The notes beneath the pieces are model-generated. The model searched no databases. It was not told the DNA's origin and saw only the letters and a list, made by a program, of their open reading frames with translations. A DNA stretch of 64,000 nucleotides from assembly GCA_044892525.1 (NCBI GenBank), contig CM097885.1, positions 21,516,001 through 21,580,000 of the forward strand, in the 5' to 3' direction. The stretch is from Schmidtea polychroa (Eukaryota). The position numbers and the translations under genes are program-made. This document shows, in pieces, positions 1 through 64,000 of this stretch. How positions within the stretch are numbered: position 1 is the first letter of the stretch; the number at the start of each line of letters is the position of its first letter.

Positions 1-176
1 GAAACAGCTCCGGCGACATTCCAGAGACTCATGCACACAGTGCTAGAAGGAATGCTATTCAAGAGAGTAGTAGTTTATCTAGATGATATCTTGGTATATG
101 GTAAAAGTCAAAAAGACCACGATGAGCTATTAAGGGAAATATTCAAAAGAATTCAAATGGCGGGACTAAAAATAAA
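1..176 (+). pseudogene. Ty3/Gypsy reverse transcriptase fragment, truncated
   Basis: Translates to APATFQRLM...VVVYLDDILVYG...GLKIN, i.e. the RT motifs around YxDD; similarity breaks off near 176. Confidence 0.85.
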
Positions 177-177
177 T

Positions 178-670
178 TTTTTTCGTTTTAACGTAAAAAA
201 ATCACGAATTGATGGAGGATTAACAACAACCCTACATGAAGAATAATTTGGAATTGGCGGTTTTTGTGAATTAATTAAAACTTGTTATTTATAAATCCTT
301 TGATTAAATATATATTGTTAGTTTCAAGATTTTTGCTGCGAAATTTAAAAATGGATTTAAAGATGGATTTAAAGATGGATTTAAAATTTGGATTTAAAGA
401 TGGATTTAAAGATGAATTTAACACCAATTAATTAACAAAAAGATATCTTACTCTCCCCTTCTTAAGACTTTTTCCACTTCTTCAGCCACCCGATTCTTCT
501 TTCTTTCGTTCCTTCTTGTGAATGTAGTTCAACTCGATGAGGTGATAGAAATCTGACGATCTTTTGCATACCATTATTGTGCCTGTTCTGAGGCTTTTTA
601 CGTGTGAGTACCTTTTTCTACTGTTATTAATCCTCCGTCAATTCGTGTATATTTTGCGTTAAAACGAAAA
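178..670. repeat. ~50-bp imperfect inverted repeat pair enclosing a 12-bp tandem array
   Basis: ttttcgttttaacg...cacgaattgatggaggattaa (~178-228) is the reverse complement of ~623-670; (atggatttaaag)n lies at ~351-420. Confidence 0.6.
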
Positions 671-1512
671 CAATTCTTTTTTTCCCTTGTACATCTATTT
701 TCCAATATCTGTCGCAGCTTTCGAAACCGAATGTCCTTTTGTTGTTGTTTTCATACTTTTTCCATAGCTTCTGTTCATAGCTTTCTGTTACTGAGATCCA
801 TCACGATAGGCTTGGGGACAGTGCTGGATGTCAATGGTATCGGAGTTGGTTAAGCAGAGAACCTAAACAGGCAACGGAATGATGCTCTCTGTCAGATTCG
901 CCTGCATAGCTAAGGGAAAACCACGGATGCGGGCCTCAAGCTGGTGTTTAGTATAGACCAAATTGAAGGCATGAAATTGCTCGTGTATCAGGATCCTCTG
1001 AGTCTATGAGACTGTCCCGACACTGCTCGAGTCTGAACACTTTCTGGGACATTTCTTTCATCTGGATGGGGGTGAAACAAGTCCTCTCAAATCTATTGAT
1101 CTTGGCTCTCAATAAGCAGATCTCATCCCTCAGGGCTGTTCTGTGCATTTTTGTCAGAGCACGAGAAATAAAGTTTCAATTATTCATAACAATGAAAATA
1201 TTAAAAAAATGTGACATTTTCCAGAGACTATTTAACTAATTAAAATGTAAAAATTAAGGTAAGAACTTACAGTGATTTGTGAACAGAGTGATGATGACAA
1301 AAGGGTTGGTAAACTCTTATTTTTATTATATAATGATTAACATTAAATCATTCATCATATTCAAATCCATTAAATGTGGTGTATATAATAATACGGAAAA
1401 TCAAATCAAAGTTCGGTTGGGAACCGCATGTGTGATTACTATTATTATATCAGGTGTCAATTAAATACTTAAGATTCTGGAATATCTTAATCCTCGTTTC
1501 TTTGTTAATAAT

Positions 1513-2700
1513 TAGTGGCGTAGCTAGAAATTTTGGACCCATAGGCAATAATCGGTGTCCCGGGTCCCCTGTCCCTACTCGGTCTACTTTGTTTAACAAA
1601 ATAACAAAATTTCAGAGATCCATCACGATAGGTTTTTGGACAGCGCTGGATGTCAATGGAATTCAATAACATATACGAAACGAATAAGCTAAAACAATAA
1701 TAAGCTACAATTTTAACAAATTCAAAAGTAATATAAAAATTTATTTTCTAGATTTTACGTTTGCAAAATCGTGAATAAGTTCTGCGTAACTCATTATACT
1801 TCTAATTGATGCTCAATGGCTAGCAAAGCAAGATTTCGCAGCTTGCTCTGGTCAATTGCTGAATGACCTTTCAACACTAGTCACTGTAACCGGAAGTGTT
1901 AAGAACAACATGAAAGCAGTATAGATTTCCGAAAATTCACTTTCTAGACAGTGAGAAGCTATTCTGAAAAAGATATTATGGACATGATTTCCTTTAATTC
2001 CTTTTTTACTGGAGAATATTCATGCAGAAACTGAATGTGAAATTCAGAGGATATCACTCCTGGGTATTTTTCCAGGTTGTCACATAAGTTTAAAATATCT
2101 GCTTCAGGCAAATTGAAAATGTTTTTTGGCTCAAGAAATCCAAAACAGTTTGTAATTGTTTGCAACCCAGTAAAACGCTGCTTAATCTGATTATTTATTT
2201 CGTCCAAAACGAAATAAAATACTTCAACTCTAAATAAATGTTCCCGGTTATCAAAGCAATGATCTGATGCTAACTCATCGAAATGTCGTTTTGTGCGTGG
2301 CTGTCTTCTTGCTTGAAACGTGGCATCAATTCCCCACTTTTTGGCTTGTTCTACAGCCTCTAATTTGAGTTGTTCATATGATTTTCTAAAGTCTTGAATA
2401 TTTTCACTGACTCGATTTAAAACACATGAAGCTTCAGCTAAGTCAATGTCTTTCTTCTGAAGGGTTTTGGATGTATTATTAATTTGCACATCACTCGTAT
2501 AGAAATACACTGACAAAAACAAAATCACATGTTGCCATGTTTTTTTTTTGAATTGCCTCATCTGTCTCCTTCTTTTTTGATTTAAGACTGATTTCTGTCA
2601 GAGATTTTAATATATCAAACTGACGAACTTTAACAGCTGCCATAGACTGTAATCTACCAGACCAACGAATCGGATTGAACATTTTTAAAGTAATTTCTGA
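1513..2700 (-). mobile_element. Degenerate hAT (ZMYM1-like) DNA transposon relic
   Basis: Frameshifted minus-strand ORFs 2491-2682 and 1959-2561, followed by the hAT dimerisation motif LTLPVTVTSVERSFS (~1860-1905); terminus-like tagtggcgtagctag at 1513. Confidence 0.8.
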
Positions 2701-4084
2701 CTCTCCAGTAAATGAAGAAAGAAGATCCCACCTGTTTATGCTGTTTCCACTTTTACTTTATATTCAATTTTATAAAAGATTCTTGTAACTTCTCTTTTCA
2801 CCCTGTTTTGATTCCCCTTTTTACTCTGTCGTCTCTAATTTTACTCTACTTTTTGCCTCTAATTTCGTTTCGCTTTGCTCTCAACTTCGTTCTGTTTCCG
2901 TTCTACTTTTCCCTCCAAATTTGTCTAAATTTGTTCTCAATCTGTTCTGATTTCTCGTCCAACAGTTTTCCTTTATATAGTTGTTTTGCTTGTGGCACTG
3001 GCGACAGATTCTGTTTACCATCTTTCATTTCCTCTACATCAGCCTTATCTCTAACAGATGTCGAGATATTTTTCCATTTTCCTTTTCTGTTTAGCCGCCT
3101 TCTCCCGACAATTTCCCACTCTTTGACAGACTGTCAGGATACGGATTTTTCCCTTATTTTGTTTTTTTCTGGAATTTGAAATTCCACCTTCATTTGTACT
3201 TCTTAATTAACAACGATCTTTGTTTTAATTTCTTGTTTGTTTCCTTTTATTTGATTTATCTTTCTCATTTTTAATTTCTTTTTACTTCTGTTTTCTTTTC
3301 TGAGTTCCCATAGATCGTCCGATTTGTTATGACGATCTTCCCCACGTAATTTATTTATTTATTATTTTATTTTTCATTTAGGTATCCTCAACAAATGATA
3401 AAAGGAATAAAAAACTATTCTGGACTTATCCCAACACAATGGAATACGCATAATGCAAAATTTTCAGCAAGACCTGAAAATGAGTTATTAATGGATGCTG
3501 CGGTAGAGGAGAGCATTTGCGATATCAATACTAAAAGAATTCAAAGAGACAGGTGTTGAGAGAGAGATGTTTAGTGAATGAAGATTCTAGGAAATATGAA
3601 GACTTTGAGAAATGAAGAATTTCAGAAATGTAGCATCTGCTCACGATGTTGGTGATGGCATGTTGCAATCAAATCAAGAAGTCATTTACAAAAATGAGGA
3701 AGCGCTGCGATTATGCGAAATAATTGGATCTAAGAACTAAAATGTAGTGACGATTGTGTTATGCCCATTTTAAAAAAATTATATAATTTAAATAAATTTA
3801 AAATAGTAATAGATAATTCAGTTAGTCAGTCACAAATATAATTTTATTGTTATTAAAGTAAAAAATGTAATTAGAAATAATGATGAAATTAAGATTAAAT
3901 GTTAACTTTAAAATTATAATTTTTTTTAAATAAAAACTAATAGCAATATGAAAATAATATTTGTTATACAAATGGTTTAGTGAATTATATTTTTATAAAT
4001 CAACATCAAATCTAGCCAGAGCCTAACCTGTTAATTAACTAAAAATTAAAATAAAACGTATATATTGAACGGTTAAAATCTAAG

Positions 4085-4246
4085 CAGTGGCGTAGCCAGG
4101 AATTCATGAAGGGTTTGAGTTTAAAAATATTTATTAATATTATGGTGTATACGAATGGTGTACAGACTACAGAAAGATCGACAAATACGTGTACATGAAA
4201 AATCCAATGGGGGGTTTAACTCCTAGCCCCTTTGGCTACGCCACTG
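4085..4246. mobile_element. hAT-type MITE
   Basis: TIRs cagtggcgtagcca / tggctacgccactg; the flanking 8-mers aatctaag / aaactagg match 6/8 (decayed TSD). Confidence 0.75.
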
Positions 4247-4542
4247 AAACTAGGGAGCAAAGGGTTTTTAAAAAATATAACAATAATCAAAATTTTATAA
4301 ATTGTCACAAAATTATTTGTAATATTTAAAATCAATTACTGATAAAATAAATATTTAAAATCAATTACTGATAAATTAAATATTATTAATATATACCGCA
4401 TAAAATACCTAAATTCTTCAAAATCAAATTTGTTTAAATATTGTTTCAAATTTTTAAATTTATTAACAAATTTTTTTTTCAAAAACAGTAAATTATTATT
4501 TTTTAATAAAAATAAATAACGAAAAATATCAAGGGAAATTTA

Positions 4543-7500
4543 TTATTGATTATCTTCATCACTCTCGACACTTTTGAAATCTCCATTTAATTTCAATCTC
4601 TTTTCTTTCAATTCATAATAAACTTGCAATCCAGTCTTATCTAATGGCACTTTCGGTAATGCATCGAGGAATTTGTTTCGTGACGAAATGGCCGAGTCGT
4701 TGAAATTTTCATTTGTCAACCAATTATTTTCTTTCTACATATTTTATAATACTAATATTATTATGCTAATAATGCCTTTACTTTTGACAATATGTCATTC
4801 TCACCGAATGTCAGACAGTCGATTACGACCTTCTCTTGTCCACCGATGATATAGAAATCTATCGAATCGGCAGTCTCTATCACAGCTGCGTCCAATACGT
4901 ACATCGACAAATCGACATCGGCACTAGTAGCCGTCACCCCTTCAACAGACTCATTCAATGTGATAATTTGTAAATGGTTCTCGCTATTCGCATTTGTCAA
5001 TTGAATATGTTCATATTAACCAATTATCAACTTACTTTTTAAAAAATAGAAATATTTTATCATTCCTAATAAACATTCTAGTGACAATTGAGACGGAATT
5101 TTCATCTTTAGATGAAAATTTATGTCTGTAGAATTCTTGCTTTGATTTCAGATCCCAAATTATGAGGTAACCATCCTGGAAGACTCATTTAAAAAAAGTA
5201 ACTATCTGTATGACAAATTTCCCATTATTTAGGTTCCAAAACCATTTTTAAATCACTTTTATATTTCAAGATACTTGCCGCTACTTTCCAGTTATCTCGA
5301 TTAATTTTCAATTATAAAAAATCTTTTTAAACCAATTTAGGCAATAAACAACAGGATAATTATTTAGTCTGAGTTTATCCGATAAAGTATTTTGACCCTC
5401 TGTGGCAATGGTTCTCTATTAATATAAAAGCGTGGAACACCATTCACATGATTTTTTTACGCGGAACAGTGACAAAAAAATACTTACACACAATGAGTGA
5501 CCAATCACAAATTACTATAAATCTGTCGTAAACGTAAACAATGCCTTCTTATAAGCAAAGAAAATACCACGCGCAACAATAACAAGCAATAAAAACACTT
5601 TTATATATTTGTATGTTTATATATCTGTGTAACGGCTTTCTTATTGAATCATCTGATAAAATAATTAATTGAGGTTTTTGATGATATGTATCTTAAATGC
5701 AAATTTGAAGATACAATGTCATTTTTTTGGGGAACACTGAAAGCTTAATCGCGGAACACGGGTTGAGAATCACTGCCCTAGGGGTACAGATTGCACGGGG
5801 AAATTTTTGAAAATGACAAATACACAATTAAATTACTTATAATATATATTTTGAAGTATAAAAATATGGTTAGCATTTAATGACGCACCAAATTAATTGA
5901 ATTTGAACCAATTTTTATTAATATTGCATCAAAAATTAGGTATGTGTGTGTGTTTAGTACAACCAGTCCATATGTGACCTGTACCTCTAGGGGTTCAAAA
6001 TACTTTATCGGATAAACTCAGACTAAATGATTATTCTGTTGTTTATTGCCTAAATTGGTATTCCCAAAGATGTTATCAATAACTGAGGTTAACACTGTGC
6101 CCTACACTATTAAGTGAAATTTTTTTTAAAAGGTTGCTTTTGTTTACAAAATTTTTTATACTAGACCGGCTTAATTGAAATATATTGAAAGGATACTTTA
6201 ATTAAGTATACAGTAAATGGGAAAAGATATACACTAATCCAGGGAGATTTTTTCTGCAATATCGTTGTAATAATCGATATAATCCGAGGGAGATGATACG
6301 ACTCTCTCATAACCAAAATGAGTCGAAGCTTTGTAGTCGAATCTGTAAAAACTACCAACATTTTGATGTAATTTTGTTCCAGAATGAAAACGATATTCTA
6401 AATAATTTTCAAACTATTTCCTAAAAAGAATATTTGATGCGCAAAAATCGACACTTTAAATTATAACGATGGAAAAAGATGAAAGTGAAAGAGAAGTGAA
6501 AGAGAATTTTATGCATCACGTATCAAGCTTTAAATTTTTACATATTCCTAAATGTTAATATTGTATTATACCAGTTGGGTATCATCTATTTCCTCTCCAA
6601 TTACCCATTCCTGCATCATAACACCATTCCAATGTCACCCTCAATCGCATTGTAATAATTCAGTAAATGATGTCACTCAATAACCCAAATAGAAAGAACT
6701 CACAATTTCATGATAATAATTCCAGTTTGTATAAATAATATTAATCTAACATTCTCAATGAAGGGACATGAACCCATATTAGAAAATGAATTATCAATGA
6801 AATATCATCTCCATATGCATTATCATACACAGATGGTATCAAAATGAAGTTGAAGCGATTCTACGCCTACAATATAATAATAATAATGCCTTTGGTCGAG
6901 TTATCCAATAATATAATTATAATAATACCAGATGGAAAAGGGGAGGCAATTGAGATTATGATATTCATATAAACCCAGTGAAAAAATATGTCCTCTTCTT
7001 TATTCAAATAATCATTTACCAAGGCCTTATAATCCAATATCATTATAATGATCCCATAATATTATTCAAATAACCTCAGGGGAACATTGACCCCCATTGC
7101 AAAACAAAATACCGATAAAGAATTATATCATTAATATGGAGATTCCACACGTAGAATATTATAGTAATAATGCCTTTATCCAATAACTTAGTTCTAATAA
7201 TATCAGAATGGGATGGGGTATTACATCCATATAAATCCAATGAAAAAATATTCCCTTTACTGCATTCAAATAACCACCTAAAAATATTCTACAATCCCAA
7301 ATCATTATAATAATTAAATAGATTGCACAACTCGATAATATCATTAAAATAATCATGGGGATGGGAACATTGGCCCCTCCATGACAAAATCCATACCACC
7401 AAAGAAATATCTAACCACCATTCAATTTTGGAGATTATACACTTGCAATATTATAGTAACAATGTCCTTGATTGAGTTATTCAATAATATAATTCTATTA

Positions 7501-9316
7501 ATACTAGGTGGGGAGGGGTAGGGAGCCATTCAAGCCCATGTCATTCATATAAACCCAATGAAAAAATATGTCCTTTTACTGCATTCAAATAATATTCTAC
7601 AATTCCAAATCATTATAATAACGACATAGATTGTGTTACCCAATAATATTATACAAATAATCCCAGGAGGGTAACATTGCCCTCCTCATTGCAAAATCAA
7701 TACTACGACAGAAATATCTAATAACCATTCAATTTTGGAGATTCAACACGTATACTATTATAGTAACAATGCCTTTGATTGAGTTATTCAATAATATTAT
7801 ACAAATAATCACAGTGAGGGGAACATTGGCCCACTATTTCAAAATCAATACCACCAAATAATAATATCATTAATATCCAACCAACATTCAATTATAGAGA
7901 TTATACACTTGCAATATTATAGTAACAATGTCCTTGATTGAGATATTCAATAATATAATTCTATTAATACTAGGTGGGGAGGGTGGGGAGGGGTGGGGAG
8001 CCAATTGAGCCCATGTCATAAATCTAATGAAAAAATATGTACTTTTACTGCATTCAAATAATATTCTACAATTCCAAATCATTATAATAACGACATAGAT
8101 TGTATTATCAAATAATAACATTGCCCACCTCATTGAAAAATCAATACCACGACAGAAATATCTAATAACCATTCAATTTTGGAGATTCAGCACGTATACT
8201 ATTATAGTAAAAACGCACTTGATTGAGTTATCCAATAATATTATAGAAATAATCCCAGGGAGGGGAACTTTGGGGCCCCATTACAAAATCAATACCACCA
8301 ATGAAATATCGCATTAATATACATTATAACATTGCCAAATATATCCCAAAGAAAATATATCTAAAACGATTTGTGCCATGCGTGTAGAAATGCCTAAAAT
8401 GTGACACAAAGATTGTATTGAAACATCCGAAACGATAACCAATGTCCCGTTGTAACAAAAATAAATAATATTCACTACCCCTTCCCCTTATTAATTAATG
8501 CAAACTATAAATATTTAATTAAAATAGAAAAGCTTACCGCTCCAACTGAAATCAATTTTTTACCATCTGCAGTAAATTTGACTTGAGAAACAAATCTGGA
8601 AAATAAAAAAATTTATGATAATATAAAAAATAAAAATTTCAATTAACTTTGTATGGCCCATTAAAAATGTGTAGATTTCATAGGAATTCGGATAAAAAGA
8701 AACTCGAATTTTCTCATCTCGATCTGCTGTTGCAATTAGTTGTTGAAATGGATGCAAATCCTGGGGAAAACATTAGAAATATTTTATTTGTAGAAATCAT
8801 TTTACAAAGTCAATTAAAACTGAAACATGACCCATGGTAATCCATCTTAACTTATCTTCCTCTTTGCTATTTTGCTGGTGATTTTCAAATTCCAATGGAA
8901 TTCTTAAGATATAACCTGATTTGTCAGCAACTATAATATATTGACTGTCGTGAGTGAATTTTATATGGGAACATCGTCTCTCAAGAGAGCTTTGTCGCAA
9001 TAAAGTCCAATTGGAGTCACTATAACTGTATAGATAAAGTCCTTTATAATCATCGGAAACACATATATAGTTATTGCAGGGTGAAACTGATCCGTCTAAA
9101 ACAAATCCCAAATTTTCATCTCTTAATAAAAATTACTAATAAAATACATTCATAAAAATCATTACTCTCTCGTTGAATTGATAGCAATTGTCTGTGTAGT
9201 TTTCAATCTAATTAAATTATTAAAAATTGTAACATAAAATTCGGTTACTTTGTGTCATGTATTTTAAATTGAGATTGTTGAAAGGTAAGTAAGATATTAT
9301 TCTTAGATGCAAGCAT
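4543..9316 (-). CDS. WDR4: Multi-exon host gene: tRNA m7G46 methyltransferase non-catalytic WD40 subunit (WDR4/Trm82)
   Basis: Approximate exons, with GT-AG introns: 9316-9249, 9207-9167, 9121-8805, 8760-8648, 8596-8538, 5175-5037, 4984-4780, 4735-4543. Motifs IIVADKSG, MGHVSVLID, IATADRDEKIRVSFYPNSYEIYTFLMGHT and DGYLIIWD. The start codon is tentative. Confidence 0.85.
5331..6059. mobile_element. Intronic TIR/foldback element with a probable nested hAT MITE (~5406-5776)
   Basis: 5331-5399 is the reverse complement of ~5990-6059 (accaatttaggcaataaacaacag...tttatccgataaagtattttg); inner caatggttctc...gagaatcactg termini. Confidence 0.6.
6640..8330. repeat. Degenerate tandem repeat array in the WDR4 intron
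   Basis: ttatagtaacaatg..cttgattgagttattcaataatat recurs at ~7451, 7757, 7917 and 8202, and caaaatcaatacc recurs with it. Confidence 0.75.
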
Positions 9317-12300
9317 GATGACCGCAATAAATATGCATTATTTAAACAAAAATAATTATTTTACAATTGAGAGATTATTATAAATAATTTTATGATTTAT
9401 ATCATTAGAAAAATTATAGTTAAATCAACGTAAAATTGTAAATAGTAATACAAAATAATGTATTGATGACAATTAATTTGTATTTTAAAATTTTATCATA
9501 TAGAAAACTTTTTTTTTGGAATAGACTTTGAAATTACCGTCAAATGTTTTACTTTTACAGTCATTTCATAGAAACAATTCAATATACGGTAAAAGGTTAA
9601 TGTGTGTCTTTTTTATCTGATTTGTAAAAACATGACTACCTTTTGATTCTAGGTTCTCATCCTTTTACAGATCCTAAACAAAGATTAAACAAAGGATGGT
9701 TACTTGTTTGCATAAAAGCATTGATAAATTTCTGAACATTTTTCTTCACAAAATTCAAATAATTATAAAAATTTTTCTAAATTAAACATTGAAATTATTG
9801 ACTGCAATTAAATTGTATTTTTAAAGATTTTTCAGTTAAACAATCTATGACAATATTGGTAGTGAAAACCCTCATAAAATATATTTCTGTGTTTATGTGT
9901 GTGAAGTTGTGGTTGTTAACCTAAATTAGTTTACTTGACCACTGGGCGAGTTAAATCTCTTTAATTGTTCCAAGGGCTCCAATTCTAACAAGAGCGATTC
10001 TAAACCAAAACGTAATGTAAATTAAATCACACCAATCACTTGTGACGTTAGTACTGTTTATCGTGAATGTAGTCCTTAAACACAACTGAAACCCTCCAAG
10101 GTCTACTTAATCTCAAATTATTCGGGTTCATTATATCGAGAAAAGGAACTTGCTCACATTTCACTAATGTGGGGTTGTGACTGTTGACATAATTTCGTCA
10201 CTCTGATAATTAAAGCTATTTATTTACGGTTTTGGCACTATCATTATTACTTGAACAGTTACAACCTCAATCAAAATACGATTTCGATTAAGGCACATCC
10301 GTCACAAGTAATGTTAGTACTGTGTGCCTTAGGTGGAATTTGAAAGTAAAAGTAACGAACTTCCCGTGCCTGCTAATTTATGCATTTCTCCGGTTCAAAG
10401 TGCTGATTGGAACCATTATACTATTACTTTGGTGGATCACGGGTAACTAAAATTTTAACTTATCGTGAAGTATCCAGCGTAACCCATAATATACAGACAC
10501 CCGTAGAATGGATGAATTTTAGTAAAAAGTGATCTCACTAAGGTGGACTATCGTTAGCTAACATTATCATGGTCCATGGACTATGAATGGAAGATATGTG
10601 TCTAATTTGCTTCACGATCTCCACTGTCGTTTGAGTCTTAACGGAAAACATAAAAATTGTAAAAAATTAGACCTACATCTAATTTGATTTATGTTTACTG
10701 CAAATTATTATCAAGTTAAATTTTTTTAAAAATTATGTTTGCTCCTTTTTCAAGAAAGCAAAATTTCATAAACTTTATTCGTAACCATCTTTCATAAGGA
10801 CGACCAACAGCATAAACAATTGATCTAACTCAAAACATACTATCAATAAATTATCGCAAACTACTGTTAGATAATGCAAAAATATCTCAATACAAATAAG
10901 ACAATTATCTACAAGACCAATTTCAATAAAGCAAATTGCAACTCAATGAATATTAATAATTCTCTAACATTTCCCCTTAGAAAACGAAAAACTACATCAA
11001 CACTAAAAATTTATAGAAAATTGATTTCGTTTAATATATGCTGTGGCCAAATTTCTTTTTCATCTGCGATTCATCTAATTGTGCCAAATTTTATAGTATT
11101 CTGGGTTGTCTATTGGCTATATTTGGCTATCTGCCAGGTATTAATTGTTGAAACTTCTTATTCATTTGATTATTCGATTTAGTTGTTGCAACTGTTTCAA
11201 AATAAATAGCTATTACACTATTGTAGAACTGTTGAAAATGTATTACGTTCGTAAAATTTTAAATTGTTCAAATTGCTCTGGTCTCTGGATTTTGGAAAGG
11301 AGAAATCTTAGTATTATATATTCAAGATGAGAAAAGTCATTGCCAGGCTTTTAAGCTTGACGCGATACCCAAATCTTGATATTTAATTTTTTTCCAGCCT
11401 GCCATAATGATAATGGCATACCAGAAGTAGAATTATTCATTGCATTAAGACGTTCACTTTAAACAAAGTATTGTTTTACATCGGCACAGGAGTCTATCGG
11501 ACTAACAGCATGCGACATATAAACTGCTATAACATCATGATGTTCCATTACGTTAGATTTTGCTAACTTTCATGTAATCTGTAGTAGTTGTGGGCCCGAA
11601 AATATTCTATGTATGAATTGATTGAAGTAAAAATTAATTAACATAATAAAAATAAAATTATTCCTCAAAAGATTTAATGAAATGATATAAAATGACAAAG
11701 ATAACATTGAAATCAGCACAGCAAAATATAAGAAGTGCATAAAATTTCAAACTAAACAAGTTGAAATTGTCGTCGGTATTTAATACCTGGTTTTGTGTTT
11801 GAGAGTTAATGCGCATGCATTAGTGCACTTAAACAAATTCAAATATTTTTAATCAATTTATTTATTTTTGTAATTTTTATTATTTTTTATTAATTAATTT
11901 TAAAATTTTTATAATTTATTTACTTTTTGTTATTTTCGATTTCATATTAAATTTCTCAGTTTTAATTTATTGTTATCTTTTTAACTCTTTCGCATTATAT
12001 TTTTTCCAATTTATTTTTATTAATTTACTTCCTAAAATTTCTAATTTCATCAATTTATCTTTTTCGCAAATTTATGTTGAATTTCGTGACTTTTAACCCA
12101 TTTTCGTTCCTTTTGAATAATTTATTGTATTATAAATATTTTTTTTGATTTTTCTTATTCTAATATTTAATTCATTTTTTTCTAAAATTTTATTATTATC
12201 TTTTATTTCTTATTATCGCCTTCTTTTTTACTTTGTTTTAATTAGGTTATTTCTTTTTTGTTATGTTTGTATTACTTTCTTGTTGAATCTCTTGCAGATT

Positions 12301-14039
12301 ATTTTAATATTTATAATTTTCTATGTCTGTTTTCCATATTTAACTGTTTACTTGTTGTTTTTATCGTAATTTGAGTTTAACTCGACTTAATGCGATATCC
12401 CTTTTTGTGTTTTATTACCTACCTATTTCCACAAAATCATCACTATTATAATTTCATTTTATCTAATGTCAGTTTTGGAACAATAGTTCACTAAATTGGT
12501 TCTTCATAGTGTTGGGCTAGAACTGACTTCTAGACCCAAACTTGAATTGTGACTGAAAGGTGCAGGTACACAACATGCAAAAGCAAGACGTTTAGCTAAA
12601 TATTAAAATTACATCAAATAAACAATATTAACTAAAGGAGAAAGCAACAAAAACATAAACAAAGAAATTAAACAAAATTATACAAAAGCAAGAAGTGATG
12701 CAAAAATCTAACTCAAAAATAACCAAATAAACACAGAGTTACAAAAAACAGACTCGAATAACTTAAAAGACGATAAAAACAGTAAAACATTCCAGAAAAA
12801 CCCAGAACATTCTATAAAAATGGCGATGACCATCACAAAAGTCATCTAGAACAACAAAAGTTAAGGAAAATAAATAAATTAGTATTAAAAATAATAAATC
12901 TTTAAAAGAAATTCACAAAACATCAGTTAAAATAAAAATTAAATTAAAAATAAAATAGAATGTTCTGGAACCGTTCCAAATCCATCATGGACGGCAAATT
13001 AACGAAAAATAATTAAAAAATAAAAATATAAAAATAAAAACAAAAATTATGGCACAAAAATTGTCATTAAAAATAGCAAAATCGCTAAATAGAAAATTCT
13101 GGAATAAAAAGAATTCGAGTTTGTTTTAATGCATCAATACATACACGTGTACTAAATAGGTATATATACTGACACGTTTCAGTCACAATCAATCACTTTT
13201 ATGCCAAATTTTTGTGACGAAATTTCCAAAATCGATAGTAAGCATTGATCTTTATTTGTATATTAATTGTTTAATTATATAGATGGTATTTTAAATTTAT
13301 TTTTGCTTAAAATTTTTTGCGATGTATGAGTGATCAACGGCGTACTGGTATTCCTGCGTCGTTGTTCAGTCCTGCATCCAATTTATTAAAATCGTTATTA
13401 ACAGGACATGCAGACACGCATTATCATTATTATAGTGATATTTATTATATGATTTCTTTTTGTTCGGGTCAGCCGGAGGTCGAACTACTTCATGGTCCTG
13501 CCATGGAGTTAGGTCGAGGAAACCCTCCGCCTGACTCTTTGTATTTATTCAAGGTCAACCGTAAATGGTTGACTTAGCACACAACACTAAGGTTTGTAGA
13601 AGTGGTCACAGTGGGGCCATGGAAGCAATATTCTTCCCGACTTTCGTTTAATACACATGAAAAATCCACATTCAAAATCATAAACAACGACTCCACACTA
13701 AGGTCCTAAATTGAGTAGAGCTCATACCTAAACTTACACAATTCTGCAAGCACATTAATGTAGTTGGTTGATCAATAATAATATTTTGGTACACTTGGAC
13801 ATATGCCGAATTAGGTTTGGTAATAGGAGCCCATGGTAATTGGAATAATAGAAATGGTAAAATTCTTCGGCCTATGTCTAAGTAGAGCTTAAATTTGGAT
13901 AGACCTGTGAATAAATCACCGACTTAATGAACCCAACGTAAGGGAAAAAGTTATAAATTTAAAAGAATCCCGAATCTAAATTCTCACTGTAACATATTCC
14001 TAAAGGTATAAATAATTGATTATAACTTTTATAAATAAC

Positions 14040-14940
14040 TATAATAGCTTGGAGATAATTATATTGATAAATTATAGACCTAAAACCGTAAATTACTGAA
14101 TATAAAACTACCAACTATAAATTAAAAACTTAAATTTCTAAATTGTAGACTTTAAAAGTGTAAAGTATAATCATAAAGTCTAAAATACCGAATATAGTAT
14201 TATAAGTTATAAACTATACAACTATGGATCAAAAATCTAAACTGTAGATCATAAAAGGGCAAATCATAACGATGAAGTCTGAAATGTAAGAGCGTAAAAT
14301 GTGGAATATAAATTGTCAGCAAAAACTATATAATCATAAAGTAAAAATCTAAATTTCTAAATAGTAGACTATAATTGTATAAATCATAACCATTAAGTCG
14401 AAAACATAACGTCGTAAAATATTGAACAAAAAATTTAAACCATATAATCATAAATCAAGAATCCAAATTTCTAAATGGTAGACCATGAAACTATAAATCT
14501 GAAAATAGAAAATTAGGAAGTAAAAAATATAAAATGGTAAAATGTTAAATAAACAATTTATAAATTATAAAGTGTATGATGAGAACTTCTAAAGTATGAA
14601 TTTATAAACTGTAAGATAAAAAATTGAAAATCGTAGACGAAAACCTGTAAAGTGCAAAATGTAACCTTCGAACTCATAAAATATGAATCCCTAAATTGTG
14701 AAAGCCAAAATACGAATGGTAAAATATAAAGTTATATTATCACTATTATTATTAGTGTTGCCATTATCATTATTACTATTATTATTGCTATTATTGTTCT
14801 TATTGCTATCCTTATTGTTCTCATTATTATTATTATCATTATTGTTATTATGACTATTACTATTATTATTATTACCACTACGATCATTTGTTATCCTCGT
14901 TATCACCATTTTTACGGTTATGATCATAATTAGTATTACT
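14040..14940. repeat. LTR-internal degenerate ~110-bp repeats followed by an (ATT)n-like tract (also in the 3' LTR)
   Basis: aaatttctaaa.tgtagac...aatcataa units at ~14131, 14235, 14350 and 14465; decayed ATT repeats at 14730-14940. Confidence 0.65.
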
Positions 14941-15821
14941 TACTAGGAAAGCAAAAAATCAATTATTGATTTTTTCCCCATATCTAGATTTGGAGTCAAT
15001 TCTTTTGCCCAATAAAAACGTTCCTAACTGAAAATCTATATTTAGCAACACCCCCCCCCCCAGAGAAACCTTAAGGAAAAATTCAAGACGGGGCTATGAC
15101 AATCAAGAGTTTCCAGGAGATGGTGAGGATGACTCCGGCGAACCATGCAATTGAATAAATAAGCCATAATTCGCAGAGATTTACCTACATACAGAATACA
15201 AATATTCCCGAAAAATTTCCAATTTTCGGCGAGGGACAAATTGCGGGTCCAAATCAAATATTGGGCATGAAATGTCATTCCCTGGGAAGAACTATGGGAA
15301 GACTACTCCAAGCTAATATATTCCCCTTACTCGATCGAGGTTCCTAATGTTATCGCCTAAAAATTAAGGAAGTAAAAAAATCAAATAAATTACTTGCATG
15401 TAGAGCAAACCACTCATAACGAGCACAACCGAAGGAAAGGTAAGCAGACGAAGAGCTTAGTTCGTTGCTAGTACCTGTCGCCCCAGCGTGCCCGAATTTA
15501 GTGGCCTAAAAATGACGATCTAAAAAAATTCACATTTTATTAACATATAAATTAAAATTTATAAATAGTAATTAAAATTGCCACTCGGTGGTAAGCAGGA
15601 TTTTGAATGGAAATGATTGATTTAAACAAACGAATTTTGACGAAATTTTTTTTTTGTGTTTGTTTTGATAAAGTAGGAAATCTTATTCCACTGCTCCTAA
15701 GCTTATAGATGTTAGTCTTAAAATAAAATATTTTTTTAAAAGGGAAAAAGGGTCAACAAAATCTTGTGGTTGACGTCGTATCTCAATCAGCATAGAGGGG
15801 CTTGATTATTATTTTGTAGAA

Positions 15822-16187
15822 ATGTCCTACTCTGACAGCGATAGCCACGAAGAAGCCGACCGACAGATGCTTACCAGACTCCGTACACGGTACATATGGC
15901 ACCGTATCCATGATTGGAATCGGGGTTTGGACCTCGACAACTTTGGCCCAGTAATCAGGAGTGGGCCGGAGCCGGACGCTCCGGCGTGGGTAAAAACAGA
16001 GCCCACAAACGATTTTTTGCAAGAGGCCCGCGACCGAGCGGCCATCGAGGTAGAAGCAGCTCAGATGCGACTCAAGAAGATCGAGCTACAAATCCAAGCA
16101 GAAAAAGAGGGAAAAACCGTGGAGGACCTAGAAGAGGCCGAGGCAACCCCGCGGAAGAGGGGAAGGCCTCGCAAGCGACTGAACTGA
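15822..16187 (+). CDS. LTR-encoded 121-aa protein with a C-terminal AT-hook
   Basis: GC-richer ORF within the AT-rich LTR, ending PRKRGRPRKR (RGRP AT-hook core) after a short coiled coil; preceded by ttttgtag. Confidence 0.7.
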   Translation: MSYSDSDSHEEADRQMLTRLRTRYIWHRIHDWNRGLDLDNFGPVIRSGPEPDAPAWVKTEPTNDFLQEARDRAAIEVEAAQMRLKKIELQIQAEKEGKTVEDLEEAEATPRKRGRPRKRLN

Positions 16188-16396
16188 CTCGTCGTCAAAA
16201 TTTTGTTTTTGCAAATTAACATTCAGTTGCGATTTTATTAAACTTTGATTTTAGTGATAATTATTTCAGTCCTTTTAATAAATCATCTTGTGTATTGCGT
16301 GCTTAACATCCGAAACTATGTTTATTTATAATATTGATTTTATTTTATAATTGAATGAATAGTATGCTGCAAGAATATAATCGTTGAATTTATCTA

Positions 16397-16867
16397 GTGT
16401 TCAGACTATTGGAAAATCTGCGAAGAGATAGGGCAGAAGCTCAAAAACAGTCCGAGGAGCTCCGCATACGAGTAGACAAGCTCAAGGGACGGTGCCGGGA
16501 ACTAGAAAGCACCTGGTTTAGTCCCGAGGATATGAAAAAGAAGGTGGCGCAGGTCCTTCAACTGCAGTCTCAAGCCGCGCAGGATCAGATGGAGATCCGG
16601 GCACTGAAGCTCCAGCTCCGCGCGCTAGAAACCGAGCGAAATGAACAAGTAGTTCACGGAGCCGCCATAAGCCAAATCCGGCCGTTGACCGTGGAACTAG
16701 CAGCAATATACCCCCCGGCCGCGAAAGAGAAACCCAAAAGAAAGCGGTTAGGCCGAAATATTCGGGAAAAATTGAAGAAAGCTAGACTGGCCGAATACGA
16801 GCGACAAGCAAATTCGTCACTAGCAGCTGCGACGGAATTGGCCAGTCCTACCAATAAGCCTGTTTGA
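16397..16867 (+). CDS. LTR-encoded coiled-coil protein with a basic NLS-like patch (start uncertain)
   Basis: Heptad-rich helix and KPKRKRLGR; opens at an acceptor-like tctag and has no early ATG. Confidence 0.6.
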   Translation: MFRLLENLRRDRAEAQKQSEELRIRVDKLKGRCRELESTWFSPEDMKKKVAQVLQLQSQAAQDQMEIRALKLQLRALETERNEQVVHGAAISQIRPLTVELAAIYPPAAKEKPKRKRLGRNIREKLKKARLAEYERQANSSLAAATELASPTNKPV

Positions 16868-17272
16868 ACTTATATTCGGTTTTAGGCGTTTGTAGTATTT
16901 TTATGTATTGTGGTAGTCTTCAAATAATATGTTCCTTGTTAACATACTGCACGTTTTGTAGGGATAAAATAATGACTAGTACAGTTTATGATTGTCTGGG
17001 AAATGAGAGTTTGTGCATAAGATTGGGAAAACAATTTTGATAAAGGGACCTGAGAAATCGGACACACACCTCCTATCGGTAGTCCGTGAACCCACGGAGT
17101 ACTCGACAACTATAATGCTTTGATGCGCTCACTTTTTGCGAGTACTCAACCCTTGGTACAGTACCAACGTTGATCACTCAACGGGTACCAAGCGGAAAAA
17201 CAATGTTGTATTTTGGGTTACGCTGGTAACAGCACTCAATCATTCAACCACCAGTAACCCACCATACAAATT

Positions 17273-17290
17273 TGGGGGCTCAGCCGGGAT
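17273..17290 (+). promoter_or_regulatory. Primer-binding site complementary to the tRNA-Pro 3' end
   Basis: TGGGGGCTCAGCCGGGAT matches 16/18 of the classical tRNA-Pro PBS TGGGGGCTCGTCCGGGAT; it lies 8 nt downstream of the 5' LTR. Confidence 0.9.
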
Positions 17291-17989
17291 CTTGAAAATT
17301 TAATTGGTGAAAGAACCCGAGAATAGATATAATAGAGAGAGTAAAAGCGGATATAAAGTGATATGCATTCAAGACCGAGCAAGTTGTTTTCCCAAGCGCT
17401 TAAACTTAGTATATGGATATGCGAATATGATAAAATGTATGTAGAATGTCTAAATGAGTGATGGAAGTTTTAAAGTATGACGACATATGAATGTATTGAA
17501 AGTGGGTATGAGAATGCTGTACGAATAACTTAGTAATAGAATGAATGAGGATAAACGAAAATTAAAACGAAAACAAATTATAATAAAATTGTAGATAGCA
17601 ACGATTAATAAAATGTAAATATAAGGAAATAATAAAAATTTAAAAATAGGGAAAAGGGGGGATAGCACGCTAATAAAGATAGAACAAATAAACAATGAAA
17701 TTAAACTTAATCAGAAAACGTGTAAAATATGGCGATAAGGAATGGGATATGGGTTATATATAATTAAAACGATTGTAATAAAATCACAAGATCATGAAAG
17801 AAATGTGCGCGGAATAGAGCATTAAACAGAGGGAGACGGGGTTGTTAAGGGTAATAAGTAGAATGTAAAGGTTTATCGAAGCACTAATAAAATAAAGTAT
17901 TCTGGATATTAGGGGGAAAAACGATAAAGGGGGAAAAATGACGCGGAATATTAATAAAAAGAGAACCTTAATTAATAAATCTTACTTAG

Positions 17990-18472
17990 ATGGAATCAAC
18001 CGGCTACATTACAAAGAGACTCGGAAAATTCGTAGATTTAACACACAATTCGTTACAACGGCTAAATCGCAAAGCGGACCAGTTAATAAAAATCCAAGAT
18101 GAGATGAGCTTGAATCCAAGACCGCAAGCTGAGGAAATATGTATAATGATGAAAATAGCGACACCTAATGCAGAATTGACCACTAAAAGAGTTTATCAAC
18201 TTCAAAATTTACGATTAGATAATGCCAAATTTAACATCAAATGGCAGGAGATAATGATAAAAATGGAAACGATCGAGGAAGAAATTAAAGAAGCAATCGA
18301 ACATCAAGTTAAAGATTTTAGAAAATGCTTCATATGCAGAACCAATGAAATACGAGTAATGACGATTCCATGTGGTCATTTATGCTACTGCGAGAATTGC
18401 GCAGAGAAAATTAAACGATGCAACGTATGCGATACGAATGTTAGAGAGAAAATTGTAATATACCTCCCATAA
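17990..18472 (+). CDS. Coiled-coil plus C-terminal IAP-type C3HC4 RING protein (putative E3 ligase)
   Basis: CFIC...PCGHLCYCENC...CNVC at the C-terminus. Confidence 0.88.
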   Translation: MESTGYITKRLGKFVDLTHNSLQRLNRKADQLIKIQDEMSLNPRPQAEEICIMMKIATPNAELTTKRVYQLQNLRLDNAKFNIKWQEIMIKMETIEEEIKEAIEHQVKDFRKCFICRTNEIRVMTIPCGHLCYCENCAEKIKRCNVCDTNVREKIVIYLP

Positions 18473-19199
18473 GGAGATGTTGTCAAATAAATTTCTTGTG
18501 AATGAATATGAAGTGATAAAATTAGTAAATTATATTAAAAATCCATTATAGCAACCGAAAGGTGTAAAACATACGATGAACATAGACATATAAAGGACAC
18601 AAAATACGTTAAATAAATAGACAAGCAACACAGCAATTAGAACTAAAATCAAAGTTGAGTGCAGGACTGATCATAGTCGTATGAATGAGCTGATCGCTAA
18701 GATCAGTACGATTTTTATTTCCAATTTTCTTTTCTTCCTGTTTGTTATTTTGGCATAAAGAGATACGATAATGAGGGGATGACAAGTGAATCGTCCTTAC
18801 GACACTTGCCCGGATGGGGAAATCCTGATCACCCTGATGAGAGAATGTAGTAGGATCCATCGCAAATGTTGGGGAGTTTCTGTCCAGTGACTGATCACCA
18901 CTTGTGGGAAACGAACCAACGCGATTATTATATTTTTTTGTCTGGGAGACGGGGACTAACTAAAAGGGTGAATAAAAATAGAAAAATAAAATAAAAATTG
19001 AAAAACGCGCGCTAAATGTTAAAAATTTAATCCGAGAGCAGCTGCGGATTTGAAGAAACCGTTTTTGGACTTCAAATCAGATGAGAATAATGATTTTTCC
19101 CTAGCGAGTGATGAGGCACCCGAGTACAGCGGCTAACCACCGGACTGTAGTGTCCAGGAGATTATCGGTCAAGGGACTGATGATGCTGGATCACCCAAT

Positions 19200-19760
19200 A
19201 CAAAAACCCGGATGCCACACCGAGTATTGGGCGCACTTTTTTGAGTTGCTAGCGGGACTTGATACAAAAACCCGGAAGGGTAGCGAGCGAGAGAGACCCA
19301 GTTACCTACACCGAGTATCAAGGAGCCCAGTGAAACGGTTGTGAGATGCGAGTCAACCGGTAAAGGACTCATACTCAACAGGCAACCAAGATTGGACCAG
19401 TTGTGAGGCGGGAGACCGAGAGTCAACTGCATACCCAATTTCCTTTTAGCTTCACTAGTCGGGAGATCTGGTTCATCACTTTTGAGAATCACGATCAAGG
19501 CGATTAGGCATTTCCGTGTTTTTTAAATCCTGATAGATAGGATGTTTTTCTTCGTGATTATTGCTAGCAGGGGTCGGTACAAAACCCGGATGCCCACACC
19601 GAGTACCGATAGGCCCAGTGAAACGGCGATGAGATTAGAGTTACCGGTATTAGACTCTTTTCAATAAGCGGCCAAGAATTGAGCCAGTTGTGAGGCCTCA
19701 GCAGATTAAGAGTTGGAGTAGGAGGAGCCTCGAATTTTTGATTAGCCCGAAAGTCAACTG
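19200..19760 (+). repeat. Diverged direct duplication in the non-coding leader
   Basis: tacaaaa(a)cccggatgcc(c)acaccgagta and gcccagtgaaacgg...accggta...gactc occur at ~19200-19430 and again at ~19578-19760. Confidence 0.7.
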
Positions 19761-19879
19761 TCAACTCAATTTAATCGCGGTAGGGACGATAGTAGGTGTT
19801 AAAACCGAAGGCGTCTGGGGGTTGAAGAAACCTCATTTAGGGCATTTGAAACCGGTCAGGGACCGAAGACCGCGAATAC

Positions 19880-20190
19880 GGCGTAATGGTGTAAAAGCCC
19901 AGGCGTCTAGGAGTCGTAAAAGACTTCAATTTTGATTAAACCGGCCGGAAGCCGATGCCGACGCGGAGGTCTAACAAACCAAAGCGTTGATGGGTAATAG
20001 TAGAGTATATGGCGTAATGGTGTAAAAGCCCAGGCGTCTAGGAGTCGTAAAAGACTTCAATTTTGATTAAACCGGCCGGAAGCCGATGCCGACGCGGAGG
20101 TCTAACAAACCAAAGCGTTGATGGGTAATAGTAGATTATATGGCGTAATGGTGTAAAAGCCCAGGCGTCTAGGAGTCGTAAAAGACTTCA
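19880..20190 (+). repeat. 131-bp tandem repeat, ~2.4 near-perfect copies
   Basis: ggcgtaatggtgtaaaagcccaggcgtctagg starts at 19880, 20011 and 20142. Confidence 0.92.
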
Positions 20191-21281
20191 TGAGATTAAA
20201 ATGAGTTGATTAAACCGGCCAAGGAGCCGATGGTAATTGAGTGAAATGATTTAAATGAAAATAAAGGAGTTGAACAAACCGGCCAGAGAGCCGATGGTAA
20301 ATAAAGGTGGATGTAGAGGTCGCGCGAACCAAAGCATCAATGATTAACTATGAAATTGATTAAACTGAAATAGATTAAGTGCGATAAATATGTAATGAGT
20401 AGAGGAGAATTATGATAAAGCGCCGGCGCAAGCGAAAATTAAACCAGTTTTTGGATGGGGAAAAGCGAACGAATAGATAGTAGTTGAATTATTGAATTTT
20501 ATTTATTAATGATATGTTTATTTTGATATTTATGTGATTAATATTATATTTCTATGATAATAATAAAAGGGATAGATAATTGATACGACTATATAGATAA
20601 TTGATACGAGTTATAGATAATTTAAAATTAACTTAAAATCAAAATGGGGCGAATAGCGAGAAGTGTAGAAAAGCTAGAAAATTTGAAGCGAAGGGACAGT
20701 AAAATAAAGGGAAAAAGGAAAGTAAATGAAGGGTTTAATAAAGAGAATTTATGATATGTACTAGAGGTGTTAATTATTTTAGAATAAAGCAAACAATTCA
20801 GAAAGAAATCAAAGAAATCAAGAAAGCAATAGAAATCAAGAGATATAGAGAAATCAATTAGAAGCGAAGAATCAAGGAAATTAATAAAACCAAATCCAAG
20901 AAGAGTTAGAGAATCGTAAAGATTAAAGCGAGAAAAATACTTAGAAAACATCGAGCTCGATTGACAAAGTAGAAAATTTATCAAAGGATATTAAAAGGAG
21001 GAAAAATTGATAGCATAGCTAACCGAACGAGGCGAAAAAGTAAAGGAAACCTCAGTTTATTGGAAAAGGAAGAGATACAAAAGGCCAAGACCAACAGAAA
21101 ACTACACAGGAAGCCAGCATCAGTAGAAACAGTATTTGAATCAGACAGTTTAACAAACGAATTTGAGAACAGCGACGATCTTAAACGAACCGAACTAGAT
21201 CCGATAAGTGACATTGAATCATCAGACGAGGAAGGAAATAGTTCAGAGTCAACCAATATAACAATTTTGTGTCAAGAAATA

Positions 21282-24200
21282 ATGACAGACGGAATTCCAA
21301 ATGTAACAGGGCTAACGGACCCACCGGAAACAAGTAATGTGCACGTCAACATTGGAGAATTCAGAGAGAAATTTCGAGGAGAGCCATTCGATGGAAATAT
21401 AAACCAGCTGGAAACGTTTATAAAGGAATTCGAAGTATACATTACGATATGTCACTGGCCAGACATAGTCGTACGAGAACGAATACCCCTATATCTAAAG
21501 GGAAGCGCCCAAGATGTATACTTGGAGGCGAAATGTGATGCAACTAAGTTGAGAACGTGGAAAGAGATCAAAGAATTTTTAATAAAAACATTCGGTACCG
21601 AAAAAGAGGGAAATCGAAAAATGTTAGACTTTCTGCATCGAAAGCAGAAATATAACGAATCCAACGCACTGTACGCATGCGAATTGAGACGACTAGCACG
21701 AGAAGCCTTCGATTCAAATCAACCAGTTCCGGAAGACAAAATAATAGCCGTATTCGTAGATGGCATGAAACGAGAGGATATACGAGCAACCTTGGGATGC
21801 CGAGCACCAGAGACGCTGGAAGAAGCACTAAAAATCGCTAACAAATGTGAAACCTACTTAACACCAATACAAGTAGCAGCAATGACAGCAGCTCCAGCAG
21901 CTCCAGCGGCAACAGCAACAACCACAAACAACCAAGTCAATAATGCAAATCCAGTAATGAATCAATTCATCCCAGGATCGCAACAGTTGTTCAAAACTCC
22001 ACAAACAAGAAACCAAAACAATGGAGGTAATATTCAAAATTTTACTAATAATTTCAGGAACAACGACATCAACAATCGAACGTGCAACATATGCCAACGA
22101 CCAGGGCATTGGAGCAATGAATGTTATAAAGCAAGGATGTGTCAAAAGTGTGGGAGAAGAGGCCACACGGAAAATGTCTGCAGAGGACCCATGATGTCTA
22201 TGAGCAGAGGAGGAACCAGAACCTGCTACAATTGTAATCAGCCTGGACACATGGCAAGAGAATGCACGATGAGAACCAAACCAAATCAACCAGGATCAAA
22301 CAATCCAGTTCAGAACACACAAATCAACCTCATGCAGGAAATCGAACAATTAAAAGATATGATCCTGCGAATACCGACTAATAACCAACAACAACGAATC
22401 AACATGATGCAGAGCACCGAGGAAATCCGGAACCAACCAAGTAAGCAACAACAAGATCAGCAACGAGTCGAATGGCAAAGATTACAAAACGAGGAAGCCA
22501 GAGAAATTCAAGAAAGATGGAAACAACGGGAAGCGAATCCCGGAAGAATAAATATGATGAGATTAACAAATAAAGAGGAATCGCACACTGCGGAGCAGTG
22601 TGTTAACAACGACGGGAGTGAACCGATAATAAACAAGGAGATAAAAACGACAAAAGAAAATGAGATCGATCCACGAACAGAATTGAGCAGTGAAGAGAAA
22701 ATACAATTGATTAAAGAATTTACCAAAGAGGAGAAAGAAAGGAGACAAAAGAGAGATGAGAGTAAAGACGAACCAAAAAGCAATGAGATAGTTACAAAAA
22801 ATCGAATTCAGAGGGTACTACTACAAAAAATCGAAGACAGAATCAAAAACGAAAACCCTACATTAACTGAGGAACAAATAAAAGAAAAAGTGAAAGAGCA
22901 TTGGTTCAGGAAGAATGAGTGGTTTGAAAAGAAGGAACCACATACCAAAGCTAAAATAAACATGCTGAGACAAATGCGGAGCGATCAGACGGATCAGGAA
23001 GATGAGAAAAGTGAGGTGAGCAGCCTGGGAGGCGAATTATTTCAGTCAAGTGAGGAAAATAACGAACCGAAAACACCTCCAAACAGTGAAACACCTCAAA
23101 GTAGTGAGGAGAGTGAAAATGATGACATGAAATCAATGATAGAAAAAGATGAAGAAGAGATATTCGAGGAAATTCTCGACACAGTAACAGAAATAGAGCG
23201 AAATGAGAGCTACATCAACGAGTTAACATACAGAAAATGCTTAAAACTTATAACTCAAGTATACCAGTGTGAAGGAGGTATAATAACGGCAGCATGGAAA
23301 GATTTAGCAACAAAATATAAAGAGAAACTAAAGGAAGCAGGCCCAGATCAATATCAAGTAAGCATTCAACACCCCGAGATTCAGATACAGACTATCGAAT
23401 TAAAAGGAACAAATACCGATGAACTGTACAACTGGGTACAGGAAAAAATGGGAACGAGCCATAAAAATAAACAATTATATGTCGATGGTTACAAAGTTAA
23501 AATAGGCATACATTTGGTAGATGCGATGATATGGCCAAACGAAACTAACATCTTAACCTTAGAGAAAACCAGGGATGACGACTCGGTAGCAGAGATGTTC
23601 AAGAAAATCCAACAAGTGTTTAACAATGAAGTAGAACCAGAATTGGAAAAGATCGAACGAAAAATAATGAAAGAAAATCAAATAATCTTAGTCAAACAAG
23701 CTATCGATCAGACAAGGAAATACATTAATAGATTGAGAGAAAGATGGCCACAACTAATGAAACAATTTGTTAAAGACGTACGAGACACGGAAATTATGAG
23801 ATTCGAAGACAAACGAGCGACAGAATTGATATCTAAATACGGAGAATACGAGAGAACCAAATGCGAGCATGAAACGATAAAAATAAAGGTGAAGTTGCCA
23901 AATGAAGAGAAACAAATAATAGAAGTTAATCCCGATTGCCAAGTTGACGAGTTAGTGCAAATCATAGATCAAGAGATCATCCAAAAAGCTCGAGAAAATA
24001 GTGAGGATGGAATGATCGAAGATGTGATAATAATGTACAACCGGCACATGCTAGAAAGAGGAGACCGAACTGTAATTTACGAACTAGGAATCTGGGAAAA
24101 TGGAGCCGTCATCAATATAATCGCGATGGATGAACCATCTGGTGGGCATAAAAACGCCACGAAAACCGAGCAACAAATTAAAAGATTCCAATGGGGAATG

Positions 24201-27200
24201 AGGGCAAAGATGGATCGAATAATAGATATTTATAACCATTGGCTAAAGGATGATAAACTAAAACTAGCAGCCTTCAATGACGAAGATTGCAAACTGATAC
24301 CATGGAAAAAAGTGTGGATCGAAAGTGAAGCTCGATGGGATTGGGAGCAGCAAAAGTTGGAACCAAATTGGATAGATAATATACCCGAAGAGATCGCAGC
24401 AGCATGGGTAAGAGAGAAACCGATCGATACTTACCAGGATATATTACCACAAGAATTCCAAAATGAATTACCATCAGGAGAAGATGAGGAGATACGAGAA
24501 CCGGTAAGGTTAGCACCATTCACGTGGAAAATTGAGAATTGGATGGAAAAGATAAAATCAGCAAAGGAAGAGAAAATCACACGATTAGTAAGTCCACCGT
24601 TCTACTCAGGATTAGGTGAGTACAAGATGAAATTGCGAATATACCCGAACGGAGACGGGATAGGTAAAGGAAGTTATGTGTCGGCATTCTTCGTCATCTG
24701 CAAAGGAAATTATGACGACAAGGTACCATGGCCGTTTAACAGAAAAGTGACGATAGCAATCGAACCATTGAAAGATAGCCTTAACAGGCATAAAGAAACA
24801 TTGAAACCAGATCCAAGGAGCGCCTGCTATCAACGACCAACAACATCAGAAAATATCGCTTCTGGGACACCTAAATTAATACGTCTAAGTTACATTGAGA
24901 ATGAGCAGTCAAAATTTGTGAAAAACAATGCTATCCAGATCAGAGTAGAAGTTGAAACAGAACAAGAAATGAACCAACGACTGAACATACCAGAAAATCA
25001 ACCGAGAATCTGTATGATGAGGAGAAGAGTGTCTGATTCAGGACATCTACCAATAGACGCCGACGCAGATGAGGAAGAAGCAGCAACATTGTTGGAAGCA
25101 CAAAAATGTAAGGAGTTGATGGAGATATTACAAAACGGGGCGAAAAATCGTCGACGAGCGGTGGTAGAACTAGCAAAATGGATAGCCGAATCATGCAAAA
25201 GGATTCAAAATCTACGAAAGATCGTTAAAGCGATTGAAGAATATCGACGGGTATACGTATGGTACCCTGAACAATTTGGTGAAATCATCCGGAAATGGAA
25301 ACAACAAGAGTGGGCCGAAAACTCACCTGAGAAATATCAATTAAAAATATTCATGCCAGATTGTGAACCAATGGAAAAGGAATTCTATACGACAGCTAAA
25401 GTCAGAGAAGTTAAAAAGAGAATACCTTATGAACTCCCATTCCACTTACAACACGAGGGACGATCATTAGACGACGATATTGAGATTGGTGTGACACCAC
25501 TCCAAGGAGAAATTGTGAACAGATTAACGGTGAGTAAAATTGCAGGTAGAGAGCTAAGGAGAAGAGAGATAAAGCAAAAATCATCCACCCAACAGCCAGG
25601 AAGTTTGGACACACCAGAAGTTCCAAATGCGGTTAGTGAAGTGACGATCGAAACAACGGGAGAAGACGAAATACTGGATGAATTACAAGAGATAGTAGAA
25701 GCAGGCGAGATTATGAGAGCATCGCAATCAGGAGATCTATTTATCGACGAAGGTGAACTGACAACTGATGATTTAGATGGATTTGTATGCGCGCAGAGAC
25801 AACCAGTGGAAACGACGGAAGCCGAGACGGATTTAGATAACGTGGAAAGAGATGCCAATAAAGATGTAACCACAACCGATGAATGGAGCAACTGGAGAGT
25901 AGATCCAGGAGCGACCACGTCAAAAGATACAACTTACAATCCGCCAAAACGGAAAGAAACCGGAACAGCTATGGATCGACGAACAAGAGGAAGACCAAAA
26001 ACAGATAAAGCAGAGATCGAACCAAAATCCAAAGTTCAGGCGCAAATGGAACAGGTAAAAACTAAAATGGATAAACTAAGTGCATTAGTAAAACAAGTTA
26101 AAGTGAAGACAAGCGTCCGAGAACAAGGGACACGATGGATAAATGACCTATTAGCCAACATGTTAGCATTAGCAAATCCAGATGTGAAAAGAGTAATGAG
26201 GAAGGATAATATCCCGACCGAAGCCAAACAATTATGGGCAGTATTGAAACCGATAATAATGAAAATCATGGATAATAAAATTCGATTAACGTTAAAAGAT
26301 CCCGTGGAACTCAGATTAATTGTGGAACATCTATTAAGCAGATCAGAGGACCAAAATCGATTTTTAGTGGGATTAGCATATTTAGTATATAACGTTATCG
26401 GTCAATATAAAAAACGAATGCCAAAATATAACGCAACGGGTTACGAATTCACAGTAACAGAAATAATTAAACGATCAATAGAACCATATATACTTGAACA
26501 AGGGGGATGGAGAAGCTTCATCGAATCAACTGGGAAGAAAGATCAAACGGAAATGATGCAAGCAAAGTTACGCGATTTGCTAACTGAATTCGAAGGAACA
26601 ATCAATATAAACGACCCAAGAGCAAGTCGAAAGGGAATGAATGCCATAATAACCACGATATTGATATGGATGATGTGTATCAAAGGAACGGAGTCATTTG
26701 CAGTATACGACTGCGACAACATAAAAATCCATGAGAAATATTCATTAAAGGATACGGAAGACTGTAAAGCGGCAAACCCAAGAAAATTACAAACAGTCAT
26801 GGCATCAGTCTCGTACAACGTATATCAAGAAGCAGATTTCATCAAAACTATGGTCCAAGAGTGTACGGTAACCAGAAAGATATTCGCACATCACTGCGGT
26901 TCATCCTCACACTCAACAATCATAGAACCAGGATTGGAATCGACAGTAATATTACTATCAAGAGAGGAATGCGAGGAAGGGTTCCGATCAGGGAGAATCC
27001 ACTTAAGGCAAGGGATTGAAATCGCTGCAGAACCAGGAAAAATAAAAACGACTCGCGTATATACGGCGGGCAGAATCACTAAAGGAGACGGAACATGTGA
27101 GACAGGAACATACACCTTGAACGGACAACTGGTTAGTGGAGTGGTCGTAATAGAAAGTTACGAAGCTAAATTGGAAAAGTATCAAGGCTACTTTGACCCT

Positions 27201-30200
27201 GACACGCAAGCAATGAAGAAATACCCAAGCTGTCTCGCATCAGATCGATCATGTTCAACCGGAATGTCAACTCTGGTATACCACGCAGATCAGAAAGTAT
27301 GTCGACTAATGTTACTCAAGACAGCAATATTCGAAGAAATCCAAGGGAAAGTGTACAGTGAACCAAAAGGAGAAGCAGAGAGACGAGCGATGGAAGAATT
27401 GAGAGCAAGGAAAGGATTCAGGGAAGACGTAATAACATCGAAATTGGAATCGGAAGTAACACCCACAGCGATAATCTCCAAAGACGATGGAATAGGAATG
27501 AGGTTCATAAAGAACAAAATGGTGAGTAAATGCGATGAGATGGTGATCAGCACCAATTATAAAGGGATCTACTTGTCGCGGAGAACCCTAGCAAATGCAG
27601 TCGGAAGACTAAGCGAAAAGGATGTCAAATTATATTTATACGCTAATAATAAGATGGATTTCTTATATCACAGAGGATTAACATCCACGGAAAAAGTCTA
27701 CCATGATCTGTTAAGAAACGATTGCCTGCTCAACAAAGAAATATTGAGAACAAAATTAGCAATGGCGATTACAAATCCAGATAACGCAATTCCACTACTA
27801 CCATTACAGGAAGGATATTTCGGACGAATCGTGGGCGAAGTGATGTACACCTACCAATGCAAAAAGATAATGGCAAGATTGCCGGAAAACCCTACAATAC
27901 CAAGGGATAAGTGTGCAAACGAACTCGAAATTATTCACGAAGGTAAACCCAGGTTTGTGCAAGCAGTCACTAGGATAATGAACCCGGTAGGGTTTCAGCC
28001 AAATCTGTTTAATTGCAGTAATGCATATGGACCAATGTATGAAAAAGAAGATGGACAATGGGTTCAATTTCCAAGTAAAACAATCGTAGTGACACCCAAG
28101 AAATTTGGATTGACGGAACTAACAACAGAATTAGAGTTCAAGCCGATAGACGTATCACAGAGTGGATTATATACACCAAAAGATCTTGAATCAGCAAGGG
28201 CCCACATGTTATTCCCAGCACACAGACAAGCGATCCTATCAAATATAGTGACTATTTCTGGAGGAAATAATTATGGGGGGAGCCCAAATTACGAGCTATT
28301 ATTATCACCAAGTCACTATCAACAAGCAACAGCAAACATGATGAAGGCTATGTGGGGTCGATTTTTGGTATTTGGCCAAATGATGGCAGGAATACTCGGA
28401 ATTATTCTGATAATACAAATAGTCAGAGTAATACTAACCCAGATGCTAGCATGTTTTGACATCTATAAGCGCGAGAGAAAAGTAAATTGGAAACTTGCAA
28501 TTGGATTCTTACCGTTCTTAGCGAAAACAATGGTGTTGCATGGACACTCAAAGGATATTCATCGAATAAAAAGATTGTTGAAAATACTAACGCAAATGAA
28601 AGGGACAGACGAAGAAGTCGGACGTAAGTTCAAAGTGATAATGAGATTAGAAGCAGAAAGAACTCAAGAGAAAGCAAAAAGAACCGGGAAGTGGAAAAAG
28701 TGGATGAACCTCAGACGAGACGATGATAGTGACAACGACAATGATGATTTCAACGACGATGATAATAACCAAGGAGGAGCAATGTTGATAAATAAAAATA
28801 CAGCCACTTGGGAAAACGAAAAAATGAAACCATGGGGATCACCGTATTCACAGACCCCATATTTACAAGCACCAACTAATGGACCAATGCGACGACCAGG
28901 AACAATGAGAGAACGGATAAGAATGGGAACCGGAAGATTACCCATACCGAACATTTATCCAACAGCTTATGAACCAAATTGGGCAGCAATGGATCCAACG
29001 ATGATCAAACAGGCTAAAAGTGTAGAACAAGAAGTGGAGACACGAACGATTGCGGTATTGCAGACACCAGCCGGACCATCATTAACCATCACGGTCGAAG
29101 TAAACGGAATAGAAATGGATGCAATGATCGATACCGGAGCAAATATTTCGGCAATAAATATGAATATGCTACCAGGCAGACTATGGCCATGCATTGAAGA
29201 GACAACCATGGATGTAATAACATGCAGCAAACAATCCATAGCGGTGGTAGGAAGAGTATGGTCAACGATTGAATATAAAGGGGTTAAAGTTACAACGTAC
29301 CTCGCAGTCATTAGACAGCTAAGCGTATCATGTATAATTGGAACAGATGTAATGCCGGAATTATTGAAAGAAATTGTGATTGATTTGAGTTCCATGAAAT
29401 TAAAAGATAAAACTGGACAGATATGCACAATGAGAACAGAAGTGAGATGCTCCGAAAAAATGATAATACCAGCACGTACCCAGACAATATGTTATGTCAA
29501 GGTCGATAACGAAGCCAAAGGAGATATGATATTTGAACCAAGTCAAAAATTCGAGAAGAGAAGGGAGCTGCCATTGGCAAGAGAAATTGTCAGTATAAAT
29601 GAGGATAACGAGATACCCATCAATATCACCAATTTTGATGAGGAAGATAAAGTAATCTACGAAAACGAGAGACTTGGAAAACTCACACCAATGATGAACA
29701 TTGAGCTACCGGAGATAAAAAGCGAGGGAGCAGACGAAAAAGAATTATGGACCATCGATAGCGAACTCCTAAATAAAGACGAAAAGGAACAACTCAGACA
29801 ACTACTGATTGAGTTTAAAGAAATTTTTGCGGCTTCAGATTTGGAATTGGGTACTAGCGATGTAACTCAACACATTATACCATTAACAGATGAGACACCC
29901 ATAACGTTAAGACCATATCGATTGGCTGAAGCACAAAAAACGGTAGCAGAGGAAGAAGTACAAAAGATGTTAGATGCTGGGGTAATAGAACCTAGTTGCT
30001 CACCATGGCAATTCCCAGTGGTAATGGTCAAAAAGAAAGATGGCACACAGAGATTTTGTATTGACTATCGGAGGTTGAACGCAGTAACAAAAAGAGATAC
30101 ATATCCACTGCCAGACATAAACGAAATGTTACAGATGTTGCATGGAGCAGCATACTTTACATCTTTAGATCTAAAGAGTGGATACTGGCAAATTAAAGTT

Positions 30201-33200
30201 AAAGAGGAAGATAGAGAAAAGACAGCCTTTACCATCGGAAAAGATTTATATCAGTTTAAAAAGATGCCATTTGGATTAACAAACGCACCTGCTTCGTTTC
30301 AGAGATGTATGAACTTTGTGACACACGGGATCAAACAATGTATGGTGTATATCGATGATCTGTTAATTTATTCAGGTACTTTCGAGCAACACTTAATCGA
30401 CATCAGAAACGTATTCATAAGACTGAAACAATGGAAGCTGAAATTGAAACCGTCAAAATGCGACTGGGCAAAGGAGAGAGTCACATTTTTAGGACACATT
30501 GTGTCGGCAAAAGGAAAAGAACCAGATCCGAGAAACGTTGAGAAAATAAAGAATTGTCCGATACCAAAAACCGTGACTCAGGTACAAGAATTTCTGGGAT
30601 TATGCGGATACTACCGCAAGTTTATCAAAAATTATGCAACTATCGCAAAACCAATTCAAGAACTAACAAAAAAAGATACTCCATTTTTGTGGGAAAGAGA
30701 ACAGCAAATAGCATTCGAATCGTTAAGAGATAAACTAATAGCCTCACCTATTCTAATACACCCAGATTTTAAAAAGCCTTTTCTACTAGCAACCGATGCC
30801 AGTGGATATGCATCAGGAGCTGTGCTAGGACAATGGGATGAGGAGAAACGAGAAAGAGTCATCGGATATTATAGCAAGACGTTCAAAAAGCACGAAAAGA
30901 ATTACTCGGTCACAGAAAGAGAAGCCTTAGCAATAATTCAGGCGATAAAACATTTCAAATATTTATTGTGGGGACACGAGATAATTATTACTACAGACCA
31001 TCAACCTCTAGTTTGGTTGGGCCAACACAAAGAAGCATCTAGCCGATTGATGAGATGGGCAATGCAGTTACAAGAATATTCCCCATACATCAAATTCAAG
31101 TCAGGAAAAGCAAACGCAAATGCAGACTGCATGTCGAGATTTGTATTTGAAGAACTCATGGATCATGACGTCAGACGAATATGCCTGATAATCGCGGAAG
31201 ATATCGATTTTACCAATCTAAAGAACGAACAAAAGGAAGACAATGAATTAAAACTAATAATTGAGTTCCTGGAAAAAAACGATATGAAAATATTCAACAA
31301 CGATGATCGACTAAAAGAACACATGGAGAAAAATCGTCACAGATATACGATCGAGAAAGGATGGCTATTGGTAATGGATGGCGACAAACGATTGATGTGT
31401 CTACCAGAAAGTAGACGGAAAGCAATTATGATTCAATACCACGATGGTAAATTGGGCGGACATATGTCAGCCAAGAAAACAGAAGCAAGGCTCAAACAGA
31501 AATATTACTGGCCAAATATGAGCGATGACGTGAAAGAATGGATAAAGAACTGCCTGATATGCGCAACCAGAAAAACAACGGGCAGTAAACTAAAGCCACC
31601 ATTGAAACCAATGCCGATACCGCCAGAACCGATGACAATGATTGCAATGGATGTAGTTGGACCACTACCAGAGACTAACAGTGGAAATGTGTATATATTG
31701 GTAATAACTGATTATCTGACTAAGTTCCCTGAAGCATTTGCGATGCCAGACCAGAAAGCACGAACGGTTGCAAGGATATTAGTGGAAGAGATCTGCTGCA
31801 GATATGGAACACCAAAACAAATCTTAACTGACCAAGGAACTAATTTCATGAGCGAGATAATAAATGAAGTGACAAATTATTTTAGAATTGCCAAATTGAG
31901 AACCTCACCATACCACCCGCAAACGAATGGTCAGACAGAAAGATTTAACGGCATACTAATAGACATGATGTCCAATTACGTGAGTAAACATCAAAAGGAC
32001 TGGGATGAATATATTAAGTTGTGTCTAATGGCTTATCGAATGTCAATACACTCAGCAACGAAAATGAGTCCGTTTAAACTCATGTATGGAAGGGAATGCA
32101 ACATGCCGATGGATCTCGAATACCAACCGCCAATCTCACAATATATGGAGATAGATGATTATGTGACAAAGTTCAAGGAGAGAATGCAAGAAATATGGAA
32201 AACCGCAGGGATGAACATCCGATTCAACCAAGAGAGTTATAAGGAATTACATGATAAAAAGAAGAACGTGCAAAACCATCAATTTAAAATCGGAGATTGG
32301 GTTATTATAGAAACACCCGAATTAATCCCAGGAACAGCAAAGAAATTACAACGTAATGGCAGAGGGCCATATGAAATCATCTATGTAAACGAGAACAACG
32401 CTAGAGTGAAGTTGGTTAACAATCCACTAATTAGACCCATTTATGTGAATACATGTCGATGCAAAGCAGTAGCGAAAACTGCCACTAAAGACCCAGAAAC
32501 AAGAAGGATAATCACGAGATCACAAACAAATGCCACAACGGAACCAGAAGTAAGCGGTAGATTAACTAGATCACAGACAAGACGAATATTCATGTTGAGA
32601 GGAGAAACAAGCAGCAGCGCCCATAAAGGAACTGAAGCAGAAAGCGAAGCTGACGCAATGGCAAGGAGCCAAGCAACATGGAATATGACAATAAAAATAG
32701 CACGAGAAATTGTACCAGAATGGGCCGATATAACCAATAAATACCAAGTATTGGGCAAACTAATGTTAGTAGCAGAAAGATATGCGAAAGGACGAAGATA
32801 TGCCGAAGGATTACAAATACCGACTCAAATATATGAACTAATCCGGAGATTACCAATCATGTTCCTAACAAGTGATTTGAGTAATAACTGGCCAATCCAT
32901 CATGCAGTGAAAGCAGGACAAGAAAAACGAGCTTTAGAGATTATACGAATAATGGAAAACTGCAAACAATCAACAAACGTCAAAAACAGTAAAGGAAAAA
33001 CTCCACTGATGAAAGCCATAGCAATAGGCGCGTCAAGAGATGTACTCAGAGAATTATTAAGAACGGGATCCACGCTGAAAGAAAAAGACAACAAACAACG
33101 AACCGTATTACGTTATGCCGTCAGGTCAAAAAGACCTAGTATAGTGAACTTTATCACAGGAAATGCAACAACCGAAGAAGCCGAGGTGTTGGGACAGAGC

Positions 33201-35348
33201 ATTGAACCAATTCTGGAAGCCATCAGAGGAAACTTAGACAGAACCGCAGCAATATTAATCAAATGGAAACAAAACGAATTAAGAGCGGAAGTAATTGATA
33301 TAAATCAATTCCAAAACAACGAAAATATCGTACTAAGAAGCGCCATATACTCAAGACCACCAATGCCAAAAACCATTAAAGCAATATTACAGAGAAATAG
33401 AACAGAATTGACAGGTAATTGGTGGGAATGCACAAAAACACATGCGATGAAAAAGCAACTAGAAATACTAGTGTGGGAATGGCACCGGAAACAACGGAAA
33501 TATCAAGGAACCAAAGAAGAACGAGAAAGTATCCACAACGACAAAAAAGAGATAATTAAAAAATACGAGGAGATGATCAAAGCAGCAAATGTCGAGGACG
33601 ACATTTTCAGGAAAACCCCGGGTGAGAGGAATGACGACGACGACGACGACGAAAGGATGGGGGATAACGATAACAACCCAGAGGAAAACGACAGAGAACA
33701 GAATCCGGAAGGCGGAGAAACAACGAGTGATGATGAGGAATTGGAAGAAGACGAAGAAGACCAATGTCGAGGTGAAGATCAAGGATTCGACAAAACGGAG
33801 AACAAAAAACGAAAGTCCCCACTACATAGCATAGTGTGTCGAAATCAAATCCAGCCAATCCTACTACAAAGAATATTTATAATATTAACATCCATCTGTT
33901 TAACAGAAACAAAAAATATAAGAATCGTAAGAGAAGCTTCCCAAGAAGGTGAAGCATTTATGATAAAAGTCAGTGATTACGACGGAAATGCCGTCGGAAT
34001 ATGTGTGCAACTAATGGAAGGAACAGGAGTAAGTTGTGATTTCAGATCGATAACAAAAGGAAAGATTTTTAGCAGCCAAAAAAGAGATCCCAGGCTATGT
34101 GGAGATTATGACATCTGTAGAGACATATCAACAGAGGAAATGGAGCTAGAAAGAGCCAACGAAACCGGAGTACATTTTCAACTCAACATTTTGGAAGAAG
34201 GTATCGAAATAGAAGATAAAGGGAGTCGATCAATTACACATGTATGCATCAGAGAAGACAGAGACATATGCATAATAACTGATATGACACAAGACCACAA
34301 ATTCTTCTGGGGAGAGGTCAAACCAAATACCCCTACTGTGGTATGCGCAGGAACACAAGGGATAGTAGTATGTAAAGGAACAAGAACTGCACCAAGAAAA
34401 GACAAGCCAAAGAGTATGGCAATGAAACAAGATCCATTGAGGGGGATAGCAACCAAGAAGCCAAACAAATCAGTTAGTACAAAAACAACAACAGAGCAAA
34501 ATCAAACCGAATTAATAACAACAACAACATGGATTAACGAAGTAATTAAAGACGAAAGACGGGAAGTGCAGATAACTATTAACCTCAACAAGAAAGGTGA
34601 AGAGGTAATTACAGTCAAAAACCAGGAAGGAGAACCAATCATAAGGATATGTGTAATGGATAAGACGGGAATAATCGACTGTACAACAACACCGATAGAC
34701 AAAGGTACAGACGTTAAAATGGAGACAGGGAAACGGAAAGAACGATACCAAGTATGTATCCTTAAGAAAGGAAGAGGAACCAGCGTATGTCAACCAATAA
34801 CTCGACAAAAACCCCAATTAATAAACATACCATGGATACCCCGAGATCAAGAAGGGGGAGAGAAACGGGAAAATCACAGTCACCTAACAGAAAAAGAGAA
34901 GGAACGATTACATCAAGCATTCAAGAAAATCAAAGCACCAGAAACAAATACCACAGGTAGTACAATATTAACGACAGAAAAAACAAATAATGGAACAACG
35001 ATCATCACAAAGATGATATGGATAACTAGCGCGATAGTAAGCACGATAATAGCGTTAGCAATGATTCAGTGGATAAGAACCACCAAAAGATGTAAACAAA
35101 AACCGAGAAACCAAAGAAAATGGCCCAAAGTGGAAAAATTTGAATACGGTATTCCAACAGAGAATCTGAATCTAGAAGAATACGAGGTGGTAGAGGATCC
35201 CGGATCCAGCGGATTGTGGATGTCGGAACTACCAAGAATACCCACACCGAACGAATGGACACACGAAGTCGATATATACCGAATAACGGACGAAAGATAT
35301 GGGGGAATGCGCACGCTGCATTCCGGCCCCATGGCGACACTGGTATAA
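21282..35348 (+). CDS. Giant single-frame Gag-accessory-Env-Pol-accessory polyprotein (~4,688 aa from the first ATG)
   Basis: Uninterrupted frame 21060-35348; first ATG at 21282; domains are listed separately below. Confidence 0.95.
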   Translation: MTDGIPNVTGLTDPPETSNVHVNIGEFREKFRGEPFDGNINQLETFIKEFEVYITICHWPDIVVRERIPLYLKGSAQDVYLEAKCDATKLRTWKEIKEFLIKTFGTEKEGNRKMLDFLHRKQKYNESNALYACELRRLAREAFDSNQPVPEDKIIAVFVDGMKREDIRATLGCRAPETLEEALKIANKCETYLTPIQVAAMTAAPAAPAATATTTNNQVNNANPVMNQFIPGSQQLFKTPQTRNQNNGGNIQNFTNNFRNNDINNRTCNICQRPGHWSNECYKARMCQKCGRRGHTENVCRGPMMSMSRGGTRTCYNCNQPGHMARECTMRTKPNQPGSNNPVQNTQINLMQEIEQLKDMILRIPTNNQQQRINMMQSTEEIRNQPSKQQQDQQRVEWQRLQNEEAREIQERWKQREANPGRINMMRLTNKEESHTAEQCVNNDGSEPIINKEIKTTKENEIDPRTELSSEEKIQLIKEFTKEEKERRQKRDESKDEPKSNEIVTKNRIQRVLLQKIEDRIKNENPTLTEEQIKEKVKEHWFRKNEWFEKKEPHTKAKINMLRQMRSDQTDQEDEKSEVSSLGGELFQSSEENNEPKTPPNSETPQSSEESENDDMKSMIEKDEEEIFEEILDTVTEIERNESYINELTYRKCLKLITQVYQCEGGIITAAWKDLATKYKEKLKEAGPDQYQVSIQHPEIQIQTIELKGTNTDELYNWVQEKMGTSHKNKQLYVDGYKVKIGIHLVDAMIWPNETNILTLEKTRDDDSVAEMFKKIQQVFNNEVEPELEKIERKIMKENQIILVKQAIDQTRKYINRLRERWPQLMKQFVKDVRDTEIMRFEDKRATELISKYGEYERTKCEHETIKIKVKLPNEEKQIIEVNPDCQVDELVQIIDQEIIQKARENSEDGMIEDVIIMYNRHMLERGDRTVIYELGIWENGAVINIIAMDEPSGGHKNATKTEQQIKRFQWGMRAKMDRIIDIYNHWLKDDKLKLAAFNDEDCKLIPWKKVWIESEARWDWEQQKLEPNWIDNIPEEIAAAWVREKPIDTYQDILPQEFQNELPSGEDEEIREPVRLAPFTWKIENWMEKIKSAKEEKITRLVSPPFYSGLGEYKMKLRIYPNGDGIGKGSYVSAFFVICKGNYDDKVPWPFNRKVTIAIEPLKDSLNRHKETLKPDPRSACYQRPTTSENIASGTPKLIRLSYIENEQSKFVKNNAIQIRVEVETEQEMNQRLNIPENQPRICMMRRRVSDSGHLPIDADADEEEAATLLEAQKCKELMEILQNGAKNRRRAVVELAKWIAESCKRIQNLRKIVKAIEEYRRVYVWYPEQFGEIIRKWKQQEWAENSPEKYQLKIFMPDCEPMEKEFYTTAKVREVKKRIPYELPFHLQHEGRSLDDDIEIGVTPLQGEIVNRLTVSKIAGRELRRREIKQKSSTQQPGSLDTPEVPNAVSEVTIETTGEDEILDELQEIVEAGEIMRASQSGDLFIDEGELTTDDLDGFVCAQRQPVETTEAETDLDNVERDANKDVTTTDEWSNWRVDPGATTSKDTTYNPPKRKETGTAMDRRTRGRPKTDKAEIEPKSKVQAQMEQVKTKMDKLSALVKQVKVKTSVREQGTRWINDLLANMLALANPDVKRVMRKDNIPTEAKQLWAVLKPIIMKIMDNKIRLTLKDPVELRLIVEHLLSRSEDQNRFLVGLAYLVYNVIGQYKKRMPKYNATGYEFTVTEIIKRSIEPYILEQGGWRSFIESTGKKDQTEMMQAKLRDLLTEFEGTININDPRASRKGMNAIITTILIWMMCIKGTESFAVYDCDNIKIHEKYSLKDTEDCKAANPRKLQTVMASVSYNVYQEADFIKTMVQECTVTRKIFAHHCGSSSHSTIIEPGLESTVILLSREECEEGFRSGRIHLRQGIEIAAEPGKIKTTRVYTAGRITKGDGTCETGTYTLNGQLVSGVVVIESYEAKLEKYQGYFDPDTQAMKKYPSCLASDRSCSTGMSTLVYHADQKVCRLMLLKTAIFEEIQGKVYSEPKGEAERRAMEELRARKGFREDVITSKLESEVTPTAIISKDDGIGMRFIKNKMVSKCDEMVISTNYKGIYLSRRTLANAVGRLSEKDVKLYLYANNKMDFLYHRGLTSTEKVYHDLLRNDCLLNKEILRTKLAMAITNPDNAIPLLPLQEGYFGRIVGEVMYTYQCKKIMARLPENPTIPRDKCANELEIIHEGKPRFVQAVTRIMNPVGFQPNLFNCSNAYGPMYEKEDGQWVQFPSKTIVVTPKKFGLTELTTELEFKPIDVSQSGLYTPKDLESARAHMLFPAHRQAILSNIVTISGGNNYGGSPNYELLLSPSHYQQATANMMKAMWGRFLVFGQMMAGILGIILIIQIVRVILTQMLACFDIYKRERKVNWKLAIGFLPFLAKTMVLHGHSKDIHRIKRLLKILTQMKGTDEEVGRKFKVIMRLEAERTQEKAKRTGKWKKWMNLRRDDDSDNDNDDFNDDDNNQGGAMLINKNTATWENEKMKPWGSPYSQTPYLQAPTNGPMRRPGTMRERIRMGTGRLPIPNIYPTAYEPNWAAMDPTMIKQAKSVEQEVETRTIAVLQTPAGPSLTITVEVNGIEMDAMIDTGANISAINMNMLPGRLWPCIEETTMDVITCSKQSIAVVGRVWSTIEYKGVKVTTYLAVIRQLSVSCIIGTDVMPELLKEIVIDLSSMKLKDKTGQICTMRTEVRCSEKMIIPARTQTICYVKVDNEAKGDMIFEPSQKFEKRRELPLAREIVSINEDNEIPINITNFDEEDKVIYENERLGKLTPMMNIELPEIKSEGADEKELWTIDSELLNKDEKEQLRQLLIEFKEIFAASDLELGTSDVTQHIIPLTDETPITLRPYRLAEAQKTVAEEEVQKMLDAGVIEPSCSPWQFPVVMVKKKDGTQRFCIDYRRLNAVTKRDTYPLPDINEMLQMLHGAAYFTSLDLKSGYWQIKVKEEDREKTAFTIGKDLYQFKKMPFGLTNAPASFQRCMNFVTHGIKQCMVYIDDLLIYSGTFEQHLIDIRNVFIRLKQWKLKLKPSKCDWAKERVTFLGHIVSAKGKEPDPRNVEKIKNCPIPKTVTQVQEFLGLCGYYRKFIKNYATIAKPIQELTKKDTPFLWEREQQIAFESLRDKLIASPILIHPDFKKPFLLATDASGYASGAVLGQWDEEKRERVIGYYSKTFKKHEKNYSVTEREALAIIQAIKHFKYLLWGHEIIITTDHQPLVWLGQHKEASSRLMRWAMQLQEYSPYIKFKSGKANANADCMSRFVFEELMDHDVRRICLIIAEDIDFTNLKNEQKEDNELKLIIEFLEKNDMKIFNNDDRLKEHMEKNRHRYTIEKGWLLVMDGDKRLMCLPESRRKAIMIQYHDGKLGGHMSAKKTEARLKQKYYWPNMSDDVKEWIKNCLICATRKTTGSKLKPPLKPMPIPPEPMTMIAMDVVGPLPETNSGNVYILVITDYLTKFPEAFAMPDQKARTVARILVEEICCRYGTPKQILTDQGTNFMSEIINEVTNYFRIAKLRTSPYHPQTNGQTERFNGILIDMMSNYVSKHQKDWDEYIKLCLMAYRMSIHSATKMSPFKLMYGRECNMPMDLEYQPPISQYMEIDDYVTKFKERMQEIWKTAGMNIRFNQESYKELHDKKKNVQNHQFKIGDWVIIETPELIPGTAKKLQRNGRGPYEIIYVNENNARVKLVNNPLIRPIYVNTCRCKAVAKTATKDPETRRIITRSQTNATTEPEVSGRLTRSQTRRIFMLRGETSSSAHKGTEAESEADAMARSQATWNMTIKIAREIVPEWADITNKYQVLGKLMLVAERYAKGRRYAEGLQIPTQIYELIRRLPIMFLTSDLSNNWPIHHAVKAGQEKRALEIIRIMENCKQSTNVKNSKGKTPLMKAIAIGASRDVLRELLRTGSTLKEKDNKQRTVLRYAVRSKRPSIVNFITGNATTEEAEVLGQSIEPILEAIRGNLDRTAAILIKWKQNELRAEVIDINQFQNNENIVLRSAIYSRPPMPKTIKAILQRNRTELTGNWWECTKTHAMKKQLEILVWEWHRKQRKYQGTKEERESIHNDKKEIIKKYEEMIKAANVEDDIFRKTPGERNDDDDDDERMGDNDNNPEENDREQNPEGGETTSDDEELEEDEEDQCRGEDQGFDKTENKKRKSPLHSIVCRNQIQPILLQRIFIILTSICLTETKNIRIVREASQEGEAFMIKVSDYDGNAVGICVQLMEGTGVSCDFRSITKGKIFSSQKRDPRLCGDYDICRDISTEEMELERANETGVHFQLNILEEGIEIEDKGSRSITHVCIREDRDICIITDMTQDHKFFWGEVKPNTPTVVCAGTQGIVVCKGTRTAPRKDKPKSMAMKQDPLRGIATKKPNKSVSTKTTTEQNQTELITTTTWINEVIKDERREVQITINLNKKGEEVITVKNQEGEPIIRICVMDKTGIIDCTTTPIDKGTDVKMETGKRKERYQVCILKKGRGTSVCQPITRQKPQLINIPWIPRDQEGGEKRENHSHLTEKEKERLHQAFKKIKAPETNTTGSTILTTEKTNNGTTIITKMIWITSAIVSTIIALAMIQWIRTTKRCKQKPRNQRKWPKVEKFEYGIPTENLNLEEYEVVEDPGSSGLWMSELPRIPTPNEWTHEVDIYRITDERYGGMRTLHSGPMATLV
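21384..22265 (+). other. gag: Gag capsid-like domain and three CCHC zinc knuckles
   Basis: PFDGN..F..EF, YLKGSA, TW..IKE, Q...ES...Y, FVDGM, P.TLEEA; knuckles CNICQRPGHWSNEC, CQKCGRRGHTENVC and CYNCNQPGHMAREC. Confidence 0.92.
24519..24956 (+). other. TRAF-type MATH domain inside the polyprotein
   Basis: FTWKIENW...SPPFYSG..YKMKLRIYPNGDG.GKGSYVSAFFVICKG.YD..VPWPF.RKVT. Confidence 0.92.
26637..28540 (+). other. Envelope-like glycoprotein (chuvirus G / class III fusion-like) with internal signal peptide and TM anchor
   Basis: Signal-like MNAIITTILIWMMCIKGTES, then AVYDC..YSL....C..VYQ..V.EC.V...HCG..SHS and a Cys-rich ectodomain, then W.RFLVFGQMMAGILGIILIIQIV. Confidence 0.75.
29080..32470 (+). 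other. pol: Pol: aspartic protease, RT, RNase H, integrase
   Basis: IDTGA (29130) and IIGTD; LDLKSGYWQ, MPFGL and YIDD (30348); TDAS, EREALA, TDH and NADCMSR; HHCC zinc finger (H..GH..CLIC), MDVVGP, TDQG and GQTERFN. All catalytic residues are present. Confidence 0.98.
32883..33270 (+). other. Ankyrin repeats (about 3-4) downstream of integrase
   Basis: WPIHHAVKAG, NSKGKTPLMKAIAIG...LLRTG, DNKQRTVLRYAV, PILEAIRGN. Confidence 0.85.
33858..35348 (+). other. C-terminal type I membrane protein module
   Basis: Signal-like RIFIILTSICLTET, paired-Cys beta-rich repeats, Thr-rich stalk, TM MIWITSAIVSTIIALAMIQWI followed by a basic stop-transfer and a tail. Confidence 0.7.
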
Positions 35349-35496
35349 CGAGAGGAGGAGTTGTTGTAAATAATGTATAAATGAAATGATAAAAGTAGTG
35401 ATAATAGTAGTGGTATGTACAAAATAAAAGTAGTAAATTAAAACAATATGTAGAAAAATCAAAAACAAGTATGATGACCATGTATTATAAATAGGA

Positions 35497-35952
35497 ATGA
35501 ACCAGAGAAACGAAGAGCAAGAACACCCAAATGGGATACCACATATTGTTGAAGTAAGAGAACAGCCGCTTATGAATGTACATCCAGTAGACATGATGGA
35601 AATGAACGTGCCAAACCAGCCGAGTCAGCCAACAGGATCCATGTGGAGGGCACAGTGTGAATTAATGACCCAATTGACAAATCAGACTCAAGAGCACTGG
35701 GTACGAAACCAAACGGCGTTGATAGAGAGTATTAATAGAAATGCAATATATATTACAAAAATAGAGGAACAACACCAAATAATCGCGCAACTAGAGTATA
35801 ATAACAATCAGTTAATAAGCCAAATCAGATGGCAAGCGGAAGAAATTAGAAGGTTGCATGAAAATCGACAACATGATGATATTACCAGTTTAGTCGAGTG
35901 GATGACCGGGTTACCAGGAACAGGGGAACCGGACTCGACGGTAGATGTGTAG
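35497..35952 (+). CDS. Accessory 151-aa coiled-coil protein, unknown function
   Basis: Intact ORF with the element's codon bias and cassette-type flanking motifs. Confidence 0.7.
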   Translation: MNQRNEEQEHPNGIPHIVEVREQPLMNVHPVDMMEMNVPNQPSQPTGSMWRAQCELMTQLTNQTQEHWVRNQTALIESINRNAIYITKIEEQHQIIAQLEYNNNQLISQIRWQAEEIRRLHENRQHDDITSLVEWMTGLPGTGEPDSTVDV

Positions 35953-36041
35953 GAGAAAAAGGAGTGAAATGTAAATAATCCTGTAAATAAATAGAGTTAT
36001 AATCAAGTAGAAATCCCAAGATTAAAAATCATCATTGTAGA

Positions 36042-37466
36042 ATGCAAAACAAAGCAGAGGAAAACCGGAGAGAAGCAGAGGAACAAAAGATTAACTATGA
36101 GTTGATGAGAAAATACCAAGCCGAGCCGGACGAGTTCGAAGAGAGATTATTATGTGCCGATACAGCATGTAGAAGATTATTAATTGGAGCAAGTCAAACT
36201 CGATGCGGGTGTAGATTGTGCCGAGGGTGTGATATAAGATTAGCCAGACTAAAGCGAGAAACTTGTCCAGGATGTGGAGAAGCATTTAAGTTGGTTCCCA
36301 CTGGTACGATACCGGATAGAGCAATGAACCGAGAAATCAGAGAAGTGAAAATAAGATGCACCCAAAGGTCATGCGAATGGACAGGCCGAGTAAAGGAGTT
36401 AAGAGCCCATACAGACGTATGCGAATATCTAGAATCGGAATGCGAAGCATGCACGGTAAAGTTTTTACGAAAAGAGAAAACCAAACATAAAGGGGAATGC
36501 AAAGCGCGAACGGAAAAATGCGAATTTTGCGGAGAAACTGCTAATTGGAGAGAAATCGAAATGGAACATCGAAACGCAGTAGAAAGACGGATTTGCGACG
36601 AATATACAGGGAAATGCCCAAACGAGTGTGGAGAAATTAACAACGTCAGATTAAATGAACATTGGGAGATATGCACGAGAAAAGCAATAAAATGCCCAAT
36701 GGTGACATTCGACTGTAGAGCACAATTACCAGCAGAAGAAATGAAGAAGCATGTGGAGGAGAATACATTCGAGCACATGCAAAAGATGATGAGAGCAATA
36801 GAGTTAACAGCAAGAGCAATTGAAGACGTCAAAGACGAACTCAAATCACATAAAATCATGATAAAAGAAATGCTGAGCTCACAGGAAAGCTTCGAAAATA
36901 CGAGAGAAGCCGTAACACAAAGGATGTTGAAATTAGACGACAAATTAGTCGAAGTAACTAAATTACAAACCAAATGGACTACAAAGGAACTGACAACAGA
37001 GGAACTACCAATACTACCATACATGTGGAAAATCCAAGGAATAACGGAAATAATGGAGCAAGCAAAGCAAGGAATCCAGACAACGATAGTGAGCAAACCA
37101 TTCTACGCCAAGAAACATGGATACAAGATGAAATTGAGATGGTTTCCAAATGGTGAAGGAAAGTTTAAAGATCGGTGCATGTCCATATATATGCAAATTT
37201 GTAAAGGAGATTTTGACGACCTAATAGCATGGCCATTCCGACATCGATTAAAAATATCTCTCTTAGGAGCAAAAAAGACACATATAATGTGTTTTCGAGC
37301 ATCCAGTCCAGCAGGGAATAAACCGATTACAGAGGTTAATCCTGCGGTAGGAGTAGCAGAGTTTATGCAGCTATACCAATTTAACGAAGGGTCCTACATA
37401 GAAAAGGACACTATATTCTTCCTAATCGAACTAGATGAGGAAGGACCAACAATAGAAATACGATAG
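36042..37466 (+). CDS. Full-length TRAF-like protein (RING, zinc fingers, coiled coil, MATH), intronless
   Basis: C..C..CGCRLC..C..CPGC RING; C...CEWTG....L..H...C TRAF zinc fingers; YMWKI...SKPFY...GYKMKLRWFPNGEG...KGDFDDLIAWPF. Confidence 0.95.
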   Translation: MQNKAEENRREAEEQKINYELMRKYQAEPDEFEERLLCADTACRRLLIGASQTRCGCRLCRGCDIRLARLKRETCPGCGEAFKLVPTGTIPDRAMNREIREVKIRCTQRSCEWTGRVKELRAHTDVCEYLESECEACTVKFLRKEKTKHKGECKARTEKCEFCGETANWREIEMEHRNAVERRICDEYTGKCPNECGEINNVRLNEHWEICTRKAIKCPMVTFDCRAQLPAEEMKKHVEENTFEHMQKMMRAIELTARAIEDVKDELKSHKIMIKEMLSSQESFENTREAVTQRMLKLDDKLVEVTKLQTKWTTKELTTEELPILPYMWKIQGITEIMEQAKQGIQTTIVSKPFYAKKHGYKMKLRWFPNGEGKFKDRCMSIYMQICKGDFDDLIAWPFRHRLKISLLGAKKTHIMCFRASSPAGNKPITEVNPAVGVAEFMQLYQFNEGSYIEKDTIFFLIELDEEGPTIEIR

Positions 37467-37606
37467 ACGGATAGAAGGGAACTGTAAATATTTTGTAAAA
37501 ACGATGTAAAGTAAATATAAAGTTATTGTATACAGTAAAGTAACGTGCCAAAACCATAAAAATTAGAAAAAGAAAATGTAAAAAGAAATGATGAAATTTA
37601 TTATAG

Positions 37607-38785
37607 ATGATTAATCAAGAGAGACCGAATATCCGAAAGAAAACGATCACAATGAGAGAGGAAGAGGACAATATGTCACCTAGAGAAAGAGTGAAGGATG
37701 CGGAAGTCAGCAAAACAAAACCAAGTAGTTACGCATATTATCGGAGAATGGGAAACGATTATAATTGGGTACACGAAAATTTGAAACTGGGAAATAATGA
37801 ACAATTCAGATGTGAGAACCAGAGATATCTGTCATTTGAACATCAGACCATTTTTACCAAGGAACAAAGCCGAGCGCTAGCACGCGACGGATTTTTCTTC
37901 TCCGGAAAACCAGAGATACCCGATCAAGTAACATGTCGTTTCTGTAAAGGGAAATTAGCAGAATGGAAAAAAGGAGAACACCCAAAGGAGGAACATCGTA
38001 GACGATTCCCAACTTGTCTATTCGTACTGGGATTTGATGTACACAACAAACCGGAAATCAAATACGAAGCCTTGGAGAAATTGAAAACTGAAGACGAAAA
38101 AGGAGGGAAAATGAGCATCGCGATAACCAGAATCGTTGATGAGTATGTTCCAACTTGTGAAGGGGAATTCCTCACGCAAATAGCAGATAATAGAATGAAA
38201 ACGTTCGGAGATGATACGAGAGGACCTGAATTAGCAATAAGAGGGTTCTACCTAACAGAAAATCAAATACTAAAGTGTGAAAGATGCGAAAGCCAACAGA
38301 GATTACCGGAAGAAGGCATACCAGAAATTAGACATCAAGCATGGTGCCTATATCACAACGAACAAGAAACCGAATATCCGGAAGTACTAGTAACAGAGGA
38401 AGAGGTTGACGAAGTGGTAGACAAACCCAACATGTGCAGAGCGTTGAAAGCAGCCGGAATAGGCACGACAAGGGCAAAGAACATGATTAGAGAGAAACTA
38501 CAGAAAAATGTACATATACCAACAACAACGTACGATATGATCAGAGCGATAACCCAGTATAGAGAAAAACCTGAAACAAAAATAAAAGAAGAATCAATGG
38601 TCAAAACAGCTATCTTACGAGATATCAAATGTACTATGTGTTGGGAGAGGAGTGTAGAAGTTATTCATATGCCATGCGGACATTTGATCGCATGTGCCAC
38701 ATGTAGTAGAAAAGTAAAGGAATGTCCGATGTGCAGACAGAGGATTGCGCAGCGAATCAAAGGATTCCGCTACGCCGATCAATAA
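37607..38785 (+). CDS. Inhibitor of apoptosis (BIR, degenerate BIR, C-terminal RING), intronless
   Basis: RYLSF...LARDGFFF...DQVTCRFC...W..GEHP..EH....PTC; second RMKTF..LAIRGFY..C..C..H...C; CTMC...PCGHLIACATC...CPMCR. Confidence 0.95.
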   Translation: MINQERPNIRKKTITMREEEDNMSPRERVKDAEVSKTKPSSYAYYRRMGNDYNWVHENLKLGNNEQFRCENQRYLSFEHQTIFTKEQSRALARDGFFFSGKPEIPDQVTCRFCKGKLAEWKKGEHPKEEHRRRFPTCLFVLGFDVHNKPEIKYEALEKLKTEDEKGGKMSIAITRIVDEYVPTCEGEFLTQIADNRMKTFGDDTRGPELAIRGFYLTENQILKCERCESQQRLPEEGIPEIRHQAWCLYHNEQETEYPEVLVTEEEVDEVVDKPNMCRALKAAGIGTTRAKNMIREKLQKNVHIPTTTYDMIRAITQYREKPETKIKEESMVKTAILRDIKCTMCWERSVEVIHMPCGHLIACATCSRKVKECPMCRQRIAQRIKGFRYADQ

Positions 38786-38867
38786 CAAAAATTAAAATTC
38801 CGTGTATAAAGTGTAGATAATAAATGTATGAAATAATAGTGGTAGTAATAGTGTAATTATTTAGACA

Positions 38868-40466
38868 ATGAATAAAGAATCACAAACCTATGTGGAAACC
38901 GAGATGCAACAACTCGAACAGTACAAATCCATCATACAAACATACGAAGCAGAAAGAGTAAAGAGAGAAATAGAAATGTACAAAACCATGTATGAGAAAA
39001 AGCAACAAGAATTAGAAGCGGAGAAGGCGGAAGCACTAGCAACAAAGGAGGAGTGGATGAAACAGGTAGAGGAATTAACCGAGGATGTGAGAAATACCTC
39101 AACATACCAAGAATTGGAGGAAGAGCTCTCGAATTTACGAACTCAGCGGATTATGGAGATAGTTGGGTTATGCGGAGAGATAATAATGCAGAAGGCACAA
39201 ATTAGGGAAGCAAAGGAGCAATACGAGGAGGAACAGCGTAAAACGGAACGAATAAAACTACAAGCGCAACAATGGAAACTAAAGTACGAAACCCTCCAGA
39301 CAAGGCAGAATGATAGTCACGAACATCAAATACGGAATTACAAGGCCGAACTAGAAGAAGTAAAGGGCAAATGCGCAATGATGAAAGAAAAATGGGAAAG
39401 ATGCAAAAAGACCCTAAACGAAGTCAGAGGGCAAGGGAGGAGAACACCGCATAGAGAACCAATTGTTAGAGATAACGTATTAGAGCGAATTAACACACAA
39501 ATAAAGATACAAGCCCAGAAATGGAAGTATAAATACCGAGGAAGTCAAACTCAAGTGCTATATTGGAAAATCAGTAGCAAGGAACAACTGCGATTACGAA
39601 AAGCAGACCAAGAATTTTACGAAACAAGAGCTGCACAGCGAGAAGAAGAGGAAGTAGAGTGGAGAAAACGACAGCAGAAAACTGAGGAAACCGAAAAGTG
39701 TCTCAAGCATCAAGCCCGAAAATGGAAAAAGAATTGGAAAGAGACCAAAGAGGAGTTAAGACAGTTACCAATAAAACTGATGGAAAGAGACGAATTTAAA
39801 ATATGGGAAACGATAGAAAACCAAAAAGATGAGATCAGCCGATTGAGTAGAGAACATAGAATCAAGACGCGGATCAGCGACGGTAGACAGAGAATCATAA
39901 AGAAACAGACTCGAGAAATAAGAAGGTATGAATTCCAGGAAAAGAGATGGGAACAACAATTGACAGACCAAGATCGACAGATCCGACAATTACAAACTGA
40001 AGTGGAAGAAGCCAATCAAGAGATGAACGGATATAAAGGTATGTACACCCAAAGGGATGTGAATTGGAAGCACCAGATTGAGCTTAATGCGAAATATAGA
40101 GAGGAGTGCGACAAGACAATTCAACAAACCAAACAGGAAACCGAGATAATAAAACGATGCTTCGAAGAAAATGAAGCAAATTTGAGAGCGGAAATTGAGA
40201 AACTAAAAACGCTCGAAAGAACCCAACGATTGGAAGAGGAATTAAACGAAATGATAGAAAACGAAGGTAGATTAACGTTTTTATTGGATGAGGAAATAAA
40301 CATCTCAACGGAACTACGAGAGGAAATAGATCGGTTAAGGAGACAACCACCAATATTATTAATGCCACTCTACCCGTTCCCGTTGCAAGTGCCACAGCCT
40401 GCCGAAGTCACCACAGATGAAGGCTTCGATGAAAATAACGAACAAAATAACGCAACATGGATTTAG
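38868..40466 (+). CDS. Accessory 532-aa long coiled-coil protein
   Basis: E/K/Q/R heptads throughout, a repeated QA.KWK motif and a Pro-rich C-terminus. Confidence 0.8.
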   Translation: MNKESQTYVETEMQQLEQYKSIIQTYEAERVKREIEMYKTMYEKKQQELEAEKAEALATKEEWMKQVEELTEDVRNTSTYQELEEELSNLRTQRIMEIVGLCGEIIMQKAQIREAKEQYEEEQRKTERIKLQAQQWKLKYETLQTRQNDSHEHQIRNYKAELEEVKGKCAMMKEKWERCKKTLNEVRGQGRRTPHREPIVRDNVLERINTQIKIQAQKWKYKYRGSQTQVLYWKISSKEQLRLRKADQEFYETRAAQREEEEVEWRKRQQKTEETEKCLKHQARKWKKNWKETKEELRQLPIKLMERDEFKIWETIENQKDEISRLSREHRIKTRISDGRQRIIKKQTREIRRYEFQEKRWEQQLTDQDRQIRQLQTEVEEANQEMNGYKGMYTQRDVNWKHQIELNAKYREECDKTIQQTKQETEIIKRCFEENEANLRAEIEKLKTLERTQRLEEELNEMIENEGRLTFLLDEEINISTELREEIDRLRRQPPILLMPLYPFPLQVPQPAEVTTDEGFDENNEQNNATWI

Positions 40467-40498
40467 TCGAAGGGAGATGTTGCCTGTAAATAAGAATG

Positions 40499-40544
<46 letters not shown>
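40499..40544 (+). repeat. 46-nt poly(A) tract between accessory ORFs
   Basis: Pure A run starting 33 nt after the stop at 40466. Confidence 0.9.
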
Positions 40545-40546
<2 letters not shown>

Positions 40547-40629
40547 AAAACCAAATAAAAATTACAAAACCAAAAAATTCAGAATAAAAAGAAGACAAAA
40601 GGAAATATGATATGTATATTTTTGTAGAT

Positions 40630-41397
40630 ATGAATTATTTAAAAGAAAGAGAATCAACGAGTAACGAAGGAAAGTCAAACGACCAACCTGAACAAAACCA
40701 GGATATGATACCAATCAAACAAGAACCGATGAAATATTATAGCAATAAATGGAGAGTCAGCAAGAAGTTGTTCAAATTAAAGATTGCAAATCAAAATGTA
40801 GAGATTACGAGATTGAGGCAGCATATTGTTCAATCAAGACGATTAATAAACACTGTCAAACAAGAAATTTTGAGGGAAATAAAGGAATCGAAACGAAAAG
40901 AGACAGAAAATAAAAACCTGAGACAAGAGATAGTAGAGTTGAGAGCTCAGGCAGTAATCGAAGATTATTGGAAATCAGAAACAAGGAAGTTGAAAAAGAT
41001 TGTGAATATCGACCAAGTCTATATCGAGCAGTTAGAAGCACAATATGCTTATGCAAAAACAAGAGTGCGAGAAAGTAAAAAAGTCGAGAAGAGAAATGTA
41101 AAACTCAAGGAAGAGATCAAGGAACAAAGAGAGGAAACAGAAAAACAATGGAAGTTGAAAGAAAATTACCGGAGAATCTTAAATCAAAAACGACGAAGCA
41201 TGCAAGCATTGCAGACGGCAATAACCATCAAGCAGAGAAAATGGAAAAGTAAAGAGAAGCAATTACAAGAAATACCAGAATTAAAGAGACAGTTGATAGC
41301 AACGCAACTCGAAGTAATAAGAATGAACGAGTTGAGCAAAAGACGAGCACCTGAACCTCCCGTAAAATTAAGGGATGAGGTCGGTGGCTCCCAATAA
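40630..41397 (+). CDS. Accessory coiled-coil protein (probable start 40630), probable paralogue of 38868-40466
   Basis: ORF 40612-41397; the second ATG follows ttttgtag; KW..IANQNVEITRL resembles KW..IENQKDEISRL. Confidence 0.75.
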   Translation: MNYLKERESTSNEGKSNDQPEQNQDMIPIKQEPMKYYSNKWRVSKKLFKLKIANQNVEITRLRQHIVQSRRLINTVKQEILREIKESKRKETENKNLRQEIVELRAQAVIEDYWKSETRKLKKIVNIDQVYIEQLEAQYAYAKTRVRESKKVEKRNVKLKEEIKEQREETEKQWKLKENYRRILNQKRRSMQALQTAITIKQRKWKSKEKQLQEIPELKRQLIATQLEVIRMNELSKRRAPEPPVKLRDEVGGSQ

Positions 41398-41473
41398 ATG
41401 AGACAAAATAACCGTGTAAATAAATTGTAAATAAAGCCAAGTAATTATTATTAACATATATGTATATGTAAAG

Positions 41474-42460
41474 ATGAGAAGCCTAATCGTGATGATGATT
41501 ATAATGACAATGCCAAAAATCCTGCAAGCAGAAGAATCAATGATCAGATGCCAGAAAGAATACCCATATCGCAGAGAAGATAGTACATGTAGTAGCTTTA
41601 AATCGATCTGCGAAAAACCCAATGAGGAATGCGAACAAATCAAGTTACAATGTTCGCAATGTCCACAAACAACTGAAAGTTCGACGGAAGTGCAAATGGC
41701 TCAGACAATAAAAACAATGTTAGAACAAGAAATGAAAGTTATCAGAACCCAGATAGCAACATTAGCCAAACAATGTCAAAGTCAGAAATCAAAGAGAGAA
41801 TCCCAAACAGATCCAGCCGCAATGAGAATGATGGTAATAATATTAGAGGAAATAAAACAACAGGTAACAGCAACCGCCTATGGACGTTCAAGCAATTGCG
41901 AAACAGTAGTAAAATCTTTGGAGGAAATGAAAGGAAAAATAACTTCCATCATCAAAGAGGAACCCAGCATTAAAAATGAGGTAACGAAAACCTTGAAAGA
42001 AATGACAAGGGAAATCCTAACTACCATAAACAAAAACCCAACGAACTCCGAGAAGATGATTAAAACCCTTGAGGCAATAAAGAAAGTTGTCACCTCAGAA
42101 GAAAACAAATTCAATAAGCCCGAAAAATCAGAAACGGCGGATACAACCCAATTAAAAGAAATTATGAACAAACCCAAAGTAATAGAACCGAGAGAGTCTG
42201 AATCCCTCACAATATTGATCCTATTAGCGGCGAGCCTAATGATAAACATCACCGTACTGAGCCTGATTGCACTCAAACCCAATTCCAGTAAAGAAAGAAA
42301 CAAAACCCTCAAACTAAAGGAACAATCAAGAAGTATTCGTATCCCAATGGAAGAACAGCTAGTCCAAACAACGAACCAACCAAGCTACTTCAAATCTTCC
42401 CCAAACATTGAAACCAGAGCCGTCATCGAGACGAGATCCCGAACAACCGAATTTTATTAA
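41474..42460 (+). CDS. Accessory type I membrane protein (signal peptide, 6-Cys head, helical stalk, TM)
   Basis: N-terminal MRSLIVMMIIMTMPKILQA; Cys cluster; three K[ST]L.E[MI] helical repeats; TM LTILILLAASLMINITVLSLIAL. Confidence 0.8.
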   Translation: MRSLIVMMIIMTMPKILQAEESMIRCQKEYPYRREDSTCSSFKSICEKPNEECEQIKLQCSQCPQTTESSTEVQMAQTIKTMLEQEMKVIRTQIATLAKQCQSQKSKRESQTDPAAMRMMVIILEEIKQQVTATAYGRSSNCETVVKSLEEMKGKITSIIKEEPSIKNEVTKTLKEMTREILTTINKNPTNSEKMIKTLEAIKKVVTSEENKFNKPEKSETADTTQLKEIMNKPKVIEPRESESLTILILLAASLMINITVLSLIALKPNSSKERNKTLKLKEQSRSIRIPMEEQLVQTTNQPSYFKSSPNIETRAVIETRSRTTEFY

Positions 42461-45400
42461 TGTGACATCACGACAGTATAAACATTTCATGACATTATAA
42501 AACATTATCAAACAATCATGATTTCAAAGACTGAGACTGATTATGACTAATAACATTGATTCTTGAGCATGATAATTTTATTTTTGTGTGGACCGACCTC
42601 GGTCGTTCTTTTTCTTCATCTTTCAACCCATCCGTAGAATGTAGTATAATAGTAGCCTTTTTATGTATGTGGGTATTGAGGTCACGACCCTGTAGCTCGT
42701 AGACCCAATTTGCATGTAGGCACTTGTAATATAGTGCAAGTATTCTGAAAAATAATTTTCTTCATCTTGTGATTTAAATTGCGGGTCGCAATTTTATGGG
42801 CCCCCGAGTGTTTTATGTTGGGCTAGAACTGACTTCTAGACCCAAACTTGAATTGTGACTGAAAGGTGCAGGTACACAACATGCAAAAGCAAGACGTTTA
42901 GCTAAATATTAAAATTACATCAAATAAACAATATTAACTAAAGGAGAAAGCAACAAAAACATAAACAAAGAAATTAAACAAAATTATACAAAAGCAAGAA
43001 GTGATGCAAAAATCTAACTCAAAAATAACCAAATAAACACAGAGTTACAAAAAACAGACTCGAATAACTTAAAAGACGATAAAAACAGTAAAACATTCCA
43101 GAAAAACCCAGAACATTCTATAAAAATGGCGATGACCATCACAAAAGTCATCTAGAACAACAAAAGTTAAGGAAAATAAATAAATTAGTATTAAAAATAA
43201 TAAATCTTTAAAAGAAATTCACAAAACATCAGTTAAAATAAAAATTAAATTAAAAATAAAATAGAATGTTCTGGAACCGTTCCAAATCCATCATGGACGG
43301 CAAATTAACGAAAAATAATTAAAAAATAAAAATATAAAAATAAAAACAAAAATTATGGCACAAAAATTGTCATTAAAAATAGCAAAATCGCTAAATAGAA
43401 AATTCTGGAATAAAAAGAATTCGAGTTTGTTTTAATGCATCAATACATACACGTGTACTAAATAGGTATATATACTGACACGTTTCAGTCACAATCAATC
43501 ACTTTTATGCCAAATTTTTGTGACGAAATTTCCAAAATCGATAGTAAGCATTGATCTTTATTTGTATATTAATTGTTTAATTATATAGATGGTATTTTAA
43601 ATTTATTTTTGCTTAAAATTTTTTGCGATGTATGAGTGATCAACGGCGTACTGGTATTCCTGCGTCGTTGTTCAGTCCTGCATCCAATTTATTAAAATCG
43701 TTATTAACAGGACATGCAGACACGCATTATCATTATTATAGTGATATTTATTATATGATTTCTTTTTGTTCGGGTCAGCCGGAGGTCGAACTACTTCATG
43801 GTCCTGCCATGGAGTTAGGTCGAGGAAACCCTCCGCCTGACTCTTTGTATTTATTCAAGGTCAACCGTAAATGGTTGACTTAGCACACAACACTAAGGTT
43901 TGTAGAAGTGGTCACAGTGGGGCCATGGAAGCAATATTCTTCCCGACTTTCGTTTAATACACATGAAAAATCCACATTCAAAATCATAAACAACGACTCC
44001 ACACTAAGGTCCTAAATTGAGTAGAGCTCATACCTAAACTTACACAATTCTGCAAGCACATTAATGTAGTTGGTTGATCAATAATAATATTTTGGTACAC
44101 TTGGACATATGCCGAATTAGGTTTGGTAATAGGAGCCCATGGTAATTGGAATAATAGAAATGGTAAAATTCTTCGGCCTATGTCTAAGTAGAGCTTAAAT
44201 TTGGATAGACCTGTGAATAAATCACCGACTTAATGAACCCAACGTAAGGGAAAAAGTTATAAATTTAAAAGAATCCCGAATCTAAATTCTCACTGTAACA
44301 TATTCCTAAAGGTATAAATAATTGATTATAACTTTTATAAATAACTATAATAGCTTGGAGATAATTATATTGATAAATTATAGACCTAAAACCGTAAATT
44401 ACTGAATATAAAACTACCAACTATAAATTAAAAACTTAAATTTCTAAATTGTAGACTTTAAAAGTGTAAAGTATAATCATAAAGTCTAAAATACCGAATA
44501 TAGTATTATAAGTTATAAACTATACAACTATGGATCAAAAATCTAAACTGTAGATCATAAAAGGGCAAATCATAACGATGAAGTCTGAAATGTAAGAGCG
44601 TAAAATGTGGAATATAAATTGTCAGCAAAAACTATATAATCATAAAGTAAAAATCTAAATTTCTAAATAGTAGACTATAATTGTATAAATCATAACCATT
44701 AAGTCGAAAACATAACGTCGTAAAATATTGAACAAAAAATTTAAACCATATAATCATAAATCAAGAATCCAAATTTCTAAATGGTAGACCATGAAACTAT
44801 AAATCTGAAAATAGAAAATTAGGAAGTAAAAAATATAAAATGGTAAAATGTTAAATAAACAATTTATAAATTATAAAGTGTATGATGAGAACTTCTAAAG
44901 TATGAATTTATAAACTGTAAGATAAAAAATTGAAAATCGTAGACGAAAACCTGTAAAGTGCAAAATGTAACCTTCGAACTCATAAAATATGAATCCCTAA
45001 ATTGTGAAAGCCAAAATACGAATGGTAAAATATAAAGTTATATTATCACTATTATTATTAGTGTTGCCATTATCATTATTACTATTATTATTGCTATTAT
45101 TGTTCTTATTGCTATCCTTATTGTTCTCATTATTATTATTATCATTATTGTTATTATGACTATTACTATTATTATTATTACCACTACGATCATTTGTTAT
45201 CCTCGTTATCACCATTTTTACGGTTATGATCATAATTAGTATTACTTACTAGGAAAGCAAAAAATCAATTATTGATTTTTTCCCCATATCTAGATTTGGA
45301 GTCAATTCTTTTGCCCAATAAAAACGTTCCTAACTGAAAATCTATATTTAGCAACACCCCCCCCCCCAGAGAAACCTTAAGGAAAAATTCAAGACGGGGC

Positions 45401-46127
45401 TATGACAATCAAGAGTTTCCAGGAGATGGTGAGGATGACTCCGGCGAACCATGCAATTGAATAAATAAGCCATAATTCGCAGAGATTTACCTACATACAG
45501 AATACAAATATTCCCGAAAAATTTCCAATTTTCGGCGAGGGACAAATTGCGGGTCCAAATCAAATATTGGGCATGAAATGTCATTCCCTGGGAAGAACTA
45601 TGGGAAGACTACTCCAAGCTAATATATTCCCCTTACTCGATCGAGGTTCCTAATGTTATCGCCTAAAAATTAAGGAAGTAAAAAAATCAAATAAATTACT
45701 TGCATGTAGAGCAAACCACTCATAACGAGCACAACCGAAGGAAAGGTAAGCAGACGAAGAGCTTAGTTCGTTGCTAGTACCTGTCGCCCCAGCGTGCCCG
45801 AATTTAGTGGCCTAAAAATGACGATCTAAAAAAATTCACATTTTATTAACATATAAATTAAAATTTATAAATAGTAATTAAAATTGCCACTCGGTGGTAA
45901 GCAGGATTTTGAATGGAAATGATTGATTTAAACAAACGAATTTTGACGAAATTTTTTTTTTGTGTTTGTTTTGATAAAGTAGGAAATCTTATTCCACTGC
46001 TCCTAAGCTTATAGATGTTAGTCTTAAAATAAAATATTTTTTTAAAAGGGAAAAAGGGTCAACAAAATCTTGTGGTTGACGTCGTATCTCAATCAGCATA
46101 GAGGGGCTTGATTATTATTTTGTAGAA

Positions 46128-46493
46128 ATGTCCTACTCTGACAGCGATAGCCACGAAGAAGCCGACCGACAGATGCTTACCAGACTCCGTACACGGTACA
46201 TATGGCACCGTATCCATGATTGGAATCGGGGTTTGGACCTCGACAACTTTGGCCCAGTAATCAGGAGTGGGCCGGAGCCGGACGCTCCGGCGTGGGTAAA
46301 AACAGAGCCCACAAACGATTTTTTGCAAGAGGCCCGCGACCGAGCGGCCATCGAGGTAGAAGCAGCTCAGATGCGACTCAAGAAGATCGAGCTACAAATC
46401 CAAGCAGAAAAAGAGGGAAAAACCGTGGAGGACCTAGAAGAGGCCGAGGCAACCCCGCGGAAGAGGGGAAGGCCTCGCAAGCGACTGAACTGA
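46128..46493 (+). CDS. 3' LTR copy of the AT-hook ORF
   Basis: Translation identical to 15822-16187. Confidence 0.7.
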   Translation: MSYSDSDSHEEADRQMLTRLRTRYIWHRIHDWNRGLDLDNFGPVIRSGPEPDAPAWVKTEPTNDFLQEARDRAAIEVEAAQMRLKKIELQIQAEKEGKTVEDLEEAEATPRKRGRPRKRLN

Positions 46494-46702
46494 CTCGTCG
46501 TCAAAATTTTGTTTTTGCAAATTAACATTCAGTTGCGATTTTATTAAACTTTGATTTTAGTGATAATTATTTCAGTCCTTTTAATAAATCATCTTGTGTA
46601 TTGCGTGCTTAACATCCGAAACTATGTTTATTTATAATATTGATTTTATTTTATAATTGAATGAATAGTATGCTGCAAGAATATAATCGTTGAATTTATC
46701 TA

Positions 46703-47173
46703 GTGTTCAGACTATTGGAAAATCTGCGAAGAGATAGGGCAGAAGCTCAAAAACAGTCCGAGGAGCTCCGCATACGAGTAGACAAGCTCAAGGGACGGTG
46801 CCGGGAACTAGAAAGCACCTGGTTTAGTCCCGAGGATATGAAAAAGAAGGTGGCGCAGGTCCTTCAACTGCAGTCTCAAGCCGCGCAGGATCAGATGGAG
46901 ATCCGGGCACTGAAGCTCCAGCTCCGCGCGCTAGAAACCGAGCGAAATGAACAAGTAGTTCACGGAGCCGCCATAAGCCAAATCCGGCCGTTGACCGTGG
47001 AACTAGCAGCAATATACCCCCCGGCCGCGAAAGAGAAACCCAAAAGAAAGCGGTTAGGCCGAAATATTCGGGAAAAATTGAAGAAAGCTAGACTGGCCGA
47101 ATACGAGCGACAAGCAAATTCGTCACTAGCAGCTGCGACGGAATTGGCCAGTCCTACCAATAAGCCTGTTTGA
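46703..47173 (+). CDS. 3' LTR copy of the coiled-coil ORF
   Basis: Translation identical to 16397-16867. Confidence 0.6.
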   Translation: MFRLLENLRRDRAEAQKQSEELRIRVDKLKGRCRELESTWFSPEDMKKKVAQVLQLQSQAAQDQMEIRALKLQLRALETERNEQVVHGAAISQIRPLTVELAAIYPPAAKEKPKRKRLGRNIREKLKKARLAEYERQANSSLAAATELASPTNKPV

Positions 47174-48167
47174 ACTTATATTCGGTTTTAGGCGTTTGTA
47201 GTATTTTTATGTATTGTGGTAGTCTTCAAATAATATGTTCCTTGTTAACATACTGCACGTTTTGTAGGGATAAAATAATGACTAGTACAGTTTATGATTG
47301 TCTGGGAAATGAGAGTTTGTGCATAAGATTGGGAAAACAATTTTGATAAAGGGACCTGAGAAATCGGACACACACCTCCTATCGGTAGTCCGTGAACCCA
47401 CGGAGTACTCGACAACTATAGTGCTTTGATGCGCTCACTTTTTGCGAGTACTCAACCCTTGGTACAGTACCAACGTTGATCACTCAACGGGTACCAAGCG
47501 GAAAAACAATGTTGTATTTTGGGTTACGCTGGTAACAGCACTCAATCATTCAACCACCAGTAACCCACCAATAGTCATTGCACAATTTCAAAATCTTTAC
47601 TCAATTTAAAGCATTAGCAATTCAAATTTCTACCAATCAAACTGTATATTAAACAATTGCACATCTGGTCGCTGAAACGAATTTTTTACCATTTTTATTT
47701 CGATATAAATTTTCAATAGGACCAACGTAAAGCTAGAAGGCAGGCGAATGCAGATAGACAAAGGCCAAGGAGACAAAACGTGAAACAAACGGCAAGCTCA
47801 AAGGAAAACTGAAACTGTGGATGAGTATTATGCCAGATTGGAAGCTTAACAGAGAAGAAACACGAAACTCAAACTGAATAGCCGATGGATTAAAATCTTC
47901 AATTAAGTGCTGCCCAAAATTTTCACTTTCATTTCATACGTAACTATATTCAATTTCTTTGCTAAATATAATATTCTAAAATATTTTATAAATATTTTTA
48001 AGTATATTTTATTAGATTAATCAAGCAATTTTAAAATATACTTATTTGATTAAAACTTTCAAGAAATTTTAATAAAAATATGAAAGATAATTTGTTTAAA
48101 TAATACAAGAATACTAAAAATCTTTCATATATTTTTAAAATAATTTTAATTTCAAAAATTTTAATTC

Positions 48168-50856
48168 ATGGGCACATCGTTGTGCAAATCTTGCATTCCT
48201 AAAAGAAAGAAACAAAAAGATAATGTTTTTATATTAATGTTTTCTTCGTAATTTAGCTTTATTTAGAAAAATCCTTTGTATAAAAATCAGACAAAGCACG
48301 AAAAAGTAAACAATTACTTATTTAATTAATACTTATATATTTAACATAGCCTTTCACCAGCCAATATTTATTAAATGAAAATTTGTCATCATCCGAAATT
48401 AATTTGCTCAATCAATTACGAGAGGGGAAAGAAAAATTCCAAAGACCTAAAGGCATTGAATTTAGAGGATTAATTAACTGTAAACCTGTAATTAGAATTG
48501 CATCTTGGAATGTTAATAATTTAACAACTGAAAAAGTTATGAATCCAGGAGTGTTGACAGTGATTTGTTTAACCATTTTAGAAAATAATTTATCCATCAT
48601 TGCTTTACAAGAAGTTATTAGCAAAAAAGCAATTGAAATTGTAAGGATTTATTTTAATCATAAAATTTTATTAAAGTAGTATCATATATGGACAAAACTA
48701 CTTGAATAATATAATACTTTATGAGAAATAGGAAGGTGGGAAGAATTTAATGAATTTTTAATATAAAATCACATATTTATCAACTACAATAAAAAAACGC
48801 GATTTTTCCCTTTTGTGCTCATGTAAGATGGCATTTACCCCAGTATAGAAATGCATTAATATTGGTTTACAAAGTGATATTTTATATTCTTATTTAGTAT
48901 TTAATATAATAATGCAGCCTAATATTCAACTTCATGCTTTTTTGGATCTATTTAATAATCATATTTAGTACACGAATCAATCACTCGAGAACCCTCTTCC
49001 TTCCTCTTCCCTCCTCTTCCTTCCTCTTCCTTCCTCTTCCTTCCTCTTCCTTCCTCTTCCTTCCTCTTCCTTCCTCCTCCTTCCTCTTCCCTCCTCTTCC
49101 CTCCTCTTCCTTCCTCTTCCCTCCTCTTCCTTCCTCTTCCTTCCTCTTCCCTCCTCTTCCTTCCTCTTCCTTCCTCTTCCCTCCTCTTCCTTCCTCTTCC
49201 TTCCTCTTCCTTCCTCTTCCCTCCTCTTCCTTCCTCTTCCCTCCTCTTCCTTCCTCTTCCTTCCTCTTCCTTCCTCTTCCCTCCTCTTCCTTCCTCTTCC
49301 TTCCTCTTCCCTCCTCTTCCTTCCTCTTCCCTCCTCTTCCCTCCTCTTCCTTCCTCTTCCTTCCTCTTCCTTCCTCTTCCTTCCTCTTCCTTCCTCTTCC
49401 TTCCTCTTCCTTCCTCTTCCTTCCTCTTCCCTCCTGCAAAACGATGCGTTTATATTTATTTACGTTTTTTTCATATTCAATTGTAAAATTTATGCCAGTT
49501 CAATATGGATATTTTAAAACAATTAACATTTTGACATACCATTTTATACCAGTTTATCTTAACATTACAATTTGCACGATATGGGATATTGCTTAGCTAT
49601 TATGTCATTTATATCCTCACTGCTCGAATGCGATCCTTTACTAATTCTGACCTTTTGTTACCAATTGCAACATGAATACTACATTGAATGAATTGAAACA
49701 GATTTGTAATTTCAACTTATCATATATTTGATGTAGAAAAACCATAATGTTCTCATTGCACAACTCCTTGACGCTGCTAACATTTCCACAACATAAATAC
49801 TCATGAAATGATAACATATCATACCTACCCTTGCTCCATAAATAAATATTACAATATTAGAATTAATCAATAAATTATATATTTTATATTGAAATTGCGA
49901 TAGATTTGCAACGAGTTGAATAATCCAACATTGACAAAGATCAAACTACACCAGAATTCACGGTCATGGGCCTATGCTATATCCGATGAATCAGTGGGCA
50001 AGAGTTATCAGGGATATGAATATGGCACCTTAATCTATGATAAGTCAAAGAAAATAAAAATCCTTGGCACGAATCAGCTGAATACTGAACAGAAATCCTT
50101 TGTCAGAAATCCATTTTTGGTCAATGTAAATGTTAGTGATAGATTTTCTTTTTATTAAATGAGGCATTTGATATTGGACTTCTCTTCTCGTCCAGATCCA
50201 TAAAACCTTTTATCTGTTTGCGATATTTCACATCAAAGCAATCACAGATTCCGATAAAAAGAAAAACGATAGCAGAACGAGTGAAGAAATGGCTGATTTG
50301 TCAACGCTAGCTGACGCTATAAACCAAACAGTAAAAGGTGGCCATAATTAATTTTTGTACTTAATTTTTAATTTATTTAAATGTATTCAATTCTTTAATA
50401 AACATTATAATAAAATAACATATAAATAAAATAAAATAATAATAAACAGTATAATAAAATAACTATTATGTAAAATTAATAAATTATATTAATAATTTCA
50501 GCCAATCACAAAGTGATAATTTTAGGAGATTTCAATTTAAATCCAACCAATGAATGTGAGCTAATTAGTTTTGGACTAGGTATTGATTCATTTGTGAAGG
50601 TTTCAAAGGACTGAAAGAGCAGAATTACATGTATTGTATTGATTCCAACCTGTCGACTAATACAAGCAAGAAAGCCGGTAAATCATATGACAATATCTGG
50701 ATCAACCAATCATGTGAGCAGTATTACACGGGATCATCTGGCATCATCAGTGAAGGCCTTTATCATAGGCATATACCCAAAAATGGCATGATGGGCTGGG
50801 GCGGATGTGCCAGTGATCACCGACCTGTTTGGGCCGATTTTTTCACACAATCATAA
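48168..50856 (+). CDS. EEPD1: Multi-exon host gene: EEPD1-like endonuclease/exonuclease/phosphatase protein
   Basis: N-terminus MGTSLCKSCIP; RIASWN...EKVMNPGV..VICLTILEN....IALQE; ICNELNNPTL; IILGDFN; YDNIW; WGGCASDHRPVWADF; GT-AG introns. Confidence 0.85.
48992..49435. repeat. Pure polypyrimidine minisatellite (TTCCTCTTCC / CTCCTCTTCC)n in an intron
   Basis: About 44 ten-base units with no purines on the plus strand. Confidence 0.95.
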
Positions 50857-52791
50857 AGATTTTTGTCGATTATCTATTTATATCAAAACTGCATGGAGGA
50901 ATATTTTTATACGTAATAAAATTTTGGTGTTGTATTGTTTATTTTTGTGAACTTTCATTCAGTGGTAACAATTGAAACATGAAAAAGTCACATTGAAATT
51001 CATAATTTTACATAAATTATTTGCTCCGTGTGTTGGAGTTTGATAAAAACAAAAACCAGTTGAAAACCAATAAAAACATCGAAATTCAAAAATCAATATT
51101 TTTCCGGGTACCGAAAATCTGGATTGTCAAAATTTTTTTTTCATTAGAGTCTTTGAGGAAATTGAGAATTAAAGGAAAACCCGAGATGAAAGGGAACCCG
51201 ACTTCAATTAAAAGTTAATTAAATTACCCTAAAAAAAGTTCCGAGACCCCAATATTGACAACAAATTAGTAAACCAAATTAACAAATTCAACTATCATTT
51301 AATTAACTTAAAAAGAAAAGAAAACTTAATTACGAGAGCAATATAAAAAGAGGAGACAAGCTCACGAACGTAGCTAGGGACATGTGCCCCCGAAAAATTA
51401 TAGATGAAATATTTAAAAAAAAATTTATTTTGGTTTTGTTCTGAGAATTGTATGAGAATAAAAAGAACTAAAGAAAATGGAAGAAGAACTTCAAAATTTT
51501 AATAACCTAATTGATTTTTATCAAAAAGATATTGATTGTAACAAAAAAGCTCTTGAATGAGTTTAAGCTGTGGTAGAAAAAAATTTGTTCTATATTCACA
51601 AAGACGTCCCTGTAAAAGTTAATGAAATTACAGTTGGCCGAAGACAATTTAAAGAAATTAAGAGCTAACTCAGATGTAGTATTAAATTTTAGTGCCAGAA
51701 ATAAAATTTTTAAAATTCTTTTTGGGATAAATCAAATACTTCTACACGAAAAGGAAGTACATAGACAGATCTAGGGATTTTCATTCACAGACAATGCTGT
51801 AATTTAAATGTCGATTGAATTGTATTTAACTGACTAAATATTTTTTGTCGTAAACTAAATGTTTATAATTCCATTCCCTAAAACTGAACCCTAAGCGGGT
51901 TGAAGTGGGTTGCAGGTAATCAACATTTTACCCCTTTATGGTTTATCCAGTGCAACTCAGGATACAATTAATTATTGAGTGTTCAAAGTTAGTAATGTAT
52001 TACGTCTATTAACATTATTATACAAATATTTACAAACGAAATAAAAATAATAAAAAAGATAAGAACAAAATAAAATGAACAAATGACAGCTGAAGACCTA
52101 TTAGATTGATCAGGCTAAAGTTCTGCAAAATCATCATTACCGGAGATTCAGCAGCAGTTTAGAATTCGGTTAAATTCATTCCGGACTACGCACTCACCCG
52201 TGTTACTCAGATACCACCACATCCGTTTCCATGCACTGCATGAGGTACTACCTCAATATTTCGACCGAGATGTGGAAATATTCGCCATTTGTACTTGGTA
52301 TGGTGCCCTATAAAATTTCACGCTTGACTCGCGTCAGATTACCGATTGTTAAGTGCACTCCATGCACTACTTGTGGCGAGGTTTGCCATGCGGTATTTAG
52401 GGTAGGCTCCAGTTTCAGCAATACCACTGAAAATCCGCTGTGAGTGCATTATATATTGGAGGCCGGTTTGTTAGACACGGTGCTTCTATTCGAAACTCCT
52501 GGTTCCACGATTCAATCCAAAATTTTCTCCATGATTATCGTCCCACTCCGATTTGCTGAGTTACTCACAATGAAGACTCATCACCTGAAATCATAAATAC
52601 ACATAACGCTTCACTACTTCACCATCTCATCATTCAAGACTCATTTCTCACCACGTCATCATAAACAATTTGCGATACTAGTTCCCGCTATTATCGTCAG
52701 TATTTATTTCTAAATTATAAGCGGAGTTATCCCCATGATTAGTGCACTTCGTGTAAATAAAATACTAAAATATTTTTTAATCATTTAACCC

Positions 52792-53850
52792 TGTTGAGGT
52801 CTGTAAATTAAAATAAATTGAAATGAAATTTAGGTTAATAATTTAAATAAAAAGTAAGTGAAGAATAAAGACAAATAAAAGCGGGATCATGCACAGAATC
52901 GATAGTAAAGGAAAGTGTGATGGAAGCAGTATTAGAAAATGCCAGAAGCATTTACGAAAGGCAAGAATCCGGAAATCCGAGAAAAATCAATAAATTGTAA
53001 AATCATCGAAATCGAATTGGGAAAACAGGACAGGTATAGATTAGCTAATGGTCAACAAGATGATGATTAGGGATTTCTCAGGAAATGGTTAGGAAGGGTC
53101 GAAAAGCATTCAAATGTGTAAAAACAGTAAACGTTAATTAATTAATTAATTGGCTAATAGAAAACCCGAGCTAATGGGAAACTCGAGCCAATGGAGGACC
53201 CGAGAGAAGGAAACCCGAGCTGGGAAAACAAGAAGAAAAGTAAACAGAAGGAAGATTTGGGCCCATTAGCTTGACACAATGATTAATTGGAAAAGAGCAA
53301 GGAGAAGATAGTGCGTGTAGAAAGGCCGGACGGGCCATTAATTATCTTGGTTCGTTGGAACATTATGGGTGACAGCCGAAGCAGATACGTGGAAGCAAAT
53401 GTCAAGTGAAAGATTGGCTCGGCAATAACCATTTGTCATCCCGATTTCGAGAAGTATATAAGAAAGGGGAAAATCAGAGAAAATCGGCATTTTGCCTCAG
53501 CTAGAGTTAGAAGAAACCGAGTTAGGAATAGGTAAAAACGAATTAAGGATATTAGGGAAAAGAAGATATAGAATAGGAATACGGAAAGGTGAAAAAGAAT
53601 CAAATCAAACAGAAAAAGAGGAAAAAGTGGGTCAAGAGAATCTAAAGAAATAAAAAGTGAATATTATCTATTTACAAAGCATCAACGCCGTGCTGAGAAT
53701 CGGTCAAACGTAACTTTGATTATTGATTGTAAAGTGGTGAGAAAAGATTATGAATTTTGCTATTTCAATATACGTTGGGTCGCTATTGTTTTGATTTAAA
53801 GGACACGAGGAGTCAGAGGTAACCGACTTAAATTAACCAAAAACCCAACA
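52792..53850 (+). mobile_element. Solo LTR (1,059 bp) of a different family
   Basis: TGTTG...CAACA termini flanked by ACCC at 52788-52791 and 53851-53854; internal TATA-like gtatataa (~53455) and aataaa (~53650). Confidence 0.85.
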
Positions 53851-54885
53851 ACCCTGTTACTGTTACAATGTTTGTATCACTTTGCGATTTCTCACTATTC
53901 ATTTCCGTCATTTTCTATTTAGTAACTCGAATTTCTCACTAATCCCGTCTATATAACACAATATACTCATCTAGCATATCAATCTTTAGCGTTCAATCTC
54001 AGTCAAGGTCGGTGATTTAATATCTAATCTGCCAGTATTTATGGGATTATCGTAGAATGTACAAGAGGAGTCAAACAGTAATTAAGTTAATTTCCATGGT
54101 TTTACTTTCATCGAAGGTTTGTGGAACTTGCAAAAGGGTGACAGTTGTATTTATGCTAAAAGCTGTATTTTGTTTGACTTTATCAGTTTAATCAATAAAA
54201 GTTTATATTGTCTGGAGTTCGTTATTATTGTTAAACTAAGCACATTTTGGAGTCAGATCAATATTTGCTAATTTCATCGACGACACCAACACCTATATAC
54301 TGATTTATGTTTCAGCTTAATCAATCAGGTGAGAGTACTTCCCCTTACTTAAGTTTATTTTAACATAATCTTTTCTGTTAAAATTTTGTTAAATTTCATT
54401 GGCTAATTTTATTTTCATTTCTTACTCTTTATTATTTTTAGTCTATTTTCTCCTTTTTTCCCTGATTTATTTTACCTTCGCTTTTTATCTAACCGAGAGC
54501 TTTTAGGCCGCCATCTTTATTTTTCCGACTGACCTGTCTTTTTTTGCAATTCCATTGTTTTGCTTTAATCAATATGTATCGTGTGCGCGTGTTTGTTTTC
54601 TTTATTTTAATAGTTATGTATTTAAATTTTTATTAATTTATTTTTGTTGATTAATTGTTTTTTAATTGGTATTTTCTCATTTTGAATGACGGTTTACGGT
54701 TTCTGTGTTTCATAACTCAGGTTACGAGGTACTTTCCTCCGATCTCGCTGTATTTACTCAATTTATTTCTATTAGTTTGTCTGGTTGGTTTGTATTGTGA
54801 TGTTCTAATGTTATTACTAGTAATAGTGTAATTATATATAGCAATAATGTGTTGATATATGCGTGTTATAAGATATAGAGAGGGG

Positions 54886-55860
<975 letters not shown>

Positions 55861-58013
55861 GCACTCCAGCACCGGTAAAGAAATGCTTTGTAACCCAACG
55901 CTTAGGTTAATTTCTTATTCACTTTCGGCTTAGTTCACAAACACGATTACTTTATCCGCTTCTTCCTGGAGATTTTCACTTTGATCAAACAACTACACTT
56001 ACTACACTATTAATGTTTGTAATTTTTCTTTTAGTTAAATGATAATAGAGTTTGTAAATAATGAAACAGGCTCAAAATGTCAAAAACTAGTATATATTTG
56101 GATTGACTGATTGTGTGCGGTACAGGATGAACTCGCGTGAAAATAACCGTATCCCGCACACGGTTCCCTAGTCGGCCCACACGCATCCCTTAAGGGCCTT
56201 AAGGCGCTGGCGCCAGACCAGTGATAACAAGCACTTGACTCTTGACAAACAAAAGATTGCCATATGTGCTTACCATTACTGCAAGATGCGTTTGTGCCGT
56301 GTAGACTTTTCCGCAACGGGGGTTCCGAAAGCAATCTTGGCAACGGACACTCTCCAGATGCACCCCATACTTACGCACTAAAAAAGGAGGAACATAGTTC
56401 CTACAAATTGAAATCATGATCTTTTCATAAAAAAATCAAGTGATATAAATCATGATAGATTTTTTCTCCGGAGCCCCTAGAACGCAGGGGCCCGGGTATT
56501 TTCCCCATCAACCCCCCCCCCCCCCCCCCTCATGTCGGCATTCGGAATATTTCTTAAATTGTTTTAAGTTTATATATTTATTAATTATAGTTTTTTATAT
56601 TGTTGTTGGAATCATGGGAGGGTTAAACACCCAGTAACCCCCTGCGTACGCCACTGAGCACCAAGCCTAGTCTCCTTTAAAAATGATGTTTCGGGACAGT
56701 TTAGGTTTTTGTATGTCTGATATTATATAAATGTAGCAATTAAAATAGATATTGAAGAAAAAATTATATATAAGCTAGATTGACTTCAAACATTTTATTA
56801 ACATTAAGGGGATTCCTGAACGTTCTTTACAAAATTTATCAATTTTCTATTATTTCCCTCTTTTGATACTCCAATTTATTTTCTCGTTAATTTTGGTTTT
56901 TTATTTTCTCTTTAGCTTCTGAGTATTTTGGATATTCTGGATTTCTGTTTTATTTCTATGTACCTTGGAATTCTTGATTTTCTATTTATTACTTTGAGTT
57001 GCTTGGTTAATTTTTAGTTTAATTAAAATTTTCTTTTTTATTGATTATAATTTCCAACGATTGATCTAATTTTCAAATTTACTTCTTGCAATTTAATATT
57101 CATTTAATTTAATATTCAAAAGAAATAAAAATTAAAAATATCAATTTGTTTTAATTACTCTGTTTTTTCGAATCCTAAACTCATTATTTATTTCTTGTAT
57201 AATCGAATGTAATGTTCCAGTTCTTTATATTATCAAACATCATTCATTTATTTTTACACTTTTGCTTCACCTATTGCTTTTAGAATCATTGTTAAACATA
57301 ATTTTATTTTAACCTCTTCTAATTCTTTATTGAAGTCACCACTAGCATTCACAACAATCTACCGATCAAAATCATCACAAATTACTTTTTATTTATTAAA
57401 TACAATATTTGCATAGAAATGAACTCTCATCTTTTATGGAACACTTTGTGAACAAGTGACTCAATATTTTATTTGCTCGCCCTACACCGCTCACCAAACG
57501 TCAGTGAGACGAGTTCTAGTGAACTGTATCAAGATTCAATGCTTCACGACCAATCCAAAAGCTTGTAGCGATTTGCGTATCTTGCACTATATAAGTCATC
57601 CTGCCCTTTGTGCTCCATAGCGCCCAACTTACGAAGAAACCCCGACAATAGACTAATTCGATGCGTTACGGCATTCCATTCTCTAAATAACCTTTATCCA
57701 CTGCGGCACGGAAGTTTAAAGAGTTTTACTACATATAACAACCCGATAATCCGATTATTTTTAATTTATTTTACTAGCTAGCTTTCTATCCTGTGCTGGC
57801 TGTGGGTCAACAAATCATGCATGTGAATTTTAAACAATTATGAAAATTATAGAAAATAAATCATAAAACATTACCATAAAAAATTTAATACTATCTTACG
57901 ACATTACAAAGATTACACATAAATGAAGTACTTATTGTGACAAATTGGCAAATAATTTTAGTCAAATTTTGGCATAAAATCATTAAACTCTACCCAAAAT
58001 GCGTTTATATATA

Positions 58014-58357
58014 CACTAAAACTTCGATTTGCGTCGTTAATTGGACACCAAGTAAGACGTCGCAAATCAAAATTAATTTTTCCATGTAAAACTGTATTTT
58101 GTTAATTAGTATTAAAACAAAAGATCCCTTGGATTAAAAACTATTTTTATTTTAATCATTATGTATATATATATAATACATAAACCAACATTAAATATAA
58201 TACATAAATTCATTAAAATATTAAAAAAAATATAAAACATAAATTCATTAAATAACAAATAAGCAACGCAAATCGAAATTTTAACAACGTAACTCTGAAA
58301 TAACAGAATTCCAAAAACAACTCAACTTCGAAAACGACGCAAATCGAAGTTTTAGTG
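58014..58357. mobile_element. Tc1/mariner-type MITE (344 bp)
   Basis: Perfect 25-bp TIR cactaaaacttcgatttgcgtcgtt with TA on both flanks. Confidence 0.9.
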
Positions 58358-58734
58358 TATTTATGTGTGGTAATTGGTGTATCTATGTTAATATATTAAA
58401 ACAAATTCAAATTCTTTTTAATCAATTTCTTTTTGTGATCAATTTTTTTCCTTTTTAATTGCGATTTTTGATTATTTAATATTTAATTTATTTCTAAAAT
58501 TTGATAATTTATTTAATTTTTATTATTTGTGACTCCGAGAGGGAGTTAGAATTTTTCTACGAATTTTATCTTATTTTAAAATTATTTTTGCTTAAATTTT
58601 ATTTCTTTTTCTGTCAGTTAGATATCTGAATTTGTTTTAATAATTTAGTTTACATAGTTTAAAAAAAAAATTAAAAACTTGTTATATAATAAATTTATGT
58701 CAGATTTGAAATTGGATTTAAAGTTGGATTGAAC

Positions 58735-59020
58735 TGGCGACCACGCCGAAAATCAGAAGATCAACGCCATTTCGAAATAGGCAAAATCACTAATGGAATT
58801 CCTACCGAAATCATGCCAAGACATGCTCACACTGAACATCAGTCGATATGATGGACGAGGTCTAAAAGAAGCCGAAGAATGGATCATGGATATAGAAGAA
58901 TGACTGCTGACAGACGGACAGCGATTGACAAGCACTTTCGATGTGTTATTAGTGACAGAAGAAAATGCATTGTGGGGAAACGTCAGAGAAACAGAAACAA
59001 CAGAAGTAGAGAGAAGTGTG
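58735..59020 (+). pseudogene. PBS-like TGGCGACC followed by a decayed gag N-terminal fragment
   Basis: RYDGRGLKEAEEWIMDIEE* resembles the gag (F/Y)DG....W motif; contains an in-frame stop. Confidence 0.45.
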
Positions 59021-59409
59021 CTCCATGACTCATCGTTTTTTGTCATTTTTTTGCACTACCCCCCCCGATGACTCAGCGCAAAACAAAGACATATGACTCA
59101 TCGGTGACTCATCCATAGCAACAGCGGTAACTGGGTCAAGGTTATATGACTCACCCATAGCAACTGGGTCAAGGTCACATGACTCATCCATAGCAACCGC
59201 GGTAACTAGGTCAAGGTCATTCTATTTTTAGTAACTAGGTCAAGGTCATTCTATTTTTAGTAACAGGGTCACGTGACGTCATCGATGACTCATCAAGGTC
59301 ATTCTATTTTTAGTAACAAGGTCATATGACTCATCATTTTTGGAACAAAGCCAACTGACTCATTATTAAAGTATGTATGACTCATCATTTTTTAAACAAA
59401 GACATATTT

Positions 59410-59590
59410 AATATTTAAATAAATACATTTAAACAAATATTTAAATAAATACATTTAAACAAATATTTAAATAAATACATTTAAACAAAAATTTAAATAA
59501 ATACATTTAAACAAATATTTAAATAAATACATTTAAACAAATATTTAAACAAAGACATTTAATCAAATATTTAAATACATTTAAACAAAG
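59410..59590. repeat. 26-bp tandem repeat
   Basis: (atttaaataaatacatttaaacaaat)n. Confidence 0.85.
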
Positions 59591-59777
59591 ACATATAGAC
59601 AAAGACTCATCGATGACTCATAGTTTAGATAGGGGGTTTCTTTTTTTTGCATACTCCCCCCCCCCCTTGTATGACTCATCGATGACTTTTTTGAACAAAG
59701 ACCAATCATTTATTTTTAAGACAAAGACTATCACACACGATTAGAACGATGACTCAGGACTCCACTAGAACAAAGAT

Positions 59778-61012
<1,235 letters not shown>

Positions 61013-61139
61013 TCATGTCTTTGTTAATCATGCACGTTTATTGCAAAGTCTTTGTTAATTATGTAAGTGTATTGCAAATTTATTAGTCATACCCATGCTA
61101 GGATTACACACCTTAAGGGTAGAAAAATATTTCTGAGTG

Positions 61140-62380
61140 ATTGTGTGTGCAATAGCCAAAAATAATAAATTTTATCAAATACATGTAAATTTTTTTAAAA
61201 AATCTATGTGTGTGTTATTGGTAGAGTGTGTGTGTGTAAAATATAAAATTTTATCATATACATGTATAAATTTAGGTAAATTTTATGAAAAATCCATGTT
61301 TTTTGTGTGTGTGTGTTATGGGTATAGTATGTGTGTGCGTAAATATATGAAATTTTATCAAATACATGTAAATTTAGTTAAATTTTATAAAAAATCTATG
61401 TGTGTGTGTTACGGGTATAGTATGTGTGTGTAAAAATATGAAATTTTATCAAATACATGTAAATTTAGTTAAATTTTATGAAAAATATATGTTTTTTGTG
61501 TGTGTGTTATGGGTAGAGTATGTGTGTGTGTAAAAATTTTATCAAATACATGTAAATTTCTTTAAAAAATCTATATGTGTGTTTGTCCTATGGGGTAGAG
61601 AATTATTGTATATGTGTGTAAAAATTATATCAAAAATTATATTAAATTTATGAAAAATCTATATATGTGTTTGTTATGGGGAAGAGTATGTGTGTGTAAA
61701 AAACTTTGATCAAATACATGTAAATTTCTTTAAAAAATCTATGTGTTTGTGTGTTATGGGGTATAGAATTATTATGTGTGTGTGTAAAAATTTTATCAAA
61801 TACATGTAAATTTCTTTAAAAAATCTATATGTGTGTTTGTCCTATGGGGTAGAGAATTATTGTATATGTGTGTAAAAAACTTTTATCAAATACATGTAGA
61901 TTTCTTTAAAAAATCTATGTGTGTGTGCTATAGAGTAGAGTATGTGTGTGTGTAAAAATATTAAATTTTATCAAATACATGTAAATTTCTTTCAAAAATC
62001 TATGTTTTCTGTGTGTGCTATGGTTAGAGAATTATTATGGGTGTATGTGTGTACAAATAATAAATTTTATAAAAATCATGTAAATTTCTTTAAAAATCTA
62101 TGTTTTCTGTGTGTGTGTGTGTGGTATGGGTATTTATTATGGGTGTGTAAAAAACTTTTATCAAATACATGTAAATTTCTTTAAAAAATCTATGTGTGTG
62201 CTATGATTAGAGAATTATTATATGTGTATTTGTGTACAAATAATAAATTTTATAAAAATCATGTAAATTTCTTTAAAAAATCTATGTGTGTGTTATGGAC
62301 TAGAGAATTATTGTGTGTATGTGTGTAAAAATTTTATCAAATTTCTTTAAAATTTATGAAAAATCTATGTTTTTGTGTGA
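61140..62380. repeat. Degenerate ~80-90-bp satellite
   Basis: ttttatcaaatacatgtaaatttctttaaaaaatctatgtgtgtg recurs more than 10 times. Confidence 0.9.
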
Positions 62381-62525
62381 ATTGTACATGTATTGCACAT
62401 GCTTATTTTAACACGGGTATAAATGCTTAATATGTGATTATACTCTGAGTTTATCCGACAAGATATTTTGTCCCCCTATGGGTAATGTTCACACTCAACA
62501 TGTTGCAAGTGTACTGCTCACAAGG

Positions 62526-62547
62526 GTATTATTATTATTATTATTAA

Positions 62548-62601
<54 letters not shown>

Positions 62602-62803
62602 CACAAGCTCACACTCAACATGTCTCAAAGGGTATAAATTCTGACCAATCAAGGAAGGGGTAGAAAAAATATATATTACGTTGCAGTATTTTAAAACTTA
62701 AATATATTTTGACACCATTTTCAACATTTTCATCAATTATTATTATTTTTATTATTGTTATTATTAACGCGCGGGGATATTATTATTATTTATAATATTT
62801 TCA

Positions 62804-62839
<36 letters not shown>

Positions 62840-62840
62840 G

Positions 62841-62931
<91 letters not shown>

Positions 62932-63296
62932 ATTATTATTATTATTTTCATTATTATTATTATTATTCTTTTTTTTTCAAAGTATTATTATAATTATTAT
63001 TATCATATAAACTATCAGTTTATCCGACAACATATTTAGTCCCGGATGGATAATGCTCATATACAACATGTCTCAAAGGGCATATTATTAAATTCTGACT
63101 AATCAATGAAGGGGTAGAACAAAAATATATTACGTTGTGGTATGTTAAAATCTTATTTTCAAAACATATTTTGACGCCATTTTCATTAGATGCAAGAACA
63201 TTTTCATAATTATTTTCATAATTTTTGCATCGATTTCATGATTTTCAACATTTTCATCATTTGCATGAATATATTATTTTCAAAGTTATTTTCAAT

Positions 63297-63382
<86 letters not shown>
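62526..63382. repeat. (ATT)n microsatellite blocks
   Basis: Runs at ~62526-62600, 62805-62970 and 63298-63382. Confidence 0.92.
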
Positions 63383-64000
63383 TCGATGGGTTTTATGTAG
63401 GGTATCCGAATGTTGTAATAAGCAATATTTTCATTGTTTTTCATGATTATTTTCTTCAAAATTCTTATTTTATAAAGTATGACTCATTCAAGGTCATATG
63501 ACTCATCAAGGTCACGTGACTCATCGATTACATTTTGAAAATTCTAATTTGATTGGCTATATCTATTGTGATAAATGTAAAAACAAAAGTAATTTAGTTA
63601 TTACTGATGATTTCTACAAGTAAAACTGTTGAATATGATTGTGTAAATCACAAAATGTATTTGGTAACTTTATTATTTTATCAATTTTTTATATATTTTT
63701 GATTTATAGCAAGGAACTCGAAATAATGAAAAATTAAGTCCATCCTATTCTGAAATTTCATTGAAATTTTTTAACAACACAGTTGAAGATTTTATAAATA
63801 ATCATGATGCTTACACTGATAAGAAAATCATAAATGTTTTAAAAATTTTCAAACATTCCTCTATTGAATATTTGATTGATTTATTTAATTATGATAAATG
63901 TATTTTGAAGTTATCTAGTTATTTAATGTATTTTGAAAAAACAGTGGTAAACAACGATACACTGAATGAATACTTTTGGAGTTGCATGTATTTAAGATTG

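Follow-up and report, generated by a model that had tools for sequence, protein, structure and literature searches.

Polypurine tracts (PPTs) are treated as near-universal in retroviruses and LTR elements and are used as such by annotation tools. A plant survey reports that 'most' elements have a PPT (PMC6317226), and the trematode element PwRn1 has one (PMC2582038), while how reverse transcriptase (RT) picks its PPT is described as largely unknown (PMC3185511). The giant retrotransposon described here resembles the PPT systems of retroviruses, Ty3, Ty1 and Tf1 in having a short conserved segment that abuts the 3' LTR, a T-box upstream of it and high predicted hybrid stability (PMC3185511, PMC5371799, PMC10085805). 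It differs from them in composition, since known PPT primers are all purine or contain a single pyrimidine (PMC3185511), whereas the corresponding slot here holds 5-8 purines in 15 nt together with a run of C.

The closest described element is Burro/GYPSM1 of planarians (PMC6431247), a family whose member Burro1 is highly expressed upon loss of PIWI (PMC8532177). The words 'PPT' and 'polypurine' are absent from the available part of the Burro account in PMC6431247. Our literature search found neither a PPT-less Burro nor the hairpin reported below, the original Burro description, which may cover the ends of the element, lying outside that search.

A complete Burro-type element

We analysed a stretch of 64,000 nt from Schmidtea polychroa (the window; contig CM097885.1, positions 21,516,001 to 21,580,000 of the forward strand), to which all coordinates refer unless another locus is named. 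It contains one complete LTR retrotransposon of 35061 bp (12510-47570), organized as follows.

12506-12509, + strand: left TSD (ATAG)
12510-17264, + strand: 5' LTR, 4755 bp, TG...CA, 99.98% identical to the 3' LTR (one mismatch)
17265-17272, + strand: LTR-PBS spacer, 8 nt
17273-17290, + strand: PBS, 18 of 18 nt complementary to the 3' end of the host tRNA-Pro(TGG), including CCA
20973-35348, + strand: open frame of 4791 aa, stop to stop
36003-42460, + strand: region of accessory ORFs
36003-37466, + strand: accessory ORF, TRAF-zinc-finger/MATH
37607-38785, + strand: accessory ORF, BIR-RING
42816-47570, + strand: 3' LTR, of which only the first 9-10 nt are common to the four families compared below
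47571-47574, + strand: right TSD (ATAG)

The long frame carries zinc knuckle, MATH, fusion glycoprotein, protease, RT, RNase H, integrase and ankyrin domains, and three further ORFs of the accessory region have no firm family. The PR-RT-RH-IN order, the direct TG...CA LTRs, the short TSD and the tRNA PBS are those of Ty3/gypsy elements (Metaviridae). Within these, the element is a Burro-type giant gypsy retrotransposon, an assignment made by the layout described for planarian Burro/GYPSM1 (PMC6431247): both exceed 30 kb, both encode Gag, MATH, PR-RT-RH-IN and ankyrin in a single polyprotein of about 4800 aa (4791 aa here, 4873 aa there) with the fusion glycoprotein in frame between gag and pol, and in both a BIR domain lies inside an accessory ORF. 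A Pfam scan of the element found none of the BCL2-like, Smc, SUMO-like and dUTPase-like motifs listed in the available account of Burro (PMC6431247).

The element is recently active, high-copy and envelope-bearing. LTR pairs are 99.8-99.98% identical, 4-bp TSDs flank all four full elements examined, and the RNase H and integrase motifs are present on inspection by eye. Since all 115 RT matches scored, which comprise the best candidates only, are 100% identical, the family is young.

Several other features of the locus were recorded. Just after the PBS, 7 nt (17313-17319) are complementary to positions 49-55 of tRNA-Pro, like a primer activation signal; this 7-mer was not found in families B1-B3. 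The LTR contains an open frame of 159 aa (16388-16867) and the 5' leader a RING-finger frame of 160 aa (17990-18472). Between two accessory ORFs lies a 47-nt purine run, nearly all A (40498-40544), which could be the poly(A) relic of a captured mRNA. The tRNA-Pro genes of this genome form long tandem arrays with a 475-bp unit (L032, near 130.9 Mb), with 2212 pattern matches in the genome.

More distant relatives were also found. A set of metagenomic polyproteins (P0039, P0048, P0053, P0060-P0062, P0065, P0066 and P0068) joins a fusion glycoprotein domain to pol; they are about 50% identical over RT-integrase, and the members included in trees branch as sister to Burro. At one Burro-like locus (L163) the sequence ends before the LTR. 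A decayed Burro-like env-pol stretch, 46% identical to the pol of the window, lies between 674-bp inverted repeats that are 91% identical (L323, 4283-4948; L325, 9300-9973). It has at least 40 related copies, no LTR pair was found around it, and it may be carried by a DNA transposon.

The junction before the 3' LTR has no polypurine tract

Because the ORFs lie on the + strand, 42776-42815 is the true position of a PPT. Three features occupy it.

42776-42794, + strand: perfect hairpin with a GG-containing loop, its 7-bp core kept in four Burro families
42792-42795, + strand: T4 run, placed like the T-box or U-box upstream of PPTs, invariant in 19 of 19 aligned junctions
42797-42809, + strand: GC-rich core GG-N-CCC-SGAGT in the PPT slot, candidate plus-strand primer

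The arms AAATTGCG (42776-42783) and CGCAATTT (42787-42794) enclose the loop GGT (42784-42786), and TATGGGCCCCCGAGTGTTTTA (42795-42815) separates the hairpin from the LTR. A preliminary description of this locus had reported both the 8-bp hairpin and a missing PPT, and both observations hold. A perfect 8-bp inverted repeat with a 3-5-nt loop occurs in 0.6% of 3000 random 45-nt stretches of the window and in one of 3000 shuffles. Only 5 of the last 15 nt before the LTR are purines, and within the last 30 nt the longest purine run is 3 and the best 10-nt window holds 5. A T-box is present upstream of the slot while a purine tract abutting the 3' LTR is absent, the longest run being 3-4 nt in the four families. 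For comparison, runs of 6-12 were seen at eight of nine other gypsy junctions (the ninth, L243, is treated below), and in a small gypsy element from this genome the run measures 11.

The junction is identical in all 30 copies fetched, which were the top-scoring ones, and among the matches listed 25 of 27 plus-strand PBS sites, matched by hand, have a hairpin junction 10-28 kb downstream. A loose hairpin pattern gave 1311 matches in the genome against 141 for a control pattern. Viral contigs searched with the motif pattern yielded no match. Fifty-five distinct junction contexts, collected with a hairpin-shaped pattern that misses junctions of other shape, have purine runs of 3-6 in all tallied types. 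The PPT is absent from the 3' LTR junction of this Burro-type element family-wide, which makes a non-canonical plus-strand primer, as the preliminary description proposed, likely.

What the slot shares with PPTs is predicted stability. By a nearest-neighbour estimate against the AT-rich background, few stretches of the internal region should form a more stable RNA:DNA hybrid than its best 13-mer, which falls in the top 0.03-2%, as do true PPTs.

Four families share a 40-nt island

Three further families with a tRNA-Pro PBS (B1, B2 and B3) were compared with that of the window (A). Their LTRs, of 1.6-4.2 kb, cannot be aligned with the LTR of the window, and their TSDs are exact 4-bp repeats. 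All three keep a 7-bp hairpin with a GGN loop, the T4 run and GG-N-CCC-SGAGTG. The 40-nt island before the 3' LTR is 82-93% identical between families, against 38-68% in eight flanking 40-nt bins, and identity rises to 90-100% between the four in the first 10 nt of the LTR. Families A and B are 90% alike in RT-RNase H and thus represent one lineage, not four independent origins.

Family B1 (L068-L069) is high-copy, with a 12-kb internal region, 1.6-kb LTRs and a gag match. It shares with A, B2 and B3 the PBS, the island and a few ORF pieces, and is likely non-autonomous; the copy examined has no pol match and yet keeps both PBS and island, as would be expected of a needed cis signal. Within Burro the stems are invariant save for one double change in a single B1 copy (L361, near 1490-1510 from the reverse-strand start), where both sides of a stem pair have changed and the hairpin is still perfect. 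Mutation of an ordinary PPT in a single copy is rejected, as the PPT-less junction recurs across copies and all four families; the comparison that the preliminary description called for has uncovered no ordinary PPT in the other copies. Of other candidate families, E falls within an LTR of the opposite strand and G and D have no LTR pair that could be found; all three were left out.

The LTR-PBS spacer is 7 nt in B1-B3 (L068, L073, L078) and 8 nt in the window element, whereas relatives outside Burro have 1-2 nt where it could be read. A spacer of 7-8 nt predicts a long right-end extension of the cDNA and hence unusually long trimming by integrase.

The family comparison bears on where the plus strand could start. 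Priming at a purine tract farther upstream, in which case the island would be the end-processing or integrase signal for trimming a long extension, is improbable. Candidate tracts exist: the internal region of family A holds 107 all-purine 11-mers with at least 4 G, of which five are common to A, B2 and B3. None of these is common to B1, so that no all-purine 11-mer unites the four families, and the distant tract that the preliminary description had set against its own reading becomes less likely. In the 2 kb before the 3' LTR, moreover, B1 and the others have only the island in common, and the exact 4-bp TSDs would require the removal of hundreds of bases. We know of no precedent for trimming on that scale from a cDNA end.

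The families also bear on the tRNA. The preliminary description noted that the junction mirrors the PBS and suggested a tRNA-Pro-like primer end. The mirror is real in family A, where GGGGGC occurs on both and 10 of 20 ungapped positions agree, but GGGGGC is missing in three of the four families (it is found in A only, on the reverse strand), CCA is lacking, and no more than 6 nt match the 3' end of the tRNA; the suggested primer end is not borne out. As the other three families lack the mirror, it is highly improbable that a second tRNA-Pro, or a fragment of one, anneals to the minus strand and primes the plus strand, even though 6 nt in family A exactly match the tRNA 3' end and 8 nt in B1 the variable loop and T-stem: these matches of 5-8 nt hit different parts of the tRNA in different families, and L243 combines a similar slot with a different PBS. 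As with the bipartite PBS of Ty3 (PMC5371799), contact between the primer tRNA and a conserved element close to the 3' LTR is conceivable in principle. Here, however, the 5' PBS is complete (18-20 nt) and the complementarity between island and tRNA-Pro is 5-6 nt, with no single site in all families. Second-tRNA or bipartite-PBS priming was thus rejected for want of a conserved match to the primer tRNA near the 3' LTR. Another candidate was discarded on similar comparisons. Primer translocation as in hepadnaviruses relies on a direct repeat common to the RNA 5' end and the plus-strand start, and a 12-nt repeat at 15238 in the LTR has no counterpart in the LTRs of B1, B2, B3 and C and is put down to chance.

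Folding of the island was examined on both strands. In minus-strand DNA the small hairpin is the favoured fold in all four families. In RNA it is not the lowest-energy fold of B1-B3, where, as in a 46-nt stretch of the window, the G-rich loop instead pairs with the C-rich core. This raises the possibility that the RNA refolds into an extended hairpin or a pseudoknot, comes off the hybrid, is spared by RNase H and serves as primer through a short 3' tail, a course of events that would account for the origin of the C-run, perhaps twice if L243 is counted. The third loop base and its partner change together among B1/B3, B2 and A, in keeping with such pairing, but among 100 matches listed seven copies of two repeated variants carry mismatches in the loop-core helix. 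The folding z-score is strong only in B1 (-4.5), helped by B1's own flanks, and that of the window's 71-nt stretch is 0.68. An Rfam scan gave five weak matches, none over the motif and all far below cut-off, and a paired tail of 3-8 nt would be a weak primer. We regard priming by a refolded RNA as quite unlikely.

The hairpin precedes ordinary PPTs in other gypsy elements

A screen of 199 loci (198 from outside and L327 from this genome) for an LTR pair around an RT match yielded 27 distinct elements, retaining L306, L308 and L311, which look miscalled. Nine of the 27 have, 18-45 nt ahead of the 3' LTR, a perfect stem of at least 5 bp capped by a GG loop; the same test is passed by 2.1% of 8400 random windows and 2.0% of 8400 shuffles. 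Eight of these nine (L504, L505, L507-L509, L511, L512 and L525) have an ordinary PPT. They resemble Burro in the GG-loop hairpin and its distance from the LTR, the stem base lying 21 nt away in the four Burro families and 17-23 nt away in the eight outside elements with a perfect stem; they differ in having a G-rich PPT, short LTRs and, where read, PBS spacers of 1-2 nt. The stems themselves differ freely, with up to four pair types per position and 47 of 55 possible pairs Watson-Crick against a shuffled mean of 24; none of 20000 shuffles reached 47, a contrast that is an upper bound because the set was chosen for hairpins and kinship was ignored.

The GG-loop hairpin may be a cis element common throughout this part of the gypsy group. 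Its presence with different stems before ordinary PPTs in eight elements shows that it is not a substitute for the PPT and is not peculiar to PPT-less elements, which amends the preliminary reading. Plant gypsy elements reportedly have a similar hairpin ahead of the PPT, so an earlier sighting of it is possible. In the tree, Burro and the hairpin-bearing elements are not firmly joined (supports 84-89), and the deep branches are weak; Burro probably inherited the hairpin, which would then predate its loss of the PPT.

The ninth hairpin bearer, L243, is a single copy from an unrelated host and has a C5 run in place of the G-run (12577-12610 of that locus). Its ORF is intact, its LTRs are 99.6% identical, it has a 4-bp TSD, and its PBS is unlike that of Burro. 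Since L243 groups with the PPT-bearing L504 and L505, away from Burro (SH-aLRT 99 in a quick unrooted tree that carries no clade test), it may represent a second, independent loss of the PPT.

Alignment with these elements also gives grounds for reading the slot as a PPT that has shrunk, the primer ending in a short purine-rich GGAG or GAG plus UG (about 42806-42810), the C-run serving as a clamp and the hairpin doing a separate job such as binding Gag or RT. GAGT sits where the true PPTs of L507, L508 and L525 end and is nearly invariant in Burro, a conserved loop on variable stems would suit a protein site, and PPTs can be short and without a common consensus (PMC3185511). On the other hand, the longest purine run of 3-4 nt is too short to stay paired alone, and the upstream GG-N-CCC is as conserved as GAGT. 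A shrunken PPT is on balance unlikely.

A proposed GC-rich RNA primer placed by a hairpin and T-box

Transposition with exact TSDs and exact ends means that some primer must give a precise left end, and the only conserved sequence at the position of plus-strand start is the island. We propose that a GC-rich RNA remnant in the PPT slot primes the plus strand, positioned by the hairpin and the T-box, and give this reading a probability of roughly 0.55; it draws on the exact ends, the island, the hybrid stability, the T-box, the distance of the hairpin and published data on pausing.

According to this model the base of the RNA hairpin would make the RT pause during minus-strand synthesis. The RNase H site of the enzyme, trailing by 13-18 nt, would then lie close to the edge of the LTR, and a cut there would free the 3' end of the primer. 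At its 5' end the primer would reach no farther than the AU-rich box and the folded hairpin, and its G+C content would keep the remnant (about 42796-42808) on the DNA, allowing it to survive RNase H and act as plus-strand primer. Integrase would then trim a left extension of a few bases, as it must for the right extension of 7-8 nt. Purine bias would be a second cue, lost by Burro, with the structural cue kept. The polymerase-RNase H site spacing of HIV is about 18, and a stem base 17-23 nt from the LTR, with a few untrimmed bases allowed for, fits spacings of this kind.

Several published observations are in line with these steps. In Ty3 the two sites lie about 13 bp apart, and each RT fits its own PPT (PMC5371799); pausing at hairpins raises RNase H cutting (PMC3187697); the HIV PPT is marked by high hybrid stability (PMC2665208); and a U-box or T-box upstream matters for priming in several elements (PMC10085805). 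Against the model, HIV primers other than the PPT perform poorly, and nucleocapsid and RNase H act to suppress them (PMC2665208). The near-invariance of the stems within Burro, the close kinship of the four families and the RNA folding of B1-B3, where the small hairpin is not the most stable form, also count against it.

Copies of the primer can remain at cDNA ends in Tf1 (PMC11042837). Genome searches for trapped 2-LTR junctions (0 of 47 matches) and for left-end remnants (0 of 11), run without a positive control, gave none; L365, L387 and L418 were rejected as left-end remnants because they look like internal deletions, and a further candidate, L416, is an old copy.

In a wider form of the proposal, which we advance tentatively and with less confidence than the GC-rich primer itself, the hairpin would act as a ruler, placing the RNase H cut about 20 nt downstream of itself, and would be the main determinant of primer choice, purine bias having been dropped at least twice, in Burro and in L243. 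If this is true, a structural cue of a wide gypsy group had stayed hidden behind the PPT.

Both the element and the replication step are familiar; the sequence that serves the step is unexpected. With its variable stem, fixed loop and fixed distance, the role of the hairpin is open to direct experiment, and an active element that lacks a PPT offers a natural test of the true requirements of plus-strand priming.
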